Part shown: one piece after another, positions 1-64,000 of the stretch
Layout: every line of letters starts with the position of its first letter
Numbering within the stretch: the stretch's first letter is position 1
Translations under genes and position numbers: made by a program
Notes under the pieces: model-generated
Databases searched by the model: none
The model's input: the letters and a program-made list of their open reading frames with translations, nothing else
What the model was told of the DNA's origin: nothing
Origin: a virus
Taxonomy: Duplodnaviria; Caudoviricetes
Strand: one strand, 5' to 3'
Virus record (IMG/VR): IMGVR_UViG_3300033066_001617
Location: 4,145-68,144 of that record
Length of the DNA stretch: 64,000 nt

Positions 1-2
1 GT

Positions 3-638
3 ACGGTCAATCCGGACGGTACGAATTATCTGAAGGACACAACGGGTAATCGGCGATACTGGCCGATCGAGTGCGGCTCAAAGGCGATCGACATCGACGG
101 ACTGATGGCAGATCGTGACCAGATCTGGGCCGAAGCCCTCTTGCTGTTCCTCAATCACGAAGGGCATTGGATCAGTCCTGATCTTGTCGATCTAGTCGTC
201 CAGCAACAGGGCGATAAGGAGATCACAGACGAAGTGGAGATCCTGGTCGAGAAAGCCATCTGGGCACGGAAGGTAGGCGAAGAGAGCGGCGCCGAGATGT
301 GGGAAGATCTCGATACACCCCGCACTTCGTTCTCGTCTCGTATGCTCACAATCGAGCTATTCCAGACGAATGTTGCCCAGCGTCGTTCCAATGAAGGCGA
401 CCGTATCGTTCGGGCTCTCCTCCGTTTGGGTTTCGTAAAGGATAAGAACAAGACCAGTCCTGGGGATGGTATGCCTCGGGAGCGTCTGTGGCAGCTTCCG
501 AAGGATAAGATCCCGCCCAGGCCTCCTGTGAGCAACGCCGTCAATCAAGCTCGCATGGACCGTGAAAAGCGTGATAAGATTAAGGAAGCCCCGAAAGGAG
601 ATGTGGGTCAGACAGACGCATTGATGACAGGCGTCTAA
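3..638 (+). CDS. C-terminal part of VapE-family (virulence-associated E) primase-helicase, 5'-truncated by the window edge
   Basis: The frame is open from base 3, upstream of the ORF-track ATG at 105. It reads TVNPDGTNYLKDTTGNRRYWPIEC...DRDQIWAEA; DxTGNRRxWP and RDQxWAEA are VapE-type motifs. Confidence 0.8.
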   Translation, partial: TVNPDGTNYLKDTTGNRRYWPIECGSKAIDIDGLMADRDQIWAEALLLFLNHEGHWISPDLVDLVVQQQGDKEITDEVEILVEKAIWARKVGEESGAEMWEDLDTPRTSFSSRMLTIELFQTNVAQRRSNEGDRIVRALLRLGFVKDKNKTSPGDGMPRERLWQLPKDKIPPRPPVSNAVNQARMDREKRDKIKEAPKGDVGQTDALMTGV

Positions 639-687
639 CGCGCGGGCGCGGTACGTTAGTTGCCATGGCGGTAGCGGAGAGATCACA

Positions 688-933
688 ATGTCCCTGACGA
701 AGATACGGGAAGATTCCCATCGTCTTTTGAGACAGACGTTTCCGGAATTGCATTTCAACGTGGAACAGAGTGACAACGCTGTGATGTTCCGCGCTTCCCG
801 TGGCATGAGTTCCATTCTCATAGTCATCACAAACACTGGTCACGTGATGACGACGGCTACCACAGTCTCCCATGAAGAGAACAGTGTGCCGAGCTTTGCG
901 GAAGCTATTTCGCTCATCCGGGTGACGCTGTGA
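688..933 (+). CDS. hypothetical protein
   Basis: 81-aa ORF with GGAGA SD; stop overlaps next start (GTGA). Confidence 0.6.
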   Translation: MSLTKIREDSHRLLRQTFPELHFNVEQSDNAVMFRASRGMSSILIVITNTGHVMTTATTVSHEENSVPSFAEAISLIRVTL

Positions 934-1361
934 ATTTGAAAGAGGCGCTGACCAGCCCAGATCTCCTCGCAGCATTCGATCCGGAAAAGATCCGCCTTTT
1001 CAAGATATGGACGCGCCTGGTCAATTTGACTGCGAGGATGACCACGGTCAACGTCGTCAAAGGTCGCCTGGTCTTCAAAGATATGGAAGCGCCGGGCGGA
1101 TCCTTGGCAATCCTCCTTGCCCCTGGGCGAGATGATTTCCGATGCGGGAAGATTTGGATCACTTATATCTATGGAAATCCTGAACTTCAGATACAGAACG
1201 ACAACGCGGTCTGGGAAGCGAAATCGCCCAAACTGACAATCCACGAACGGATCCAACTTGGAGACTCATACGTCTGTTTCCCTTCACTGGCCCGAGTCTT
1301 CCTTGAGCAAGGCGGTATGGCTGCAGAATCCCATCTTCAATCTGCTATGGGAGTGAAGTGA
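930..1361 (+). CDS. hypothetical protein
   Basis: 143-aa ORF with 4-bp overlaps on both sides. Confidence 0.6.
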   Translation: MNLKEALTSPDLLAAFDPEKIRLFKIWTRLVNLTARMTTVNVVKGRLVFKDMEAPGGSLAILLAPGRDDFRCGKIWITYIYGNPELQIQNDNAVWEAKSPKLTIHERIQLGDSYVCFPSLARVFLEQGGMAAESHLQSAMGVK

Positions 1362-1642
1362 TGGTTTGGGTCTACGTCGTCAGCTATATCCAGACCGAAA
1401 ACAAGTGGGATCGTCAATGGGTCGACTTCTTCGATGATCTCTACGAGGCTGTGAAGGAGACGAATACCAAACAGCACGAAATAGAGAAGACTCTCTATCG
1501 AATTCCCCTCTCTATTCTCCTACGAGCTTTGGCGAAATACTCCCCAGCCGTCGCTAGGGAGTTCGAAATTCGCCATATCTTTGCGACGACTGCAGAAGCT
1601 CAGCCATATCTCGTGGACATGGGGAAGTTCTCCGGATGTTAG
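1358..1642 (+). CDS. hypothetical protein
   Basis: 94-aa ORF in the coupled chain. Confidence 0.55.
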   Translation: MMVWVYVVSYIQTENKWDRQWVDFFDDLYEAVKETNTKQHEIEKTLYRIPLSILLRALAKYSPAVAREFEIRHIFATTAEAQPYLVDMGKFSGC

Positions 1643-2028
1643 ATCCATCCATTCTCCGTCTGGCCGTCGCAGAGAAACTCTTCCTGGTCTCTGGGCCAGA
1701 CATCGGTGCTCAGATGGGGGAACTTCTCGGTCAGTATCCGGGATATTCCGCCGAGGAAATGGACCAGTTTCGTAAGAGCATGACGACGAGGTGGAGGGTC
1801 ATTATCACGACCCTGCTTTCCAATCATGTCCTTTCTAGAGTTTCAGGTGAAGAGGAGCAAGCAAATCTGGCCGAGCTTCTCGGACCTAAGTTTTCCACAG
1901 AAGAAATGACTTTTATCTCTTCCATTATCGTCTCTGGTGTTCTTAAGATCTGTTTGGATCTAGGTCTTGTCAATATCAATATAGAGAAGACACCGGCCCC
2001 ATTAGTCCGGCCGACATCTAACGCCTAG
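1636..2028 (+). CDS. hypothetical protein
   Basis: 130-aa ORF overlapping the previous stop. Confidence 0.55.
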   Translation: MLDPSILRLAVAEKLFLVSGPDIGAQMGELLGQYPGYSAEEMDQFRKSMTTRWRVIITTLLSNHVLSRVSGEEEQANLAELLGPKFSTEEMTFISSIIVSGVLKICLDLGLVNINIEKTPAPLVRPTSNA

Positions 2029-2037
2029 TCGTCCGCT

Positions 2038-2056
2038 ATCCGCCGCCCTACACTAA
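2038..2056 (+). promoter_or_regulatory. repeated early promoter-like element (ATCCGCCGCCCTACACTAA)
   Basis: 18/19 identical to 15079-15097; contains -10-like TACACT; intergenic, just upstream of the ORF at 2085. Confidence 0.6.
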
Positions 2057-2084
2057 CCCCTGCACACTGCGACAGGGGGCTAGG

Positions 2085-2579
2085 GTGACCGAAGAGACTC
2101 CGCAAGGGATTGTGAAGAAGACTTTCGTCTGCCAAGGCCGAATGATCGGCAAGAGCGGGAAAGTTGGAATTGTCTTCCAGGAATACGAGAGCATCGGCGA
2201 TACCAATATCGTCGAGCAACTCATCGGAATCCCGGGTCTCTGGCCGCTGGACAAGGTCACACGTCCGTTTCAATACGGACTGAAGTATCGCTTCGAATGC
2301 AGTCCCGACGGCCACAGCGTCGCTTTCGGTCACAACGAATATCTTGGCCGCTGGTCCAATTCCGAGGACCTCCTGAAGTGGCGCGTCCAGGATCAGTCGG
2401 TCGATACGCTGAAGAGAAAAGCCAAGCTCATAGAAGAGGGCAAAGACGGCGTCGATTTTGCCTCGCTCGACAAGCATCTGGTGGACATCAAACGTGTCTA
2501 CAACGCGACCGACTCCGTCGGCAAGCGGACCATCGAGATCATGATACTGGACTTTCTTCGGAAGGGACAGTTATTTTGA
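2085..2579 (+). CDS. hypothetical protein
   Basis: 164-aa ORF, GTG start after a purine-rich SD. Confidence 0.6.
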   Translation: MTEETPQGIVKKTFVCQGRMIGKSGKVGIVFQEYESIGDTNIVEQLIGIPGLWPLDKVTRPFQYGLKYRFECSPDGHSVAFGHNEYLGRWSNSEDLLKWRVQDQSVDTLKRKAKLIEEGKDGVDFASLDKHLVDIKRVYNATDSVGKRTIEIMILDFLRKGQLF

Positions 2580-2612
2580 TCAATCCGCGCAATATTCCCC
2601 CTTACGGACCAG

Positions 2613-3080
2613 ATGTTCACATACCGTGATCCCGTCACGGGATGGCACACGTCATATGCTGTCGGGAAACTCGAACGATATCTGCCGACCAGTGGGTTGG
2701 AGCCGGCTCGTATTCCGGTAGATAAAGATCTGGCCCGCACCTACGTTCGAGAAAGAAATATTGAGCGACATCGTTTTCATAAGATGACAAATCCACATCA
2801 ATGGACCCCTGTCATAGTGCTCCTTGAGCCCGGTAGTGAAATCAATATGGAACGTGGTTTCCAAAAGACCTCCATTGGCGAGCAGCTTTTCCCAGAAGAT
2901 ATCCCAACGGGACTCCTAGTTGATGGCCATCATCGCTATGTGGTCGCGGCGGCGCTAGGGCTCCAGGAGATTCTGGCCTGGATGGTTCCAGCCAAAATTC
3001 ACAGTCGGTTTGTGATTGACATAGATCAAGCCCAGCAGATCGCCATCATGGCGAAACCGGGATCAGGAGTGAAGGAATGA
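2613..3080 (+). CDS. ParB/sulfiredoxin-like domain protein
   Basis: LLVDGHHRYVVAAALG matches the ParB/Srx DGxHR motif, preceded by PVIV. Confidence 0.6.
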   Translation: MFTYRDPVTGWHTSYAVGKLERYLPTSGLEPARIPVDKDLARTYVRERNIERHRFHKMTNPHQWTPVIVLLEPGSEINMERGFQKTSIGEQLFPEDIPTGLLVDGHHRYVVAAALGLQEILAWMVPAKIHSRFVIDIDQAQQIAIMAKPGSGVKE

Positions 3081-3271
3081 ACCCATCGCTTCTCCACAAG
3101 AGCACCTTCACCAAATATCAGTATCATCTTCGGATGCGTGAGGCCTGCGAATCCGAATTCATCCACGGCAGTATGGATCCCGAAGCTTGTCTCGAAGACT
3201 GGCTTCGGGCGAACGCTGCTATCGCCAAGATTGTCCACACTTCCGGCTCAGTCCAACGTTGGATCGCTTAG
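3077..3271 (+). CDS. hypothetical protein
   Basis: 64-aa ORF with ATGA overlap. Confidence 0.5.
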   Translation: MNPSLLHKSTFTKYQYHLRMREACESEFIHGSMDPEACLEDWLRANAAIAKIVHTSGSVQRWIA

Positions 3272-3281
3272 GGGAATTACC

Positions 3282-4022
3282 ATGATCACCGTACTGAAAG
3301 TCGCCCTGTCCCTCATCTTCGGAGTCATCGTTACGACTCTGTCGTATCTCATCGCGAATTGGCTGGGTCTCTATGACCTGATGACTCTCGACTTGCTCGA
3401 GTTCTTCGCCGTCGCGACGTCCTACTCCTGCACGCTTCTCTGCGTGATCCAGTCCCGTTGGAACTACCCAATCGGCATGATCACGACAGCCGCCTATGTC
3501 GTTCTCTTCTGGAACGCCGGACTACTCGCTTCGAGCGTGCTCAACGCCCTGCTCTCGGTGTACCTGATCTACGGCTGGTTCCGGTGGCGCCCGGATGCAG
3601 TGACACGTCCGGTCACCAAGATCGGCTTTTCTCCCTGGCTCTTGGGCTACGCGGCCATCGTCGCAGTGACGTACTACTTCCTGATGCTCGCTGGGCACAT
3701 CGTCGCTCGCTGGACCGGCACGGAGTTCGCTTTCATCTGGACTGACTCGACCATCTTGGTCGCGACGATCCTTGCCCAACTCTTGATGGACAACAAGCGT
3801 CTGGAGAATTGGGGCATCTGGATCCTGGTCAACATCTTCTCCATCTGGACCTATTCCGAGCAGGGTCTATACATCGTCATGATCCAGTACATACTTTTCA
3901 TCGGGTATGACATCGGCGGCTTCCTCCAGTGGCGCGGGTCAATGCGGCCCAAGGAGTGGAATATGAACACGAGTTTCACGATATCACACAGTGATATCGA
4001 AACCGGCAACTGGAGGAGCTAA
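3282..4022 (+). CDS. pnuC: nicotinamide riboside transporter PnuC
   Basis: Multi-TM protein with WNYPIG, YGWFRW, AQLLMDNKRLENWGIWILVN. Probable start is the ATG at 3282 after GGGGA SD. Confidence 0.85.
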   Translation: MITVLKVALSLIFGVIVTTLSYLIANWLGLYDLMTLDLLEFFAVATSYSCTLLCVIQSRWNYPIGMITTAAYVVLFWNAGLLASSVLNALLSVYLIYGWFRWRPDAVTRPVTKIGFSPWLLGYAAIVAVTYYFLMLAGHIVARWTGTEFAFIWTDSTILVATILAQLLMDNKRLENWGIWILVNIFSIWTYSEQGLYIVMIQYILFIGYDIGGFLQWRGSMRPKEWNMNTSFTISHSDIETGNWRS

Positions 4023-4072
4023 TTTCTCTTTGGGCGACATCTTCGAGCGCTGGGTAGAGAAGGAGCTAACGA

Positions 4073-5152
4073 ATGCGCCGCAACGGCCTGATCCTAATGA
4101 CGGCTCTTCCGCCGACAGTGGGCCATCAGTATCTGATCAACTTCGCCTCGAGATTTCTGACGAACATAGACCCGGCCGGCAGGGTCTATGTCGTCGTCTG
4201 CTCGAGAAGTTTCGAGCCTATCTCAGGAAGACTTCGCTATCTGGCGATCGCTGAGCAGTTTGCCAGTGTCAAGAACGTGCAGGTCGTCCATTGGAAGGAC
4301 GACAATCTGCCGCAGAACCCAGAGGACAATCCTGACTTCTGGAACATCTACCGGAAACTTCTGGAGGAGAATCTGCCAGAAGACATGACAGGCTCATATG
4401 TCTTCGCATCGGAAGAATACGGCCGGGACATCGCCAAACTCATCAACGGCGAATTCATTCCGTGCAACGTCTATCGCGAGACGATCAACATTCATGCGAC
4501 CGAGGTGCGGCGAAATCCTCGTCAGCATTGGATAAGTCTCATGCCAGCATTCCGGAAACACTGGCAAGTTCGTGCAACGATTTTCGGTGCCGAATCCACG
4601 GGCAAGACGACAGTCTCCAAAAGCATCGTCGCCAGTGATCCCAGCCAATTCGTCTATGTCCCGGAATGGGCTCGAGAATATCTCGAGTTGCAGGAGACAC
4701 CAGAGACCACAGATCATCGCATGGAGATGATCGCATATGCTCAAGCGTCGATCGAACTCTGTGCCCAAAATTTGGACAAACCGTTCGTCATTCAAGATAC
4801 TGATCTGCTTTCCACGATCGGTTATTACCAGATCTACTCTAAGGATCTCGCCAAACATGGAGAGTCCTGGGCGAGATGGGCCTTTCGCCCAGCCGATATT
4901 TACTTCGTGATGCCGGACACGATCTCCTTCACGAAAGATCCGCTTCGCTATGGGGGAGATCATCGAGAAAGCGACACGGCTTTCTGGATCAAACTTCTGG
5001 AGGAATACGATTGTCGCTATCACTATGTCAAGAATACTGATCGCAACCGGCAGGTCTATGAGATCCTCGAAGTCCTTGATCAGACCTTCGAGCAGAAGAT
5101 GGATGTGCCAGCCCTGAAGAACTTCACGCGGGAGAAGCCAGCTTCATCCTAG
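4073..5152 (+). CDS. nadR: NadR-like bifunctional NMN adenylyltransferase / ribosylnicotinamide kinase
   Basis: N-terminal PPTVGH (HxGH-like), C-terminal P-loop GAESTGKTT, EWAREYL and QDTD; directly follows pnuC. Confidence 0.85.
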   Translation: MRRNGLILMTALPPTVGHQYLINFASRFLTNIDPAGRVYVVVCSRSFEPISGRLRYLAIAEQFASVKNVQVVHWKDDNLPQNPEDNPDFWNIYRKLLEENLPEDMTGSYVFASEEYGRDIAKLINGEFIPCNVYRETINIHATEVRRNPRQHWISLMPAFRKHWQVRATIFGAESTGKTTVSKSIVASDPSQFVYVPEWAREYLELQETPETTDHRMEMIAYAQASIELCAQNLDKPFVIQDTDLLSTIGYYQIYSKDLAKHGESWARWAFRPADIYFVMPDTISFTKDPLRYGGDHRESDTAFWIKLLEEYDCRYHYVKNTDRNRQVYEILEVLDQTFEQKMDVPALKNFTREKPASS

Positions 5153-5242
5153 GGACCATCGCAGTAGTTTACCTAACAATTCTAAGGGCTTAGGCTAGGC
5201 ATACCGGCCGCATGGGGCGGCGGTATCAAAGGGAACTAAGTC

Positions 5243-5503
5243 ATGCAGATTGTGACATCGCGATCAACAGAAGTGAGAGTCCGTGCCATGACGGCACTGG
5301 CTTCGCTCGATCCGTTCGAGATCGTGAAGGCCAAGATTCTCTCCTCGCCGATGAAGGTAACGGCGATCGCCAACAAGTCCGGAGTTTCCCGCCAGACCAT
5401 CGAGAACTGGCTCAGCGGCCACACGAGGAAGCCGCAGCTCTCGACGATCGAGATGGTCCTCCGCATCCTGGGCTATCGCATCGAGGTGACACGCCTCCAG
5501 TAA
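5243..5503 (+). CDS. XRE-family helix-turn-helix protein
   Basis: TAIANKSGVSRQTIENWLSG...PQLSTIEMVLRILGY is a Cro/CI-type HTH. Confidence 0.8.
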   Translation: MQIVTSRSTEVRVRAMTALASLDPFEIVKAKILSSPMKVTAIANKSGVSRQTIENWLSGHTRKPQLSTIEMVLRILGYRIEVTRLQ

Positions 5504-5549
5504 CGCCGACAAAGGCGGCTGGTTCGCGCCGGCCGCCCAGGAGACTAAT

Positions 5550-6065
5550 ATGGCCGAAATTTTCAAGAGATTCCGTATCTATGCCGGCGGTCCGGAACTT
5601 TGCGATCCGCGCCAGTTCATGGATCAGGAATGCACCACGAACCTCCAGAAGGAGGATATGTGGATCATCGACGATCATGGATATCCATGGATCGCCTATC
5701 AGGGTGATCGCTTTCTTCCGAAACGTGTCTATCGGTGTCATACTCTCACGGAGATGATGCTGTACGATCTCCTTTCGCAAGAGCAGATGGAGATGGTGGC
5801 GAGGATTATCCGCCCTGTCAATCCGTTTGACGTCGATGTACTCGTGACCGATGGAGGGACTTACACATATTCCATTTATACCGGCCAGCATCACCTGAGC
5901 GGTCGGGGAGAGTTTTCCACCTTCAGGGCCGCGATTGATTCTTTCAAATGGGAGTTGCCGGAGCACAGATACCGAATTCTCGAGAAGCGAGATGGCGCAG
6001 AGACAGGTCGCTCCTGGGACCAGTTCGGCAATCTGATCGGGCAGGTGGAGGGCACGCAGAAATGA
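5550..6065 (+). CDS. hypothetical protein
   Basis: 171-aa ORF with GGAG SD. Confidence 0.6.
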   Translation: MAEIFKRFRIYAGGPELCDPRQFMDQECTTNLQKEDMWIIDDHGYPWIAYQGDRFLPKRVYRCHTLTEMMLYDLLSQEQMEMVARIIRPVNPFDVDVLVTDGGTYTYSIYTGQHHLSGRGEFSTFRAAIDSFKWELPEHRYRILEKRDGAETGRSWDQFGNLIGQVEGTQK

Positions 6066-6256
6066 CCGAAGATCCTTTCGGTCCATTCTGCGCCTGTCGT
6101 GGTCTATACAACATGGGCCGCTTCACGACGCTGGAAGATGCTATCGCCTTCTTCCGAGATCGGAAACCGAAGCCGGACGAAGCCTGCTATATCACAAAGA
6201 TCCAGCCCGGCGTCTATCCGATGTGGGAAGCTGATGGGACGGTGATTAGACCATGA
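6062..6256 (+). CDS. hypothetical protein
   Basis: ATG at 6062 overlaps the previous stop; internal start of the track ORF 5948..6256. Confidence 0.5.
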   Translation: MTEDPFGPFCACRGLYNMGRFTTLEDAIAFFRDRKPKPDEACYITKIQPGVYPMWEADGTVIRP

Positions 6257-6669
6257 CTGGTAATCTCTGTGTCCATTATCGTCGTAACCTCGGAGGGAAA
6301 TCCGAAGAGACCTGCGCTGCCGGTCACAAGTATTCTGAGTTCGTCAATCTGTACAAGCCGGGATGGTGGCCTAAACTTCCCTGCAATAAGACACTTCATC
6401 CGGACTTCCCCAAGGCTGCGATTTGTCCTGACTGTCGGTTTCCCACGGCAGACGAGATAAAGAAGGATAACGACGAGTTTTTCGCGCAAGCTGGCCGTAT
6501 GCTTGAGGTACTGTCGGTCCTCAAAGCCGGGAATTATCCCAGGAACTCCAACGGAAGAATTGACTGTCCGATTTGCAAGAGTGTCGGATCTCTTTTCTTC
6601 AGCGTCGCGCACAACGGACATATCGCGGCGAAGTGCGACACGACAGAATGTGTTAACCTGATCGAATAG
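6253..6669 (+). CDS. Cys/His-rich putative zinc-binding protein
   Basis: CPDC, CPIC, HIAAKC...C and further Cys/His residues in 138 aa. Confidence 0.55.
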   Translation: MTGNLCVHYRRNLGGKSEETCAAGHKYSEFVNLYKPGWWPKLPCNKTLHPDFPKAAICPDCRFPTADEIKKDNDEFFAQAGRMLEVLSVLKAGNYPRNSNGRIDCPICKSVGSLFFSVAHNGHIAAKCDTTECVNLIE

Positions 6670-6678
6670 GGGGGAACC

Positions 6679-7242
6679 GTGTCCAATCGTCCTCGTTATT
6701 ACGCCGATGTTCCGGGCTACGTCCGCCCCGAACTTCTGAGATTCGCCGTACTTCTGGAGCGAGAGCTCCGTGTGAACGACGAAGCCAAGGGTTGGGAAGG
6801 TTGGAAGAAAGACCGTCCGAACTCTCTCCTGAAGCGCGTGCATGAGGAACTCGAGGAACTGGACAAGGTCTATCGTGATGACGTAGATCCTCAAGATCCC
6901 AGCTCCGTCGGTGTCCATCGAGACTTGATCGCTGAGGAGGCCAGCGACGTCGGCAATATGCTGATGATGTTTCTCGACGTCCTTGGTATTCTCCCGGAGC
7001 TTCAGTCCTGTTCGCCTCTCGAGAAGGCGAGAAATACGATCCTCAACAGCGTCAAGGACCTCCTGACCCAGGGAGGAATGATGTTCGTGGATCTCGACTC
7101 CTGGGCTCAGACGAAAGAGGGAAATCCCCTTCGAGCATTGGCTCGGGCGTACATCGAACTGACGACGGCGGAAAAAGAAGATGCAGCAAGACGAGAAGCT
7201 CGTGCGGCCGAGAGTGCCGAGCGAGCAGCCCAAGGAGGCTAA
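6679..7242 (+). CDS. MazG-like all-alpha NTP pyrophosphohydrolase domain protein
   Basis: LLKRVHEELEELDK...IAEEASDVGNMLMMFLD fits the ExxE...ExxD metal-binding pattern. Confidence 0.65.
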   Translation: MSNRPRYYADVPGYVRPELLRFAVLLERELRVNDEAKGWEGWKKDRPNSLLKRVHEELEELDKVYRDDVDPQDPSSVGVHRDLIAEEASDVGNMLMMFLDVLGILPELQSCSPLEKARNTILNSVKDLLTQGGMMFVDLDSWAQTKEGNPLRALARAYIELTTAEKEDAARREARAAESAERAAQGG

Positions 7243-7250
7243 TTGAAGTC

Positions 7251-7517
7251 ATGAGATGGTCTGTCAGCACTCGCCCCTTTGTCGGAGGCACGCATACTCT
7301 CTGGTCTGGCAGAGTGAAAATTGGCATTCTCTGGCGGAACTCTACGACCCAGCCTGGGAAGTTCGTCGGTGTCCTGAGTTTGCCAACCTGGAGAGCTCCC
7401 ACCGGAGATCCTTTCCATCGAGATGCAGAACATGATGATTTCGAAGAATGCAAGAAGCTTCTCGAAGCTGCGTTCACGGAATGGTGCCATATGGCTCAAT
7501 TGAGCCGGCCACGGTAG
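7251..7517 (+). CDS. hypothetical protein
   Basis: 88-aa ORF. Confidence 0.5.
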   Translation: MRWSVSTRPFVGGTHTLWSGRVKIGILWRNSTTQPGKFVGVLSLPTWRAPTGDPFHRDAEHDDFEECKKLLEAAFTEWCHMAQLSRPR

Positions 7518-7524
7518 AGCCCGT

Positions 7525-7543
7525 AAACGTGCCAGCACGGGCG
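7525..7543. repeat. dispersed intergenic repeat AAACGTGCCAGYACG(GGCG), copy 1
   Basis: 18/19 identical to 26552-26570; the 15-bp core also matches the reverse complement of 38262-38276 (14/15). Confidence 0.8.
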
Positions 7544-7673
7544 CCCGCGCGGGCCTTATGGCACTACCGCCCGCCCGTGCAAGTGGCCCCATGAGTGTCG
7601 CTATACCCCGCCGTTATGCTCTACCGCCGCCCCGCTACAGCACGCCGCGCGCACGCGGTGGACAATCAAAACC

Positions 7674-7704
7674 TTGGCCAGACGTATCGCCTGCCTTATA
7701 CTAA
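7674..7704 (+). promoter_or_regulatory. sigma70-like promoter TTGGCC-N17-TATACT
   Basis: Exact 17-bp spacing; its 3' part matches the element at 2038 and 15079 (15/19 to the latter); AGGAGG SD and ATG at 7724 follow. Confidence 0.6.
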
Positions 7705-7723
7705 ACCATGCCCAGGAGGAAGC

Positions 7724-7894
7724 ATGGACACGAAGACAGCGTCTCCGATCATACTACGCCAGCTTCTAGCGCAGCGAGAAGAGGCCCTGCAGAAGGTCAG
7801 AGCAGTCCTGACCCAGGAGTGTCACACGGCCGGTTACTCCTTCTTCGATAAGAAGGACCGTATGTTGAAGATAATCGAGGAGGGGCTCAAGTGA
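7724..7894 (+). CDS. hypothetical protein
   Basis: ATG at 7724 after AGGAGG. Confidence 0.55.
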   Translation: MDTKTASPIILRQLLAQREEALQKVRAVLTQECHTAGYSFFDKKDRMLKIIEEGLK

Positions 7895-8154
7895 AGTGGG
7901 GCAATCAACTTCACAAAGATTCCAAGGCGACGAAGAAATGTCTCGTTTCGACTTGCCCGGCGATTTGTCACACGACTGTGCCGATGTGCGAGAAGCACTG
8001 GAATCGAGTTCCTTTGGGTATTCGGAATCGTATCATTTCAAACAGCAGCACAGAAGACATGCTGGACGCACGTCAAGAGGCCGTCGAGCATATTCACAAG
8101 GAGAATATTCGTATCCATCGTATGATGGAAGAGAAAAGGAAGCGTGGAACATGA
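7891..8154 (+). CDS. hypothetical protein (Cys/His motif)
   Basis: CLVSTC...MCEKHW...VP motif; coupled overlaps. Confidence 0.55.
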   Translation: MKWGNQLHKDSKATKKCLVSTCPAICHTTVPMCEKHWNRVPLGIRNRIISNSSTEDMLDARQEAVEHIHKENIRIHRMMEEKRKRGT

Positions 8155-8441
8155 CCTCCTCTTCCACTTACGCTGGAGTCATCAAGTTCTTCCTTCGTTT
8201 CCCAGAGGCGACCTTTGAGCAATATCTCGAGAAGGTTCGTCCCGGTAAGACTTCTGCAACCTTCCGCTCTATCATAGCGATGCAGCAGCTCGGCCTGCTG
8301 ACGTACGAATTTAAGGACGGCGCATACTACGTTCATATCATCAAGGAAGCCCTGACTGGCAAGTATCGAAAAATCGCACTTCAAGCTGAGCTGGATAAGG
8401 AAGCCGGCATTATGCGAGATCTGGAAGGGAATGCCAAATGA
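8151..8441 (+). CDS. hypothetical protein, possible winged helix
   Basis: ATG at 8151 overlaps the previous stop; helix then 'LGLL' then beta-hairpin pattern. Confidence 0.5.
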   Translation: MTSSSTYAGVIKFFLRFPEATFEQYLEKVRPGKTSATFRSIIAMQQLGLLTYEFKDGAYYVHIIKEALTGKYRKIALQAELDKEAGIMRDLEGNAK

Positions 8442-8980
8442 ACATCCAATCCGGAAATCAGGGAATCTTCTGCATTAAGTATGAGTCTTTCGAAGGCTCG
8501 CAGAAAGATATGGGTCCACACGTCTATGTGATCCAACGCCGGAAGATTGATAAAATCCGGGGCAGTGAGTCCGGCAAACTCTTATACCTAAGGTCCAAAG
8601 ACGCCAATAGTCATTTTGAATACTACTTCTCTCTAAAGTCTTTGGAAGCAGTTCAATTCAAATTGGACCAGCCGGAATATCTCGATATCTCATCCACGAT
8701 GTTCGCCTACAGAGGACGACCTCTACCAGAGATCAAACCCAGAACACGGGAACGTGTGCTAGGTTGTTTCTTCCAGATTGACGATCATTACAATGGCCGC
8801 GTCGTCAGTCGTGTCATGAAAGAGATCTATACGGAAATTTTCCCGGAGCTCGAGGGGAATATCAATTCTCCTTGGATCTATCGTAAAATCTTATCCCGTG
8901 CCGAGGCAGAAAAGATCCTGCAGTCTCTCTTCGAAGCGTTCCATAACACTCCAGTCGGAATAAGGGAGCTTCTATCGTGA
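8438..8980 (+). CDS. hypothetical protein
   Basis: 180-aa ORF with ATGA overlap. Confidence 0.6.
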   Translation: MNIQSGNQGIFCIKYESFEGSQKDMGPHVYVIQRRKIDKIRGSESGKLLYLRSKDANSHFEYYFSLKSLEAVQFKLDQPEYLDISSTMFAYRGRPLPEIKPRTRERVLGCFFQIDDHYNGRVVSRVMKEIYTEIFPELEGNINSPWIYRKILSRAEAEKILQSLFEAFHNTPVGIRELLS

Positions 8981-9267
8981 CCGTCCCTCCCATGAGTTAT
9001 GACGAGTTCGTACTGCTCGGCAAGGTGCCGGAGAACGGCCGGCCCTTCCGCATCGGAAACGGCCAGCTCGCTGGACTGACCCACCGGTCGCAGTTCTTCG
9101 AAGATGAGAATCGAGACATCCTTCGTGCCGTGCTCCACGAGCTCGGCCCAGGGACACAGCTCGCAAACGTACTCCACCATGTGATGGAGATGCGGGCCAA
9201 GCGGGGCATTCCAGCTCCGAAGGTCAGCGAAGCCCATCGACTGGAACGTATGGAGGCGGGAATATGA
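8977..9267 (+). CDS. hypothetical protein
   Basis: 96-aa ORF, coupled. Confidence 0.55.
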   Translation: MTVPPMSYDEFVLLGKVPENGRPFRIGNGQLAGLTHRSQFFEDENRDILRAVLHELGPGTQLANVLHHVMEMRAKRGIPAPKVSEAHRLERMEAGI

Positions 9268-9746
9268 CTCCGAAAGAACGGGCAATCCACGCTTTCTCAC
9301 TTCGCCTCTTTCGAGAGCACTGGTCCGAGCTTTCGGTCAATGATAAATCCGCCATCATCGGCAGCATCGTCGTAGCCAGTGAGATCATTCGCGGATACAC
9401 CGGTCCGCAGATTAAGAGCAGACTCGTGAGTGAACGAGGATGCTGCGGAATGGGTGTCCTTGGAAAAGCCCTGGGCCTGAAGACCTATCACCCAAGCGGT
9501 GAAGAGGATAGATTGGCCTTCAAGACGCCTGCCGGTCACCGAGCCACTGCACGTTTCATTCTCGCCTCTCTAGACGTGCCGATCCATCTATCTTCGAAAT
9601 TTATCTCTTGGAATGATGAACAAAGCCTGTCCTTTCGTGAGATCGGTGATCAGCTCTACATGATCGCCCAAGACCTGACGAAGAACTCCGAAAATCTGGA
9701 TGAAAGCATCTGGTTTCGGATGGACAATCAACATAGTGCCACGTGA
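9264..9746 (+). CDS. hypothetical protein
   Basis: 160-aa ORF, coupled; GCCGMGVL and WND...SFREIGD motifs. Confidence 0.6.
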   Translation: MTPKERAIHAFSLRLFREHWSELSVNDKSAIIGSIVVASEIIRGYTGPQIKSRLVSERGCCGMGVLGKALGLKTYHPSGEEDRLAFKTPAGHRATARFILASLDVPIHLSSKFISWNDEQSLSFREIGDQLYMIAQDLTKNSENLDESIWFRMDNQHSAT

Positions 9747-9790
9747 CGTCCCGTAGGCTACACTAAGCCCGCCACCAACAGGGAAACATC

Positions 9791-10219
9791 ATGGACACGG
9801 GCGTCATCACTGGGAATGAGCACCAGACTCTCAGCAACGAGGAGCTGGAGCGGATGAGGGAGAACTGGAATAATGGTGGCCTCGATTCGCACGACATCGG
9901 TCGCATGTTCCAGGAGATCGACTGGCTGAAGATCCAGCAGACCAATCCTCGTCTCGAGCTCGTGTCCAAGTCGATGACTCGTGACCAGTTCGACGAAGAA
10001 TTCACCAAGGCGACCGATGGCGAAGTCACTTGGTCAATTCCGAAAATCCTCGCCAGGGTCTGGAAATACGTGCTGATCGACGGCGAACATGAAGAGAAGA
10101 TCCTTGTCGCCATGTGGAGGAGCGGGATTCTCCATTATCCCCGTGTTTTCGACGGCCAATATCACGAAGGAGACCTTGTCGCCTTCGTGGGAATTTCGCA
10201 GCCGGTCCGGGAAGGCTAA
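9791..10219 (+). CDS. hypothetical protein
   Basis: 142-aa ORF downstream of CTACACTAA (9758-9766). Confidence 0.6.
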   Translation: MDTGVITGNEHQTLSNEELERMRENWNNGGLDSHDIGRMFQEIDWLKIQQTNPRLELVSKSMTRDQFDEEFTKATDGEVTWSIPKILARVWKYVLIDGEHEEKILVAMWRSGILHYPRVFDGQYHEGDLVAFVGISQPVREG

Positions 10220-10221
10220 TC

Positions 10222-10719
10222 ATGCAGAAGAATGGGCAGCTTCTCCTGATCCACAGGGGCTTTCACTGGGCCGACGAACCTCCTTCCGAAGGCTTCATTC
10301 CAGATCGGTTCCGTGTTGAGGATGCTTGGAAGGTCGTTACGAATCCGATACATCATGTCGTAAAGGGTGTTCGCCCCCAAGGCACCTCCGGTCATAAGCA
10401 GTATGCTCAGTTTGATCTGCACGCCGGAGTTTATTTTGATGCGAATAATATGGTTCAATGGCAGAAATTCCGCGAACCTATTCGAACCAGCGGGCGTATG
10501 AAGGCTGAGATCCACGCGCTCTTCTATAGTTTCGGCAACAACACAGCCGAAATGAAGGAGATCCTGCAATCTTTCCTCTTCGCAATTCCTGACGATCAGG
10601 TCGTCACGCGCTACATTCGTGGGGAACCGCTCTCCTACACGATCGAATCTATGCACAAGCTCTGTGAGGATCTCTATGTCTACTTCGGAGGACAACCCTC
10701 CCCAGGAGCCGAAGTCTGA
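10222..10719 (+). CDS. hypothetical protein
   Basis: Probable ATG at 10222, right after the previous stop. Confidence 0.55.
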   Translation: MQKNGQLLLIHRGFHWADEPPSEGFIPDRFRVEDAWKVVTNPIHHVVKGVRPQGTSGHKQYAQFDLHAGVYFDANNMVQWQKFREPIRTSGRMKAEIHALFYSFGNNTAEMKEILQSFLFAIPDDQVVTRYIRGEPLSYTIESMHKLCEDLYVYFGGQPSPGAEV

Positions 10720-11086
10720 GGCGACTTCGGAGGTCAATGGCAACCATTCTGCGGTCATCGTTCCGACTGGGCGACAGTATTATCTGGATCTCGATGATCC
10801 GAGTGTCATCCAGCAGATCCAGCAGCAAATCGGGGCTCTCGGGCTGCATCAACAGATCGCCCAGGCCATCCTGAACGTCATCGGGAACTGGATCCAATTT
10901 CAACCACGTCTGGTCGGACCACGTCCTCGCATGTCTCAGACCGGCGGAATTCCGGTGTCGATCGAAGATCTCATGCAGCCGTTTCTCGAAGCCCATATGA
11001 AGGCCGAGGCGATGGCTCGTGCAGAGAAACCGCAAGCGGATGAGCAGGATACCCCCCCTGCTCCAAGGAGAAAGCTCGATGGTTGA
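10667..11086 (+). CDS. hypothetical Gln/Pro-rich protein (start uncertain)
   Basis: Within track ORF 10619..11086. Confidence 0.45.
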   Translation, partial: RISMSTSEDNPPQEPKSEATSEVNGNHSAVIVPTGRQYYLDLDDPSVIQQIQQQIGALGLHQQIAQAILNVIGNWIQFQPRLVGPRPRMSQTGGIPVSIEDLMQPFLEAHMKAEAMARAEKPQADEQDTPPAPRRKLDG

Positions 11087-11435
11087 ACTCAATAAGACGA
11101 ACCTCAAGGTCGTCGCAGATCATCTTCGAATCATCCCATCCGAACAATTCGATATGTGTGGATGGATTCAGGAGAACACCGAATGCGGGACGAAAGCCTG
11201 CATCGGCGGCCACACAGTTCTTCTTCTCGGCAACAGGAAAGATCGGGCCAAATACGCGAATATCTCTGACTATGCGGCCTATCTACTGGGTCTCACGGAG
11301 GAGCAAGAGAAACTCCTATTCTGCGGTGGCTGGGCGGATTCCGATAATATCGAAGCGGCGGATGTTCTTGACGAACTCCGAACGACCGGCAAGATCAACG
11401 AAGAGTGGGCCGACGGATGTGACAAGGCCGTATAG
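11079..11435 (+). CDS. hypothetical protein
   Basis: ATG at 11079 after AAGGAG; FDMCGW...CGTKACIGGH motif. Confidence 0.6.
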   Translation: MVELNKTNLKVVADHLRIIPSEQFDMCGWIQENTECGTKACIGGHTVLLLGNRKDRAKYANISDYAAYLLGLTEEQEKLLFCGGWADSDNIEAADVLDELRTTGKINEEWADGCDKAV

Positions 11436-11483
11436 GTCCTGAGGACTATCCGGCCCGGCTTATCTATCATCTACCCTGCTATA

Positions 11484-11948
11484 GTGCCCATGGTGCGCAG
11501 GGACATGGGTTCCTCACCTGATAGCTTCGGCATGATGGGAAAAGAAATGATCTCTCCTCGTCGACTCTGGGTCGGCGTACAGAACGATGGTCTTGCGATC
11601 ATCGACCGTCCTCCTTCTCCCACTCCGTATGACGGACCCATTCCTGGCGGTCGCCAGACCAACGTCATCGCGAAGATGATGGAGAACGACAGGAACGCGA
11701 ACGAAGTGGCAGGACTGATGGCGGCCGGTCCGGAATTCGTCGATCTCATCAAATTAATCTGCCGCGGCCATTTCTATTCTCTGCCGATCGAGATCCGAAA
11801 GCATATCCAGTATGTCGCTCGAGATCATGGGATCGATATACAGATACCGAGACCTCGTAACGTTGCGGAGGGTGGCCCTCCACCGACTCTCGCGGACCTG
11901 AGTGATTCCTCGTACATGCAGGGCATCATGGCGAGGACGAAGAAATGA
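11484..11948 (+). CDS. hypothetical protein (start uncertain)
   Basis: 154-aa ORF. Confidence 0.5.
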   Translation: MPMVRRDMGSSPDSFGMMGKEMISPRRLWVGVQNDGLAIIDRPPSPTPYDGPIPGGRQTNVIAKMMENDRNANEVAGLMAAGPEFVDLIKLICRGHFYSLPIEIRKHIQYVARDHGIDIQIPRPRNVAEGGPPPTLADLSDSSYMQGIMARTKK

Positions 11949-12002
11949 TCGTCGGCGTCTCGTGAAAGCTCAGCGAAAACAAGCCCAACGCAACCGGAGA
12001 TC

Positions 12003-12908
12003 ATGATGTTCAGCCAGTCTGTCATACTCTATCACGCCGACTGCATCGACGGCTTCACGTCGGCGTGGGTTGCTCGGAAGAAACTGAGCAACACGGATAT
12101 CGTTCCGGTCAAATATGGGGATCCATTTCCGAATGGGCTCGACGGTTGCGTCGTCTACGTTCTCGACTTCTCCTATCCTCGAGACGTACTGGACAAACTC
12201 ATGTCCATCGCCAAGACCGTCATCATTCTCGATCATCACAAGACGGCGGTAGAGAATCTCAAAGATGTTCCGAAGATCGACTGGAACTTCACCACGGAGC
12301 CGGATGATCTTCGCGGCGCCCACGCGCTCTTCGACATGTCGAAGTCCGGCGCCCGCCTCTCCTGGGAGTATTTTCTTCCGGAGGCGCGGCCCAATCGTCT
12401 CGTGAAATACGTCGAAGACTATGATCTGTGGAATTTCTCCATGGAGCATACTCGTGAGATCCACGAGTATTTGGAGATCCACAACCAGGATATCGACACT
12501 TGGGATAAACTCTCCCATGAGATGGAGTGGGACTTCAGCAAAGTCGTCTGGGTCGGCGATCTCCTTCTGACGGCGAAGATGAGTCAGGTCGGACAGCTCA
12601 CCAAGGGCGCCAGGATCAGCGAGATGCGTTGGGGACCGAACAATTCCCCATGCAAGGTCGCCGTGGTTCCGGCTCCGTACAGTCTGACCAGTTTCACAGG
12701 CGAAGAGTTGATCAAGCAGGGCTTTCCCATCGCTCTGCTGTGGCGATCTTCCGGAGAATTCATCGAAGTCAGTCTTCGCTCCGAGAAAGGAGGAGACTAC
12801 GACGTTTCCGCAATCGCCAAGCGTTACGGAGGCGGCGGTCACGCTTCAGCCGCCGGATTCCGTATTCCTCGGAGTGACCTTTACAATTGGGTGGATTTGC
12901 TGCTGTGA
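12003..12908 (+). CDS. DHH/DHHA1 phosphoesterase (nanoRNase-like)
   Basis: HADCIDG, LDFS, ILDHHKTA, SLRS and YGGGGHASAAGF motifs. Confidence 0.85.
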   Translation: MMFSQSVILYHADCIDGFTSAWVARKKLSNTDIVPVKYGDPFPNGLDGCVVYVLDFSYPRDVLDKLMSIAKTVIILDHHKTAVENLKDVPKIDWNFTTEPDDLRGAHALFDMSKSGARLSWEYFLPEARPNRLVKYVEDYDLWNFSMEHTREIHEYLEIHNQDIDTWDKLSHEMEWDFSKVVWVGDLLLTAKMSQVGQLTKGARISEMRWGPNNSPCKVAVVPAPYSLTSFTGEELIKQGFPIALLWRSSGEFIEVSLRSEKGGDYDVSAIAKRYGGGGHASAAGFRIPRSDLYNWVDLLL

Positions 12909-13294
12909 AGATCCCCAGATTTCTCCAGCCCGTGTTCCAGATCTGTCCGAAATGTTTTACGATCATACACATCGGCACTCGATCTGGTCGTCTACCGTCG
13001 GCCAATCAGCCCGTGGCGAACAAACCCAAGACGGAGAAAGAACTTTCCTTTCCGGATCATCCTCGCATTCCAGGGCATCCTCTGCCGTACATGGACGTCG
13101 CCGAGATCCTGCTGGCGGAACTCGTCACGGCGTATGAGAAGCTCCATTGGGACTCACAGCCCGGAAAAGGTCTCGCCAAGCAGTCTCCGACAGACCAACG
13201 TTACATCGAGGCCGTCGCCTGGGTCAATCGTCGTGAAATAGCGGACCGAGAGGCCGCAGAGAGGGAGGCCGAGTCAGATGGGTCATTACGATGA
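12887..13294 (+). CDS. hypothetical protein
   Basis: 135-aa ORF in the chain. Confidence 0.5.
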   Translation: MGGFAAVKIPRFLQPVFQICPKCFTIIHIGTRSGRLPSANQPVANKPKTEKELSFPDHPRIPGHPLPYMDVAEILLAELVTAYEKLHWDSQPGKGLAKQSPTDQRYIEAVAWVNRREIADREAAEREAESDGSLR

Positions 13295-13505
13295 ATGCTA
13301 TGAAGAAGATGAGAGGCAGGACGCCAAAGCCCGGCTGAAAAGACTCGAAGAGCACGCGAAGACCCGTCCTCCGGAAGAAAATATCCAGGAGAAAATCCTC
13401 AAGAGACTCCAGGCTGTGGAGAGACGAGCTCGCTTAGAAGTTCCATCCGAGGACCTCACCAACGCTGAGTTCGATGCGGAAATTCGCATTTTGAAGGAGT
13501 GGTAG
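13278..13505 (+). CDS. hypothetical protein
   Basis: 75-aa charged ORF. Confidence 0.5.
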   Translation: MGHYDECYEEDERQDAKARLKRLEEHAKTRPPEENIQEKILKRLQAVERRARLEVPSEDLTNAEFDAEIRILKEW

Positions 13506-13856
13506 GTGACAGTCTACGTCGATGACGTCCGACATCATTTCGGCCGGATGATCATGTGTCACATGTGGGCTGACACGGTGCTGGAACTTCATGCTTTCGC
13601 AGACCGTCTGGGTCTGAAGCGTTCATGGTTTCAGGAGCCACCCAAGGCGTCCTGGCAGCATTACGACATCTCGATCGGCAAGAAGATCGATGCTATCAAG
13701 ATGGGCGCCGTGCTCACGGACAAATATGGTCCGTTCGAGCATATCGGCAACCAACTTCTCAAATCCAGTCACCACATGGACATTGAAGAAGGTCATCGCA
13801 AGCTCGAATGGGTAAAGGAGCAACGAGAAAAGGCCATCGCCAGAAGCAAGGCGTAG
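13506..13856 (+). CDS. DUF4031-family protein
   Basis: MTVYVDD...MCHMWADTVLELHAFADRLGLKRSWFQ...HYDI. Confidence 0.8.
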   Translation: MTVYVDDVRHHFGRMIMCHMWADTVLELHAFADRLGLKRSWFQEPPKASWQHYDISIGKKIDAIKMGAVLTDKYGPFEHIGNQLLKSSHHMDIEEGHRKLEWVKEQREKAIARSKA

Positions 13857-13884
13857 ATCCATCTTTAACTGAGGAGTGAAATCC

Positions 13885-14370
13885 ATGTCACGTTCCAATG
13901 CACCGATCCCAGGCATCTGTCGGGTGTTCGCGAACAAGTGCGATGTCCAAGAGATTCCCGGCAGCGCGAGCAATCCCTTTATCATGATGCTCTGGGATCG
14001 TCTGGGTGTTCACCCCCAGAACGACGAGGGTCTCGAGTGGTGCGCCGCGTGCGCGGACTGGGGTCTCGGCGAAATGGGCTGGCCCAAGCCCAGCGATTAT
14101 CTTGACCCGAAGTATCAGGCGGCGTCGCCCGAGGCTTACAGATTCCTCGGCAATGCGATCCCAAAGCCAGTCGCTGGCGCCATGGGAATCAAGATCGTCA
14201 ATGGCAAGGCCGTCCATGTGACCTTCGTCCTCGGCGTGTCCGACAATGGCAAGACGTTCCTGGCAATCGGCGGCAACATGAACGGTGGTCAGATCACGGT
14301 CGTCGAGACCAGGACAGTGGACTACATCTTCCGCTGGGTCGATCCCAATAATCCGGCGCCGACCGAGTAA
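13885..14370 (+). CDS. TIGR02594-like NlpC/P60-related (Cys/His) protein
   Basis: EIPGSASNPFI...WCAACA...HVTFV...IGGN pattern. Confidence 0.7.
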   Translation: MSRSNAPIPGICRVFANKCDVQEIPGSASNPFIMMLWDRLGVHPQNDEGLEWCAACADWGLGEMGWPKPSDYLDPKYQAASPEAYRFLGNAIPKPVAGAMGIKIVNGKAVHVTFVLGVSDNGKTFLAIGGNMNGGQITVVETRTVDYIFRWVDPNNPAPTE

Positions 14371-14435
14371 TCCATCAATCCGCAATTCCAGACCCCGCCC
14401 TCCGCCGCGGGGTCGGACCACGTTTGGAGATCTAA

Positions 14436-14828
14436 ATGGCCAAGTCTCATACTCTCATGGTCCTGATGTGCAATCCCATCTACCACATCGATGACTATGA
14501 AGGAGTGACCTCCTCCGACATCTCAGAGCGGGGCAATCTCTTCATCTACTATGGCGAAAATGGGGACAGTGCCGTGATCATGAATGGCACGTTTCAAGCG
14601 GTCTCCAGCAATCCTCAGGACAGAGCAAAATTTGAGGCGTGGGCAGAGATGAACAATCAGGGCGAGGAGTTTATCACACGTCACATACAGGAGGAACGAG
14701 TCCTCTCAGCACTCAAAGATCATGGATACTCCATTCCAAGTGGGGATGAGCTCAAATCCATGAGAGAGATCCTTTACCCGAAACCTTCTTGGCCCAAGAG
14801 TGGAGGTATTCCGCCCGTAACCTCCTGA
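14436..14828 (+). CDS. hypothetical protein
   Basis: 130-aa ORF with GGAGA SD. Confidence 0.55.
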   Translation: MAKSHTLMVLMCNPIYHIDDYEGVTSSDISERGNLFIYYGENGDSAVIMNGTFQAVSSNPQDRAKFEAWAEMNNQGEEFITRHIQEERVLSALKDHGYSIPSGDELKSMREILYPKPSWPKSGGIPPVTS

Positions 14829-14834
14829 GGTATC

Positions 14835-15044
14835 ATGTACAAGACATACGAAGATGCTATGTCTGAACTAGATCGCCTGAGAAAAGATCCAGATGTGATC
14901 CGCCAGCTCGCCGGGCTGATCAGTCCTGGTGGAGGGGACAAAGCCCGTCAGAAAGCCCAGCGACTCCTCCAAGATATCGAGCATCGTCTTCTTTGGAAGA
15001 AGCGCACATTTGAAGAAGCGAAGATTCCCATCACGGCTACCTAA
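14835..15044 (+). CDS. hypothetical protein
   Basis: 69-aa ORF with GAGG SD. Confidence 0.5.
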   Translation: MYKTYEDAMSELDRLRKDPDVIRQLAGLISPGGGDKARQKAQRLLQDIEHRLLWKKRTFEEAKIPITAT

Positions 15045-15078
15045 CGTCCCAAAGACTATTTGACCCTACCGTCTGTCA

Positions 15079-15097
15079 ATCCGCCGCCCTATACTAA
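15079..15097 (+). promoter_or_regulatory. repeated early promoter-like element (ATCCGCCGCCCTATACTAA)
   Basis: 18/19 identical to 2038-2056; TATACT -10; lies 22 bp before the ATG at 15120. Confidence 0.6.
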
Positions 15098-15119
15098 GCC
15101 AACAACATGGGCGGCGGAC

Positions 15120-15461
15120 ATGAGGCTGGCAGAGCTTAAATCCATCGTGCAGAACGGCCGGTTCTTTACCGTAGTCTTCATAAAGAGGACTGACGGAGCC
15201 ATCCGTACGATGAGAGCTCGGACAGGTGTCCATCGCCATTTGATCGGTGGCGAGCGCCCCTACGATCCGGACGAGAAGGGTTTGTTGATCGTGTATGACA
15301 TCGAAAGACGCGGCTATCGCGCCATCCCAGCCGAGAACGTGCTGGGTATCCATGCGAACGGTCAAGTCTACACGGCCAATGCAGACACCGTAAAACCTGC
15401 CACGGGCGGCGCGGCGCGGGCCGGTATTGGCATGGCGCGGCGGCCCAGAGTAGGCTCATAG
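15120..15461 (+). CDS. SH3-fold / WYL_2 (DUF2693)-like phage protein
   Basis: FFTVVFIKRTDGAIRTMRA...LLIVYDIERRGYRAIPAENV. Confidence 0.65.
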   Translation: MRLAELKSIVQNGRFFTVVFIKRTDGAIRTMRARTGVHRHLIGGERPYDPDEKGLLIVYDIERRGYRAIPAENVLGIHANGQVYTANADTVKPATGGAARAGIGMARRPRVGS

Positions 15462-15493
15462 GCGCGTTTGTGGGGCGCAGGAGGTCTCTAAAC

Positions 15494-15949
15494 ATGGCAA
15501 AAACCACGGTAGCCAAGCGCACGCGGCGCGGTAGAGCGGGTCTCGCATATCGTGGTCCGGACGCGTTCACGACCAACATGAGAGATCGCCGTGACCGTAT
15601 CGGCGGCGTGAAGTGGACCCAACGAGACGGAACAAAGATCTGTCTTCGGGACATGACTCTCGAGCACATCGGCAAGTGCATCATCATGTTGATGAAGAAG
15701 ATCGAGGACAACGAACAAAAGGAAGCCTCCAGCAGCGGTGGCTCACTTTCTGGCGGGGAGTTCTCTCAAATGGAGGCCGAACTCTCAGATGCATATCTTC
15801 GTCACGAAATCCGTCGCTTGAAAGCGATGATCTCCATTTTTCGTGACGAACTCATGTTCCGGGCAATGCCGGAATTCACGCCGGATGATTTCCGCGCAGT
15901 AGCAGACAAAGGGGAGACTTCAGGTGCCGTCGATCACAGTATCAAATGA
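15494..15949 (+). CDS. hypothetical protein
   Basis: ATG at 15494 after GGAGG. Confidence 0.55.
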   Translation: MAKTTVAKRTRRGRAGLAYRGPDAFTTNMRDRRDRIGGVKWTQRDGTKICLRDMTLEHIGKCIIMLMKKIEDNEQKEASSSGGSLSGGEFSQMEAELSDAYLRHEIRRLKAMISIFRDELMFRAMPEFTPDDFRAVADKGETSGAVDHSIK

Positions 15950-17597
15950 CTTCTTTCGCCGTGAGAAGAACCACCTCTACGGCAACTGGCGGATGGCGTT
16001 CTGGCGCGAACTGTTCCAGAACAGCGTGGACGCTGGCTCGACCGAAATCCACATTTCCTACTCCTGGGTGAAGACCAAGGACAAGGAACATTCGTGGGGC
16101 AACGATGAAGGTCGTGCCGAAATTTCCTTCGCCGATAACGGGCACGGCATGACCCAGGACGTTCTCGAAAACGTCTACTACGTCCTGGGCAAGACCACGA
16201 AGAACGACGGATCCACGGTCGGTGGTTTCGCCCGTGCCCGCATCCTCACCAATTTCGCCATGGACGAATATCAGATCCACACGCTCGACAATCTCGTGAA
16301 GGGCAGCGGATCTCACTATGACATAACGAAGACGGATTTCTATCAAGGTTGCATTCAGACCATCTGGAATTCGGAGGATGACTCCGGGTCGCTTCCTGTC
16401 ACTCTGATGGAATATCTCGCCCGCTGCGACATGCGACACCCGACCACCGGCGAGTCAGTACGAATCTTCTTCAATGGTGACGAGATCCACACGCGATGCA
16501 TCGCTGGTCGTGCTTATCGCGAGATGCTCGACGAAATGGACTTCCTGCGTGAGAGATTCTCCGGCGAGGTCTGGGCCACCCTCTATGAGGGAACGAAACA
16601 CGATACCGGAAACATGGTCCATATCCGTGCCCATGGCAACGAGATGTTCTCCATCTCAACTACCACAGAACGGTCGTATATTCTTGAGTTGGAACCCAGC
16701 CGGTCCCGTGAAGTGCTTTCGGCATCTCGGGATAACCTGAAGAATGCGTTCCAGTCTATTCTCAACAAGTTCATCCAGAAAATGGTGAGCGACGAAGAAG
16801 AGGCCCGCAATCCACCAAAGACGATCGAAGAGCGGTTCTATGAGGGCACCGGCTGGACGAAGACCGCCAAGGCCGGCGGCGACGATATTCACGTCATGAC
16901 CCGGCAGGAAGCCGAAGCGAAGGGCTTTAGTCTAAATACATTGATCGGTGAACTCCAAGGAGACTGGAGACTCATCTACTCCAAGGAATTCCATGAAAGG
17001 GGCGGCCAGTACGAATCAACCGAAGAGGGCTACAAGGTCCCTGTGAAACACCTCGTGCCGGCTACCCCAATGCTCATCCAGGGCACGAACCCCAAACTCT
17101 GGCAGTTGGCGGATCAATACGATCCGAACAACTGGTTCATCAACATCAACGGAAATATGGTCCACACCGGCAAGTGGATCAATAATTTCAACCTGCTCGC
17201 CATGTGGAAAGAAGCCTGCCGCTTGGCGATGCAAGTTATCGTCGATCATGAGATCGCGGACAAGAGTGTCCTGTGGTGCGCCGGCTTCGTGATATCGGAT
17301 GATCCAGATACTGTGGCTCTAAATCTCAGGGATTGGGGCTATCACGAGGTCAACGGGGAGCAAACCTATGACGAGGCTTATCGCCTCATGCTCAACCCGC
17401 TAGACGAAGATCTTCTGCCGAAATACAAGCTCGGAAAGGCAGAGCATCTCCGCAAGATTCTCGCTGCGGCGGCGCACGAGGTGTGTCACTGTTTCCATCA
17501 TGATCACACCGCCAGCTTTGCGGCTCTTCTCACCGAGTTCCTCGAAAAGCATGTCCAGGCCGATATGTTGTCCTCGATGAGGGCGGCCCGCTTCTAA
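15924..17597 (+). CDS. GHKL (HATPase_c) ATPase with C-terminal HEXXH metalloprotease-like motif
   Basis: RELFQNSVDA (N box), FADNGHGM (G1), LGKTTK, GGF; C-terminal AAAHEVCHCFHHDH...F. Confidence 0.75.
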   Translation: MPSITVSNDFFRREKNHLYGNWRMAFWRELFQNSVDAGSTEIHISYSWVKTKDKEHSWGNDEGRAEISFADNGHGMTQDVLENVYYVLGKTTKNDGSTVGGFARARILTNFAMDEYQIHTLDNLVKGSGSHYDITKTDFYQGCIQTIWNSEDDSGSLPVTLMEYLARCDMRHPTTGESVRIFFNGDEIHTRCIAGRAYREMLDEMDFLRERFSGEVWATLYEGTKHDTGNMVHIRAHGNEMFSISTTTERSYILELEPSRSREVLSASRDNLKNAFQSILNKFIQKMVSDEEEARNPPKTIEERFYEGTGWTKTAKAGGDDIHVMTRQEAEAKGFSLNTLIGELQGDWRLIYSKEFHERGGQYESTEEGYKVPVKHLVPATPMLIQGTNPKLWQLADQYDPNNWFININGNMVHTGKWINNFNLLAMWKEACRLAMQVIVDHEIADKSVLWCAGFVISDDPDTVALNLRDWGYHEVNGEQTYDEAYRLMLNPLDEDLLPKYKLGKAEHLRKILAAAAHEVCHCFHHDHTASFAALLTEFLEKHVQADMLSSMRAARF

Positions 17598-17609
17598 CGG
17601 GCCGCCCTC
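17579..17609. terminator. perfect 12-bp hairpin at the convergence of the + and - transcription blocks
   Basis: GAGGGCGGCCCG-cttctaa-CGGGCCGCCCTC; no clear U-tract. Confidence 0.5.
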
Positions 17610-17618
17610 CGTTCGACC

Positions 17619-19580
17619 TTAGTTGGCGACCAGATCGACGACTTCACAGACGTTGCCAGAACAGGCGATGGTCTGGCTGCCGACGGTCTGGTCGTTCTGT
17701 TCGTACAACTTCAGATCCGACCAGTCCACATTTGCGGGCACCATCTTTGAGAACTCATCGTACTGAGCTTTCGTGATGGCTTCGTAGGGCGCCTGCCGAT
17801 AGACATGATCCGCATCCGGCAGGAAACTCATGCCACAGACACTGTCGAAGTTGTCGTAGACCCAGCCCCCGACCGCCGGCCATTCATTCTCCTTGACCGT
17901 TACGGTGCAGGAGACGTTGTGGTCGGTCCAGTTGTCGGAGAAATGCTTGATCAGGTCCATCTGGGCCTTGGCGTTCATGCGAGGCGGAATGTCCGACGGC
18001 GCTGCCGCCAAGAATGAGAAGACCGCTGTCGTCTTGGGCGCCATCACATCGTCCTCGACGATGAACCCAGCGTCCGTCATGAACTGCGTCAGTGGATCGG
18101 CCTTGTCGGCACGAGCACGGCGAATGTAGTACTCAGCATGACGCTCGTGGATGCCGGAAGAAGAGTCGGTCAGCTGACTCACAGTCCCGCTGGGCTTGAC
18201 GGTCGTGACCGCGGCACTCTTCTTGATGCCGAGGGCCTTCGCGTATTCCGCATTGACCTCATGGGCGTAGGACCGAAGAGCGCCGAGCAGGATGGCGCTG
18301 TCCCGATTGGGATTCCGAACGATCGGGCAGTCCATGATGCCGGTCATGGAGACGCCCAGCAGACGCTCCTCCTCGCAATTGTGCGACCACTGATCTCTCA
18401 CGAAGCGGAACTTGGTGAAGGTGGACTGGATCGTCCCGAGGATAGTGGCGAGACGGGTTTTGCGAGCCAGGGATTCTCTGGTGTCGTTCGCCCGAAGAAC
18501 GACCTCGCTGAGATTGCAAAGCTGTAATGGGCGAAGGCTGATCTCACCGCAAGGATTCGTCCCGAACTCCTGATTGGGATCTCTCGGAAGAAGGCCGTTG
18601 CGAATACGCTCCTGGACCCCGTAGCGGCTGAAAATGCCCCGCTCGCCAGACTTGCTACGATAGAGTGAGAGCCACTCCTGCATGAACACGCCGGTCTCGG
18701 GCTTCTCGGTCGCGGCGAAGGAATTGTTCGCCAGACGGCGATGCGGATGGGTCTCCCACCAATTCCCGGACTTCGCCTCGCGCATACGGTCGTCACTGAG
18801 ATTGGACAGAGAAATCATCGCGCTGCGACGAACACCACCGACGACCACGGACTCACCAGTCTTGCAGGCGATGTCATGGCATTCGATGGACTCCAGACGC
18901 CGACCCAGAGCGTTCTGGAAGATGCGGACCGTGAAATTGAAAAGATCTTCAAGCGGCTCCGGACCAGAAGCACGACCGCCGAAAGTCTTGAGCGGCGCAC
19001 CCTTCTTCCGAAGCTGCGACGTGTCCCAGGTCGGAATGGCGCCAGCGTAGAGGAAATGGATGAGCTTGTTGAACGCCTCTGCCCAGCCGAACTTGGAGTC
19101 TTTGACGACGATATGGGTTGCCTCACCCGTACCGTTGTAGAGACGCTCCGGCACCCGCGGCAGATTCTTGATGTATTGCCGTTCCACCGAGAACCCGACG
19201 CCGGTCCCGCACATCAGGACGTAGAGGATCTCGGAAAATGCTGCGATATTGTCGATCGGAATGTAGGAGCAGTTGTAGCCGGCGAGATGATCTTTCTCCA
19301 GCGCAGCGCCGGCCGTCATGAACGCCCGCATGGACGGCATGACTTCGAGATTGGCAATGCCGTCGAAGATCTCGGTGCGAAGTTCCTTGGTATAGTTGAA
19401 CTTCGGGAAATTGGAGGCGAGATGATCGCCCATGTAATCGACGTATCGAGAAATGGTCTCTCCCCACGTCTCCCTGCGCTGCGGACTGAAGTCCCACCTG
19501 AAACGAGAGTATCGACTGATGTGGATGAACTCTTGGTACAGGGACGGAAGCGAGGGCATGACTGAAGGGAGGGTGTTCAT
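17619..19580 (-). CDS. nrdJ: class II (adenosylcobalamin-dependent) ribonucleotide reductase
   Basis: YNCSY, GTGVGFSV, GGRASGP, VGGVRRSA, TNPCGEI, CNLSE, TTVKPSGT and C-terminal Cys pair (CSGNVC); no small subunit gene nearby. Confidence 0.85.
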   Translation of the reverse strand: MNTLPSVMPSLPSLYQEFIHISRYSRFRWDFSPQRRETWGETISRYVDYMGDHLASNFPKFNYTKELRTEIFDGIANLEVMPSMRAFMTAGAALEKDHLAGYNCSYIPIDNIAAFSEILYVLMCGTGVGFSVERQYIKNLPRVPERLYNGTGEATHIVVKDSKFGWAEAFNKLIHFLYAGAIPTWDTSQLRKKGAPLKTFGGRASGPEPLEDLFNFTVRIFQNALGRRLESIECHDIACKTGESVVVGGVRRSAMISLSNLSDDRMREAKSGNWWETHPHRRLANNSFAATEKPETGVFMQEWLSLYRSKSGERGIFSRYGVQERIRNGLLPRDPNQEFGTNPCGEISLRPLQLCNLSEVVLRANDTRESLARKTRLATILGTIQSTFTKFRFVRDQWSHNCEEERLLGVSMTGIMDCPIVRNPNRDSAILLGALRSYAHEVNAEYAKALGIKKSAAVTTVKPSGTVSQLTDSSSGIHERHAEYYIRRARADKADPLTQFMTDAGFIVEDDVMAPKTTAVFSFLAAAPSDIPPRMNAKAQMDLIKHFSDNWTDHNVSCTVTVKENEWPAVGGWVYDNFDSVCGMSFLPDADHVYRQAPYEAITKAQYDEFSKMVPANVDWSDLKLYEQNDQTVGSQTIACSGNVCEVVDLVAN

Positions 19581-19609
19581 GACTACCGCCTATTGTGTCG
19601 AAGAGGGGT

Positions 19610-19638
19610 AGTATGCGCTATATGTAGTAGACGGGCAA
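19610..19638 (-). promoter_or_regulatory. sigma70-like promoter TTGCCC-N17-CATACT upstream of nrdJ
   Basis: Exact 17-bp spacer in the intergenic gap. Confidence 0.5.
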
Positions 19639-19651
19639 CCCCTAGCTTATC

Positions 19652-19912
19652 CTAGAGCGCAATATAGGCTGAAATATCAATATAAGGAGCTTCTTCGGCC
19701 AGCCTGGGCTTCACCATAGAGTCAATCCACTCCAGATACAGCGCCCTCTTTTTACCGACCTCGTAAGCAGTCTCTGGGCAAGCGTTGATCACAGTTGTGA
19801 AACGGATTCCTTGGAGTTGAGTTCCAGGGAGCACAGACCGAAAATCCCTGGTGAACATGGATTTGATGCGACCGTGAGAGTCCTCGTATGGCGGCAGAAT
19901 GAGAAGTTTCAT
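19652..19912 (-). CDS. hypothetical protein
   Basis: 86-aa ORF, coupled. Confidence 0.55.
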   Translation of the reverse strand: MKLLILPPYEDSHGRIKSMFTRDFRSVLPGTQLQGIRFTTVINACPETAYEVGKKRALYLEWIDSMVKPRLAEEAPYIDISAYIAL

Positions 19913-20346
19913 CCTTCACGTTTCCTCTTCACGATCGCGCAGATGTCCTCGAAGAGCATCCGAGCAGAGATAAATGCCAGTCGGACGTCTCTCCGTCTGG
20001 GCATTTCGGCGAATTCATCCTCGACCATCACTTTGACAATGCTACTGGTTTCATCATTCTCTTTGAAAATATGAACTGTCATCCACAGAAAGGGATGGGC
20101 CGCTTCTGAGCTATAACGATTCGCATGGGCCTTCGGATTGTTCCGACGAAAACCCAGCCAGTGCGTGACCTTGATCAAATCCTGAACAAGCTGATACATT
20201 CCAGACGGACTATTCTCTTCATCACGGAGATCGTACGATGTACTGATTAATGTTCCGTCTGCGTCATAGTCCAACGTAATCGTCCGAGAATAGGCGATCT
20301 GTGCTTTCTTTTCCTGTCTCTTATCCTGGAGAGAAACAATGTTCAT
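19909..20346 (-). CDS. hypothetical protein
   Basis: 145-aa ORF coupled to terL. Confidence 0.55.
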   Translation of the reverse strand: MNIVSLQDKRQEKKAQIAYSRTITLDYDADGTLISTSYDLRDEENSPSGMYQLVQDLIKVTHWLGFRRNNPKAHANRYSSEAAHPFLWMTVHIFKENDETSSIVKVMVEDEFAEMPRRRDVRLAFISARMLFEDICAIVKRKREG

Positions 20347-21839
20347 CCACCGATTCGTCCCACTCTGATACGCTTCTTGACCTTGCGGTTTGCCCAGATG
20401 AGGAACTGAGAGCTCATGTCCACCTGGTCGTCACCACTGATAGCGCCTGGGTAGTTGACAAGCTCTTCGATATAGAGCTCCTTCCAATCTGCTTTTTCAG
20501 GAAGTAGCACGCGGGCGGCCTCATATGTAGGGCTTACGGCCTCAAACCTATCCCTCTTAGATCCATGCTTCTCAGGATTAAACTTGAAGATATTGATCGG
20601 TGTGCCGGCCAGCTTGAGATTCTGAATGACGAAGGCACCGGCAGATTTGTTTTCGATCAACGTTCCGCTGACACCGTCTGTGTGATACCACTTGACGACA
20701 TTGGCTTCGATCTCTCGGAAAGTCCACCGGCCGCGTCGGACGTTCAGCAGATAGTATTTTCCATCGTGAACGCCCCAAGTTCCGCAGACTGTCGGGTTCG
20801 CCTTCTCAGCGTCGGACCCAGCCGTATCCCAGGAATGATACTTCCGCATATTGGGCGGAAGTTCATTTTCACGGAAAGTGTGCTTGAGATGTTCTCGCTC
20901 AACGATGTTGCCAGACTCAGCTGTTGGAGAGCATTGATACATGCTCTCCCAGTCTTTGATCGGCATACCGCCGTTTTTGATCTTGAGCAGTGCAGAGATT
21001 GGCTGCCACTCTGGCCAGAGAGCCTCACCAATCTCACGGCCCATGGCGTCTGTCGCCGGATCCTTACACAGAGCCGGTAGTTCCAGATAATCCCACTGAC
21101 CTCCATCTTTTTGGATGCCTTCCGTGGAAATAAGATTGCCGATAAGATCCATCTGGGTCCATCGGGTCGCGATAATGATGACAGACGCTTGTGGCTTGAT
21201 ACGAGTCATAGCATCGCTATACCACCACTCTAGCAGAGTTTCCTGCTTGACTGGTGACTCGGCATCTCCCCGACCACGGATTGGGTCATCAACGATAAGA
21301 AGGTCGGCACGATGTCCGGAAATACCGCCGCCGACACCGATGGAAAGGTACTCAACCCCTGTATTCAGAGCCCATGAGCCGATGGACTTATTGTTCTGTG
21401 CCAGTTCGACATCGGAGAATACTTTCCCGTAATTGGGATTCGCGACAACGGCTCGAACCTTACGGGCGAAATTATCAGCGAGCTTCTTCGTATGGCTGAC
21501 TGTGACCAGTTTATACTCAGGCATCACCTGCCCGAGTATCCAGGCAGATAAAGCGACCGTGCTGTACGTGGATTTCGCCGACCCGGGAGGGGCGGAGATG
21601 ATGATACGAAGACCCGGTGTTGTCAGCACCGGCATGATTTTATTGATGATCAAACGATGGTGACGGGCGGGTGTGAAGCCCATCACGTATTGAGCAAATG
21701 AGCCGAGATCCGCCTTGGCGTCCTCTCTCTTCTTTAATTCGGCAAGAAGTTGCTCAAAGAGTTCCCGATCTACTGGTTTCGGTTGAACTCTCTCCTCAAA
21801 TCGAGATCTTGGATTGATATTTCCGCCGAATCTATTCAA
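20343..21839 (-). CDS. terL: terminase large subunit
   Basis: Walker A-like ISAPPGSAKST, Walker B LIVDDP, IIIATRW, nuclease SWDTA and DDQVD. Confidence 0.9.
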   Translation of the reverse strand: MNRFGGNINPRSRFEERVQPKPVDRELFEQLLAELKKREDAKADLGSFAQYVMGFTPARHHRLIINKIMPVLTTPGLRIIISAPPGSAKSTYSTVALSAWILGQVMPEYKLVTVSHTKKLADNFARKVRAVVANPNYGKVFSDVELAQNNKSIGSWALNTGVEYLSIGVGGGISGHRADLLIVDDPIRGRGDAESPVKQETLLEWWYSDAMTRIKPQASVIIIATRWTQMDLIGNLISTEGIQKDGGQWDYLELPALCKDPATDAMGREIGEALWPEWQPISALLKIKNGGMPIKDWESMYQCSPTAESGNIVEREHLKHTFRENELPPNMRKYHSWDTAGSDAEKANPTVCGTWGVHDGKYYLLNVRRGRWTFREIEANVVKWYHTDGVSGTLIENKSAGAFVIQNLKLAGTPINIFKFNPEKHGSKRDRFEAVSPTYEAARVLLPEKADWKELYIEELVNYPGAISGDDQVDMSSQFLIWANRKVKKRIRVGRIGG

Positions 21840-22647
21840 CGTTGTGCTTCTGTGGTTCGTATGGCTCTAGCTTATCTGCGATCCCGCGCTGCACGACGCG
21901 AGAATGTTTCAGAATACCAGAGCTCTTGCGGTTCCCGAAGAACGAACGCTGGGAACCATCTTTATAGTCTTTTCCCCCTTGGCTATCATCCTCCTCTTCA
22001 GCATCCTCCTCAGGAAGCGGTTCCACATCCAGAACCTTGGGCGGAGTGATGCCCTTCTGCATGGCTTTTTCGACGTATTCCCGAAGCTCTTTCGTATCCA
22101 TCTCACTGATGGGCTTATCAGGTTCGCCCAGGAGCTCCTGGTTCTTCTGTTCGATCAGATTCATCTCGTAGGCGCTCAGGCGAGTGTAGAAGCCTGCGGC
22201 CTCGCCACGAGACCGTTCGGCGCCGAGAGCGGTCTTGTTGTCGCCCTTCGCCAGAGCTCGATCTCGGATATCACCCAACGAGCGAAGATGCTGCTCAAGG
22301 GTCAGTCCGACGTTCTGCCGGGCCTGAAGAATGAGGCTCTTGAGAAAACGTTGGACGGCTGGCTTCTGTAGAAGTCGAGTCGCTGTCCTCTTGGGAAAGT
22401 TAGTCTGCAGCCCGACCTGAACGATTGCAGCCGTGGGATTTTGATAGACGAGGAAATGCTCAACGAAAGCCATTTCTTTTTCGCTGAGGCCATCCTCTTC
22501 GAATTGGTTATCGAAATATTCACTCTCAAAACGTGGATCCCTACCGAAGAGCTCTTCCTGTTCTTTGGCGAGTGCCACGGTCCGACGAACTTGTTCGTCG
22601 ACTTCCTTCTGTGCAATCTCCTCAGCCGAAAGCTCTTCGGTCATCAT
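21832..22647 (-). CDS. terS: terminase small subunit-like protein
   Basis: LSEKEMAFVEHFLVYQNPTAA HTH-like segment; LEQHLRSLGDIRDRA...ALGAERSRGEAAGFY; overlaps terL. Confidence 0.65.
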   Translation of the reverse strand: MMTEELSAEEIAQKEVDEQVRRTVALAKEQEELFGRDPRFESEYFDNQFEEDGLSEKEMAFVEHFLVYQNPTAAIVQVGLQTNFPKRTATRLLQKPAVQRFLKSLILQARQNVGLTLEQHLRSLGDIRDRALAKGDNKTALGAERSRGEAAGFYTRLSAYEMNLIEQKNQELLGEPDKPISEMDTKELREYVEKAMQKGITPPKVLDVEPLPEEDAEEEDDSQGGKDYKDGSQRSFFGNRKSSGILKHSRVVQRGIADKLEPYEPQKHNVE

Positions 22648-22687
22648 AACCTCCAGGATAACTTGGAAATTTCAGTTGAGCAAGGAC

Positions 22688-23272
22688 TCAGGCAGCGGCC
22701 CGGAGTGCCTTGAGCCTGCGGTAAACTGCCAGACAGGCAGTGGCGTCGGCCTTGGCTCGATGGGCGTCCTTGAAACCAGCCGGATCAACCAGGATCTGGT
22801 AGGCTTCCTGCATGGAGGGCCACTTGAAGCCGGTTGGCCTCTTCGGATTTGGTATCTTGCAGATGTCGGTCGAATTCCGCATGGTGCAGAACTGACGCTT
22901 CTGGTCGAATTGGTTCGCACCCTGATTCTGACGCAGGTAAGCGACCTGCATCATCTTGAGATCGAACTCAGTATTGTGCGTGACGACCTGATCCGCCTGT
23001 TTGAGAACATTGTTGAAGAATGCCATGGCGACCCGCTGGGAGACGCCGAAATTGTTCAGCATCTCATGGGTGATACCATGTGCCTTGAAAGCGCCAGGCG
23101 CAATGGGTCTCTCCGTCTGGACGAAAAGCTCCATATCTCCCATAATGAGATCAGTATCCTCATCAAGAAGATACCATGCGATCTGAATCACATCGGGTTG
23201 ATCTGGATGATCCAGAGGCTTCTTGAAATCGAACATATCGCTGGTTTCGGTGTCGAAAATGAGCGAACGCAT
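22688..23272 (-). CDS. DEDDh 3'-5' exonuclease (DnaQ/epsilon-like)
   Basis: IFDTETS, HNTEFD, AHRAKADA. Confidence 0.9.
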   Translation of the reverse strand: MRSLIFDTETSDMFDFKKPLDHPDQPDVIQIAWYLLDEDTDLIMGDMELFVQTERPIAPGAFKAHGITHEMLNNFGVSQRVAMAFFNNVLKQADQVVTHNTEFDLKMMQVAYLRQNQGANQFDQKRQFCTMRNSTDICKIPNPKRPTGFKWPSMQEAYQILVDPAGFKDAHRAKADATACLAVYRRLKALRAAA

Positions 23273-23338
23273 GGTACCTCACATCTGCATGGAAATGCAG
23301 TATGCTTTCGCTCTGATCGTTTCACAAGTGATTTCGGT

Positions 23339-24529
23339 TCAAGGTTGAAGATAGGTGCAGTGTTGGGCAGCTCGTGTCAGCCCGGTATAGAGCCAGTTGT
23401 CATAATCCATTTTGTTCTTATTCCAGTCATCAATGAGAAGCACCTTATTCCATTCCGATCCCTGTGACTTATGCACAGTGATCGCGTAGCCGTATGTCAT
23501 CTGAACCATGCCGAATGGTGCATGGGCTTTCTCATCGTTGAAAAGAGGCACAAAGCATCGAAGATCTTCGAATAGATTTCCGTACTGGTCTTTCACATCC
23601 AACTTGGCTGTGACCCGATTGATCCTCATGGATCGAACAACAACGAACGTCTCTCCATTGGAGATATCGTGTTCTTCAGAATTGGAAAGACAGATAACTC
23701 GTTCCCCAGGCATCGGGATTTCTCCCTTGAAACCGTGGAGATCTCGCATATACGAATTGACTTTGAGACGAGTCTCGTTGCGACCACACAGAATAACGTC
23801 CATATCCGCGTATTCTTGCGGAGTCAATTCTTTGGGTCGAACGATACGCATCCCAGGACCGGGGCCGAAATTCCTACGCTGGCGGACTAGAGTCGCTGCG
23901 TTGACGATACCAATCGTCTCATCACCCTGCTGGCGAACGATATCAGTGAGAAGGAAATGTGGACGCATCGCGGCCCAATAGGGGAGCATCTTGACTGGCT
24001 GAAGCTGAAATGGATCGAAAGTGACAAGAATGGGAATCCGTAAAGACTCCATATCCTTGGCAATGCGATCTCCGACCATGGAACCTTCGTCGCAGGTCAA
24101 GAAGTCAGGATCACCGTCGATGCTACCTTTGAATGTGAACTTAGCATCCTCCTTGGTCAATTCCTTGAGTCGAGCTTCCAAGAGCTTGTAGGTTTCCGAC
24201 TCTGGGTTATCGACGTAGGCCGCCATCTCCTTTCGTATTTCGCTGATGGCGTCCTTGACCGGTTTGTACATCGCCTTGTGACAGGTCCAGGCCGGCATTC
24301 CGGTCTTGTGTTCAAGAACTCGTGCAGACTTTCCGGTTGGACCCAGGAGCATTGGATAATTGAAACCGAGATCGGATATCTTCTCGAGCACGGTTTTGAC
24401 GAGCCAGGTTTTTCCCGTTCCTGCAAACCCAGCAAGAAGGAAAGTATAATCGGGATTCTCTAGCCAATGAAGAATCTTATCGAGGGCAGTCTGCTGTTGT
24501 CCACGAAGGACACGTTCTGCGACGTTCAT
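23339..24529 (-). CDS. RecD/Dda-like SF1 helicase
   Basis: GFAGTGKT, GPTGKSA, DEGSM, DPFQLQPV, YAITVHKSQGSEW, YTGLTRA. Confidence 0.9.
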   Translation of the reverse strand: MNVAERVLRGQQQTALDKILHWLENPDYTFLLAGFAGTGKTWLVKTVLEKISDLGFNYPMLLGPTGKSARVLEHKTGMPAWTCHKAMYKPVKDAISEIRKEMAAYVDNPESETYKLLEARLKELTKEDAKFTFKGSIDGDPDFLTCDEGSMVGDRIAKDMESLRIPILVTFDPFQLQPVKMLPYWAAMRPHFLLTDIVRQQGDETIGIVNAATLVRQRRNFGPGPGMRIVRPKELTPQEYADMDVILCGRNETRLKVNSYMRDLHGFKGEIPMPGERVICLSNSEEHDISNGETFVVVRSMRINRVTAKLDVKDQYGNLFEDLRCFVPLFNDEKAHAPFGMVQMTYGYAITVHKSQGSEWNKVLLIDDWNKNKMDYDNWLYTGLTRAAQHCTYLQP

Positions 24530-24984
24530 CGTACCCGCCTGCGTTTCCGTGGTGTGGCCGTCATTTCTGCGAGAATTTGTTCAACCTTATCAAATTCCGT
24601 ACCCCAGTATTCAATTCGAATACGAGCTTCATCTCTCACTTTTATGAAATGATGTAGAATATCCTCATCGCAGTCTATTTCTTCACGAAGAACATTGCAT
24701 GTGAATCTCGTCTGTCCCCAGGAATCCTGAGTAAAACTTGGAGTCCCAGCGACTTTCTGGTGTTGTATCTGGGAAAGGACTTCCTTCGTGCTCTGGAAGA
24801 CGTTTTCCTCTTCAGGCATGAGGTGCTGAGGTTGCAATTCACCCTTGACGAAACGAGCTTTGGTAGCTTCATCTGGAATACGATGAAACTCAATTTCACA
24901 GAGTTTGCTCAGCACAGCGAGAGTGATGCCGTAAATGGCGTTCACTTCATTGCTCGTGAACTTGAGTACGACCAACCTGCTCAT
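24526..24984 (-). CDS. hypothetical protein
   Basis: 152-aa ORF, coupled on both sides. Confidence 0.55.
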   Translation of the reverse strand: MSRLVVLKFTSNEVNAIYGITLAVLSKLCEIEFHRIPDEATKARFVKGELQPQHLMPEEENVFQSTKEVLSQIQHQKVAGTPSFTQDSWGQTRFTCNVLREEIDCDEDILHHFIKVRDEARIRIEYWGTEFDKVEQILAEMTATPRKRRRVR

Positions 24985-25409
24985 GGCGGATAAGCAGACG
25001 GCCAGACGTAAGGGAGAAAATGCGAAACGTCAGGGAATTTCGCGCTATAGAAAGCCGGGTCTTTCCGTATGAGATTTGATTGATGTGACATATGGAAAGC
25101 AGGATCACCATACCACCACGGCTTCAGCCCGGGAGGTACTACAGATTCATCTTGAAAAGGGGAATTCGGCACGAGCGTGTTGCGATAGCCACGAGAGACC
25201 CATTCTGCAATCGCCATCGCACGATAAAATTCCAGGAAGTCGACGTATCGCAACCACATCTGCGCCGCCGGGTGATTGAACCAGCCGCCACCGCGGGCTC
25301 GTATGGCCGTGATGAGTTGTCCGGCTTCTATTCTTTGTTTCCCGAGGCGTCTATAATCCAACGCCTGCATGCTCTTCGCTACGTCTGGATACGGCAAGAA
25401 TGTCTGCAA
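24981..25409 (-). CDS. pyrimidine-dimer DNA glycosylase family (MSMEG_6728-like)
   Basis: MQTFLPY...LDYRRLGKQRIEA...NHPAAQMW...SHQSNLIRKDP. Confidence 0.8.
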   Translation of the reverse strand: MQTFLPYPDVAKSMQALDYRRLGKQRIEAGQLITAIRARGGGWFNHPAAQMWLRYVDFLEFYRAMAIAEWVSRGYRNTLVPNSPFQDESVVPPGLKPWWYGDPAFHMSHQSNLIRKDPAFYSAKFPDVSHFLPYVWPSAYPP

Positions 25410-25564
25410 GACGGCCTCTCCTGTTGGGCTGTAGGCCCATTATAGCACGCGCAATATTCTAACGTTTATCGCGGTTGTCTAGTAAGAAATGGTATGAGTT
25501 TTCCTGGGAATTGTAGACAGGAACGTAAAGTTGGCGCGTTTCACTTGGTCAGGTCGGTCACCGA

Positions 25565-26482
25565 TCAAGTTTGATAAATGAACCCGGACATCATGTCCTC
25601 TGGAGATTGCAACTTGCGGAACGAATCCAGCCAGGTCGGCCAGTCCTTCGTCAACGAGCGAAATTCATACTTGGTGAAGAGAGGCAGAATTTCGTCTGGA
25701 TTGTGCGCTCCCATCGAAAGATTCGGCTGAGGAATATCCTCGCCGCGATGAAGATCGATCAGTTTCAAATTCTGCTGATACTGCTCTGTCCGCATAAATT
25801 CTTCGATCTGCTCAACGATGCCCTTGCCGAGAAATGAGATCTGTTGGGTACGATCCACGGAATTGAGATAGATACAGGCTCGTACAAAGCCCAGACGTGG
25901 AACGCCTCGAATGTTGTCCGAATCTCTTGAGAGTGCCTTGGCTTCGGCGAGTCGCCCAGGAGGAACACCGATGAGCTTCTCGAAATTCCCGCGATGGAGA
26001 AGCTTCTCAGAATCCTTCTTCGCCCTGGGTCGATAGACCTGAGTGTTCGGCCCGACGAGCTGTGCCCAGTCGTCGTCATTGGATACGAGAGTGAGATAGT
26101 CGTTTTTATGAATGATCTTCACGCGGAGTGCGAGATCATCGGCTTCGGTATTGTTGGCTCGAATATTGATGACGTGGAGATGCTGAAGCACCTCCTGGAT
26201 CATCGTAATCTGTTCTTTGTAAGTTGCCCAGAAGCCTGTCGGATCCGAGCGATCCCGATCTGCCTTATATTCTGGATACTCTGTGTGACGCCAGGAATTC
26301 TTCGTATCAGTATCCCAGCAAAGATAGACACGGTTCGCGTCGAACTTGTCGATGTACGACTTCAGAGCGCGGAAGAATTGGAAGACACCGCCGGCGTAGA
26401 TGCCGGTAGTCGTCTTCAGATTCTTCCCGGCCGAGTAGCATGCGATCGCAATAGAGTTCGCATCGACTGCAACGACATTCAT
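25565..26482 (-). CDS. 5'-3' exonuclease / flap endonuclease (PolI N-terminal-like)
   Basis: VDANS, YPEYKADR, EADDLA, SNDDDW, DSDNIRGVP. Confidence 0.9.
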   Translation of the reverse strand: MNVVAVDANSIAIACYSAGKNLKTTTGIYAGGVFQFFRALKSYIDKFDANRVYLCWDTDTKNSWRHTEYPEYKADRDRSDPTGFWATYKEQITMIQEVLQHLHVINIRANNTEADDLALRVKIIHKNDYLTLVSNDDDWAQLVGPNTQVYRPRAKKDSEKLLHRGNFEKLIGVPPGRLAEAKALSRDSDNIRGVPRLGFVRACIYLNSVDRTQQISFLGKGIVEQIEEFMRTEQYQQNLKLIDLHRGEDIPQPNLSMGAHNPDEILPLFTKYEFRSLTKDWPTWLDSFRKLQSPEDMMSGFIYQT

Positions 26483-26551
26483 AGGTGTCACCCCTGCCAA
26501 AAAGCCTAATGTTTACAATGGGTTAGCGGGTGCCCATTGAAGATACCGCAA

Positions 26552-26570
26552 AAACGTGCCAGTACGGGCG
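26552..26570. repeat. dispersed intergenic repeat AAACGTGCCAGTACGGGCG, copy 2
   Basis: 18/19 identical to 7525-7543; two more TGGCACG half-sites follow within about 60 bp. Confidence 0.8.
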
Positions 26571-26710
26571 GCATTTTTGCCCTACCGAAACCCTATGGCA
26601 TGGCACGAAACCGCGCCGTGGCACGCTTGCAGCGGGCGCATTTAAGCACGGGCGCCCCGTTTTGGTAGCAAATGCCATCTTGTGACCACTGCAAGCGTCC
26701 ACGGATGCGC

Positions 26711-27238
26711 CTACGACTTGGAGGGCTCTCCCTGGGTCTCCGCCGACGGCTTTTCGGCCTCTGCAACCGGCTCTGGCTTGGGCTCCAGGAAGCCGCTGCG
26801 ATCCACAGGCGGCTTGTCGCTCGAGCCGAAGCCACCCTCGCCACGCGCCGTCTCGTTGATGCTGGAGACCTCGAGCATCACCGGAACATGCACGGAATGG
26901 AAGACGGCCTGGGCGATCTTGTCTCCGGCGGCGGCCGCGAAGTTCTTCGTGCCGGTGTTGATGAGGACGACCTTGACCTCACCACGATAGTCAGGATCGA
27001 CGACGCCGCAGCCGACGATGATGCCTTGCTTCGCGGCGAGACCGCTGCGGGCTTCGACCTTCATCCACAGGTGCGGCGGAATCTCGAACTTGAGGCCGGT
27101 CGGAACGGCGAGACGCTCACCCGGCGCCAGATTGAAGGGCTCGACGCAGAAGAGGTCGAACCCAACAGAGTCGACCGAACCGTGCTCCGGCATCTTTGCA
27201 TTCTCGTGACACTTCAGAACCTTGAGAACAGTGCTCAT
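26711..27238 (-). CDS. dut: trimeric dUTPase
   Basis: GFDL, RSGLAAKQG, GVVDPDYRGE, GDKIAQAV, RGEGGFGSS. Confidence 0.95.
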   Translation of the reverse strand: MSTVLKVLKCHENAKMPEHGSVDSVGFDLFCVEPFNLAPGERLAVPTGLKFEIPPHLWMKVEARSGLAAKQGIIVGCGVVDPDYRGEVKVVLINTGTKNFAAAAGDKIAQAVFHSVHVPVMLEVSSINETARGEGGFGSSDKPPVDRSGFLEPKPEPVAEAEKPSAETQGEPSKS

Positions 27239-29154
27239 TTAGGAGCCTCGTATTGATGGGTTTTGAGATTGTACTTGACGATGGAGCCCCAATTCTGGCC
27301 GCATTCCAGATCGACCTTGGAGGGTACGACTTTCGGCTGGGCTTCGAGCATGATCTCGACAGACCGCCGATAATCTTCCGGATGTGCGCCGTCGATGCGG
27401 TCAATCTCGTCGTGTACTGTGAGCGCTGGAACGATTCCCTCGCGCCACATCATACGCATAGCACGTTTGTTCTCATCAGCGGCAAAGGGCTGTATCAAAG
27501 CATTCAGAGCCTTATTCGTACGAGCCCTGCGATTCGTGCCCGGGAAGATCGGGAAACGAGACCGACGACCATCAGGGGTACGAATCCATCCGCGCTGCTC
27601 GACGACCTTCTTGCAGATGTCGGCAAGCTCGCGAACGAACGGAGCCTCTTGGTCAAATTTACGGAGGATCTCTCTGGCTTCCGGCCCAGCCTTCTGGAAT
27701 TTGATTTCCTCACCATTGCGTTTCCAGGTGGACCATTCCCAGGGAAGCCCAAGGTCTTCTGCGAGAGCTCCGCCGCCCTGTCCGTAGGCGATACCCAAGG
27801 CGACGATCTTTGCCTGCGGTCTTGGTAGGCCAGTCATTTCAGCAACGAATTTATAGAAATCCGTCGAGGGGTCTTCTTGATAACGCTTGACGAGAGATTC
27901 TGCTGTCCGAAGCTTGTAATTGCCCGGCATCTTCAGATAGGTCTCGTAGGCCATCGTTACGATGCCACGAGGCTCCTGCTGGGAATAGTCGTGCGTTCCC
28001 CAGACACAACCTGGTTCAGCCTCGTAACATCCGCGGACGTCCGGGCCAATTTCTTCGTCACGTGCAGGGATCTGTTGAAGGTTGGGCGTCTGACTGGAGA
28101 AACGGCCGGTGATGGTGCCCTTGCTTCCACCAGTTTCCTTATCAGCCTTCAGTGAATTGAGAGTCGTGTGAATTCGCCCGTTGTGTTGGTGCTCTAGAAT
28201 ACCATTCTCAAGGAATGTTGAACGTGACTTATTGAGCTTCTTGCCCCTATTGATCAAACCCGCCAGGGGAATAGTTTTAGAAAGTGACTTAAGAATTTCA
28301 TCTGTTACTTTCTTCTTACCACTCTTCGGTGTCAGTTCAAATACGACACCGAAAGTCTCAAGGGCAGAGGCAATGGACTGTGTTTCAGTAAGGGATATCG
28401 TAACGCCGGTCTGCCTCTTTACTTCATCAATCACCTCTTGCTCTCGTTTGAGATAGGATTGCTGAAGTTGCTCTGTCTTCGATATATTGACCGGCACACC
28501 CCTAATTCGCATCTCTACGAGAAGAGGTATCAGGTCACATTCAAGTTCGTATACATTATCAAGTTCATCCGCTGTGATCAGTGGTGTAAGAACATCGAAA
28601 GTGTCTCGAGTTGATTTCGTATCTTGTTTCGCATATGTGGTCACTTCACTGGCATGAAATCGCCAGAGATTGGCTACTGTATCCTTGGGCTTGATTCCAC
28701 GTTTTCTCGCGGCTTCATGGAGCTCATCATACGCCTTGCCCATGTCGATACCGACATAGTCTTTCGCGAGAGAGTCCAGAGAGTAGACAAATCTGTGTTC
28801 GTCCAGGAGTGGAGCTTGGAACTGAACGTCGTGTAGTCGGCCCCTGACCGGAATACCGTGATATTTCAGCCAACCGAAATCATATACAGAATTGGCAAAA
28901 ACCTTTGACTGACTTTCGTCACCCAGCACGCTCTTGAGCCAGCCCTCCACACGGGCTGGGTCCATGTTCCCGCCACCTTCGTGACGAACCGGGAGATACT
29001 CGTGGAAGTTATCGGCGTGAACGGAATAGCCCACGACATGACCACGTCCTGGGAAAGCCCAGGCAGGTCCGGTATTCTTTAGATCTGTATCTTTTGTCTC
29101 TGTATCGAGTGTGATGAAGGGACCATGGAGGCGATCTGGAAGTTGAATGTCCAT
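27235..29154 (-). CDS. polA: family A DNA polymerase with 3'-5' exonuclease domain
   Basis: LDTET, TGRFSSQTPNLQQIP, motif A DYSQQEPR, motif B RPQAKIVALGIAYG, motif C VHDE. Confidence 0.95.
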   Translation of the reverse strand: MDIQLPDRLHGPFITLDTETKDTDLKNTGPAWAFPGRGHVVGYSVHADNFHEYLPVRHEGGGNMDPARVEGWLKSVLGDESQSKVFANSVYDFGWLKYHGIPVRGRLHDVQFQAPLLDEHRFVYSLDSLAKDYVGIDMGKAYDELHEAARKRGIKPKDTVANLWRFHASEVTTYAKQDTKSTRDTFDVLTPLITADELDNVYELECDLIPLLVEMRIRGVPVNISKTEQLQQSYLKREQEVIDEVKRQTGVTISLTETQSIASALETFGVVFELTPKSGKKKVTDEILKSLSKTIPLAGLINRGKKLNKSRSTFLENGILEHQHNGRIHTTLNSLKADKETGGSKGTITGRFSSQTPNLQQIPARDEEIGPDVRGCYEAEPGCVWGTHDYSQQEPRGIVTMAYETYLKMPGNYKLRTAESLVKRYQEDPSTDFYKFVAEMTGLPRPQAKIVALGIAYGQGGGALAEDLGLPWEWSTWKRNGEEIKFQKAGPEAREILRKFDQEAPFVRELADICKKVVEQRGWIRTPDGRRSRFPIFPGTNRRARTNKALNALIQPFAADENKRAMRMMWREGIVPALTVHDEIDRIDGAHPEDYRRSVEIMLEAQPKVVPSKVDLECGQNWGSIVKYNLKTHQYEAPK

Positions 29155-29178
29155 GGTCCCATCACGGAAAAGAGGAAG

Positions 29179-30192
29179 TTACTTGCCGACTACCCCGGCC
29201 ATCGGGTTGTCGACCTCGTCCTGGAACAGCGTGCGCTCGTGGTCCGAGAAAGACGTGTCTTTCAGCAGATGCTCCTTGAGCGCGTGATTCTTCCACGGGT
29301 GCTCGGTCGTACGGGAACCCTGCGACCACATCTTGCGGAACCGCTCGAAGAGGACCTCATCCTCGACGGGCTTGCCCATGGTCGCCTGATATTCCGTGAA
29401 CACCTCCGGCACCGCATTGCGGATGAATGCCGCCATCGCTTGGGCCGTAGTATACGTCCCGAGAAAGTTGGCGACAAGCTGTTCTTCGCTCGCAATGCCT
29501 CGCAGGTAGATGTATCCGCGGAGCAGGGCGCGCTTGCCGGCGTCGGTGGTCTTCCAGCCGAAGTTGCGCCGAGGACCTTCCTCACCTTCGCCGGCCGTGT
29601 CCTTGGGCTTCCGGCCGCGCGGCTGGGACGGCGCCTCGACGATCGGCATCGACTTGGTCGACTCGGTCATCGCGAGCACACGCATCGAGACCGACATCAG
29701 ATATTCGAAGTCGTACTGCGCATCCGGCTCACCCTCCAGGGTTTCCCAGAGGTCCATCTTGCGCTCTTTCAGCATCTTGATCAGGCGGCGCCACGCCTTG
29801 ATCATGTTGATCCAGATGCCGGTGCCGCCGAACTCGTCCCAGTCATCGTCCAGTTCGACCGAGAGGATCTTCTCGATATCCGCCGGCATGAGGTCGAACC
29901 GAGAAACCTTGCGGTCGCCGCTCAGGAAGTTGTGGGTCAGAAGACCGTAGCCCACGAAATCCGTGAGATCGTCGCGGCAACCATCGCGCCGAGCATCGTT
30001 CGCCATGACGATGATGTCGTTGCCGCGGCTCTTGGCCTGCGTCTCCATCCGATCCCACTTGCGGGAAAGGTTGAAGAACGCGCTCAGGCCCTCGTACTTC
30101 CGCCAGGACGAACCGTAGTCCCGGTCCTTGATCTCGAGCTGGGCGACGACCGCCATCCCAGCCTTTGTCGCCTCTTCGTTACTGACCGACAT
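29179..30192 (-). CDS. DUF1599 / Nmad1-like (nucleotide-modification-associated, MazG-like fold) protein with a tandem degenerate repeat
   Basis: KDRDYGSSWRKYEGLSAFFNLSRKWDRM...DDLTDFVGYGLL; probable start is the ATG at 30192. Confidence 0.6.
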   Translation of the reverse strand: MSVSNEEATKAGMAVVAQLEIKDRDYGSSWRKYEGLSAFFNLSRKWDRMETQAKSRGNDIIVMANDARRDGCRDDLTDFVGYGLLTHNFLSGDRKVSRFDLMPADIEKILSVELDDDWDEFGGTGIWINMIKAWRRLIKMLKERKMDLWETLEGEPDAQYDFEYLMSVSMRVLAMTESTKSMPIVEAPSQPRGRKPKDTAGEGEEGPRRNFGWKTTDAGKRALLRGYIYLRGIASEEQLVANFLGTYTTAQAMAAFIRNAVPEVFTEYQATMGKPVEDEVLFERFRKMWSQGSRTTEHPWKNHALKEHLLKDTSFSDHERTLFQDEVDNPMAGVVGK

Positions 30193-30949
30193 GAACAGCC
30201 TCCAATGGGTGTCTATCATAGAGGGAGAAAGCCTGAGCGACGTAGAGCATGCGCTCTTTCTCCTTCTGGGTTATCATGTTGCCTTGCAGCAACAAGCCAG
30301 CATATACCGGCAGAGCGTCGCATACTTGGTGGTATTTTGTCCCCATGATGGTGTTGCCCATCCTCGCTTCTCGGTTGCAGAAGACGAGGAACTCGAACGC
30401 GTCGAGATACGAGAAAATCGCTTTCTCAACGTCAGTGAGGTCACTTGGACCCATCTGGCGCCACTGAATAGTGTCGCTGACCTCATTGTAGAGGGCGTAG
30501 AGTTCCGGAGAATAACTCTTCGCCGTCCTGGGCATATCACCCAGAGCGTATTCCGGCGAATCATGATAGATGATGTGCCGCATCAATTCCGCACTGGCCT
30601 TGCTTGGGAAAATCTCCTGAAGCAACAAGAGAATTCCCCAGGTGTGCTGACCAGTGGTCTGAACAGCGATTGTCGGGAAAGCATGAAGACGAGCCGTCCA
30701 TCCAGATTCCCAGCGTTCCTGGATGGACATATTCGGCACCCAGCCGAGCGCCTCGAGTTCTTTGCGAACCGTCTTCACGATGGCGGCAGTAACCTGATCA
30801 TCCGGTGCTGGGACCAGGTTATAGGCGATCGCAAGGCAGGCCGACTTGACTTGCCTTCTACCGAGCTTGGTTTTGATCGCAAGGTAATTGTAGACGTCGG
30901 TGTTGACGCCTTCATGTTCCCATTTCGGGAGTTTCTGGGAATCGCTCAC
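30179..30949 (-). CDS. HD-domain 5'-deoxynucleotidase (YfbR-like) with an N-terminal extension
   Basis: RLH...QTTGQHTW...YHDSPEYALGDMP...YLDAFE. Confidence 0.8.
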   Translation of the reverse strand: MSDSQKLPKWEHEGVNTDVYNYLAIKTKLGRRQVKSACLAIAYNLVPAPDDQVTAAIVKTVRKELEALGWVPNMSIQERWESGWTARLHAFPTIAVQTTGQHTWGILLLLQEIFPSKASAELMRHIIYHDSPEYALGDMPRTAKSYSPELYALYNEVSDTIQWRQMGPSDLTDVEKAIFSYLDAFEFLVFCNREARMGNTIMGTKYHQVCDALPVYAGLLLQGNMITQKEKERMLYVAQAFSLYDRHPLEAVHVGQ

Positions 30950-32016
30950 TTCGCTGCCCTCCGCTTCAGCCAGTTGACGCAGACTTCCCGAAAGATTGGA
31001 ACTGCGATCTGACTGGCTTGATCCAGCGCCGCTTCCGGTCTCTTATTCTTGTAGTAGCGATAGGAGCGGATCAGGGGAACCAACAGGTCCGTCGCGACCT
31101 TCGAGACAGCCGGCGGCTCGGTGAATTCATCCGGAAGACGATAATCGCCTGCGACGCAATCGAAGAGATCGTTGCAAAGCACGGTCAAATACCCATCGAA
31201 ATTGAGCCGCTGATCGAGATCCATACCCATCAGCAGTTCATCGAAATACGTGAAGCCTTCGGTAGCCTCCACGTGATACGCGGTCTGCAGACCCCCACCT
31301 TGACCGATGTGATCCATCACGTCCTTGGAGCGTTCATTCTCCAAATAGAGATGGCTGTTGTTCGAGAACTGCCAGTACGATCCTGGCATCATATTGAGCA
31401 GAGCCGCCACATAGTGATGGAACAGACTGAAGTGAACCACGTTCGCGCCGAATGTACCGTAGACCAGGTCATTCGAGCGATTGATAACAGTGATGTTGAA
31501 ACGCCGAGATCCGTCTTTCATGGGAAGACAGCGAAGAAGGATCTCCGTGTTGCACGGAATATCCTTGGAATTGCGACCGAGATCCTCACCACTATCCCAA
31601 TGGGAAATGACCACACGCCGGCTGTCCGGGTTCTTGCTGAATTCCTTCACGGCGTACAGGATCTGGTCCTGTCCGAAATAGCTCCTCCACCGACGCCCAT
31701 ACGCCGATCCCATGATGGTCTTGCCATCGTCGGAATACTGACGCATGCCTGAATTGAAAAATGCCAAGCTGTCCAGATCATCGCGGCCACAAATCATGTG
31801 GAAGAACTCGATGATGTGGAAGAATGGATTGGCTTCCCGATGTCGGTCGTCGTAGAGGAAATTGTACGGAAACTGAAGTTCCGTCATGACCGGCTCTGGG
31901 TAGACGAGAACCGGCCCATTCCGGCTCTCCTCCCGTTGTCCGTACTTCATCAGATGTCGGAGGACCTGCGTGGAGATCTCTCCGACATTTCGGCCGACGA
32001 AATTGTACATCCTCAA
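30946..32016 (-). CDS. thymidylate-synthase-fold enzyme, probable dUMP hydroxymethylase
   Basis: AYGRRWR, DSRRVVI, catalytic DIPCN, NRSNDLVYGTFGANVVHFS (Asn at the uracil-specifying position), SHLY; 356 aa. Confidence 0.8.
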   Translation of the reverse strand: MRMYNFVGRNVGEISTQVLRHLMKYGQREESRNGPVLVYPEPVMTELQFPYNFLYDDRHREANPFFHIIEFFHMICGRDDLDSLAFFNSGMRQYSDDGKTIMGSAYGRRWRSYFGQDQILYAVKEFSKNPDSRRVVISHWDSGEDLGRNSKDIPCNTEILLRCLPMKDGSRRFNITVINRSNDLVYGTFGANVVHFSLFHHYVAALLNMMPGSYWQFSNNSHLYLENERSKDVMDHIGQGGGLQTAYHVEATEGFTYFDELLMGMDLDQRLNFDGYLTVLCNDLFDCVAGDYRLPDEFTEPPAVSKVATDLLVPLIRSYRYYKNKRPEAALDQASQIAVPIFREVCVNWLKRRAAK

Positions 32017-32804
32017 TACTCCGGAGCTTGGGTTCCGCTATAGGCGGCCTTCCATTCGACATCGACGTCCCAGCGAAGACCACCCTTGACGCCGTTCGCA
32101 TCTCGCCAGTTGTTCGACTGCTTCTGGACGGCGTGGACAATACCTGGGAACATCTTCTCGAGTTGCTTCGCGTTCTTCTCCATTACCTCGTGGGTGCGGT
32201 AGAGGGAAACGCCGCCAACCGCGTTCGAACCGTTCTTCTGGTCGATGCAGTAGTTCGTGATGATCCGGTTGTACCGTCCGGCCTGAAGCACGGAGAGAGT
32301 GATATACATATCCTGACGGATCTTGACCGCATCGGCACGAATGCCGTGCTTCCGCATGAAATCGAGATCGTATCCGTGGACCTGCATCTGACGAGTGCAG
32401 TCCTTGAAACGAAGAGGGAAATTGTTGTCGTTGAAAGTCCTCTGGGAAATGCCGACCAGAGGAAAGCCTTGTCCCAGGAGATCCTGCAGGATGTCGAAAC
32501 AGTTGTCGACATCCTCAGGCTTGCAGGGAGCCAGACGGCTGCTCTTCGGATCTGCCCAATGGGCGAACTTCAGATCGTCATCGCACACGATGACATGGCG
32601 ATCCTCGCAGGTGTCCCAGATATGCTGGATGACCTTGGAAAGACCATTGACCGGACGAGCCACCGCATTCCGACCCAGCGCCCGATGAACTTCAACCTCG
32701 TCGGGCGGACAGATGATCTGGGTTATCGCACGAGTTCTGGGACCCATGAAATCCCACGTGATCTGAGTCGAGGTCCGGCCACGACTCGCGATGAAAATCT
32801 TCAT
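32013..32804 (-). CDS. GT-A fold glycosyltransferase, TET/JBP-associated (TAGT/GREB1-like) type
   Basis: KIFIASRGR, IVCDDDL (DxD-like), RQDMYITL, SNAVGG, C-terminal RWDVDVEWKAAY. Confidence 0.7.
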   Translation of the reverse strand: MKIFIASRGRTSTQITWDFMGPRTRAITQIICPPDEVEVHRALGRNAVARPVNGLSKVIQHIWDTCEDRHVIVCDDDLKFAHWADPKSSRLAPCKPEDVDNCFDILQDLLGQGFPLVGISQRTFNDNNFPLRFKDCTRQMQVHGYDLDFMRKHGIRADAVKIRQDMYITLSVLQAGRYNRIITNYCIDQKNGSNAVGGVSLYRTHEVMEKNAKQLEKMFPGIVHAVQKQSNNWRDANGVKGGLRWDVDVEWKAAYSGTQAPEY

Positions 32805-32829
32805 GGAACCCTCTCTGTTGGATGGTTAC

Positions 32830-32858
32830 AGTTTAGCGCCGGTACCCGCCAAGGACAA
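32830..32858 (-). promoter_or_regulatory. sigma70-like promoter TTGTCC-N17-TAAACT upstream of the glycosyltransferase
   Basis: Exact 17-bp spacer filling the 56-bp gap; GAGAGGG SD follows. Confidence 0.55.
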
Positions 32859-32860
32859 TC

Positions 32861-33754
32861 TTAGAGAGGTCTTGTGGAGGGTACGAATCTATTCTTGAGG
32901 CGTTCGCCACCCTGGGCCTTGATGTACTTGGCGATCTCGCAAAGGGCGAACTGGACGCAGTGCAGATCAAACTCGTTTATCGGACTTGGCATCCAGGATT
33001 CCATTCGCTTAACACAGATATCGTGTAACGCCTTGATGCAGGCCAGACCGAATTTCTCGTTCATCTTCTTGGACGCCTCGCCGCCCAATAGAAGATTGAT
33101 GCCCCTACGAGCTCCAGGCCCAACAGGAGTCCATTCGAACCGATCCGTGCAATTCCGAAGAATTGGCGTCAACATGACATCTTGCAGCACTTCCTTCGTC
33201 ATGAAGCCCGTGCCGCCGAAACCGGGAAAGTTGTACATCATCTCACCGACGGCTTGCCATTTCTGGGTCCGTGTGGCGATGTCGATCAGACCAGGTAGAT
33301 GTTCCCAAAGGGTTCTAAGATAATGCTTGACAACGACGATCCACTTCTTGTCGGCGATACCGCCGTTCGTGATGAGATATGCGCTGGTGAAACTCTTGAG
33401 GCCGCGGTTGTTCCTGTCCTCAGCGACATCCATGATGTGCTGGGGATTCCACTCTCGCTGATAACCCAGAGCCTGACAGAATTCCACGGTCCCGAAATAG
33501 CGGGCGATGGCGCAGTTGATGAACTGGATGCGATTGGGTTGATCGAAATTGGGCTCGTACCAATTCTTCAGGAGCCACTGTGTCGTGCGATCGTGAATAC
33601 GCAGGACATTCGTGAACTTGAAAGTGCGTAGAATGGTGTCATTCGTCCAGGGGGAGGGCTTTCCGGCGACCCTTGCGAGTCGAATACGTTCCCTTTCGTG
33701 GAGATAATAGAAGAAAGTGTCGAGTCTCTTCGGATCAAAATGGATCTCAGACAT
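32861..33754 (-). CDS. aGPT-Pplase1 / 5-hmdU DNA kinase helical-domain family protein
   Basis: HERERIRLAR..GKPSPWTNDTILRTFKFTNVLRIHDR, HhH-like FPGFGGTGFMTKEV, VGPGARRG, QFALCEIAKY. Confidence 0.75.
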   Translation of the reverse strand: MSEIHFDPKRLDTFFYYLHERERIRLARVAGKPSPWTNDTILRTFKFTNVLRIHDRTTQWLLKNWYEPNFDQPNRIQFINCAIARYFGTVEFCQALGYQREWNPQHIMDVAEDRNNRGLKSFTSAYLITNGGIADKKWIVVVKHYLRTLWEHLPGLIDIATRTQKWQAVGEMMYNFPGFGGTGFMTKEVLQDVMLTPILRNCTDRFEWTPVGPGARRGINLLLGGEASKKMNEKFGLACIKALHDICVKRMESWMPSPINEFDLHCVQFALCEIAKYIKAQGGERLKNRFVPSTRPL

Positions 33755-33769
33755 CTATATCTCCATACG

Positions 33770-33799
33770 AAAACGGCCGCATCCCGAAGAATGCGGCCG
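33770..33799 (-). terminator. rho-independent terminator-like hairpin
   Basis: 9-bp stem CGGCCGCAT/ATGCGGCCG followed by TTTT on the - strand. Confidence 0.65.
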
Positions 33800-33822
33800 C
33801 TTCTGTCGTCCTGGTGGCGAAA

Positions 33823-34674
33823 TCAGAACGGGGTGTCGAGAGATCCGGCGGTGCTGGAGCCCTCGGTCGACGGAGTCGCTTCACCTTCCGGCGTCTCGCC
33901 TTCGGTCGGAGCCGCCGCGCCTTCGGTCGTGGTCGGCGCCGGTGCCGGCGTCAGGGTCTCACGACCCTTGTCGGTCAGTGCCAGAGCGATCAGCTCGCCG
34001 CTCTCGCTCTTGTGCTCGGTGATCAGGCCCTGCTCGACGCACGACGCGATGCCCTTCGAGAGGTTCTTCAGGGTCTTCTTCATCGACTCGGCGACCTTGA
34101 CGACGAGCGCGCGGCCGTCCTCGGCGGTCTGGCCCTTGATCGCCTCGAGGATCTCGATGACACCCTTCGAGGTGCGGGGCTTCGCCGGTTCCTTGCCGGC
34201 CTTCGGGGCCTTCTCGCCACCGGCCGAGGCACGCTTCTTCTGGAGCAGATCGGCCGCGGCCTCATCGACCGTGGTCGTGAAGAAGCCGCGCTTGATGCCA
34301 CCGACCAGATAGCCGCGGACATGGCGCTCTTTGTTCGCCTCGAACGCGGTCGACTTCTTGAAGAGATCGCCGCTCTTCTCGATCGTCGCCTCGGTGAACT
34401 GCTTGGCGGTCAGGCCGTCCGGATGGCCCAGCAGGATCGCCTGCATGATGCCGTAGGTCGTGCCCTCGGTCGCGGGGGTCTTGCCGGCGAAGAAGATCTT
34501 GTCGGCGAGCTCGTGACGCACGCGATTGCCGATATTCTTCTCACCGCTCTCGGTGGCCGGAGCCGCCGCACCTTCCGTGCTCGCCGGCGCGGTCGTCGAG
34601 GCCTCCGCGGCCTCCTCGGTCGTCGCCGTTTCCGGGTTCTCTGCGGTCGTTGCCGCCTCGTTGACGTCGCTCAT
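33823..34674 (-). CDS. putative abundant DNA-binding protein with two winged-helix-like domains and acidic Ala/Thr/Glu-rich tails
   Basis: Probable start ATG at 34674. Two folded segments flanked by low-complexity tails; the second ends in a MarR-like LTDKGRETL. Strong GC3 codon bias. Confidence 0.55.
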   Translation of the reverse strand: MSDVNEAATTAENPETATTEEAAEASTTAPASTEGAAAPATESGEKNIGNRVRHELADKIFFAGKTPATEGTTYGIMQAILLGHPDGLTAKQFTEATIEKSGDLFKKSTAFEANKERHVRGYLVGGIKRGFFTTTVDEAAADLLQKKRASAGGEKAPKAGKEPAKPRTSKGVIEILEAIKGQTAEDGRALVVKVAESMKKTLKNLSKGIASCVEQGLITEHKSESGELIALALTDKGRETLTPAPAPTTTEGAAAPTEGETPEGEATPSTEGSSTAGSLDTPF

Positions 34675-34708
34675 GTGTGAACTCTCTTTCACGTGTTGCA
34701 ATAGTGAC

Positions 34709-34753
34709 AACCTAGCAAGACTGATCCGACTTTACAATGGTAGTCTTGCTAGG
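34709..34753 (-). promoter_or_regulatory. promoter TTGTAA-N17-TAGGTT with a 12-bp perfect inverted repeat
   Basis: CCTAGCAAGACT (34711-34722) and AGTCTTGCTAGG (34742-34753) bracket the -35 and overlap the -10. Confidence 0.55.
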
Positions 34754-34777
34754 CTGAACCGATTTCGGGTCAGGCCG

Positions 34778-35770
34778 TTAGAACGGCACGTCCCCGTCCT
34801 TGATCGGCCCAGATGCGCCGGTCTCGGATGCCTGGGCCTCGTCCGACGGATGCTGGACGGTGATCAGGTCGTCCTGGATGGCCTTCGCGAACTTCTTGGC
34901 CTCCTGGTAGAGGTCCTCGCCGCCCGGGATGATGAAGGTGCTCTCCGGCGTGTTCGTGAAACGCTTGACGTCGCCGAAGAACTTGATTCCCCAGCCGTAC
35001 CACGAACCCTGATCGTTGGACTCCGGCAGGGAATCGAGTCGATAGGCCGAGAAGAACATGGCCGGCGTGAAACGCTTGCCGGTGATGGGATTGACGATCA
35101 TGCGATTGCCGATCGTCGTGTTCCAGTTCTTCCCCTTGCGGAACTGTGTCGAAGACATCGACAGCACGCACCGCTCGTAGGACCAGTCGGCCGGATCGAG
35201 CAGGAAGGAATAGAACACCGCCGACGTGACGATGACCGTCCCGGCGGGCGTGATGTCCTTGCCCTTCTCGTCCCTCTTGGTGTTCTTGAGGGCCGAGTCG
35301 TCCTGCTTCCAGTCCTTGACCAGACCCCCACCCTTGTCGTCGCGCTTGCGCCACTCGGTATAGCGCCGCGAATAGACGACAGGAAGGACGATCAGGCCGT
35401 TCTCCTGCTTCCAGACCCGCATCGTCACGTTGTTGAAGAAGTCGCCCGGCTCGGCACCCTTGATGAATTCGGGAACCGTCTTGTCGACCTGCGGAGACAT
35501 TTTCTGCAGGATCGAAATGAACGGGATTGCCATGTCCTCGGTGGACACGTTCTCCCGACCCATGCCGGAGTCTTCTTCGAACTCCGAGAACTCGCTCCGC
35601 TCCTGGGCGGGAGCGACCGTCAGTCCGGACGGAGCATTGTCGACGACTGTGACTGCACCGCCGGCGGAAAGACCCTCGGTCATTTCGACCTTCGGTCCTT
35701 CGGTCACCGGCTCTGCGACCACCGTCTCGACGGGCTTCTCTTCCGTTTTCACACTGGATTCTTTCGCCAT
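34778..35770 (-). CDS. putative single-stranded DNA-binding / annealing protein
   Basis: DMAIPFISILQKMSPQV, GSWYGW, acidic C-terminal tail DGDVPF; lies in the replication module. Confidence 0.6.
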   Translation of the reverse strand: MAKESSVKTEEKPVETVVAEPVTEGPKVEMTEGLSAGGAVTVVDNAPSGLTVAPAQERSEFSEFEEDSGMGRENVSTEDMAIPFISILQKMSPQVDKTVPEFIKGAEPGDFFNNVTMRVWKQENGLIVLPVVYSRRYTEWRKRDDKGGGLVKDWKQDDSALKNTKRDEKGKDITPAGTVIVTSAVFYSFLLDPADWSYERCVLSMSSTQFRKGKNWNTTIGNRMIVNPITGKRFTPAMFFSAYRLDSLPESNDQGSWYGWGIKFFGDVKRFTNTPESTFIIPGGEDLYQEAKKFAKAIQDDLITVQHPSDEAQASETGASGPIKDGDVPF

Positions 35771-35838
35771 GGTACCCTCTTTGTTATTCCCAATTAAAGC
35801 ATGCCGATGGTTCAGCTACAAGCCGCGACTGCTCAGCA

Positions 35839-36414
35839 TCACTTCAAAGTGATCTTCCAGAACGGGTTCGGTTTGATCATGGCAGGGTCGATCACCTCGC
35901 CGTTGGCGACCATCTCCCGCACGAGCGCTGCCAGAGTCTGGAAGTGAATGTGCTCCTTGGACGCGGCGGGAATGCCGGCCTCCTTCAAAACCTCCAGAGC
36001 CTTCTGGGCGATAGCCTCTTCGCCCATGCCTGTCGCGACTTTGATCTCGAATTTGATGATCGAGCCGTGACCTTTCTCCCGAAGCCACTCGAATGTCTTG
36101 GACTCCGTCTCCTTCGGAATGCTGGGACGGAAATCCTCCTTGGCCTGAAGAGTCTCGCCGGTCGTCAGAGTCAACTTCTTCAGACCCAGGACTGTGAGGA
36201 TCCCTGGGATGTCGAACTGCTCCAGCTGATCTTGGATCTTCTTCTGCTGGGCCATCTCGGTTTCGAGACGAGCCATTTCGCCGCGAACCAGTTTCAGCTG
36301 ATTGGCGAGTTTGGTGAGGGAAAGAAGCTGGCCGTCCTTCCCTTCAAGACTTTTCAAAGCCTCGGCATCGGCCTCGAGATCGTCGAAGAATGCTTCTTCT
36401 GTGGTGTCCGCCAC
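35839..36414 (-). CDS. replication-module hypothetical protein (coiled coil)
   Basis: 191 aa; FEWLREKGHGSIIK; between SSB-like gene and SNF2 helicase. Confidence 0.6.
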   Translation of the reverse strand: MADTTEEAFFDDLEADAEALKSLEGKDGQLLSLTKLANQLKLVRGEMARLETEMAQQKKIQDQLEQFDIPGILTVLGLKKLTLTTGETLQAKEDFRPSIPKETESKTFEWLREKGHGSIIKFEIKVATGMGEEAIAQKALEVLKEAGIPAASKEHIHFQTLAALVREMVANGEVIDPAMIKPNPFWKITLK

Positions 36415-36450
36415 GGGTGCCTCCTAGATTGGACATATATCTTAGCACAC

Positions 36451-38199
36451 CTAAGCGGTGGCGAGAATTTCTCTGAGGTCTACAAGCATCGTAGCGACGT
36501 CAATCTTACCTTGCAGATTATTGACGATGAAATCATCAATGGAATGTTCAGTCTTCATATAGATGTCGGTGACTCTCTTTGTCTGCCCAGCGCGATGATT
36601 TCGATCCATCGCCTGGAGATAGATTTCCAAGTTCATATCGTAGCTGTACCAGATCTTGAATTCCGCCTCGTTGATGTTTAGACCGATACCACCTGTGGCC
36701 GGATTCATGATGATCCGGTTATGTGTCTTGGAATCTTTGAATTGCTGAAGGGCGGCAGCGCGCTGACTATCGTTCCCAGCATAGATCAAGTAAGGCATAT
36801 CCGCCTTTTTCATCTCTCCGCCGAGCAACGTCACGTCTGGGCGGAACTTGGCCCAGATGATAGTCTTTGAAGCGTCTCCGATTTCCTCCAGTGTCGCCAC
36901 CGTTTCGGCAGCCCGATTGGTCGGAATGTCAATGTGTTCTTTCTCTTCGGTCGTGGCGTGACCGCAGAGTATCTGATGCAGTCGCATGATGCGCGTGATC
37001 GCAAGCGCGCCGGAAATAATGTGGCCGTCCTGGGTCTCTGTGATGAAATTCTTCTTGAGATCTTGATAGATCTTGAACTGATCAGGATGGAATTCGACGA
37101 TGCGATTCATCGCCATACGTTCTGGTAGATCCAGACAGTCCACCTTCAGTACGCGATAGCTGTAGGCGTCGATCTTCTGTTGCAACTCCTCCATATTCTT
37201 GTACGATTTGACTTGTTTGTTTTCCCAGCCTCCCATGACGCAGTAGTAATTCCTGAAGTCCGTCATGTACGGCATGCCCAGGATATTCTCGTCCAAGAAA
37301 TTGAACTGAGACTGAATATCCATTGGACCCTGGGTGATCGGTGTGCCAGTCGCAATCCTGCGATACGTGCAGAGTTTCCCGACCATGATAATGCCGTCGG
37401 TACGTTTTGAACTCATATGTTTGATACGAGAAGATTCGTCTACGATCATAAGAGTCTCACCCATTTCGCAGAAGCGCATCGCGAGAGCACGACCCTTGTC
37501 TGTCGAGAACGCATCGACGTTCATCGCCAGGATCTTCAGATAACCCATTGGTAGGCGGTTGATCTTCTCCTCAACATCCTCGGCCTTGGAGGCAGAATAA
37601 AGAACACTGATCCACTTGATCCCTTTCGGGGCATGGACCGGAAACTGTTCCTCCAGCCATTGACGATGAACACCTTTCGGCGCCACGATAAGAACTTGTG
37701 TGATTTTGACTTGCAGAAATAGATAGATGGCAGTGTCGATCAGGACTTTCGTCTTGCCCGTGCCCATTTCCATGAACAGCCCAAAGGCTTTCACATCACG
37801 AGACAGCATGAAGGCGCGAAGCTGATGATCGAATGGCTTTGTGCCGAATTCGTAATTGATGCCGCCACATTCGGCTATCAATTGTTCGGTGGTTAGATGC
37901 TTCCGAGATGTAATGACTTCGGCTGCATTGTCGGCATTACCGAGTCCTTCTAGAAATTGATGAGTGGACTCTTCCCAATTGATCTGCGTCGGAAGATTGT
38001 TTATGAAATGTCGAATAACCTGACCCTTGGGCTGGAGCCAGAGAGAACTGCCGACCCACTTCTTCTTTCCAGGGGCTGAGTTCCCAACGTCCATGAATTT
38101 GGCGAATATCTTACCAGAGATTATCAGGTACTTTCCATTAAATTCTGCTGTAAGCGGGCGGCCCGCTGCATAGGGCTGGAATGGCGCTTGGCCTTGCAT
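36451..38199 (-). CDS. SNF2-family (SF2) helicase
   Basis: PFDHQ, MEMGTGKT, IVDESS, ATGTP, TGGIGLN, QAMDRNHRAGQ. Confidence 0.9.
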   Translation of the reverse strand: MQGQAPFQPYAAGRPLTAEFNGKYLIISGKIFAKFMDVGNSAPGKKKWVGSSLWLQPKGQVIRHFINNLPTQINWEESTHQFLEGLGNADNAAEVITSRKHLTTEQLIAECGGINYEFGTKPFDHQLRAFMLSRDVKAFGLFMEMGTGKTKVLIDTAIYLFLQVKITQVLIVAPKGVHRQWLEEQFPVHAPKGIKWISVLYSASKAEDVEEKINRLPMGYLKILAMNVDAFSTDKGRALAMRFCEMGETLMIVDESSRIKHMSSKRTDGIIMVGKLCTYRRIATGTPITQGPMDIQSQFNFLDENILGMPYMTDFRNYYCVMGGWENKQVKSYKNMEELQQKIDAYSYRVLKVDCLDLPERMAMNRIVEFHPDQFKIYQDLKKNFITETQDGHIISGALAITRIMRLHQILCGHATTEEKEHIDIPTNRAAETVATLEEIGDASKTIIWAKFRPDVTLLGGEMKKADMPYLIYAGNDSQRAAALQQFKDSKTHNRIIMNPATGGIGLNINEAEFKIWYSYDMNLEIYLQAMDRNHRAGQTKRVTDIYMKTEHSIDDFIVNNLQGKIDVATMLVDLREILATA

Positions 38200-38261
38200 G
38201 GGTGTGCCTGTGAGCCTGTTACCGCTTAGGGCTGTACCGCTTTAAGCCGCGCGCCCGCGCA

Positions 38262-38276
38262 CGTACTGGCACGTTT
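38262..38276. repeat. dispersed intergenic repeat, copy 3 (reverse orientation)
   Basis: Reverse complement is AAACGTGCCAGTACG, identical to 26552-26566. Confidence 0.8.
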
Positions 38277-38288
38277 TTGGCTACTCTG

Positions 38289-38720
38289 TTAATGCCCTAT
38301 GAAGTCCATAAGAGCCTTGTAGTCAATGGAGCCTTTGCAGACCAGCGGGGAGAGATAGGCCAGATTCTCAGCAGTCAGTGGCTGACGAATCGCTGTGGTC
38401 CACTCAACCTCTGCCTTGGCTCGGAAGAAATAGAACTCTTTATCCATGGAGGAAAAGAATACGAAAGCCTTTGCATTGTCGTTGATGGAGGCCCACTTAC
38501 GAAGAAACAGACATTGCTCAATTCGCATGGGGACAGTGATGATCCCATGGAGAGGTCTCGTCGGAGCGAACTTGCTCTCAATCCACCCTCCTTGGCCGGT
38601 CAGTCGTGAAAGATACGAAATGTCGGGTAGCCCAGCGAGTCTGGTCTCTACCCTGTGGAAATAGAAGGCCCCATCGAGTCCGCGGATGAATGCCCTTGAG
38701 AAATCTGCTTCAGAAGCCAT
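38289..38720 (-). CDS. PD-(D/E)XK nuclease (VRR-NUC / resolvase-like)
   Basis: RVET..AGLPDI...WIESK...Q..F motif. Confidence 0.75.
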   Translation of the reverse strand: MASEADFSRAFIRGLDGAFYFHRVETRLAGLPDISYLSRLTGQGGWIESKFAPTRPLHGIITVPMRIEQCLFLRKWASINDNAKAFVFFSSMDKEFYFFRAKAEVEWTTAIRQPLTAENLAYLSPLVCKGSIDYKALMDFIGH

Positions 38721-38729
38721 GAAAGATTC

Positions 38730-38987
38730 CTATAGACCCTTGACGGCTTCCTGACATGCACGGGCTTGGTCACGCATGCGACCATAGTCCGTGATCATCT
38801 GGGCGAGATGAGATTCAGGAGGAAGCGCCATGAGCTCATCGGCAGCTTGTGCCTGGAACTCTGCAGAGTACTCCTGGACCGGAAGGCAGACTGTGAGAGT
38901 CGGTCTAGAACTTACCGTCTCGCAGCCGACCAGCAACATCACTGCGAGAAGTGGGAGCCTTGCGGCCAGCTTCCGTGACAGCATCAC
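38730..38987 (-). CDS. o-spanin (Rz1-like lipoprotein)
   Basis: Lipobox LLVGC after a hydrophobic signal; overlaps the upstream gene. Confidence 0.7.
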   Translation of the reverse strand: MMLSRKLAARLPLLAVMLLVGCETVSSRPTLTVCLPVQEYSAEFQAQAADELMALPPESHLAQMITDYGRMRDQARACQEAVKGL

Positions 38988-39147
38988 TCACCTTCCTGTC
39001 TGCTTCCATGCTTTTGATGTACTGATCCTGCTGGGCCTGACGTTGAATGCTGCGCTTCCAGCGCCAATAGATGATGGCGCCAGCGACGGCAGCCGCGCCG
39101 ATCGCCCAGCCCTGCCACGGAATGAGTCCGAGGAGAGTGCCGATCAT
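38905..39147 (-). CDS. i-spanin (Rz-like)
   Basis: N-terminal TM plus a coiled-coil periplasmic part; overlaps the o-spanin. Confidence 0.6.
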   Translation of the reverse strand: MIGTLLGLIPWQGWAIGAAAVAGAIIYWRWKRSIQRQAQQDQYIKSMEADRKVSDAVTEAGRKAPTSRSDVAGRLRDGKF

Positions 39148-39371
39148 TGTTGCTTCCCGATACTCGGATCTGGAGCCAGATCCGTACCGGACTTCCGATT
39201 ACGGAGCGTGTAGACCAGTGCGTTGAAGATGGTGACCAAAGAGAGGCCGATCTGTGCGGACTCACCTTCTGTCAGGCCGATTCGAGACCCGAAGACCGCG
39301 ATGAGGGCGCCGACAGTCTGTCCACACGAGGCCCAGAACTTGTTATACTTTCCGAGATTTTCCACGATCAC
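39144..39371 (-). CDS. holin-like 2-TM protein
   Basis: Two hydrophobic segments and a basic C-terminus; coupled to the endolysin. Confidence 0.55.
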   Translation of the reverse strand: MIVENLGKYNKFWASCGQTVGALIAVFGSRIGLTEGESAQIGLSLVTIFNALVYTLRNRKSGTDLAPDPSIGKQQ

Positions 39372-40147
39372 CTCAGAGCGAAAAAGGCGACGACGGCCAC
39401 AATGATCGCGACGATGATTGCAATGACAATCACCGGCGGACCCTTCTTCGGAGCGACCGGCTGGGCTGTCGTCGTAGGAGCCGGGGTTGAACGGATAGGC
39501 GGCTGGGAAGGAGTCATCGGAGCGTCAGGCGGCACCGACGAGGTCGGCTTTCGCCCAGGGAGCGGGAAGGAAGGATCAGCTTTCGTGACAGTGAGTCCTT
39601 CGGTGATAAACTTCTTCGCCCGCTCCAGGAACTCCATCCGCTCCTTGAGGCCGGTCTTACCGCCGTTGACGAGTTTCGTGACCTGGGCCACGTCATCCTT
39701 GTCAGCATAGACATTGATATTCTTCGATACCCAGAAGGCGCACGCAGCTCGTGTGCCCTGATCCGGATCGAGGAGAATGTCTGGATTGCTGAGGACATCG
39801 ATGCCGGTCAGACGCTTGAAGTCCGTATAGTTCCACCGACCCGTGATCTGGATTGGACCACGACCATGGAACTTGACTCCGTCACCCTTCTGGTTGTTCC
39901 CGAGACTTTCGCGGTCCTCATACTTCGCCCAGTAGCTGGGACCGCCATATTCCTCGAGAGTATTCCACTGATCCGTCTCCTGGCAGCACTGTGCCAGAAA
40001 ATGACAGATACGAAGTCGCGTCGTAATTCCGTATATCGGAAAATATTTGTTCATCGCCTCTGCAAGGGCGACCATCAGGGATTCCTTCGCGCTTCCTTTC
40101 TTCTTGACAGGACCGATGGTGCGAAGGAGTTCAGCCGTGATGATCAT
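39368..40147 (-). CDS. GH19 (chitinase-fold) endolysin with a Pro-rich linker and C-terminal TM segment
   Basis: HFLAQCCQET, TLEE, FHGRGPIQITGRWNY, VTKLVNGG..GLKER; C-terminus VIVIAIIVAIIVAVVAFFALR. Confidence 0.9.
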   Translation of the reverse strand: MIITAELLRTIGPVKKKGSAKESLMVALAEAMNKYFPIYGITTRLRICHFLAQCCQETDQWNTLEEYGGPSYWAKYEDRESLGNNQKGDGVKFHGRGPIQITGRWNYTDFKRLTGIDVLSNPDILLDPDQGTRAACAFWVSKNINVYADKDDVAQVTKLVNGGKTGLKERMEFLERAKKFITEGLTVTKADPSFPLPGRKPTSSVPPDAPMTPSQPPIRSTPAPTTTAQPVAPKKGPPVIVIAIIVAIIVAVVAFFALR

Positions 40148-40209
40148 AGAGACCTCTCAGGATTTAGATCAGTGTGCCACAGATTCTTAGCCCAGCAAGT
40201 CTCTTGAAC

Positions 40210-40614
40210 TCAAAGATACAGGTAGAAGAAAATCACCATCACAGGATACATCAGTAGACCCAGTCCGCCAAGGGCCAACCATCTCCCTCTGGAGAAAAAT
40301 CTCCTGAATCTAATAGACAAGAATACGTGAAGATGTAGGTACGAGCCTGATGCGATCAGGAACTTGATGAACATAAGCATCAGCAAATTGGTGAGGCCAT
40401 CTGCCCTGACACCAATCAGACGGAAATAGAAACCATAGGTGTTCTCAAGAAAGAGACCGGTACTCAGAAGGAAGATGCCGAAGACCAGCATCCTCATCTG
40501 GGGATCCAGTTGGGTTTTCCAGATCCAGATAAAGTAGACTATCGACACTCCCATCGTAGGAGCCAGGACGTAAGGATACAGTGGAAACAGCCACGGTCTG
40601 ATGTCAATTTCCAT
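40210..40614 (-). CDS. 4-TM membrane protein
   Basis: Four hydrophobic stretches in 134 aa. Confidence 0.6.
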   Translation of the reverse strand: MEIDIRPWLFPLYPYVLAPTMGVSIVYFIWIWKTQLDPQMRMLVFGIFLLSTGLFLENTYGFYFRLIGVRADGLTNLLMLMFIKFLIASGSYLHLHVFLSIRFRRFFSRGRWLALGGLGLLMYPVMVIFFYLYL

Positions 40615-40813
40615 CTTTTCGTTCCCCGCGATCTCGTACTTCCCTTTGATCGGTAAGCGACTTCACCTCGCTGATTGTCTCGCGAAGTGCCATCAGCGAA
40701 TTGTCCAGCCGACGATAAGCTTCCGCCACCTTATCGTTGTCATGCTGGACTTTCATTCTTTCCCCCACTCGCCTCGCCCGGGATGCTATCCCCAGAAAAG
40801 CTAGGAGATTCAT
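40604..40813 (-). CDS. small coiled-coil protein
   Basis: 69 aa, coupled. Confidence 0.5.
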   Translation of the reverse strand: MNLLAFLGIASRARRVGERMKVQHDNDKVAEAYRRLDNSLMALRETISEVKSLTDQREVRDRGERKDGN

Positions 40814-41049
40814 CTCTCCGATCTCCCTAGGAGAGTTTTGATCGATCCATTGAGATCGTAGATAGCGTCTGTCAGTCTCCCGATAACATCCAGACGTGAC
40901 TGAACCTCTTTCGCGTTGTTTTCGATGATCTGAAGCTTCTCGGCTCGTTCGTTGCTATAGAGCTTGATCAAGCCTAGAATGGCAATGAATTCAAGAGCAG
41001 CGATTAACCCCCCTTCAGTAAGGAGCTTACCGAAAACCTGCTCTATCAT
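40810..41049 (-). CDS. 1-TM coiled-coil protein (holin/antiholin candidate)
   Basis: N-terminal TM then a heptad helix. Confidence 0.5.
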   Translation of the reverse strand: MIEQVFGKLLTEGGLIAALEFIAILGLIKLYSNERAEKLQIIENNAKEVQSRLDVIGRLTDAIYDLNGSIKTLLGRSER

Positions 41050-41055
41050 TCTAGC

Positions 41056-41757
41056 CTACCCGTCGTTGGTCATTTCATTCAGGACCGCGTCCTGAGTGAT
41101 GATTTCCCCCGATTGGATCTTGCTACGAGCTAACTGATATCGACGATGCACCTTATCCAGATGATCGTCGATTTTCGCCACCATGTCCAGGAAAGTTACC
41201 CGAGACAAAGTGAAAACTTGATTGTCGGCCATGGTCCAGTCGGTTGTACCTTCCTTCTGGATCAGGAAATTGACGGCCCGAGAGTGCAGCTTCGCAAGAG
41301 AAGCCTCGTCGGTCTGCACGATAAGGGGTTGTGCAGACTCGTCGACGCGATATTCATAATTACGAGAAAGGCTGTCGCGAATAATCTTCGCCTTATCGAG
41401 CAGAGGCTTCTTTCGATCCTCTGCGCCAATCGGAACTAGGCGCCACTTATGAGAATAGGTCCCATCTTCGCCTTTCGTGATATCGTAGCCGATCTCGACG
41501 AACCCAGCGGGCACAGGGATCACGTCGACGAAAGAAATGCCGAATTTCTTCTTTTCGTCTTCGGACCAAGTCAGGATTGCGTTCGCATTCCATTGGATGA
41601 CCTGAGGTCCTTCCTGGGCCGGCGTCATCTTTTGACGACCACGAATGCCGCGCTTCGGCTGAACCTGCGCTGGTTCCGGGGGCATCGTGACACGAACAAT
41701 CTGGTTCGGAACAATTTCTGTGATCGAACCGTCCGGATTTTCTACAATCCAGGGCAT
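41056..41757 (-). CDS. tail fibre assembly / DUF4376-like protein
   Basis: C-terminal QTDEAS...WTMADNQVFTLS pattern; follows the fibre genes. Confidence 0.55.
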   Translation of the reverse strand: MPWIVENPDGSITEIVPNQIVRVTMPPEPAQVQPKRGIRGRQKMTPAQEGPQVIQWNANAILTWSEDEKKKFGISFVDVIPVPAGFVEIGYDITKGEDGTYSHKWRLVPIGAEDRKKPLLDKAKIIRDSLSRNYEYRVDESAQPLIVQTDEASLAKLHSRAVNFLIQKEGTTDWTMADNQVFTLSRVTFLDMVAKIDDHLDKVHRRYQLARSKIQSGEIITQDAVLNEMTNDG

Positions 41758-41798
41758 ACAGCACCTCCGATCCTGATGTTAGCAAACCCCTGGGTGAA

Positions 41799-42851
41799 TT
41801 AATATCCCGATTTCCAGGCCCAGAATGCACACTTGGCCCCAGAGGCGTTCCACGCCATGGAAGAGGTCAAAGTGAAGCCATCTGCATCCCAGGAAAGCAT
41901 GTCGCTTCCATTAGTCGCAGGGGCGCCATCGTTGAGGGGAATGTAGTCTCGATTCGGCGTTGTGCTATCTCTGGTCATGCAGATGTGCTTGGAGTTGTTA
42001 TCAAACCGGAAAAAGAGGATTGTGTCCGGCTGAAAGTTGAGAGTAAACTTCTGAGAAGCTCCAGTTCCGGTATAGCACTTGATCTTCTGAATATTTTCTA
42101 CTGATGCAGCCAGCAAAGCAACATGGTTGACATCTTGAACGTTCGCCGCCAAGCAAACTCGTAGAGTATTCGTGATAGCGAAGTTGCCATTACGAATACT
42201 GATATTGCCAGCCGACATGATACCGTCGTCGAAGATCTGCTGATTATCATCCGTGTAAACGTTGTCACTACCGTCCGTAAATTGCATGTTTCCCCAGGGG
42301 ACGGCAGAATAGGGTGGATAGCCAACAGTGGCGATCTCACGGAACCAGAGGAATGGGGCGTAGTTGATGAAAGTATTCGTACCGATTCGATAGAAGGTGA
42401 CAGACCAGAGGACCATTAGGTCCGGTTGAACACCCAACGCATGGGAGATCGTGCGAACTGAAGTTCCAGTGATCGAAGTGTTACCGGTCCACTTGACTGC
42501 ATCGATCCCAACGATGGGACTTCTCTTCAACTGGAAGTTGAGATAGGCCGAACCGTTTTGATTAATCTCCGAATAGGTCCCGACTGTGACCCCATCGATG
42601 TCAAAGCTCTTGACACAGTCTGTGCGTGACTGAGGACCGCCGGCATTGTCGCCTAGAAATTGAGTGTTTCCATAGAGATCGAAGGAGAAATTCCAGTGCA
42701 GAGAGTTGACTCTGTCACGGGACATGAAAATGCCCGGAGCGAACGGGGCGACAATCTTTCGATTGTCGACACCATTGCCACTCATCCTGGTCTTGTAGAA
42801 ACCAGGATCGATCATCACGGTGTCTTCGAACGTGCCTCCAGCGAGAAGCAT
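41799..42851 (-). CDS. tail-fibre-associated / receptor-binding protein
   Basis: Two repeats of the type WTGNT...ISHALGVQPDL and YTGTG...LNFQPDTIL. Confidence 0.55.
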   Translation of the reverse strand: MLLAGGTFEDTVMIDPGFYKTRMSGNGVDNRKIVAPFAPGIFMSRDRVNSLHWNFSFDLYGNTQFLGDNAGGPQSRTDCVKSFDIDGVTVGTYSEINQNGSAYLNFQLKRSPIVGIDAVKWTGNTSITGTSVRTISHALGVQPDLMVLWSVTFYRIGTNTFINYAPFLWFREIATVGYPPYSAVPWGNMQFTDGSDNVYTDDNQQIFDDGIMSAGNISIRNGNFAITNTLRVCLAANVQDVNHVALLAASVENIQKIKCYTGTGASQKFTLNFQPDTILFFRFDNNSKHICMTRDSTTPNRDYIPLNDGAPATNGSDMLSWDADGFTLTSSMAWNASGAKCAFWAWKSGY

Positions 42852-42860
42852 AAGATCACC

Positions 42861-43904
42861 TTACGGTAGGGTCTTGACACGGCGCACGCCGCTGATATAG
42901 ACGTAATTCGTATCGAAACATTCATAATGAAGAAGATTGATACACTTCGGAGTGGTATCAATGACGAACGGGATCTCGCTTGGAAATACGAAGACACTGT
43001 TGAAACCCAGGGTTCGTCCACCAGTCGTATCCTGGGTGAGTACGATCGTTCCCTTTTGGAACGATTTCCGGCTCGTAGGTGCTCCGAGAATAGTATTGCC
43101 GGTCATAGTGCCGATGGTGAAATTCTCACCGGCAGAGAAATCCAGGGTGACCGTAGAGGTCCAACTGACTGCCACCGAGGCGATCGCAGACCAGATAGCG
43201 TTGGACGAGACTGGATTGACATTGTCAGTACCGGCACGAACCTGAGCAGCAGTCGCCAAGCTGTAATCGATGCGACGCCATGCAGCCCAGACACTCGAAG
43301 ATTTGACTCGGATGTAAGATTCGCCGGTGTTGAGACGAGTCGCATACTGTGTCGCCGCGGTGCCATCGATCTTCATATGAAGGATGGTAAACGAGGCCGA
43401 CGAAGCTGCTGGAGCATTCGTCAGAGTCGCACCTCGGTAGAAACCAGTCTTGTCAAGATTATTGAGATCGGTGCTGCTGACATCTGCATTGATACCGACA
43501 CCGATACCACCAAGAGTCATCAGACCGAAAAGATCTGTGATAGTCACCTTCTTGGAATTGTTCGTATCGCTGACATCACCGAACATGAGCAGATCGGTGA
43601 GCTCAGGAGTAGCGCCCGTGAGGGTGCTGATCTTCTGGAACACGGCGTTGGTCGCCGTGAACATATGCGTGGTCGTATTGAATTGGCCGATTTCCACATA
43701 CTGATTTCCATCGTAAATCTTTAGGGAAATCAGCGTGGCGTTGGAGTTGTCGGTCCAAAGCTTACCCAGGAAAGCTTCTTCCGGAGCAATGCTGCCGAGA
43801 TTGCTTTGCTCAAGGGTACGAAAGATCGCATTGCAAGCCGCGATTAGAGCGGTGCCGGAAAGGGGACCAACTGTCGGTAGAGCGAGCTTTTGGGCGGCGG
43901 CCAT
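42861..43904 (-). CDS. tail fibre protein 2 (one pyocin-knob-like repeat)
   Basis: DLNNLDKTGFYRG...NAP...QYA...YIR...W.AWR; C-terminal LTQDTTGGRTLGF. Confidence 0.7.
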   Translation of the reverse strand: MAAAQKLALPTVGPLSGTALIAACNAIFRTLEQSNLGSIAPEEAFLGKLWTDNSNATLISLKIYDGNQYVEIGQFNTTTHMFTATNAVFQKISTLTGATPELTDLLMFGDVSDTNNSKKVTITDLFGLMTLGGIGVGINADVSSTDLNNLDKTGFYRGATLTNAPAASSASFTILHMKIDGTAATQYATRLNTGESYIRVKSSSVWAAWRRIDYSLATAAQVRAGTDNVNPVSSNAIWSAIASVAVSWTSTVTLDFSAGENFTIGTMTGNTILGAPTSRKSFQKGTIVLTQDTTGGRTLGFNSVFVFPSEIPFVIDTTPKCINLLHYECFDTNYVYISGVRRVKTLP

Positions 43905-43921
43905 GTCGGTCCCCTATATTC

Positions 43922-44677
43922 TCAGATCTGAGAATACTTCCAGAAGAACTCGTCCGTGTCTTCCGGGTTCATCTCATTGTTCATAGCGATAAGAGACGTG
44001 AGGGCATCGTCACGAATGGCACGGGACATCGTGGCCCACGTGATCTTTGCCAGAGGAATCTGCTCGGGCGGCAGCAGGTCGAAAGCCTTCTGGATTGCTG
44101 CAGGAACGGTTCGGACCGTGGCCGCCGCAAGAGCCTCCTCTTCCGTGATCTTCCCTTCGGACAGGAGACCCCAGAGAAGCTGACGGAAAGTGAGATCAGG
44201 GACCGGCACAGGTTCCGGCGGAGGAATGTCTTGCAGAATGTGAACTTGCGTCGGGACGCCGTCCACTTCGTCGATCACCCAGCCAGTGGAAATCTTTCCA
44301 GAAGGAACAGCGATCTCGACCACATGATATAGGCCGAGTTCGAGAAGTTCCTCAGGGCTGCGGGCGACGAGAGAATCCCAAGGATAGTTGATGACATCCT
44401 TCGCTGGGACCTGGCGCTCGACCATCTTGACATTGCCGTCCCTTGGACGTTGGTCGATTGCCTGCACGACACGAACCGTGCGGACGATTTCTCCATTGAC
44501 CAAGGTGAAGTCCGGGACTTCAACGTCTCTTGGAGTGCTGACCAATTCTGGATCGACGATGGTGCTGTCGATGATGGTGTACTCGATATCCACTTCCAGA
44601 TAGAACGTGGCCCCCTGCGTCAGAGCTGCATACGTTCCTTGATCGTTCTTCTTGGCGATGATCATTCTCAACTCCAT
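43922..44677 (-). CDS. tail fibre assembly-like protein
   Basis: Shares the segment 'EEL..G...V..V.VP.G....G..I' with 41056..41757. Confidence 0.55.
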   Translation of the reverse strand: MELRMIIAKKNDQGTYAALTQGATFYLEVDIEYTIIDSTIVDPELVSTPRDVEVPDFTLVNGEIVRTVRVVQAIDQRPRDGNVKMVERQVPAKDVINYPWDSLVARSPEELLELGLYHVVEIAVPSGKISTGWVIDEVDGVPTQVHILQDIPPPEPVPVPDLTFRQLLWGLLSEGKITEEEALAAATVRTVPAAIQKAFDLLPPEQIPLAKITWATMSRAIRDDALTSLIAMNNEMNPEDTDEFFWKYSQI

Positions 44678-45486
44678 GCGAAATCAGCTTGACCACGTTG
44701 TCCGTCACCGGCACTGGTCGTTGAGCTATCACCAGAAGCATTGCCACCAATGGTCACGGTGATAGAGGCGCCCACGACAAGGCCAGACGTAACGGTCTTT
44801 TTAGAATAGCCCCCTGAACCGCCTCCGCCGCCAGAAGTGCCTCCGCTGATGGTAGCATGAGCTCCACCACCGCCTCCGCCAGGAGGACTTCCGTCATTAC
44901 CATTGCTAAGTCCGCTGACAGCCGCTCCGCCGGCGCCACCGCCTCCTGGAGCATCACCGCCCTTTCCGCTGTTCGTAGAGTTTCCGGTTGTGCCGGCTCC
45001 GCCTGTTGTGTTCGTATCGCCGCCAGTTGCCGATCCGCCAGCCCCACCGGCACCGTCACCGCCGCTGATACCACGGGCACCACGACTTCCGCCGTTGGCA
45101 GTCATGGTCACATCAGAGGCGGCTATCGAAGAGGCGTTTCCGTTGCTGGCATTCGTTGATCCACTACCGCCGGTCGCTCCGCCACCGGCTCCTCCACCCC
45201 ATACTTCACGGACATAAGTTCCGTAGGGCTGGACTGTGTGGGATCCGCTCGATGTGAAAGACTGAGATCCTGGGACGACTGTCTTTCCACCCAGAAAGAG
45301 TGGAAGACCGCCGAAGCCCAGCATCGCAACGACATTCTCGAGATCCAGTGTCGGATCGTAACATTCGAGTTCGCCAGAAAGCAGACGAGCCTTCAGGAGC
45401 GGCCAGTTCACACGGCGCGTGTCTGGGCGAACCTCAAAGCCCAGGAGGTCTGGAAGAATAAGGCGGGATTTAGATACGAAGCTCAC
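44668..45486 (-). CDS. glycine-rich tail-associated protein
   Basis: Repeated GGxGGxG tracts; WGGGAGGG. Confidence 0.65.
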   Translation of the reverse strand: MSFVSKSRLILPDLLGFEVRPDTRRVNWPLLKARLLSGELECYDPTLDLENVVAMLGFGGLPLFLGGKTVVPGSQSFTSSGSHTVQPYGTYVREVWGGGAGGGATGGSGSTNASNGNASSIAASDVTMTANGGSRGARGISGGDGAGGAGGSATGGDTNTTGGAGTTGNSTNSGKGGDAPGGGGAGGAAVSGLSNGNDGSPPGGGGGGAHATISGGTSGGGGGSGGYSKKTVTSGLVVGASITVTIGGNASGDSSTTSAGDGQRGQADFAWS

Positions 45487-48400
45487 GCGAAAGCCTTGTG
45501 CAGGAAGGCACGGATCGTGCCGTTGGCCTGGACCTCACCAACGATGACGTCAACCGCACCGATTGCTGTGCTGAGGGTCGGTGCACCTCCGGGGAACTTC
45601 CAAGCCGAACCGTAAGCCAGCGTTCGTCCACCAGTGCCATCCTGAGTGATCACGATGAGCACGTTCTGCCCAGCACGCTGATTGCTCGGGTTCGCAAGAG
45701 TACGGTGGCCGCCGATGGTCCAGGTGAAACGACGGGCGCTGTTAAGGTTCGGAGTGACGGTGGCCGCATCGGTCAACGTAGAGTAGGCAAGAGCCGACTC
45801 CACATTGTCCATGGACATGACGTTGGCGGTACCAGAAAGAAGGTCCGAAGTCGACGCCTTGTTGAGAGCGTAGGCATCACCCATCGCCAAGACGGTACGA
45901 ACCTGGGAAGCTGTCAGGTCGGCGGGATCCGCTGTGCCACCTGTGTTGTTTCCCTTGATAGTCATCGTCGCCATATTGGCGAGCTTGGTATTGCCGACGG
46001 CATCCGCAGCGATAGTGGTCGCGAGCGCACCGGCAACACTGGTGACATCACCAGTCATAGCAGGGAATTGCCCAGCCGCTAGAGTTCCGCTGAGCTGAGA
46101 TGTCGCAACAGGAATACCGGAAATCGGCGCTTTCTTCGCCGCGCTGGCAACAGAGTCCCAAATGAGGAAAGAGTCCGCACCAATCGGGGAGGCTTTGTTC
46201 GTCAGTACGTTGACAGCGTCGTAGAAGACCTGGACCGTGACCTTGACGTGCCCAGAGGCGGAGACATCGTTGAGGGCAACCAGATCGCCAACAGCGATGT
46301 TGCCTGTCGTGAGGGCCGAAAGTCCAGCCCAGTCCAGCGCGACCGAAGGGTTGCCGCTGGCGCCGGTCGCATTGGACCAGGTCAGGCCAGCGGAGGCTGC
46401 CAGAGTACGAATGACTGCATCGTTCGCGGCGGAGACGGCAAGGACACCTCCTGTGCCGGCGGTCAGTAGAGTTGCGAGATCCTTCAGTCCCGCGCTGGGA
46501 ATGGAGAAATCTTTGAGGAGCTTGCCTGTCACGCCATCAAAGACAGCGATGTTTCCGTCTGTGGCGCCAGTGGGACCGACGACATCGCCGGTACCGGCAC
46601 CGGCGACAGTCAGCGTATCGCCGCCTGTGATCGACAGACCGGAACCAATGTTCAGATCTTTGAAGACACCGGCACTATCATCCCAGAAGACGATACGGTC
46701 TGCGCCAGTTGTGATCGCCAATGCTGCAAGAGTACGGCCAGCAGAGGTCGTGCTGAACTTGGTAAAGGCTCCCGGACCCGTCGCGTATGGAACGTCGCCG
46801 GCCGCATAGGTGACCCCGCCGATTGCCTGGAGATCGGCATCATAGGCGAGTACGTCGGTGCCAATGACGGCTCCGATATAGGTCCGGAAAGCGGAACCAT
46901 CGGCAAGGTTCCAAGCGCCTCGACCGAACGAAGTCGACGAGGCTTTCGAGAAGGTGTTCGATCCTGTGGAATATGGAACTTCGCCAGAGGCAAAAGTCAG
47001 CCCAGCGATGGACTCGATGTCTGCATCGTAGGTGGCGATACGAGTCCACGAACCCCAAGTGCCGCCGGTCTTCGTACGAGTCCAGCGTGTTGCGTCGGTC
47101 GTCTTGATTGCATATTGAGAAGAAGAATTGCTGTCGACGAAAATGTGCTGGACGGTAAAGAGTCCCGTTGTGCCATCAGGCGAATTCGTCAGAGTCGTAC
47201 CACGATACTGACCTGTGACGACGATGCTATTGAGATCGGTGCTGCTGACATCAATGCCAGAGCCATCTGCTGAAATGGTGGCACCACGAAGCCACGAAGT
47301 CCAGGTCGAAGAGACCTTGGAACGGAAATACATCATCGAGGGATTCGTCGTCTTGATAGCGAACATGCTACCATTCGTCGAATTCACTCGAATATACCAG
47401 ATAACGAATTGTCCGGTTGTACCATCCGGAGAGTTCGTTAGCGATGTGCCCTGGAAGAAACCTGATGTCGTAATGTTATCAAGATCGGTACTCGTGACAG
47501 AAATACCGGCCTCGGCAGCATCAGCAAGATTGCTGGACATTCTCCACGAGAGCCAGCTTCCGCCGGTCTGGGAGCGAACATACATCAGACGAGAGGCAAT
47601 GGAGATCGCAATCTGAGTTCGATTATTGGCGTCAATTTTCTGGTTGATAATGATGAAAGAACCAGAACCACTATTCGGCGCGTTGGTCAGAGTCGCGCCG
47701 TAGTACATTCCGCTATAGTCGAGACTATCGAGATTGGTGCTCGTGATATCGGCGTTGACGCCAAGGCCCAGACGACCCAGCGGCATCAGGTCAAGGAAAG
47801 TCTGATAAGTCGCCTTCGCATTGGCGTTGGAATTGCTGATGTCAACAAACGGAAGGAAATCGCCCAAAGCGGGAGCGACCGTCGAGAGACCGGAAAGAGG
47901 ATAGGAGGCTGCGACTACGCCTGTGAGCGCAGAGCCGTCCCCAGAGAACGAGGTAGCAGCAACAGACCCAGAGAATGTCGCGGCTGTCGCTGTGAAGGTG
48001 AAAGCGGTTGTGCCAGAGTATCCATTGACCTTGAAAGTGAACTTGTATCCGGTAGGGACATCCAGCACCATTTCATCGGAAGTGATACCGATGCCGAAAT
48101 TGGTGCCGAATGCGAGCTTCTGCTCGAGTGTTGTGCTGAACTTGAGCGGCTCTGTGCCGGCGGCAATGCCGATACCGATATGCGGAACACGGAGGTCTCC
48201 GGACATCGTTCCGCCGGCAAGCGGAAGACCTCCCAGCTTCGTCAGGATGGCGCTGGCGCCAGCCGTGTTGATGTGAGTCGCGAGAATAGACTCAGCAGAC
48301 GGAGCGTTGGCGACAGTGGTAAATGTGACTCCGGCCGTATCGAGAGTACCAATCAGAGCCCAAGTGACTCCGGTGTACATCCAAAGATCAAGTGTGGTAT

Positions 48401-48566
48401 CAGCATCATCCTGAAGCCAAAGCGTGCCCTTCGTGGGTGACTGAGGGGCTGAAGAATTTCGGTTGCACTGGCGGAGATCGATCAAGAACCCGTTAAGGCT
48501 CATGACCATCGTGGTACCAGCAAGGATACCAGTAGTCGGAAATTGGGGATTCGGTGAAGAAGCCAT
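45483..48566 (-). CDS. long tail fibre protein 1 (three pyocin-knob-like repeats)
   Basis: Three STxLD/N...G.Y.G..LTN.P...F...W..W repeats; C-terminal ITQDGTGGRTLAY. Confidence 0.75.
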   Translation of the reverse strand: MASSPNPQFPTTGILAGTTMVMSLNGFLIDLRQCNRNSSAPQSPTKGTLWLQDDADTTLDLWMYTGVTWALIGTLDTAGVTFTTVANAPSAESILATHINTAGASAILTKLGGLPLAGGTMSGDLRVPHIGIGIAAGTEPLKFSTTLEQKLAFGTNFGIGITSDEMVLDVPTGYKFTFKVNGYSGTTAFTFTATAATFSGSVAATSFSGDGSALTGVVAASYPLSGLSTVAPALGDFLPFVDISNSNANAKATYQTFLDLMPLGRLGLGVNADITSTNLDSLDYSGMYYGATLTNAPNSGSGSFIIINQKIDANNRTQIAISIASRLMYVRSQTGGSWLSWRMSSNLADAAEAGISVTSTDLDNITTSGFFQGTSLTNSPDGTTGQFVIWYIRVNSTNGSMFAIKTTNPSMMYFRSKVSSTWTSWLRGATISADGSGIDVSSTDLNSIVVTGQYRGTTLTNSPDGTTGLFTVQHIFVDSNSSSQYAIKTTDATRWTRTKTGGTWGSWTRIATYDADIESIAGLTFASGEVPYSTGSNTFSKASSTSFGRGAWNLADGSAFRTYIGAVIGTDVLAYDADLQAIGGVTYAAGDVPYATGPGAFTKFSTTSAGRTLAALAITTGADRIVFWDDSAGVFKDLNIGSGLSITGGDTLTVAGAGTGDVVGPTGATDGNIAVFDGVTGKLLKDFSIPSAGLKDLATLLTAGTGGVLAVSAANDAVIRTLAASAGLTWSNATGASGNPSVALDWAGLSALTTGNIAVGDLVALNDVSASGHVKVTVQVFYDAVNVLTNKASPIGADSFLIWDSVASAAKKAPISGIPVATSQLSGTLAAGQFPAMTGDVTSVAGALATTIAADAVGNTKLANMATMTIKGNNTGGTADPADLTASQVRTVLAMGDAYALNKASTSDLLSGTANVMSMDNVESALAYSTLTDAATVTPNLNSARRFTWTIGGHRTLANPSNQRAGQNVLIVITQDGTGGRTLAYGSAWKFPGGAPTLSTAIGAVDVIVGEVQANGTIRAFLHKAFA

Positions 48567-48575
48567 CTACATCCC

Positions 48576-51500
48576 CTATCTCTCGTAGCCCCAGCCCTGA
48601 GCAGCGTAATTCATAGTCCGAGTGACAGCAGTTCCTCCGCTATTGCGGAAGATGATGTCGTACCCAAAACGGGTCTCGTTTGTGATCACGACCTTGTCAC
48701 CCGTCAGCATATCTTTCGCCGTCACGTTAAGAGTTGGGACGACATAGAAGGCTGGATCATAGGTGATGGAAAGACCCCCGGTCCCCACCGTGATATCGTA
48801 TTCCGCCTGGAACCGGTCAGGCATGTCTACGGTAACACGGAGTAAGGTTACAACAGGAGTCTTGCCTTGACTATAAGAAAAGAATAGGAGACGCCACTGA
48901 GCCGCTCTAAACGTGTAATCACCAATATAGAAATCTTCCCAGTCAGTCCAGGTCGGGCTGAGATCAGGATCGTCAGTTGTCGTGCGAATCTGCAGTGTGA
49001 GTGCAACGTCACTCGCACCACTGGCAAGGAAATCGGCAACAGTGAAGACATCTTCAATCACAAAGATATCATCGTTAAGATTCTGGATGACGGCGTTGAT
49101 ACGAGCAGTCACACGACTTGTGTAAACCTGCCCGAGATCAATTCCATCATTGAAAGTGTAGGAGCCTTCACGGAACACATCCGTTCCATCTGCAATGACA
49201 TTTTCTACCTCGAGTACGTTATCGAACTCAAGGAAATTCACATTCTGAGAAAGACGAATGCCATCGAATAGAGGATCATACTCCATGTTGTTCATGACGC
49301 CGTCGAAACCAGGATCTTCCTGGATCTCTTCAACGAAATTCAAATTGACAGAGTTGTCACCGATAAGAACAATACGAGCTTCATGAACTGACTCGATGCC
49401 AACTTCTGTAACGGCCTTGATCATATACGTGCCCACCCTGGGCGACGTCTGGGCAGTCTCCAGTTCCTTGGGCACGGTCGGCACGATATCGATCGCCGAC
49501 TCCCAGATGGCGGTCTCAGTGTCCTGGGAATAACGAATACGATAGCGTTGAATATGAGGCGTAAGGAGACGATCCCAGGTGAAAGTGCCCAGGTCCCCAA
49601 CAGAAGTCAGTTTGAAGTTCTGTACGTCAGGCGGCGGCTGATAGATACCCAGCAGATTGAAGGTTCCGTAGAGCCACTCGGACTTTCCGGAAATGTAGGA
49701 CGTGGAACGGACACGGAACTGCCAGACTCCAGGCAGCGTATTTTTCAGCTGAGCCGGCGTCCCCTGATACTTCTTGTCCGGAGTCCAATCGAGAGTATTC
49801 GGATTCTTATACTCAAATTCGTAGGTGGAGATGCGCCCGTCCAGAGGCGGCCTCCAGGAGATATACGCACCAGAGAGGGCAGTCACGCTGCCCTCATCTG
49901 TGAACATATATTCCTGAACAGTCATCAAAGTCGGGGCTGGAAGAACACCAGTATCGTAGCTCGTGTACGGGTCCGGAGTCGGATCAGTGCCTAGTTCGAC
50001 ACGCTCAAATTTGGTTGGATCGAATTGCACAAGAGAATATTGGACAACGGCCGGCGCGACCTCTTGAACCGAAACAACCCGATAGGGTTTCGGCACCAGG
50101 GCACTGGAGATAATGACCCAGATAGAGTTGATGATTGGGAGATCGACCAATGCCTCGGTCAACTCCACGGACATGGCCGGTCCCGTAGGCTGGATGATCT
50201 CTTTCTCAATAATAGTAAGATCGGGAAGCGTTAGCTGGATGCGGTATTCTTCATCAGTGCTGAATTCGATGGTCTTGTCGAGATTGATGACCGTGTCAGT
50301 CAGCGATTGCATTCGCCCAGACATGATACGGCCAGACTGCTTCGGATCTGCAATCGAGACGATCATACCGGGCATGACGCCCATTTGCTGACGGAAGATA
50401 TGATCCAACGAAGCCCGATAGGTACAGGTTCGAGATTCCTCTCTTTCTGTCTCGATCACCCACTTGGCAAAAGACAGTGCCTCTGCACGAACCGTGCAGT
50501 ACGGCATACCCATATCCAAATTCTTGATGCCGAATTTGATCTGGTCACGACCATCGTCATAGGAAACGATACGACGATCATAGAATTCGTCGGGTTCGAT
50601 ATAGGCCACGTTCACCTGATTATGACGTGCCTTGATGGAGGTCGTCGAATATTCAAATTTCCCGTCAATCACATTCTGAGGTGTGACGAGAATTTCAGGA
50701 TCTTTGGGTCTATCCTGGGCAACTTGAATTTGACCACCAGCCCAGAAGATCATCGACCTGAAAGTCGAAGCCATTTCTGCCAGGACAGTAGCAGAAGCAT
50801 CCGAGCTGGTCAGCACGCCATTGAAAGTGAACCGTGAACGGAAGCCGCCACGGCCATCAGGCACCAATTCATCGCAGTAGCGGGCCGCTTCGTAGAGAAC
50901 CCACTTGTTGACACTGGCGTCGCCCAGGAATTCACCGAGACCGTAAATACGGTCGGTGATCATATCGTAGAAAATCCATGGTGGGCAGTCTGTCCATTCT
51001 TCTATGAACGTGCCGTCCCAGACTCCATCATAGGTCTTGGTGTATGGATCGTAATTGCTGGGAACGCGAATGATGCGCCCGTAGATTTCAAACTTGCGAG
51101 TCGGAACGTTTCCGCCGAAACCCTTCGCATCGCCAATCGTCCGGAAGTATGCAACCCCCGGATACATGAACGATCCTTCAATGATCGTCGTGTAATCGGC
51201 CCATTGGAAGGCGTTGACGTGGAAGGAGCTGTGGCTGTCAGGGATAAGACGGGAGACCTTGATATTCCAAGGTCCGGTAGTTCCCTTCAGATCGATCTCG
51301 TAGGAGATTTCGTAAGGAGAGGTACATTTTCCACGAATGTAATCGACGAGAGCGTTGCGATAAACATTGTCATCCGCGGCAACGTCAATTCCCCAGACGA
51401 CCCAATTCGGCTTGATGTCTCCTGTTTCATCATCGGTATGAGCAAGGACCGGGATACGCATTGTGACACGAACCGAGGTCGCATCGGTGTCGACCACCGT

Positions 51501-51842
51501 ACGAACAATCGGCGTATCATAAACGATGTCTGCGTTTACACCTTCGAGACTTTCTGCAGCAGAGTACGTGTCCAAAGGATCTTGGTCCATTTCACCAAGA
51601 GCCCAGTCCACATATGTCCGCTGAAAGTTCTTCGTGCCATCGTCATTTTCAAATTGAGTATCTTCGAAATATACAGACTTCAGTCCATTGACCAGACCCT
51701 TGATCGGCCCAGCAGAAACGGCATCCAGAATGACGGCAGTGGAATTAGAACGAAGAGTGTTCGGCGCTTCTGTCGGCGCACGAGCTGTCGCTCCCCCACC
51801 ACCGGAGCCCTGAATGTCTTCTCTGAAGAGCTGTCTGGTCAT
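48576..51842 (-). CDS. central tail fibre / tip attachment protein (lambda gpJ-like)
   Basis: LDAVSAGPIKGL, YPGVAY, WTDCPPWIFYD, RFTFNG, fibronectin III-like segment. Confidence 0.9.
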   Translation of the reverse strand: MTRQLFREDIQGSGGGGATARAPTEAPNTLRSNSTAVILDAVSAGPIKGLVNGLKSVYFEDTQFENDDGTKNFQRTYVDWALGEMDQDPLDTYSAAESLEGVNADIVYDTPIVRTVVDTDATSVRVTMRIPVLAHTDDETGDIKPNWVVWGIDVAADDNVYRNALVDYIRGKCTSPYEISYEIDLKGTTGPWNIKVSRLIPDSHSSFHVNAFQWADYTTIIEGSFMYPGVAYFRTIGDAKGFGGNVPTRKFEIYGRIIRVPSNYDPYTKTYDGVWDGTFIEEWTDCPPWIFYDMITDRIYGLGEFLGDASVNKWVLYEAARYCDELVPDGRGGFRSRFTFNGVLTSSDASATVLAEMASTFRSMIFWAGGQIQVAQDRPKDPEILVTPQNVIDGKFEYSTTSIKARHNQVNVAYIEPDEFYDRRIVSYDDGRDQIKFGIKNLDMGMPYCTVRAEALSFAKWVIETEREESRTCTYRASLDHIFRQQMGVMPGMIVSIADPKQSGRIMSGRMQSLTDTVINLDKTIEFSTDEEYRIQLTLPDLTIIEKEIIQPTGPAMSVELTEALVDLPIINSIWVIISSALVPKPYRVVSVQEVAPAVVQYSLVQFDPTKFERVELGTDPTPDPYTSYDTGVLPAPTLMTVQEYMFTDEGSVTALSGAYISWRPPLDGRISTYEFEYKNPNTLDWTPDKKYQGTPAQLKNTLPGVWQFRVRSTSYISGKSEWLYGTFNLLGIYQPPPDVQNFKLTSVGDLGTFTWDRLLTPHIQRYRIRYSQDTETAIWESAIDIVPTVPKELETAQTSPRVGTYMIKAVTEVGIESVHEARIVLIGDNSVNLNFVEEIQEDPGFDGVMNNMEYDPLFDGIRLSQNVNFLEFDNVLEVENVIADGTDVFREGSYTFNDGIDLGQVYTSRVTARINAVIQNLNDDIFVIEDVFTVADFLASGASDVALTLQIRTTTDDPDLSPTWTDWEDFYIGDYTFRAAQWRLLFFSYSQGKTPVVTLLRVTVDMPDRFQAEYDITVGTGGLSITYDPAFYVVPTLNVTAKDMLTGDKVVITNETRFGYDIIFRNSGGTAVTRTMNYAAQGWGYER

Positions 51843-52564
51843 GATCTATTGGGCCAACTCAGTAGATCTTGAGGAGTAGCATTGATGTCGGTATCGAATT
51901 GAGCTCCCTGACCGAACTTTACGAACTTTACGGCTTTGAAGCCGGTGGACATGATGACCGATCCCACAAGGATGCGACCATATGCAACAGGAAGAACAGA
52001 CCCCTCCTGAGAAGTATTGACCGGCCCGTTGAAAAGATAAGAGTCACGCTTGTCCGAAGGTGCAGCCGTATTCACGACTGGCGCCGGTGCGAGCATCTGG
52101 GCGATACCAGTCAGGAAAAGACTAACTCCTGTGGCGAGAATGTTGCCATAGGTGATCCCAAGGAAGCCCGTGCTCGTACCGAGAGCGGTGCTTAGTCCAG
52201 ACAGGCCGCCACCGGCTCCGATCACACCGGGTAGGGTAAAGGCGAGCGCTGTGACAATAAGGACGGCGCCCAGGATCATTTTGAGAATACCGCCGCGGCC
52301 GCCGGCTCCCGTCACATAGGGAACGATGTGGATATCCATGCATCGCTTACCCAGAGGGAGTTCCAGCGCCATCTTGCTGGCGATATTGTCGTCCTTCTTC
52401 TCACCGCGGTAGATGTGATATTGACCCTGCCGTATCTCCTGCTTGAAACCCTTGAAATTGACTCCAAGAGCGGCTACCGCTTCGATAGGTGTCTCCACAT
52501 CGAAACGATGCTTGCTACCGAACTTCAGAGCGAGGGCACCGTGAAGATGGACAGTTCGTATCAT
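51839..52564 (-). CDS. tail assembly protein (lambda gpI-like)
   Basis: RTVHLHGALA.KFG, IHIVP, SYLFNGPVNT, PVAYGRILVGS. Confidence 0.9.
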   Translation of the reverse strand: MIRTVHLHGALALKFGSKHRFDVETPIEAVAALGVNFKGFKQEIRQGQYHIYRGEKKDDNIASKMALELPLGKRCMDIHIVPYVTGAGGRGGILKMILGAVLIVTALAFTLPGVIGAGGGLSGLSTALGTSTGFLGITYGNILATGVSLFLTGIAQMLAPAPVVNTAAPSDKRDSYLFNGPVNTSQEGSVLPVAYGRILVGSVIMSTGFKAVKFVKFGQGAQFDTDINATPQDLLSWPNRS

Positions 52565-53292
52565 CCCCAGGTCCTCCTCACGGTCATCTTGCGAATACCA
52601 CGAAGGTACTCGATCAACACGCGTCCGGAGAGTTTGCCTTCGCGATGATGCATGACGATGTTGTTGCCGATATAGACACCGGCATGATTGACAACTGCCA
52701 AGTCCCGATCCTGCATAAGGATCACATCGCCGATCTCCGGATCTCCTGAAACCTGCTCAAAACCAGCCTTCTTGAAGCCGGTCATATACAGATTGTCATT
52801 TTCCTCCTTGGGTCGTTTCCACCAATAATCGTCTCTCGGAAATTCTGGAATGATAATGCCGCGGTTGATCTTGTACCAATCTTTGATCAGTGCATAGCAG
52901 TCACCACGTCCGTCGGTTCCAGAAGGCCCGTGACGAAACTCTCTATTGAGCAACGGAGGAGGATCCAGCATGTCTCCCCAATAGAACGGACCTTTGGTCG
53001 CTTCGCCACTGCACAGAATGATGCCCCAGGGAACACGAGTCTGGATCTGACCTTGCATGTCAGATTTTCCGGGGCCTTGGGAGTTCCACTTGTGACTGTG
53101 AACATAGGCGAGGATATTAGATTCGTGTGGAGAGATTTCTTCCCAGGAGATCTCGAAATGATCCTCGGGTTTCTCGGCCTTATTTCGGCATGGAATATAT
53201 CCATACGAAGTAATCAGTCCGCAGGACTCCTTCGGGAATTCCCGCATGGCATGCTTACGGATTTCTCTTTCAATCTCCTGTCCGAACATCAT
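52561..53292 (-). CDS. tail assembly protein (lambda gpK-like, JAB + NlpC/P60)
   Basis: HAMREFPKESCG, HSH...SD, DCYALIKDWY, HAGVYIG...HH. Confidence 0.9.
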   Translation of the reverse strand: MMFGQEIEREIRKHAMREFPKESCGLITSYGYIPCRNKAEKPEDHFEISWEEISPHESNILAYVHSHKWNSQGPGKSDMQGQIQTRVPWGIILCSGEATKGPFYWGDMLDPPPLLNREFRHGPSGTDGRGDCYALIKDWYKINRGIIIPEFPRDDYWWKRPKEENDNLYMTGFKKAGFEQVSGDPEIGDVILMQDRDLAVVNHAGVYIGNNIVMHHREGKLSGRVLIEYLRGIRKMTVRRTWG

Positions 53293-53984
53293 CCTGGCCT
53301 TTGGAGTCCTGGCATACCGCCGAAAATGATACGCTGAGTTCCGACACGTTTCTTGCACGAGCGAAGGCGTTTTGAGCAGACATCGCCTTCCGGACCAGTC
53401 GGATTGTCATTGATATCGAAGTAGAGACCTCCGGTATACTGACAGGTCACGTTCTCATAATTGAAATCACTACCGTCCCATTGACGATAGGTGAACGGGC
53501 AGAAATCTCGCCAGCATTTGCGACGCGGCAAAGTCACGCCCATCTGTTCTGCTGGAGACGTCAGTTCCCAGGTGATTGCCCCCACCGGCCATTCAGAGAT
53601 ACGATCCATGATAAAGATGTCAGGAGCCGTGACCTGGGTCGGATCGGCATCGGACTGGCCATCGAGATATCTAACATGTGTACGACGACGAATGAATGTC
53701 GATCCAGTCAGATCACTATACTGATTGGCGAGGGCTGTGAATTCCTGATACTTATCGGCGATGGTCACTCTGGGAATCGGAGCCTTACCGGCGCCGTTCC
53801 ATTCCCAGCCCTCTCCTTTGATCGGGAGGCTGATGTATTCATTGCCATCGAAGAAAATGTTGTCGCCGTCTAGACTGGAGTTCGTGATGTAGTAGATATC
53901 CGCACCCAGCGAGGTGGCATCGACGATAAAGAGTTCGACGAATTCGTCTGTAGATTCCTTTTGGCTGAGTTCTCTAATTAGCAA
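53289..53984 (-). CDS. minor tail protein (lambda gpL-like); TTG start at 53984, or ATG at 54038 created by the duplication
   Basis: VELFIVD, Y..LPI..EG.E, WEL.SP, C-terminal Cys cluster C...C...C.K....C..R. Confidence 0.85.
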   Translation of the reverse strand: MLIRELSQKESTDEFVELFIVDATSLGADIYYITNSSLDGDNIFFDGNEYISLPIKGEGWEWNGAGKAPIPRVTIADKYQEFTALANQYSDLTGSTFIRRRTHVRYLDGQSDADPTQVTAPDIFIMDRISEWPVGAITWELTSPAEQMGVTLPRRKCWRDFCPFTYRQWDGSDFNYENVTCQYTGGLYFDINDNPTGPEGDVCSKRLRSCKKRVGTQRIIFGGMPGLQRPG

Positions 53985-53990
53985 GATCGA

Positions 53991-54082
53991 ATACCTCTTT
54001 GAAGACAGCCGAGCACGTGATATAGGTGGCGTGCTCATACCTCTTTGAAGACAGCCGAGCACGTGATATAGGTGGCGTGCTC
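53991..54082. repeat. perfect 46-bp tandem duplication
   Basis: ATACCTCTTTGAAGACAGCCGAGCACGTGATATAGGTGGCGTGCTC at 53991-54036 and at 54037-54082. Confidence 0.95.
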
Positions 54083-54373
54083 ATAGCCTTTGCGGAAGGA
54101 CTGGCAGATCCACTTACGAGGTTCGTTATCCTCCGGCAATTGGTAGTAGAAAGCCTCGGCTCCCATTTTCCCCTTGAGGAAATTCTTGATCACAACATAT
54201 TCTTCAAACGTGAGAAGATCCCAAGTGAGATTCTCCGTATCGTCCATGTTGTTCGTACCCAGAGGGATTCTCTGAGACGAATCTTCAAATTGATTGGTCT
54301 GAACCCGGAACGAATAGTCAGCGGAGCTGCCGACAGTCGGATTCCGAGGAGGAGTGAAAGTGTCGAGAGCCAT
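54035..54373 (-). CDS. minor tail protein (lambda gpM-like)
   Basis: F.DSSQR...G.N, FL..KMGAEAFYY.LP, W.C, AVFKEV. Confidence 0.85.
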   Translation of the reverse strand: MALDTFTPPRNPTVGSSADYSFRVQTNQFEDSSQRIPLGTNNMDDTENLTWDLLTFEEYVVIKNFLKGKMGAEAFYYQLPEDNEPRKWICQSFRKGYEHATYITCSAVFKEV

Positions 54374-57300
54374 TACGTGAGAGCCCCACCAGGACGACGC
54401 TCGTTGAGAATAATGCTGACGACCTTCTTCTCAAAGTGCTGATCCATGTCGCGCATGATCTGGTCGGAAATCGCTTCCTTGTCCTTCTCCGACCCACCAT
54501 GAATGTTAATCTGAACAGGAGCATTGATGGCAACGGTTCCGCCTCCACCGCCGGCAGTGGCAACTCCAAGATCACCATTGCTCATGCGAGTAAGTGGGAC
54601 CAGACCTTCTTTACCAGCTTCTCCCGCGCGACCGATCTTCTCGTTCTGCATATGGAACATAGTCGGCTGGCTGAAGATATCGCCGGGGGCGAAATTCTTC
54701 GCCGGCTTGGAGGAACTCGGTTTACCGAATACGGCTCCAGAGCCAAAGTCGAGCAAACCTCCCAGATAATCACCGAGTGGCCCAGCGATTCCCTGCTGCC
54801 AAGCGATCTGTGCCAACGTGTTGAGCAAATTGATCAGCACATCATTGAGATTCTCGGCCTTGAGAATGGCAGCCTCAAACGCATCCTTGAACGCATTGCC
54901 GACACCAGTGACGACAGTCCTGTAATAGTCGGTATTCTTATTGAGATCCTCTTGCGCCTTATTGAGAGCGATAAGTTGATCCGGAGTAGCAAACTGCTTC
55001 AATTCTTCGATATGAGCATAAGCAGCGGCGAGTTTCTCCGCTTCCGTGGCCGTGTCCGCCAGAATCTGCTTGATCTCGTCACGAGCATAAGCCTCGGCAG
55101 CCAGGGTCTCGATCTTCTTCGTTTCTTCATCAGAAAGTTGAAGAGAGTCCCTCAGGCCAGCGTTATAGTCAGACTTCGCAGCATTGATACCTTCCAGAAG
55201 AGCCTTCTGCTTGGCTTGCTCAACACCGACAGCTTGCTCGATAGAGACCTGCTGGGTGAGTTTCGCCATCAGCTGTTCCATAGCTGACTGGCGCTCATCA
55301 CCCTGACGAGAGGTACTGCCTCCTCCGCCACCGCCGCGACTTGTTGAATGAGTATTAGTCTCGAGACGAGCCATGGCCTCAGCCAGCTTATCTCTCGCGC
55401 TTTGAATTCTAGCAATCTGATTATCAGCATCCGCAGCGGCGGCTGTGATGCCATCACCAAAAATCATAGTGCCGATCACGCCGATTCTGCCAATGGCTCC
55501 TGTAAACAGTGTGACGATATCCGCACCTGCTAGGAAAATATCGATGACACCCTTAGCTTTTGATCCAATACTGGTCAGTTCGGCTTGGACTCCTTCCGAA
55601 TAAGTTTGCTGAGCTTTTAGTTTTTCATCGATTGCCATGAGAGCGGTCTTAGCACTTGCAATATCTGCCGCCTCTCCACTCTTCAAAGCAGACTCATAAT
55701 CCTTCAAGGCACTATTGATCGTATCCAGGACATCGATCTGACTTTGTCCCTGATTGGTCCAATCAATCTGGGACAATTTGAAATCCGCCAATTGCTCAGT
55801 GGTCATACCCATAGTGCTAACTTGTTCGTTCAGCTTATCAAGCTGAGCTTGCATAGCCTTCGTCATTTCCTCAGTAGAATCAGTAACGTTATCTTCTTCT
55901 CCCCAAAAGTCTCTGAAAAGCCCGGTCAAATTTACAACCGGATTAGTGATACGACTATAGATATCATTAAGACTGAATAGAGCAAGTTTCACTCTAGACG
56001 TGGCAGCAGAAACCTGATCCAGAGTTCCAGTGCCAGATTTCAAAAATTCAAGACTCTCGTTCAGATTTCCAAAAGCTTGATCGATAGCTCCCTGGAACGG
56101 ACCCTTCAGTTCTGTGGAAAGATTTGCGAAACTATCTGAGATTGCAGAGATTTGGTCCGTGAACTGCTGGGAATTCAACACAGAAAGAAATTTGACTGGA
56201 TCCCCCGTTCTCAGAACATCCAATCTATGTTGCATGTCATCAATTCGTTTCGTAAAATCTTGGATTTGGAGAGCTGCGGCATTAGCATCTGAAGCCGCCA
56301 GGCGGATTTGATCACCCCAATCTTGATACTTCTTTATTTCATCTTCAATTTCACTCGAGGACAAACCCTGAGCTTCAAGAAGTTTACGATACTCTGCTGA
56401 AAAATCGTCCACGGCAGATTTGAACTTATCGTTGAATTCATCAAATGCGACTTCGCCACTCTGAAAACCGTCGATAAGATTTTGCATTGCATTCGTTTTG
56501 AATATATCAGAATTGGTAATATCGCTAAGGTCGCTGATCTCCTTGAAATTCTCCATAAGACTAGTAATATTTCTTCCGGCAGCACTCTGGGTTTCGACAA
56601 ACCCAGCCATTTGATTTCTCGCTTCGGAAAGAGAATTCGCCACCTTAATTGAAGATTGGAGCATCTGTGTAGAAAGAACTGCATAGGAGCTTTTTCCAAG
56701 ATCATCCATAGTCAGCTTAAATTCATCCGTAACCGCGATGGACTCTCCTGTGATTGCATTATACCGACCAAATGTATACATAATCGACTTATACTGCTCA
56801 TCGACAGTCTGTGCGGCTCTCGCAAGAGCTTCATTTGTGGCGTCCATAGTATCCTGAAGACGAAGAGTGACATTCGCTTCAGTGTTGAACGCCCCAAGAG
56901 CAGCGGTAAGTCCGACGACTGCAATGATGATAAGTCCTATCGGATTAGCAGCGATAGCCGCTCCGATTCCAGCGAGTACACTTCCAAAATTAACCAGAAG
57001 AGCCGTTAGTCCACCGATGGCAACAGTCAAAGCGACGAGATCAAGATTACGGATAAGAGCTGCAAACGCATCCGCAATAAAGATAATTGCCCGACCAAAG
57101 ATCTTCAATGTGTCGGACTGTGCAGTTCCTTTTAGTAGATCGGATACAGCCTTAGTCACATTAATGATTGCCTCAGTCAACCCTGCACGGCCAATTGCAA
57201 CCGAGGCTTCAGAGAAAGTGGTGCCAAGATTCGCAAAGGTTCCAGCGAGACCATTTAAGGATCTTGCTAGACCAGGACCACTTTGTTCCGCATATAGACG

Positions 57301-58746
57301 TGCGAACTCCAAAAGACCGCTACGAAGAGTTTCTCCGGTCACCTCACCTTGTTTCGTCATCTTAACGAGTTCGGCCGTAGACACGCCCAACGCCTGAGCC
57401 ATCTTATTGACGGCACCTGGAATTCGGTCGCCCAACTGACCGCGAAGTTCTTCCATCTGCAGACTACCCTTGGAGATAATCTGCGTCAAGGCGCGGAAGA
57501 CACCATCGGTATCGGCTACCGACAGGCCCAGCACACGAGAGGTCTTCGTGATATCTTCGAAGATCTTGCGCGCGTCGACCGCTGTGAAATTCGTTCCCTG
57601 AATAGCTGCGGTGAACTGAGTGAAGTTCTTCGCAGCAGTCTGGAAATCAACGCCGAAACCTTTGGCCACAGAACGAACATACTCAAGTTCTTGGGCAGCT
57701 TTCTCAGAGTCGCCCGTAAGAGCGGTCAGCCCAGCGGAGATCTGCTGGAACCCGACGATCTGCTGGGTGATCTCCCGCAGAGCGAGTACGCCACCCAGAG
57801 CCTGGAGAGCTCCCTGGGTACGGAACAGCGCGCTCTCGAGAGAAAGCGCGCCGGAGGTCATATTCGAGAAACCACCCGCGGCCGTACGAGTGGAAACAGA
57901 AATACGAGAGCTAAACCCACGAAGAGCATTCAGCTCAACGTTGAGTTTCGCCACCGCGGCCGCGGCGTGACTTGCGTTTGTCGCGATCGCTGCGAGAGCG
58001 GTCGCAATGGCTGAGGCGCCACGAGGAACAGTCGCAGCGCCGAGAACGTTGAAAAACTCACGGAAATTCTTGACCGTAGCCGCAGTCGGTCCAGAGCTAC
58101 CCGCGTGGAACGCGCCCATGAGTGCAGTGATGTTGCGCCCTGTCGTCACCGAGACTTTCGGTGCGGCGTTCAATACGGCAAAGAAATCACGAAGATTACG
58201 AACAGTCGCCGCAGACGGTGCGGTGACCGACCCGAGATTGGAGAAGGCCGCTCCTAGATTCCCAATGGAAGTCAGATTCCTGGGAACTGTGAGACCCTGG
58301 ACAGCCTTGAAGAAATCGGTGATATTGGTGATGGCAACGCGAGAAGGCGGCTTCAGAGCCGAAAGAGAAGACAGGGCCGAGGTCAGATTATTGACATTCT
58401 GCACAAGCCCAGAATGAGCCGTGGCAGAGGCGCCAAGTTTCTCGATAGCCTCTCCGATCTTGACCAACTTCGTGGCAAGAGTTCCGGAGATATTCTCTGT
58501 GGCGATACGGCTGAGGCTGTTGCCTAGCTTGTTGACCTCAGTGATCTGCCGGCTGAGGTCTAGATGCGCTGTTCCGAGCTTTGCAAGAGCTTTACGGAAA
58601 TCTTCGAAATATCCGACCGTTTCGGTACGGATCTTCTTATCAGCTTGAGAACGAATATTCTCGAAGGCCGCGATTACGCGGTTGGCACCTTCTTCAGCGG
58701 GCTTGGAATCGATCTTAAAAGAAAGACCGCCAACCAGGTCAGTCAC
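54373..58746 (-). CDS. tape measure protein
   Basis: 1457 aa, helical and Ala-rich; tape-measure motif ALTQIISKGSLQMEELRGQLGDRIPGA; C-terminal GEAGKEGLVPL.R..NG.LGV. Confidence 0.9.
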   Translation of the reverse strand: MTDLVGGLSFKIDSKPAEEGANRVIAAFENIRSQADKKIRTETVGYFEDFRKALAKLGTAHLDLSRQITEVNKLGNSLSRIATENISGTLATKLVKIGEAIEKLGASATAHSGLVQNVNNLTSALSSLSALKPPSRVAITNITDFFKAVQGLTVPRNLTSIGNLGAAFSNLGSVTAPSAATVRNLRDFFAVLNAAPKVSVTTGRNITALMGAFHAGSSGPTAATVKNFREFFNVLGAATVPRGASAIATALAAIATNASHAAAAVAKLNVELNALRGFSSRISVSTRTAAGGFSNMTSGALSLESALFRTQGALQALGGVLALREITQQIVGFQQISAGLTALTGDSEKAAQELEYVRSVAKGFGVDFQTAAKNFTQFTAAIQGTNFTAVDARKIFEDITKTSRVLGLSVADTDGVFRALTQIISKGSLQMEELRGQLGDRIPGAVNKMAQALGVSTAELVKMTKQGEVTGETLRSGLLEFARLYAEQSGPGLARSLNGLAGTFANLGTTFSEASVAIGRAGLTEAIINVTKAVSDLLKGTAQSDTLKIFGRAIIFIADAFAALIRNLDLVALTVAIGGLTALLVNFGSVLAGIGAAIAANPIGLIIIAVVGLTAALGAFNTEANVTLRLQDTMDATNEALARAAQTVDEQYKSIMYTFGRYNAITGESIAVTDEFKLTMDDLGKSSYAVLSTQMLQSSIKVANSLSEARNQMAGFVETQSAAGRNITSLMENFKEISDLSDITNSDIFKTNAMQNLIDGFQSGEVAFDEFNDKFKSAVDDFSAEYRKLLEAQGLSSSEIEDEIKKYQDWGDQIRLAASDANAAALQIQDFTKRIDDMQHRLDVLRTGDPVKFLSVLNSQQFTDQISAISDSFANLSTELKGPFQGAIDQAFGNLNESLEFLKSGTGTLDQVSAATSRVKLALFSLNDIYSRITNPVVNLTGLFRDFWGEEDNVTDSTEEMTKAMQAQLDKLNEQVSTMGMTTEQLADFKLSQIDWTNQGQSQIDVLDTINSALKDYESALKSGEAADIASAKTALMAIDEKLKAQQTYSEGVQAELTSIGSKAKGVIDIFLAGADIVTLFTGAIGRIGVIGTMIFGDGITAAAADADNQIARIQSARDKLAEAMARLETNTHSTSRGGGGGGSTSRQGDERQSAMEQLMAKLTQQVSIEQAVGVEQAKQKALLEGINAAKSDYNAGLRDSLQLSDEETKKIETLAAEAYARDEIKQILADTATEAEKLAAAYAHIEELKQFATPDQLIALNKAQEDLNKNTDYYRTVVTGVGNAFKDAFEAAILKAENLNDVLINLLNTLAQIAWQQGIAGPLGDYLGGLLDFGSGAVFGKPSSSKPAKNFAPGDIFSQPTMFHMQNEKIGRAGEAGKEGLVPLTRMSNGDLGVATAGGGGGTVAINAPVQINIHGGSEKDKEAISDQIMRDMDQHFEKKVVSIILNERRPGGALT

Positions 58747-58764
58747 CTAACTAGTCTCCTATCT

Positions 58765-59157
58765 CTAAGAGGCCAGTCTAGGCTTTCCCCCGGAAGGCAT
58801 AGACGGTGTAGTCTTGGACCTGAGTCTCTTCGCTATATCTTCCATCAGCACCGAGTCCAGGATTTTGATCACCTGGAGATACTGAAGACGATCGGCGTTA
58901 GAACTCACCCCAATGAGGTCAAGGTAGCACAGAATGGTGGGCATTGACAAGGGCTTTGGCCCCATGTCACCGGCCTCACGGTACGATGATAGGAACTGAA
59001 ATGTGTTCCAGTATGGGACCATATGCGGGTGAACCGCAGGTCCTTGAACCAGATGCATCGGCGGCTCGACGCCACGCTCACGAGCCGCCGCGATGATTTT
59101 CTCGGCGTTCTTTACTGCGGGCTGGAGACTCCACCGGAGGTATTCGAGGAGTTTCCC
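58765..59157 (-). CDS. tail assembly chaperone GT, -1 frameshift extension
   Basis: The -1 frame is open from the slippery site (GKLLEYLRW...) to 58765. Confidence 0.75.
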   Translation of the reverse strand, partial: GKLLEYLRWSLQPAVKNAEKIIAAARERGVEPPMHLVQGPAVHPHMVPYWNTFQFLSSYREAGDMGPKPLSMPTILCYLDLIGVSSNADRLQYLQVIKILDSVLMEDIAKRLRSKTTPSMPSGGKPRLAS

Positions 59158-59567
59158 GTTCCCTCCTCCACGAGCTCCTTGATGAATTTGTCCTTCTTCA
59201 GGGCGATCTGGCCGATCTCGTCGAGGAAGAACGGCCACTTCTCGAAGACCTTGACCGCGATCTCCGGAGAGAAGGGAACCTCCTGAAGGGTCTCGGGGTC
59301 CGGCACGCCCTTCCAGCCCTTGATGGTCTGATGAGCCATCTGCTCGATCGCCATCTTGCGGCTGATGTCATCCGGGAAGGACTGATCCCGGAGCTGGAAC
59401 TTTGCGTAACGTTGCTCCAACTGCCGACGATACTCGCGAGCCTGCTCGCCATGGATGCTGGCAACCAGGACCTCGACGCCGTTGCCCAGAGGGAACCAGA
59501 TGCCGTTGTTCAGGCCCTCGGTGTCGGCATCGAAAGCCTTCAGAAAGCCCTTGGCGATGTTGCCCAT
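59112..59567 (-). CDS. tail assembly chaperone G
   Basis: Between tail tube and TMP; D...E..G.W, IKGWKGV...FS.E.A. Confidence 0.8.
   Translation of the reverse strand: MGNIAKGFLKAFDADTEGLNNGIWFPLGNGVEVLVASIHGEQAREYRRQLEQRYAKFQLRDQSFPDDISRKMAIEQMAHQTIKGWKGVPDPETLQEVPFSPEIAVKVFEKWPFFLDEIGQIALKKDKFIKELVEEGTGNSSNTSGGVSSPQ
59151..59157 (-). other. programmed -1 ribosomal frameshift heptamer G GGA AAC
   Basis: XXXYYYZ in the correct phase of gene G; joins it to the downstream -1 ORF. Confidence 0.8.
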
Positions 59568-59634
59568 AATATTCCTCAATTGGATGGACGACCAGTGTAG
59601 CTTATATCTTCAATAGAACAAGTGTCTTCCACTC

Positions 59635-59666
59635 AAAAAGTCGGCCCCGGCTTTCACCGGGGCCGA
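59635..59666 (-). terminator. rho-independent terminator after the major tail gene
   Basis: 10-bp stem TCGGCCCCGG/CCGGGGCCGA with TTTTT on the - strand. Confidence 0.8.
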
Positions 59667-59695
59667 AGTCTAGGGAGGAAACCGTCAGAGCGACG

Positions 59696-61153
59696 TTACG
59701 CAGCGTAATAGTAGAACGACGAAATGGACATCGTGTAGCCCAGCGACGGATGCCGAAGCCCCCGGTAGTTGAGCTCGATCATGATGTCCGTGTCGATGCC
59801 CTGGACCGTCGGAGAACCCGACTCGAACTTGATCCGGGGGATATCGACGACGTAGGCCCTGCCGTTCTTCTTGACGATGAAGTCGACGGACGAGGCCGTG
59901 TTGCTGCGGACCTTCTCGAGAAGGTTCGTATCGCCGAAATAGGTGTTCAGCACGCCGGACACCTGGAACCGACCGACGCCGATGCCGACCGCCGCGACCG
60001 AGCCCACCGCATTCTGCATGCGGAGAGTGTTGTCGATCGCGACCGAGGCATTCATGACGAAGTTCGGACCCGACACGATGACCCCGTTCTCACGGAGCTG
60101 TGCCACATCCGAGGAACTGTTCATCACGTCCTCGACCGGCGCCGGAACGGTGGAGGCAGAGGCGAACCGGCTCGTGCCGGCGGTCGCGACCGAACCCATG
60201 ATGCCGATGGTCGAGGTCAGGATTGCCTGGGCATCCATCTGGAAGTTCAGGGTCGAGATCTCGGAACCGGCATAGTACTCGTAGGTCGTGGGAGTCGTGC
60301 CGTCGTACTGCATTTCGATCGTGTACGACCGCTCGGTCGTACCGTTCTTGATGAAATCGCCGAACCAGATGTCGATCAGCTTGCCGGTGCCGCTGTCGGT
60401 GGACCAGCCGGTCGGCAGCGAGTCCAGGGTCAGTGCGCCGGCCGCGATGGCACGGATACGGGCGAAACCATTGTTGGCCGCCGTCGCGAACTTGTTCGCG
60501 GTCGCCGTGCCGCCGATCTTGATCCACTGGCCGACCGTGAGACCCAGGGTCGTGAAATCCAGGGTCGTCGCCGCCAGACCGGTACCGCTCGCCGTGATAT
60601 CCGCGGAGGTGCCCCGAACACCGACGACCTTGATGAAGGACGCCAGCGGCGGAGAAGCAGAAGCGCCACCGGCGCCGGTGATCACGACAGAGGTGCCCGT
60701 GCTGGAAGCCACGACGCCGATGAAGGTATCGAGACCGGCCACACCGAACATGCCACCGGCGACGAGATACCCAGCGACAAAGTCCGTGCCGCCGGAGTTG
60801 ACGGTAGCCGTGGTCGTTGTGCCGTTCGTGGTGACCGCGCTGATCTGCGTCGCGACCGCGGCGTTGACCTTCTCGGGGGTCTGCACCCAGGTCGAGAACA
60901 TCCCGCCTTCAAGAAGATCGACGAGATTGTCGTGGGAGAGCTCGGTCTGGATGTCACCAGCCGTCTGGAAGCCCACGAGGATGAGATCCGTGATCTGACG
61001 ATCGGAACGGATTTCCTCGGAAACTTCGGTCTGCGGAGTGTAGCTGAGCGAGCTCGAGGTATAGCGGAGTTCTCGGAACGCCGGCGCAGCGGGAGTCACT
61101 GCAAAAGTGGACTCCGCCACATAGCGCAAGGCGGTAAGATTGGCGTCGGCCAT
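59696..61153 (-). CDS. major tail (tube) protein
   Basis: SEEIRSDRQ, GDI..EL, GVGRFQVSG.L..YF; strong codon bias; position in the tail module. Confidence 0.85.
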   Translation of the reverse strand: MADANLTALRYVAESTFAVTPAAPAFRELRYTSSSLSYTPQTEVSEEIRSDRQITDLILVGFQTAGDIQTELSHDNLVDLLEGGMFSTWVQTPEKVNAAVATQISAVTTNGTTTTATVNSGGTDFVAGYLVAGGMFGVAGLDTFIGVVASSTGTSVVITGAGGASASPPLASFIKVVGVRGTSADITASGTGLAATTLDFTTLGLTVGQWIKIGGTATANKFATAANNGFARIRAIAAGALTLDSLPTGWSTDSGTGKLIDIWFGDFIKNGTTERSYTIEMQYDGTTPTTYEYYAGSEISTLNFQMDAQAILTSTIGIMGSVATAGTSRFASASTVPAPVEDVMNSSSDVAQLRENGVIVSGPNFVMNASVAIDNTLRMQNAVGSVAAVGIGVGRFQVSGVLNTYFGDTNLLEKVRSNTASSVDFIVKKNGRAYVVDIPRIKFESGSPTVQGIDTDIMIELNYRGLRHPSLGYTMSISSFYYYAA

Positions 61154-61197
61154 CGTGATCCCCTGTGGAGCCTAGGGACGATTCCCATTACTCCTGA

Positions 61198-61226
61198 AGG
61201 GTAAACCCCGGTTAAGCGACTTGCAA
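61198..61226 (-). promoter_or_regulatory. sigma70-like promoter TTGCAA-N17-TACCCT upstream of the tail tube gene
   Basis: Exact 17-bp spacer in the intergenic gap. Confidence 0.5.
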
Positions 61227-61234
61227 TAGGGTAT

Positions 61235-61663
61235 TTAAGGAGTAGCGCGTGCCCTTAGCTGATCTGAATACAGAGGGCAACGAACCAGAGTCCGATAGCG
61301 CGAATTTTTGAAACCCAGAGAACGAGGATCTGGGGCGCTGAGGAAATTGATAGATTCACCATCTGTGGTCGTCAAAACCAGACCAGTGAACATATCACGA
61401 ATCTTCTGGTCAATGATATTCGAAGACTTCATGCCAGCAGATTCTGGTGCATAGATATCAATCTGCCAGGTGTAGTAATGACGATATCGATTGCGAGCAG
61501 CTCCGATGGATGCCTGCTGGGCTCCAGTCTTCAGAAGAGCTGTCGCGACATATGTCTCAGCTGGAGGAACGATCTTGTCGTTCTCGAAGAAAATGACCGA
61601 GAGATTTCCCCAGCCGTTCCTGAAATAAGTTTCGATTGAGACTCTGACAGTTTCCATCGTCAT
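61235..61663 (-). CDS. tail terminator-like protein
   Basis: FEND...P, IDIYAP..AG; position before the tail tube. Confidence 0.7.
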   Translation of the reverse strand: MTMETVRVSIETYFRNGWGNLSVIFFENDKIVPPAETYVATALLKTGAQQASIGAARNRYRHYYTWQIDIYAPESAGMKSSNIIDQKIRDMFTGLVLTTTDGESINFLSAPDPRSLGFKNSRYRTLVRCPLYSDQLRARATP

Positions 61664-62121
61664 CGTATTGTCTTTCTCGCCGCAGCGGCGATAGCTTTCG
61701 CCATCATTCCGCCCTCTGACTCACCCAGCGTTCCGTATTCCAGATCTGCGAAAGAGCCTTCTTCATACTCGACTGAATTCGTGCAATAGATAGTCCGATA
61801 GGCGAGTCCTTTCAGCCCGAGCTGAACCTGAGGAGCGGCTAGAGCCTGTTCTCGAATTGACCCATAATCCACCTGAGGGCGCTCGGTACCAGGCTCGTAA
61901 GTGTACTGATAGTCAAGTTCTTCAACTCTTGAACTTGGCTTGTCGTAGCTCCACTGATAATTGAGAACAGTACGACCGGTCCAGATTGGTGTGGTATCAA
62001 CTAGAGTATAGTTCGCCTCCAGAATGGCAGTCAGCATCTTATCCTGGATAGCTTTCTTTAGCTTTCCTCGAATTAGGCTGACAAGCCCCTGTTTTGTGAT
62101 ATCTGTTACGACGAGCATCAA
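61660..62121 (-). CDS. neck / tail-completion protein (HK97 gp10-like)
   Basis: TPIWTGRTVLNYQ, IYCTNSVEY..LEYG. Confidence 0.7.
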   Translation of the reverse strand: MMLVVTDITKQGLVSLIRGKLKKAIQDKMLTAILEANYTLVDTTPIWTGRTVLNYQWSYDKPSSRVEELDYQYTYEPGTERPQVDYGSIREQALAAPQVQLGLKGLAYRTIYCTNSVEYEEGSFADLEYGTLGESEGGMMAKAIAAAARKTIR

Positions 62122-62657
62122 GAGTCGGTAATCTCCTCATCGTCCTGATCTGTGATGGGTCCACCTTCTTCATCAAGAACAGAAAGAGGATTGACATTGC
62201 TCACAGGTGGGACATAAGGATTGAAAGCCTTGGCTTCCAATTGGATAATCCAAAGACCACGGCCCGGCACTGAGCCGATTACAGTAACAGACCAGGTTTC
62301 CCCCTGAAAAAGAATGAAGTCCTCATCTGCTGGCTCTACGTAGACCTTCTGCCCAGCGTCCATGTAGAAGAGATTGAGTGATGGAATAAGCATCCGCTGG
62401 GTGTTCCTCGCGGAAGCGTTTGGATCGACATAAGAGCCGATCTGGGAGAATTGTGTGTTCTCTTCCTGTGACTTCAATTTCGCCAACGTGACTTGCACAT
62501 TGGTCAAAGTCTTCATATCTGGATAGGTCGACGTTCCAAGGGATACGTCGTAGACAGGCGCTCCCTGAAGAGAGTAATACGTGATGGTCGGAGACAGATT
62601 GCCTGTGAGAGCAACCGCCTTCTGGGCCAAATTCGCTACGAGTTCGGCGAGACCCAT
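62118..62657 (-). CDS. head closure / head-tail adaptor-like protein
   Basis: Position; beta-rich pattern; P...D.I...G..W.V..I. Confidence 0.55.
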   Translation of the reverse strand: MGLAELVANLAQKAVALTGNLSPTITYYSLQGAPVYDVSLGTSTYPDMKTLTNVQVTLAKLKSQEENTQFSQIGSYVDPNASARNTQRMLIPSLNLFYMDAGQKVYVEPADEDFILFQGETWSVTVIGSVPGRGLWIIQLEAKAFNPYVPPVSNVNPLSVLDEEGGPITDQDDEEITDS

Positions 62658-62664
62658 GACGACC

Positions 62665-63192
62665 TCAGGAAGGAATGAGTTGGCCGAATCTCAGGCCACG
62701 GATCGAAGCAGAAACGATGAGCCCTCGAAGCCACATGAGGACCTTGTCCGGAAGAGGCTTCTTCTCAAGTCCTGCCGCCATGTCGTCTGTGAACTTGATT
62801 CCGATGACGTCGACTTGAAGTTCCTTGACACCTAGCGTCTCAGGTGTGGCGTTCGGATCGGTACCCAGAGATAGCGTGAAAGCCATCTCCATCTGGGCAT
62901 TCTTCAGTTGAAACGGAATGGAGTTGGATGGAATTTCGATACCATCGAGATCAGAGACTCCGGAACGAGGCCATCTAAGAGTCCCGGATGAATACGTCTT
63001 GTATCCCTTGTAATTCGCCGTCTGGTCCATGAGCAGGGCGGCTTCGATGAGACGACTTTCTTTATCGGGGTCAGAAAGATCGTCCCATGCCCCCCGGAAA
63101 TTCGTACCCGCCGCGTAGATATCCGCATCGACGAGGCTGATGTAGCTATTCGCGCCAGCCACACCCGAGCCAGTCTCGACGATCAAAGCCAT
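62665..63192 (-). CDS. head-tail connector (DnaT-like domain family)
   Basis: MALIVETGSGVAGANSYISL..AD.Y, L.WPR.GV, IP..LK.AQ.E.A. Confidence 0.75.
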   Translation of the reverse strand: MALIVETGSGVAGANSYISLVDADIYAAGTNFRGAWDDLSDPDKESRLIEAALLMDQTANYKGYKTYSSGTLRWPRSGVSDLDGIEIPSNSIPFQLKNAQMEMAFTLSLGTDPNATPETLGVKELQVDVIGIKFTDDMAAGLEKKPLPDKVLMWLRGLIVSASIRGLRFGQLIPS

Positions 63193-63216
63193 TGCGGAAC
63201 TCCACGCGAGAGAACG

Positions 63217-63480
63217 TTACTTCTTGTCGGTCGCCGAAGCCGCCGGCTTGGACTCGGTGGTCGAGGCCGTCTTCGTTTCGGTCGACTCGGTCTTGGTCGC
63301 CGGAGCTGCGTGCTTGACCGGCGCCGGATCGGGATCCGTCAGGCCCTCGTAGGCTTCCTTCGGGACGTTGAAGCCACGCTTCTCGTAGTCCTTCAGCTCG
63401 GACCAGACCTTGTTGACCGAGATGACTCGGCCATCCGGGTCCTTGATCTGCGTGATCGGGTAGGATTCGATCGCTGGCAT
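63217..63480 (-). CDS. small virion-associated hypothetical protein with a Lys/Thr/Ala-rich tail
   Basis: GGAGAG SD; strong codon bias. Confidence 0.6.
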   Translation of the reverse strand: MPAIESYPITQIKDPDGRVISVNKVWSELKDYEKRGFNVPKEAYEGLTDPDPAPVKHAAPATKTESTETKTASTTESKPAASATDKK

Positions 63481-63562
63481 TTCGCTCTCCAGGGAGTTGC
63501 AGTGCTGATACTCTGGGGCAAGATTTACGGATTGACAAGCCCCATATTTCCTGAATACAAGA

Positions 63563-63598
63563 AAGCCCTCCCGGGGGCGGGTGACCCCGGAAGGGCTT
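63563..63598 (-). terminator. 14-bp hairpin, terminator-like
   Basis: AAGCCCTTCCGGGG/CCCCGGGAGGGCTT (one G-U pair) followed by TCTTGTATT on the - strand. Confidence 0.6.
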
Positions 63599-63691
63599 CG
63601 AGGCGGACACCAGAAAGGAGGGCGGTCTCCTGACTGACCCCACAGTCAATAGCGTATGCGGTTTAACGCTAAAGAGCAAGGGGTCTGAAAG

Positions 63692-64000
63692 TCAGTAACC
63701 GCAATTTAGCCCAAATACTTGGTCCAGGCTTGTGTGAAATGAAACGAGAGGGTGGTAGATCCACGAACCTAGTAGAGCTGTTCGCCCAGGAAGATCATTA
63801 CAGATAATCTTCACCGGATAGTTGCACATGATGGTCATGCCAATCTCAACGAGGGCACTCTTCCACGGAAAATCTTCCTTCGTGGCATAGAGAACCAATT
63901 CGGTACACAGCAAGATTTCTCGAGTGATCTTTTTCCAGAGTTCGGTCATGTCGCCGGTCTCGTTCGGTCCGGCTTCGTCAATCCAGGTGGAGATGATCGG
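63692..64000 (-). CDS. hypothetical protein, probably 5'-truncated by the window edge
   Basis: Track ORF 63692..63949; the frame appears to stay open toward the edge. Confidence 0.4.
   Translation of the reverse strand, partial: PIISTWIDEAGPNETGDMTELWKKITREILLCTELVLYATKEDFPWKSALVEIGMTIMCNYPVKIICNDLPGRTALLGSWIYHPLVSFHTSLDQVFGLNCGY

Follow-up and report, generated by a model that had tools for sequence, protein, structure and literature searches.

A widely shared phage gene module predicted to make base-J-like, glycosylated 5-hydroxymethyluracil in DNA, exemplified by an uncultured sludge phage

Glycosylated 5-hydroxymethyluracil (5hmU) is base J in kinetoplastids, and a thymine-glycosylation route in phages was predicted years ago. 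The question raised by the locus described here is whether an uncultured sludge phage encodes such a route. The window analysed is a stretch of 64,000 nucleotides (IMGVR_UViG_3300033066_001617:4145-68144) from a record that is ~78% complete according to CheckV, and the locus comprises seven co-oriented genes on the minus strand between positions 26711 and 33754. The gene order and orientation reported in the first-pass annotation were reproduced, with all open reading frames at the same coordinates, and Pfam and PHROG profile searches recovered a named family for six of the seven:

32861-33754, minus strand: HMUDK_hel / aGPT-Pplase clade 1 protein (Pplase1), 297 aa; Pfam HMUDK_hel, E 1.7e-38
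32013-32804, minus strand: TAGT-family GT-A glycosyltransferase (GT), 263 aa; TAGT 23.6 bits; phrog_842, E 1e-29
30946-32016, minus strand: TS-fold predicted dUMP hydroxymethylase (TS homologue), 354-356 aa; Thymidylat_synt, E 3e-16; phrog_5131, E 7e-79
30179-30949, minus strand: YfbR-like HD-domain 5'-deoxynucleotidase, 256 aa; Pfam YfbR-like, 27.1 bits
29179-30192, minus strand: 337-aa protein with Nmad1/DUF1599-like N-terminus; DUF1599, 15.3 bits over residues 1-110
27235-29154, minus strand: PolA, family A DNA polymerase with 3'-5' exonuclease, 639 aa; DNA_pol_A, E 6e-38, and DNA_pol_A_exo1
26711-27238, minus strand: trimeric-type dUTPase, 175 aa; Pfam dUTPase, E 3e-29

Gene packing within the operon is tight. 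Three of the stop/start overlaps originally proposed were confirmed, namely GTGA at 30946-30949, 14 nt at 30179-30192, where the start of the 337-aa gene at 30192 is preceded by GGAGG, and ATGA at 27235-27238, where the dUTPase start region meets the polA stop codon. The fourth, at 32013-32016, would need the TS homologue to begin with TTG; more probably its translation begins at the ATG at 32010, which is preceded by GGAG at a distance of 8 nt, leaving a 2-nt gap after the GT gene. Scans for promoters and terminators gave nothing above chance, and no near-identical DNA was present in the phage collection searched.

Alignment of the TS homologue revealed the signature Y94, D143, C146, N147, R166, S167, D169 and N177 (ThyA numbering), in agreement with the PCN, RSND and GAN motifs, and the Asn at ThyA N177, that had been read from the sequence alone; PCN and RSND align with C146 and with R166/S167, the dUMP-binding Arg and Ser. 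This active-site signature is common to the M6, ViI and PhiW-14 homologues and to SPO1 gp29, a proven dUMP hydroxymethylase in which the GTFGAN loop is the same, and is unlike that of T4 gp42 and RB69 gp48. At residue 177, Asn specifies a uracil and Asp a cytosine substrate, whilst an acidic residue replacing Leu143, the residue of methyl-forming thymidylate synthases, lets water in to give the hydroxymethyl product, and D169N marks 5hodCMP synthases (PMC13326640). Since Asp169 is kept, the window enzyme does not carry the 5hodCMP-synthase mark. Full-length identity to the M6, YuA and Ab18 enzymes is 33-34%, and in a phylogenetic tree the protein forms a clade with M6 gp58 and PhiJL001 gp24 (SH-aLRT 98), apart from T4 gp42 and RB69 gp48. 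Signature and phylogeny thus both agree with the original assignment of the TS homologue to the dUMP-hydroxymethylase type, and they support a predicted conversion of dUMP to 5hmdUMP. That the enzyme is instead an ordinary thymidylate synthase, or is dCMP-directed (a 5hmdCMP or 5hodCMP synthase), so that the sugar would sit on a cytosine derivative or nowhere, might be suggested by its best sequence match among solved structures, the CMP hydroxymethylase MilA (E 5e-14), but Asn177, Asp169, Asp143 and the position in the tree all speak against this reading, which we consider very improbable.

The HD protein is homologous to M6 gp59 and PhiJL001 gp25, and we infer a role in depleting dTMP and dTTP; the dUTPase would supply dUMP, and PolA is 35-37% identical to the polymerases of the group formed by M6, PaMx11 and Ab18 and to that of HTVC023P. 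The claim that the 337-aa protein is DUF1599/Nmad1-like holds as a lead for its N-terminal ~90 aa only, where the match to PF07659 (E 0.026) lies below the cut-off of 25 bits. DUF1599 clusters are its top ESM Atlas matches (0.89 by features; TM 0.71 by structure), and conservation is confined to residues ~16-95, which are seen as ~100-aa ORFs in 24 loci. The whole protein gave no Pfam or PHROG match, its C-terminal ~230 aa matched no family, a sequence search of solved structures returned nothing useful, and a word-indexed search found just two relatives.

Assignment of the GT to the TAGT family, which includes enzymes that glycosylate hydroxymethylated DNA bases, is supported by its homologues and by its fold. 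Its own score against Pfam TAGT (PF20691) is below the gathering cut-off of 27.5 bits, but 67 of 68 aligned homologues (26-88% identity) match the family at E<=1e-3, the best at E 2.6e-27. An exhaustive search yielded 1307 cluster representatives at E<=1e-3, against just two relatives from a word-indexed search, and a DDD motif (D75-D76-D77) is nearly invariant among the homologues. The AF2 model (pLDDT 94.1) retrieves GT-A enzymes including TarP and TarS with Foldseek, at E about 1e-5, while comparing its sequence with those of solved structures yielded nothing useful. Phage TET-associated GTs place glucose on 5hmC in DNA (PMC8256090), and phage GT-A enzymes described in a preprint structurally resemble T. 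cruzi JGT (bioRxiv 10.1101/2023.12.21.572611). The fold leaves room for a non-DNA acceptor, because phage GT-A enzymes, TarP among the matches, also glycosylate teichoic acids.

To place the GT in its genomic context, we used a 12-sequence GT alignment to retrieve related loci from IMG/VR, and surveyed the 80 with the nearest GT relatives among about 260 GT-bearing contigs. The GT is paired with a TS homologue at 64 of these loci, 61 of the 64 copies having the D143/D169/N177 dUMP signature, and both TS and Pplase1 are present at 59 of the 80; an HD gene occurs at 47. At 11 loci Tet_JBP stands in place of TS, and the two never occur together (0/80), so that one or the other accompanies the GT at 75/80 loci. 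In the two Tet loci examined (L054 and L087), ParB and Tet_JBP adjoin the GT, an arrangement known from ParB-dependent T-dioxygenases (PMC13229309), and in the GT tree the Tet-linked enzymes nest twice inside the TS-linked ones. Since a single GT subfamily pairs with either a dUMP-type TS or Tet_JBP, with the Tet-linked members nested among the TS-linked, 5hmU in DNA is the most likely acceptor, as judged from gene content and phylogeny, and we predict that the window GT is a DNA 5hmU glycosyltransferase. A different outcome would be plain 5hmdU DNA, as in SPO1, with a GT that modifies some target other than DNA, for instance a protein or a polymer on the host surface, in the manner of prophage TarP. 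The resemblance to TarP and TarS, the sub-threshold TAGT score and a record in which no sugar-nucleotide genes were seen would all fit, but the GT gene is embedded in an operon of replication and nucleotide genes, with Pplase1 on one side and TS, whose start is 2 nt away, on the other; the GT subfamily adjoins an enzyme that makes hydroxymethylpyrimidine at nearly all of the loci surveyed, and close homologues of the GT exceed the TAGT threshold. We regard a non-DNA target as distinctly unlikely.

The first-pass annotation had argued for a sugar rather than an amino acid as the decoration, and searches for the kinase and amino-acid-transferase branch were indeed empty. The P-loop 5-hmdU DNA kinase (5-HMUDK) gave no tblastn match in the ~78% complete genome; a three-sequence HMM for this kinase, which finds the ViI and PhiW-14 enzymes as positive controls, had no match in the genome at E<=1, and no 5-HMUDK was present in any of the 80 loci. 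The amino-acid:DNA transferase Pplase2 was likewise absent from the genome and the 80 loci in searches with a single query, M6 gp51, which is of limited sensitivity. The Walker-A ORFs of the genome are helicases and a NadR-like AAA_28 protein (4073-5152); the latter was considered as the missing DNA kinase and rejected, as it adjoins PnuC and lies far from the module. A class II RNR is encoded elsewhere in the genome, in which no dNMP kinase and no match to a dCMP deaminase profile were found. The Tet_JBP profile had no match in the genome, a weak negative on its own, since control genomes were also silent; a custom Tet HMM, positive at the 11 Tet_JBP loci, also found nothing in this genome. 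These results were computed directly, as were the family assignments, the dUMP-type signature of the active site and the linkage statistics. Because the record is ~78% complete, a kinase, a dCMP deaminase or sugar enzymes could lie off the contig.

Pplase1 belongs to the module. At 61 of 62 loci its gene has the same orientation as that of the GT, and at 58 the two lie within 1.5 kb of each other. The protein, a homologue of M6 gp55, matches HMUDK_hel (PF18723) with 133 bits over positions 3-275 of 281, has no P-loop or Walker A motif in its translation, and detects M6 ORF055 and PhiJL001 gp19 by tblastn. Its AF2 model (pLDDT 93.6) has an HhH DNA-glycosylase-like fold; among solved structures PaMx11 gp46 (PUGT), a 5-PmdU glycinyltransferase, ranks first (Z 10.1), with QNG1 and HhH glycosylases (AGOG, EndoIII) next (VIA-align wide); Foldseek gave no match at E<=0.001, and a sequence search of solved structures yielded nothing useful. 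To our knowledge the family has been without a function since 2013, so Pplase1 is not counted here as a pathway step. Cys272-Glu273 is invariant among 40 homologues, and a weak profile alignment (hhalign probability 1%) matches this Cys to the catalytic one of M6 gp51. Pplase1 thus retains the Cys that Pplase2 uses for catalysis and may alter the final product.

The final base might therefore consist of a linker plus a sugar, Pplase1, an HhH-fold relative of the amino-acid:DNA transferases, installing or exchanging a group at the C5-methylene without a kinase and the GT either decorating that group or supplying the leaving group. Linker-plus-sugar bases are exemplified by SP-15, YerA41 and Carin-5, and phage thymidines of this kind have been documented (PMC12686479). 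The linkage to the GT, the conserved Cys-Glu pair and the PUGT-like structure fit such chemistry, but the M6 reaction could be reconstituted without gp55 (PMC8989533), the known Pplase2 enzymes depend on a phosphate added by 5-HMUDK, a kinase not found here, and the Cys alignment is very weak. Pplase1 is moreover missing from 11 of 11 Tet_JBP loci with the same GT subfamily, which implies that the GT does not need it. We consider a linker unlikely, although it deserves more weight than a non-DNA target. Equally doubtful is a more elaborate variant, in which O-glycosyl-5hmU would be made wholesale without a kinase and Pplase1 would be a new Cys-C6 enzyme acting on 5hmU or glycosyl-5hmU DNA, for example by remodelling or exchanging the C5 substituent, to give a final base of undescribed chemistry. 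The predicted complex of Pplase1 with the GT scored 0.16 against a mark of 0.32, which is uninformative on binding either way.

The interpretation that we favour, with somewhat better than even confidence, is a two-stage module in which thymine is replaced and then glycosylated, giving base-J-like O-glycosyl-5hmdU. In the first stage, before replication, the class II RNR would feed the dUTPase, and the dUMP so formed would be converted to 5hmdUMP by the TS homologue, while the HD nucleotidase, possibly together with the Nmad1-like protein, would shrink the thymidine nucleotide pool. Host kinases would make 5hmdUTP, and the phage PolA would insert 5hmdU instead of T. In the second stage, on DNA, the TAGT GT-A enzyme would move a sugar from a host NDP-sugar onto the 5-hydroxymethyl group; we guess at a host donor, perhaps UDP-glucose, because the record shows no sugar-nucleotide gene. 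The O-glycosyl-5hmdU formed would protect the DNA against host nucleases. Each of these enzymatic steps, the identity of the sugar and the extent of replacement are what we infer from the module. The searchable literature contained no measurement of glycosyl-5hmdU in the DNA of this phage or its relatives, and a search on sugars in SP8 DNA found nothing relevant.

The predicted route combines features of several known systems. As in the clusters of M6, PaMx11, ViI and PhiW-14, a dUMP hydroxymethylase, HD hydrolase, Pplase1 and PolA are found in one module; in those phages 5hmdU is incorporated before replication and then modified on DNA (PMC8989533). They use a 5-hmdU DNA kinase and Pplase2, an amino-acid or diamine:DNA transferase, with PLP, rSAM or FAD tailoring, however, whereas the window phage has a GT and none of these was found. 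In the base J route (JBP1/2 and JGT) and in phage TET/5mYOX systems with a GT, 5-hydroxymethylpyrimidines in DNA receive a sugar from a GT-A enzyme, as predicted here, but in the window phage 5hmU would arise as a nucleotide, through the TS homologue, and not from T oxidised within DNA. Because 5hmU would be made at the nucleotide level, replacement of all T is possible. The characterised phage TET/5mYOX cases with a GT act on 5hmC (PMC8256090; bioRxiv 10.1101/2023.12.21.572611; PMC13229309). T-even phages follow the same logic, with a TS-fold hydroxymethylase (gp42) acting before replication and a GT acting on DNA, although the T-even base is a cytosine, with Asp at residue 177 of the hydroxymethylase, and the T4 alpha- and beta-glucosyltransferases are GT-B enzymes unrelated to TAGT.

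The pathway was first put forward as a candidate novelty, but its architecture is not new: it is already present in PhiJL001 (GenBank 2005), in elaborated form in phiRSL1, and in dozens of IMG/VR contigs, and a published survey covers GTs associated with ThyS or 5mYOX (bioRxiv 10.1101/2023.12.21.572611). The window phage is one ordinary member of a widely shared module, a one-GT example from an uncultured phage with an incomplete genome. The module is common in viromes and, if the prediction is correct, would represent a whole class of phages with sugar-coated thymine, would bear on restriction and CRISPR evasion and on the sequencing of such phages, and would offer new enzymes for 5hmU labelling; the recurrent pairing with Pplase1 gives a handle on that family.

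PhiJL001 and phiRSL1 are practical test beds. In PhiJL001 (AY576273; Keylargovirus, Mesyanzhinovviridae), an Alphaproteobacteria phage for which no report of DNA composition was found in the literature searched, gp19-gp30 share the gene order of the locus described here: Pplase1 (gp19), a TAGT-type 'glucosyl transferase' (gp22), TS (gp24), also with D143/D169/N177, HD (gp25) and PolA (gp28). No 5-HMUDK was detected in its complete genome, nor in the incomplete one of the window phage. Protein identity between the two is about 26-32%. A dCMP deaminase and additional small ORFs distinguish PhiJL001, and a dUTPase and a longer version of the Nmad1-like protein distinguish the window phage. The Ralstonia phage phiRSL1 likewise groups Pplase1 and TS with TAGT-type GTs in a single operon (ORF229-238), but its GTs number three and are accompanied by a sulfotransferase, an APS kinase and nucleotidyltransferases, relative to which the window phage is the minimal, one-GT form.

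The first-pass annotation proposed that seven genes of this phage make 5-hydroxymethyldeoxyuridine (5hmdU) before replication and then add a sugar, as a phage counterpart of base J. The gene array itself is real, with seven minus-strand ORFs lying head to tail at 26711-33754:

33754-32861, minus: HMUDK_hel protein, formerly aGPT-Pplase1 (Pplase1; E 1.7e-38)
32804-32013, minus: TAGT glycosyltransferase (GT; 23.6 bits against a cut-off of 27.5; phrog_842, E 1e-29)
32016-30946, minus: Thymidylat_synt homologue (TS; phrog_5131, E 7e-79)
30949-30179, minus: YfbR-like HD protein (family match)
30192-29179, minus: fifth ORF, with no family for the whole protein
29154-27235, minus: PolA with proofreading exonuclease (family match)
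27238-26711, minus: dUTPase (family match)

The first description of the GTGA (30946-30949) and ATGA (27235-27238) junctions and of the 14-nt overlap at 30179-30192 is correct. The reported GT/TS overlap holds only if TS starts at a TTG codon; the ATG at 32010, which has GGAG 8 nt upstream, appears the more plausible start and would leave a gap of 2 nt. Assignment of the fifth protein to DUF1599/Nmad1 survives for the N-terminal ~110 residues only and is sub-threshold (15.3 bits). DUF1599 clusters rank top for this protein in the ESM Atlas (features 0.89, structure TM 0.71), and its conservation in related phages, where it occurs as ORFs of ~100 aa, is confined to residues ~16-95.

The substrate assignment of TS is solid. 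In an alignment with T4 and RB69 td, T4 gp42, RB69 gp48, SPO1 gp29 and the ViI, PhiW-14, M6 and PhiJL001 homologues, TS carries Y94, K142, D143, P145, C146, N147, N165, R166, S167, N168, D169, G173 and N177, and its G173-N177 loop reads GTFGAN, exactly as in SPO1 gp29; the SPO1 deoxyuridylate hydroxymethylase was characterised by Wilhelm & Ruger (1992, as cited in PMC8989533). In this family N177 specifies uracil and D177 cytosine, L143 keeps water out to give a methyl product, an acidic residue 143 accompanies hydroxymethylation, and D169N marks 5-hydroxy-dCMP synthases (Lee et al., 2026; PMC13326640). Since its residues satisfy these rules, TS is predicted to be a dUMP hydroxymethylase. Phylogeny agrees: in a quick maximum-likelihood tree, in which the branch of this TS is long, it falls in a clade with M6 gp58 and PhiJL001 gp24 (SH-aLRT 98), apart from T4 gp42 and RB69 gp48.

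We compared 80 IMG/VR loci encoding the closest relatives of the GT (29-39% identity). TS and Pplase1 are both present in 59 loci, TS only in 5 (two ending at a contig edge) and Pplase1 only in 3 (all ending just beyond the GT); 11 have Tet_JBP without TS or Pplase1, 2 have none of the three, and no locus combines TS with Tet_JBP. D143, D169 and N177 are found in 61 of the 64 TS copies, and cytosine-type Asp in none. ParB_N adjoins Tet_JBP and the GT in both Tet loci examined (n=2), a layout known from thymine dioxygenases that depend on ParB and were characterised in 2026 (PMC13229309). In the GT tree, the GTs linked to Tet_JBP group into two clades that nest among those linked to TS; for example, loci L054 and L056 are sister to L051, L057 and L062 (support 98) within the clade containing PhiJL001 gp22. 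The strongest argument for 5hmU in DNA as the likely acceptor is therefore that TS and Tet_JBP, unrelated 5hmU-making routes, share one GT subfamily. The same subfamily has a different setting in locus L070 (7888-11832), where a GT relative without TS, Tet_JBP or Pplase1 lies between two radical-SAM/SPASM proteins and a DUF2284 protein.

An exhaustive HMMER search gave 1307 cluster representatives of the GT family at E<=1e-3, and Pfam TAGT matched 67 of 68 aligned homologues (best E 2.6e-27). The GT model has a GT-A fold (pLDDT 94.1) resembling TarP, TarS and other GT-A enzymes (E about 1e-5), and D75-D76-D77 is almost invariant. Glucosylation of 5hmC in DNA has been demonstrated for TET-associated GTs of phages (PMC8256090), and the T. 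cruzi JGT structurally resembles phage GT-A GTs (bioRxiv 10.1101/2023.12.21.572611).

Pplase1 and the GT share orientation in 61 of 62 loci and lie <=1.5 kb apart in 58. Pplase1 does not occur beside the GTs of the 11 Tet_JBP loci; it follows the nucleotide-level 5hmU route rather than the GT itself. It contains no P-loop. The nearest structure to its model (pLDDT 93.6) is PaMx11 gp46, a 5-PmdU glycinyltransferase (Z 10.1, rmsd 4.2, 216 residues), followed by QNG1 and a series of HhH DNA glycosylases; for an all-helical protein this Z is moderate, though the match list is coherent. Cys272-Glu273 is invariant in 40 homologues, the Cys aligning in a weak profile alignment with the catalytic Cys of M6 gp51. 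The Pplase1 homologue of M6, gp55, proved dispensable when the M6 reaction was reconstituted (PMC8989533).

For the M6 amino-acid branch (gp54, the 5-hmdU DNA kinase 5-HMUDK; gp51, the amino-acid:DNA transferase Pplase2; PLP and rSAM enzymes) and for dCMP deaminases, tblastn gave no match in this ~78%-complete genome, absences that apply to the recorded part, ~22% lying outside it. At E<=1, a three-sequence 5-HMUDK HMM matched neither the genome nor any of the 80 loci, and gp54 had no match in the complete PhiJL001 genome; as a control, gp54 found the kinases of ViI (3e-15) and PhiW-14 (1e-7). The ORFs with a Walker-A motif encode helicases and, next to PnuC, a NadR-like protein.

Taken together, 5hmU glycosylation is the favoured and reasonably probable reading, with a predicted product, and the dUMP-type TS part of the original interpretation stands; its novelty does not, the architecture being an already known, widespread, computationally predicted variant (PhiJL001, phiRSL1). 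PhiJL001 has the same order (Pplase1, GT, TS, HD, PolA), and its GenBank notes (2005) likened gp22 to T6 glucosyltransferase and gp24 to SPO1 dUMP hydroxymethylase. In phiRSL1 the module is elaborated, with a sulfotransferase and an APS kinase alongside three GTs. A larger phage on an ENA contig (P0004, 116,570 bp) has a two-GT form plus methyltransferase (Methyltransf_21, TAGT, HMUDK_hel, TAGT, TS, HD, a 148-aa protein, a 355-aa protein, DCD/dUTPase, UDG-fused PolA). Pyle et al. surveyed ~25,000 GT contigs and found GT-A association with ThyS and 5mYOX about equal (bioRxiv 10.1101/2023.12.21.572611). The literature searched contained no measurement of glycosyl-5hmdU in phage DNA, nor any report on the subject later than Flodman et al.; SP-15, YerA41 and Carin-5 have glycosylated thymidines with a pentyl-type linker and phosphate (PMC12686479), which differ from a direct 5hmU glycoside. 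The present copy is a minimal one-GT example from an uncultured, incomplete genome: a single record of 68,144 bp, classed as linear by IMG/VR (window, 4145-68144; CheckV completeness ~78%), with near-identical sequence in activated-sludge metagenome runs and no close DNA relative in the phage collection. Among cultured phages it is closest, by polymerase, TS and Pplase1 similarity (33-37% protein identity), to the Mesyanzhinovviridae siphoviruses M6, YuA, Ab18, PaMx11 and PhiJL001 and to HTVC023P-type pelagiphages.

Directly upstream of Pplase1, a 295-aa ORF (33823-34710, minus; 61% GC) has Ala/Thr/Pro/Glu-rich acidic tails flanking two winged-helix-like segments, no family match and a homologue in only 1 of the 80 loci. 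Further upstream (34778-38199, minus) lie a Pam3_Gp34-like protein, DUF7307 (Pam3 gp33-like) and an SNF2 helicase; of the 80 loci, 38, 29 and 46, respectively, encode them as well, so they co-travel with the module. The replication operon of this phage, which is predicted to be thymine-free, includes a pyrimidine-dimer DNA glycosylase resembling T4 endonuclease V (24981-25409, minus; Pyr_excise, E 3.5e-17). The 557-aa product of 15924-17597 (plus) has a GHKL ATPase (HATPase_c_3) at its N-terminus and an end with faint similarity to YgjP-like metallopeptidases. At 3138-5152 (plus), a PnuC nicotinamide-mononucleotide transporter (E 7e-35) precedes a 359-aa NadR-like AAA_28 protein (E 6e-18), a pair that looks like phage NAD+ salvage and possibly counters NAD-depleting host defences.

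Follow-up and report, generated by a model that had tools for sequence, protein, structure and literature searches.

A TAGT-type glycosyltransferase gene beside a TS-fold gene in an uncultured phage, and its possible part in a base-J-like modification of viral DNA

The replication module analyzed in this work encodes a TAGT-type glycosyltransferase (GT) beside a TS-fold enzyme of the uracil type, and the best reading of this arrangement, which we consider fairly probable, is the post-replicative O-glycosylation of 5-hydroxymethyluracil (hmU) in DNA with a host nucleotide sugar. Since a DNA-type GT adjoins an enzyme predicted to make hydroxymethyluracil, the phage probably decorates a substitute for thymine with sugar, in the manner of trypanosome base J. 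The window, that is, the whole stretch of DNA analyzed, comprises 64,000 nt (positions 4,145-68,144) of the Caudoviricetes record IMGVR_UViG_3300033066_001617, whose source contig measures 68,144 bp and is 78% complete. Judging from its sequence, it derives from an uncultured siphovirus-like phage, with a replication module syntenic with that of the M6/YuA/PhiJL001 group (Mesyanzhinovviridae); when the region was compared with phage records by blastn, two short irrelevant matches were all that resulted. What was directly observed, and what the account below is built on, are the identities of the genes, the fold and motifs, the synteny and co-occurrence, and the absence of matches to alternative families; the features are collected in Table 1. 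The names TAGT, Nmad and aGPT-Pplase are said to originate from Iyer et al. 2013.

Table 1. Features of the GT region, in window coordinates.
Feature	Position	Strand	Evidence
TAGT-family GT-A-fold glycosyltransferase, 263 aa	32013..32804	-	ORF, profiles, motifs, model
Weak promoter-like TTGTCC-N17-TAAACT	32830..32858	-	8/12 match in the 56-nt gap 5' of GT
GT/TS junction GGAG-TAT-TGA-GG-ATG	32008..32022	-	Sequence; TS N-terminus aligned with homologues
TS-fold enzyme, putative dUMP 5-hydroxymethylase	30946..32010	-	PF00303 3e-16; phrog_5131 6.7e-79
Stand-alone aGPT-Pplase clade 1 / HMUDK_hel protein (Pplase1), 297 aa	32861..33754	-	PF18723 1.7e-38
Strong hairpin, then UUUUCGUAU; terminator-like or RNA-stability element	33774..33803	-	Sequence, RNA fold
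HD-domain YfbR-like 5'-deoxynucleotidase	30179..30949	-	PF12917 27.1 bits vs 25.9 cut-off
337-aa protein, N-terminus weakly DUF1599-like ('Nmad1')	29179..30192	-	PF07659 below cut-off
Family A DNA polymerase (PolA)	27235..29154	-	tblastn 2e-93 (M6 gp62), 4e-88 (PhiJL001 gp28); syntenic with both
dUTPase, source of dUMP	26711..27238	-	PF00692 3.3e-29

The data support the GT gene as real, read from an ATG at 32804 to a TGA at 32015-32013, and its product as a GT-A enzyme of the TAGT type, as the preliminary description had proposed. The AF2 model (pLDDT 93.4, pTM 0.91) is a single-domain GT-A fold and not a two-Rossmann one, which rules out a GT-B/T4-type enzyme; T4 AGT and BGT chains do not figure among the PDB matches listed for it. 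In BFVD, the model matches TAGT-domain phage proteins (TM 0.7-0.89). Matches in the PDB (TarP, RmlT, TarS and GpgS, all GT-A) are at the level of fold only, with TM about 0.45-0.5 and 10-14% identity; no JGT chain is present among them, and a phmmer search of PDB sequences retrieved nothing even at E 10. The GT sequence itself scores 23.6 bits with the TAGT profile PF20691 (E 5.6e-5, profile positions 1-201 of 205) and does not reach the gathering cut-off of 27.5 bits, but 60 of the 61 aligned homologues match this profile at E<=1e-3, the best of them at 2.6e-27, and the GT matches phrog_842 at 1.3e-29. Thus, the assignment to the TAGT type follows from the GT-A fold, the family-level PF20691 match, phrog_842 and the BFVD matches taken together. 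An exhaustive search yielded 1307 representative clusters of homologues at E<=1e-3, a word-indexed search having returned 2 proteins only.

The motif residues are R10, D75-D76-D77 (within VCDDDLKF, residues 72-79), D165, G197-G198 and Y202-R203; R10, the DDD triad and D165 are conserved in the homologue alignment. According to bioRxiv 10.1101/2023.12.21.572611, phage GT-A enzymes carry an R...DDD...EDY/F motif, glycosylate 5hmC in DNA and resemble the T. cruzi JGT. In this GT, Gln164 (RQDMY) stands in place of the EDY/F Glu, and several of its closest relatives shown in the alignment also lack a Glu at this site. The GT and Pplase1 have a basic pI (8.6 and 9.4, respectively, versus about 6 for TS and HD), which lends weak support to DNA binding. 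A prophage surface-glycan GT is ruled out by the genomic context.

As for the acceptor, the idea that the hydroxymethyl group comes from the TS route finds support in the TS-fold protein itself, which keeps the catalytic Cys (in DIPCN) and an Asn (in GANVVHF). In alignments with PDB sequences, the Cys pairs with the T4 td Cys, and the Asn with an Asn in T4 td and an Asp in MilA; at this site, which corresponds to N177 of E. coli, Asn denotes uracil and Asp cytosine. None of the nine GT-adjacent TS homologues has lost the Asn. The best phage relatives are the M6/Ab18/YuA enzymes (33-34% identity), and some relatives (ZC01, MP1412) are annotated in their records as deoxyuridylate hydroxymethyltransferases. 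In 5-HMUDK phages, including M6, a dUMP hydroxymethyltransferase is reported to be co-encoded and the modified thymidines to be built from 5-hmdU (PMC5889632; PMC8989533). From the relatedness to M6/Ab18 and the linkage to HMUDK_hel, rather than from any diagnostic residue, we infer that the TS-fold enzyme is a hydroxymethylase and not an ordinary methylase. Because the TS homologue that partners the GT is of the uracil type, we expect the acceptor to be hmU throughout the genome.

The absence of a TET/JBP dioxygenase and of nucleotide-sugar synthesis genes, previously noticed in the window, extends to the entire 68,144-bp contig, where Tet_JBP, NTP_transferase and Epimerase have no profile match; this is in agreement with a donor of host origin, for a contig that is 78% complete. 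The same contig contains no match to PF18724 (ADDT, amino-acid:DNA transferase) at E<=1, no tblastn match to the M6 gp54 5-hmdU DNA kinase at E<=0.01, no match to the M6 gp51 clade-2 aGPT-Pplase and nothing homologous to the PLP enzyme, the rSAM enzyme or the dCMP deaminase of M6. Among the 19 scanned proteins of the replication module (17.6-38.2 kb), none matched cytosine methyltransferase or dCTPase families. Since the contig is incomplete, a kinase, donor-synthesis or tailoring gene could sit in the missing part.

The GT gene is flanked by the Pplase1/HMUDK_hel gene on one side and by the TS-fold gene on the other. The preliminary description had read the GT/TS junction as an ATGA overlap, which is not present: the sequence reads TGAggATG, the GT stop being followed by 2 nt and then by the TS ATG at 32010-32008, and a TS protein read from this ATG begins level with M6 gp58 and further homologues in the alignment. 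The only start that overlaps the GT stop is a TTG at 32016 (TTGA), lacking usable Shine-Dalgarno spacing. Nevertheless, as the TS ATG lies 2 nt past the GT stop and its GGAG, 8 nt upstream, falls within the GT 3' end, the close coupling of the two genes is real. True ATGA overlaps do occur at both the Pplase1-GT and the GT-TS junctions in one relative (locus L008).

A promoter of its own had also been attributed to the GT. The 56-nt gap (32805-32860) separating it from the upstream gene does hold TTGTCC-N17-TAAACT at 32858-32830, followed by AGAGAGGG about 5 nt 5' of the GT ATG, and the geometry is sensible. However, the site, with a match of 8/12, fell short of the 9/12 threshold of the promoter scanner and was hence unreported; sites of this quality turn up roughly every 744 nt along a strand, a random window of 56 nt has one in 3.5% of cases, and across 26-39 kb the scanner hits are as numerous as in shuffled sequence. 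Moreover, the site is not conserved, the gap being missing at the Pplase1-GT boundary in relatives, so that a promoter is here weakly suggested. No RNA structure is predicted in the gap (z +1.2). The notion of one transcript headed by the GT and ending at 'Nmad1' is not supported: the nearest relatives have the Pplase1 gene either overlapping the GT or directly next to it, hence the conserved unit begins at least one gene before it, and the tightly packed array extends downstream through PolA and dUTPase. On the whole, the earlier observation on the gene and its junctions was partly confirmed and its interpretation partly supported.

Within this array, the start of the HD gene overlaps the TS stop (GTGA), and its product is a homologue of M6 gp59, as revealed by tblastn with M6 gp59 and PhiJL001 gp25; the dUTPase gene shares a 4-nt overlap with the PolA stop. 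The 337-aa gene likely starts at ATG 30192, preceded by GGAGG. Its product has no Pfam or PHROG match by hmmscan; a direct search with PF07659 (DUF1599) gave a match at window positions 29938-30129 (E 0.004, 14 bits), so that the 'Nmad1' call has a weak similarity in its favor, but one that scores below the cut-off. Short ORFs similar to this gene come after TS in relatives, and a DUF1599-like domain is fused to TS in LuckyBarnes gp41. On the opposite flank, between a 295-aa gene and the Pplase1 gene, lies the hairpin (-31.2 kcal/mol, z -5.08), which none of 200 shuffled sequences equalled in stability.

The association of GT and TS is a recurrent one. Related loci were retrieved with one peptide pattern derived from an 11-sequence alignment, the 61-sequence GT alignment being too diverse for patterns and a single-protein locus search having returned nothing; being found by a single pattern, they are a sample of one GT subclade. 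In the 37 related loci and three cultured phages, the GT stands beside a TS-fold gene wherever the flank suffices: this holds for 10/10 viral loci and for essentially all metagenome loci with enough flank, and the same adjacency is seen in PhiJL001, phiRSL1, LuckyBarnes and MW202897. Homologues that rarely co-occur with TS-fold genes, which would have spoken against the proposed link, are therefore not what was found. Pplase1 adjoins the GT in about 30 of about 33 distinct related loci, in many of which the stop codon of one gene overlaps the start codon of the next, and a radical-SAM/SPASM gene, absent from the window, is usual next to the GT in relatives. The complete 40-kb circular genome MW202897 carries GT-TS-HD without HMUDK_hel, from which it follows that GT and TS can stand without Pplase1. 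The latter is thus a frequent, not obligatory, partner of the GT, and its role may lie in recognizing hmU within DNA or in a further step of the chemistry; its homologues include M6 gp55, PhiJL001 gp19 and phiRSL1 ORF231. The cultured carriers of the gene set are PhiJL001 (gp19-gp24), Brevibacterium phage LuckyBarnes (gp38-gp41) and Ralstonia phage phiRSL1 (ORF229-238). In the literature searched, we found no report on the DNA chemistry of PhiJL001, LuckyBarnes, phiRSL1 or MW202897, nor any of hmU carrying a sugar in phages of this kind.

The gene set has already been predicted and recurs in many phages, and the GT is an expected member of the family mined beside ThyS. Indeed, in Pyle et al. 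(Cell Rep 2024; bioRxiv 10.1101/2023.12.21.572611), GT-A genes mined from metagenomes adjoin ThyS about as often as 5mYOX. The enzymes of that study and of Burke et al. (PMC8256090) share with this one the GT-A fold, the R...DDD...(E)D-Y/F motif, TarP as top solved neighbor and the location within a pyrimidine-hydroxymethylation gene cluster; the enzymes tested there acted on TET-made 5hmC in a GpC context, whereas here the partner is a uracil-type TS. Pyle et al. make no mention of Pplase1/HMUDK_hel or radical-SAM neighbors, and in the text consulted no assayed ThyS-linked GT-A member is reported. The T2/T6 beta-glucosyl-HMC-alpha-glucosyltransferase, founder of PF20691, belongs to the same PF20691/phrog_842 family at profile level, has a GT-A fold and, as predicted here, finds its phage DNA substrate in the product of a TS-family hydroxymethylase; it acts on DNA, and 'solitary' TAGTs of undefined function were found in 288/753 phage genomes (PMC13216743). 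The T6 enzyme, however, adds a second glucose onto alpha-glucosyl-hmC and requires a GT-B alpha-GT to act first, whereas here no GT-B is present, the hydroxymethylase is of the uracil type, and the initial transfer, also the only one, must be made by the GT.

The product predicted here, O-glycosylated 5-hydroxymethyluracil in DNA, is like that of the kinetoplastid base J system (JBP1/2 and JGT); the GT-A class is reported to resemble JGT in structure (bioRxiv 10.1101/2023.12.21.572611). The routes differ, since the hmU of base J derives from a TET/JBP dioxygenase and here would derive from a pre-replicative TS-type hydroxymethylase; base J replaces about 1% of T, while here substitution is expected to be genome-wide. 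The clusters of M6, PaMx11, ViI, PhiW-14 and SP10 are thymidine hypermodification systems (PMC5889632, PMC8989533). The M6 backbone, consisting of gp55 (clade-1 aGPT-Pplase), gp58 (TS), gp59 (HD) and gp62 (PolA), is found here in the same order, with the GT inserted between the gp55 and gp58 homologues and with no match to the 5-hmdU DNA kinase, clade-2 AADT, PLP or rSAM enzymes. PhiJL001 has a homologous set of GT, TS and Pplase1, syntenic through PolA; LuckyBarnes has two GTs and the TS-DUF1599 fusion, phiRSL1 has two more GTs, nucleotidyltransferases, an APS kinase and a sulfotransferase, and MW202897 has the GT, hydroxymethylase and HD genes.

These data suggest a pathway whose every chemical step, DNA-level timing and donor are inferred. 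The dUTPase would supply dUMP, which the TS-fold enzyme would convert into 5-hydroxymethyl-dUMP; host kinases would make the triphosphate, and the phage PolA would incorporate hydroxymethyl-dUTP in place of dTTP, the HD nucleotidase possibly helping to drain competing thymidine nucleotides. After replication, the GT would move a sugar from a host nucleotide sugar, UDP-glucose being the default guess, to the 5-hydroxymethyl of hmU in DNA, giving a base-J-like 5-(glycosyloxymethyl)uracil, a product expected to block the nucleases of the host. In its genomic place, the GT corresponds to the kinase/AADT/PLP/rSAM cassette of M6-type phages.

The preliminary description had left open whether transfer occurs on DNA or on the nucleotide. 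If hmdUMP or hmdUTP were glycosylated and then incorporated by the phage polymerase, the position of the gene among TS, HD and dUTPase and its translational coupling to TS would be readily understood; however, the cited characterised relatives (T2/T6 TAGT, phage GT-A enzymes on 5hmC-DNA, JGT) all act on DNA, the GT is basic while the neighboring nucleotide enzymes are acidic, and it is linked to a protein whose helical domain takes its Pfam name from the 5-hmdU DNA kinases. We therefore favor DNA as the substrate, on family precedent and on the pI of GT and Pplase1, and regard transfer at the nucleotide level as very unlikely. An acceptor other than a uracil derivative appears more improbable still, whether this were the 5-hmC of T-even phages or something outside DNA, for instance cell-wall polymers, the target of the structurally similar TarP. 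The best-known PF20691 member does use glucosyl-hmC, and the top solved structural neighbors are wall-teichoic-acid and other non-DNA GT-A enzymes, but those neighbors are fold-level matches, and the GT lies inside a replication module, linked to TS and HMUDK_hel over dozens of loci. The hmC acceptor in particular is rejected on the Asn of TS, where MilA has its cytosine-specific Asp, on the absence of a TET match by HMM and on the lack of cytosine methyltransferase or dCTPase matches in the 19 scanned replication-module proteins.

Pplase1 raises the question of whether two enzymes might build the final base, which would then not be a simple glycosyl-hmU. According to this scheme, the Pplase1 Cys would attack C6 and the protein would act first or last on the C5 substituent, the GT glycosylating a group installed by Pplase1 or the sugar being an intermediate that Pplase1 displaces or rearranges. 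Its Cys272-Glu273 pair is invariant across 22 clade-1 proteins, and both mafft and hhalign place Cys247 of M6 gp51, the only aligned Cys, on Cys272; gp51 belongs to clade 2, in which a conserved Cys and a neighboring Glu are essential (PMC8989533). Given this likeness to a catalytic dyad, the real acceptor could be the product of Pplase1 instead of hmU. The frequent adjacency of Pplase1 to the GT, with overlapping codons, points the same way, and the radical-SAM/SPASM genes beside the GT in many relatives imply further tailoring. On the other hand, when the clade-1 alignment was compared with gp51 by hhalign, the Cys motif was the stretch aligned but significance was not reached (E 0.09), M6 gp55 is dispensable for glycinylation in vitro (PMC8989533), no kinase that would provide a leaving group was found in the contig, and MW202897 has GT-TS without any Pplase1. 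Furthermore, as Pplase1 accompanies TS in GT-less M6-type phages, its adjacency to the GT may reflect a shared backbone. Taken together, we judge a two-enzyme chemistry unlikely, and simple glycosylation of hmU in DNA remains our preferred reading.

A bolder form of the idea, that a kinase-free clade-1 aGPT-Pplase and a TAGT-type GT constitute a distinct two-enzyme chemistry on hmU-DNA with an undescribed final base, strikes us as doubtful. In one possible version, glycosylation would serve as a handle in place of phosphorylation, after which Pplase1 would exchange, rearrange or remove the C5 substituent; by extension, Pplase1 could be the long-sought activity reverting unmodified hmU to thymine in partially modified phage genomes. 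In another possible version, the true acceptor would be installed by Pplase1. If either were true, the relatives would elaborate the undescribed base further with radical-SAM/SPASM enzymes.

Returning to glycosylated hmU, sugar-coated thymine analogues would shield phage DNA from restriction and CRISPR nucleases and would represent a bacterial-virus counterpart of trypanosome base J reached by another route. The cassette in the window is minimal, with a single GT and neither radical-SAM nor sugar-synthesis genes found, which makes it well suited to reconstitution in vitro. Marine, freshwater and sludge viromes are rich in the GT class, which is also present in the cultured phages PhiJL001, LuckyBarnes and phiRSL1.

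Considering the genes of the window together, the reading that we favour, and that we regard as rather probable, is that hmU is made before replication, enters the phage DNA and is glycosylated there. According to this scheme, the TS-fold protein (TS) would convert dUMP into hmdUMP, PolA would incorporate hmdU, and the GT-A enzyme (GT) would then O-glycosylate the hmU of the DNA, taking a host nucleotide sugar as donor.

The preliminary description correctly recognized GT as a predicted TAGT-family DNA glycosyltransferase of an hmU-producing phage. The PF20691 (TAGT) match to GT spans nearly the full profile at 23.6 bits, below the threshold of 27.5; the same family is matched by 60 of the 61 aligned GT homologues (best 2.6e-27), and PHROG 842 (“beta-glucosyl-HMC-alpha-glucosyltransferase”) matches GT at 1.3e-29. 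The representative clusters retrieved with GT by an exhaustive HMMER search number 1307 at E<=1e-3, and almost every one is 250-290 aa long. The reading frame and its DDD motif are indeed present in the sequence, and the invariant or near-invariant residues (R10, D75-D76-D77, R122, D165, G176, N179, G197-G198, Y202, R203) fit R...DDD...EDY/F, the pattern described for GT-A DNA glycosyltransferases of phages (bioRxiv 10.1101/2023.12.21.572611), but with Gln in place of the Glu, which is likewise missing in several of the closest GT relatives. AlphaFold2 gives a GT-A fold with high confidence (pLDDT 93.4, pTM 0.91). The model has TarP, RmlT, TarS and GpgS as PDB neighbours (E ~1e-6, TM 0.45-0.5), the same solved neighbours as those given for phage DNA GT-A enzymes in that preprint; its BFVD neighbours are TAGT-domain phage proteins (TM 0.73-0.89), including phiRSL1 B2ZYD7 and the Klebsiella phage PKO111 enzyme.

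Concerning the acceptor, TS keeps the catalytic Cys (DIPCN), and in HMMER alignments the Asn of its GANVVHF motif, kept in 9/9 aligned GT-adjacent TS homologues, corresponds to the Asn of T4 thymidylate synthase and to an Asp in the cytosine-specific MilA. The nearest phage relatives of TS are the M6, YuA, Ab18 and PAE1 enzymes (33-34% identity over the full length), and the modified thymidine of M6 derives from 5-hmdU (PMC8989533). A dUMP hydroxymethyltransferase is co-encoded by 5-HMUDK phages, and how hmdU reverts to thymidine in these phages has been stated as unknown (PMC5889632). The window covers bases 4145-68144 of a 68,144-bp IMG/VR virus contig, which CheckV rates as 78% complete. 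The whole contig gave no family match for Tet_JBP, ADDT (clade-2 aGPT-Pplase), NTP_transferase or Epimerase, and no tblastn match for the M6 kinase gp54, AADT gp51, PLP gp52, rSAM gp53 or dCMP deaminase. Thus, the supply of the acceptor through TS, as well as the absence of a TET/JBP dioxygenase and of nucleotide-sugar synthesis genes, all proposed previously, agree with the entire contig. On the basis of this uracil-type TS and of the missing modification enzymes, pre-replicative hmU appears to be the sole visible acceptor, and GT the sole visible tailoring transferase, in the contig. We infer that GT acts at the DNA level, since the cited characterized relatives all act on DNA, the protein to which GT is linked (Pplase1) carries a helical domain called after 5-hmdU DNA kinases in Pfam, and both GT and Pplase1 are basic (pI 8.6 and 9.4) vs about 6 for TS and HD.

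The main alternative, less likely and in our opinion improbable, is that Pplase1 and GT share a joint chemistry. A Cys-Glu pair (C272-E273 in the window, motif LCExxKY) is kept in 22/22 aligned clade-1 sequences and, in a separate HMM alignment, in LuckyBarnes gp38; moreover, Cys247 of the clade-2 enzyme M6 gp51 is placed on the clade-1 Cys by mafft and by hhalign, the hhalign match being non-significant (E 0.09). These two features suggest that the “helical domain” is an enzyme, and a conserved Cys is essential in clade-2 enzymes (PMC8989533). However, M6 gp55 is dispensable in vitro (PMC8989533), Pplase1 accompanies TS also in phages without GT, and HMUDK_hel is absent from MW202897, a complete circular genome with the order GT-“pyrimidine hmase”-HD, so that GT and TS can stand without Pplase1. 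Other clade-1 genes lie at L004 8261-9232, L002 6635-7501, L003 10420-11466 and L016 7762-8616.

From ~38.2 to 19.9 kb every gene is encoded by the minus strand, neighbours either overlapping or lying very close together, and downstream the packed array runs through PolA and dUTPase up to a 210-nt gap (26501-26710).

Genes of the minus-strand array, in gene order
Feature	Position	Strand	Remarks
SNF2 helicase	36451-38199	-	first of the array
Pam3 gp33-like and gp34-like proteins		-	after the SNF2 helicase
295-aa Ala/Glu-rich protein		-	without family; between the Pam3-like genes and Pplase1
Pplase1, 297 aa	32861-33754	-	PF18723 HMUDK_hel / aGPT-Pplase clade-1
GT, 263 aa	32013-32804	-	between Pplase1 and TS
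TS-fold protein	30946-32010	-	after GT
HD YfbR-like nucleotidase	30179-30949	-	after TS
337-346-aa protein		-	between the HD nucleotidase and PolA
PolA	27235-29154	-	before dUTPase
dUTPase	26711-27238	-	after PolA
5'-3' exonuclease, Dda-like helicase, terminase		-	beyond dUTPase

The earlier interpretation is sound overall, with the exception of an ATGA overlap between GT and TS and of a separate promoter for GT at the head of the transcript. On the minus strand, the junction is GGAG TAT TGA GG ATG: the GT stop is at 32015-32013 and the TS ATG at 32010-32008, 8 nt downstream of GGAG, and a protein begun at this ATG has its N-terminus in register with those of M6 gp58 and others; an alternative TTG start (32016) would create a TTGA overlap, in the absence of usable SD spacing. 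The two genes are thus tightly coupled, but by another junction than the one proposed. The 56-nt gap upstream of GT does contain TTGTCC-N17-TAAACT, in a plausible geometry (the -10 ends ~25 nt before the ATG, with the SD in between). This site scores 8/12, below the scanner threshold of 9/12, and hence was not listed; the scanner found five matches in 26-39 kb, the same number as in shuffled sequence, and 8/12 sites number one in 744 nt of strand and fall within 3.5% of 56-nt windows chosen at random. The RNA of the gap is unstructured (z +1.2), and the site is not conserved, as Pplase1 and GT abut or overlap in relatives; in L008, a related locus with the gene order of the window, true ATGA overlaps occur at both Pplase1-GT and GT-TS. 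The conserved unit thus comprises at least Pplase1-GT-TS.

Upstream of Pplase1, at 33774-33803 (-), a strong, GC-rich hairpin of 14 bp, capped by a UUCG-type loop, is followed by UUUUCGUAU (U-run); it lies just ~20 nt before the start codon (-31.2 kcal/mol, z -5.1) and could be a terminator, an attenuator or an RNA-stability element inside the packed array. At 34711-34777 (-), CCTAGCAAGACT...AGTCTTGCTAGG forms a perfect inverted repeat of 12 bp around a loop of 19 nt and abuts the listed TTG start of the 295-aa Ala/Glu-rich gene.

Pattern scans with a single peptide pattern, which sample one subclade, yielded 10 viral and 27 metagenome loci (~4 duplicates). GT adjoins Pplase1 in ~30 of these, and a TS-fold gene is found wherever the flank suffices; the rare co-occurrence with TS-fold genes that would have spoken against the preliminary description is not seen. 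No kinase, AADT or PLP match was obtained in any of them. Most carry a radical-SAM/SPASM gene between GT and TS (L005 10728-11762; L010 10731-11771; L014 11534-13453; most of L019-L045), some having two plus a second GT, which implies that the sugar or base may be tailored further; the minimal Pplase1-GT-TS-HD form is limited to the window and L008/L020 among the scanned loci.

The backbone of the window is syntenic with M6 (gp55 Pplase1, gp58 TS, gp59 HD, gp62 PolA), whereas M6 has two small ORFs in place of GT and a kinase/AADT/PLP/rSAM block missing from the window. Among cultured or complete phages, PhiJL001 possesses gp19 (Pplase1), gp22 (GT), gp24 (TS) and PolA, and LuckyBarnes has the order TS-GT-GT-Pplase1. 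In phiRSL1 (ORF231-238, L003 4232-11466), Pplase1 (ORF231) and TS coexist with three TAGT genes, two nucleotidyltransferases, an APS kinase and a sulfotransferase, a set that suggests a sulfated glycan on hmU.

Pyle et al. (bioRxiv 10.1101/2023.12.21.572611) mined ~20,000 GT-A contigs, in which the neighbours of the GT-A genes split about evenly between 5mYOX and ThyS, and report ThyS-linked ones in cultured phages; solitary TAGTs of undefined function were reported in 288/753 phage genomes (PMC13216743). A GT of this kind in hmU phages is already known as a prediction. The literature searched yielded no phage in which glycosylated hmU is described, the long-linker bases of the SP-15/YerA41 type being different, and no mention of the GT-Pplase1-rSAM association in Pyle et al. 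or in Lee et al. (PMC8989533). The cassette is a minimal, testable example, of moderate interest.

LuckyBarnes gp41 (L016 4601-6154) is a TS homologue fused to a C-terminal region with a ...YG.SWRK...R..DR.. motif, which also occurs N-terminally in the 346-aa protein of the window (29938-30129, weakly DUF1599-like); short ORFs of this type follow TS in many relatives, and the DUF1599-like domain seems to have a functional link with the hydroxymethylase. Lastly, sequence near-identical to window 30900-33800 is present in one 2025 run (0.92 of sampled words), and about half of the sampled words in one activated-sludge metagenome run of a second study, which hints at a wastewater habitat.
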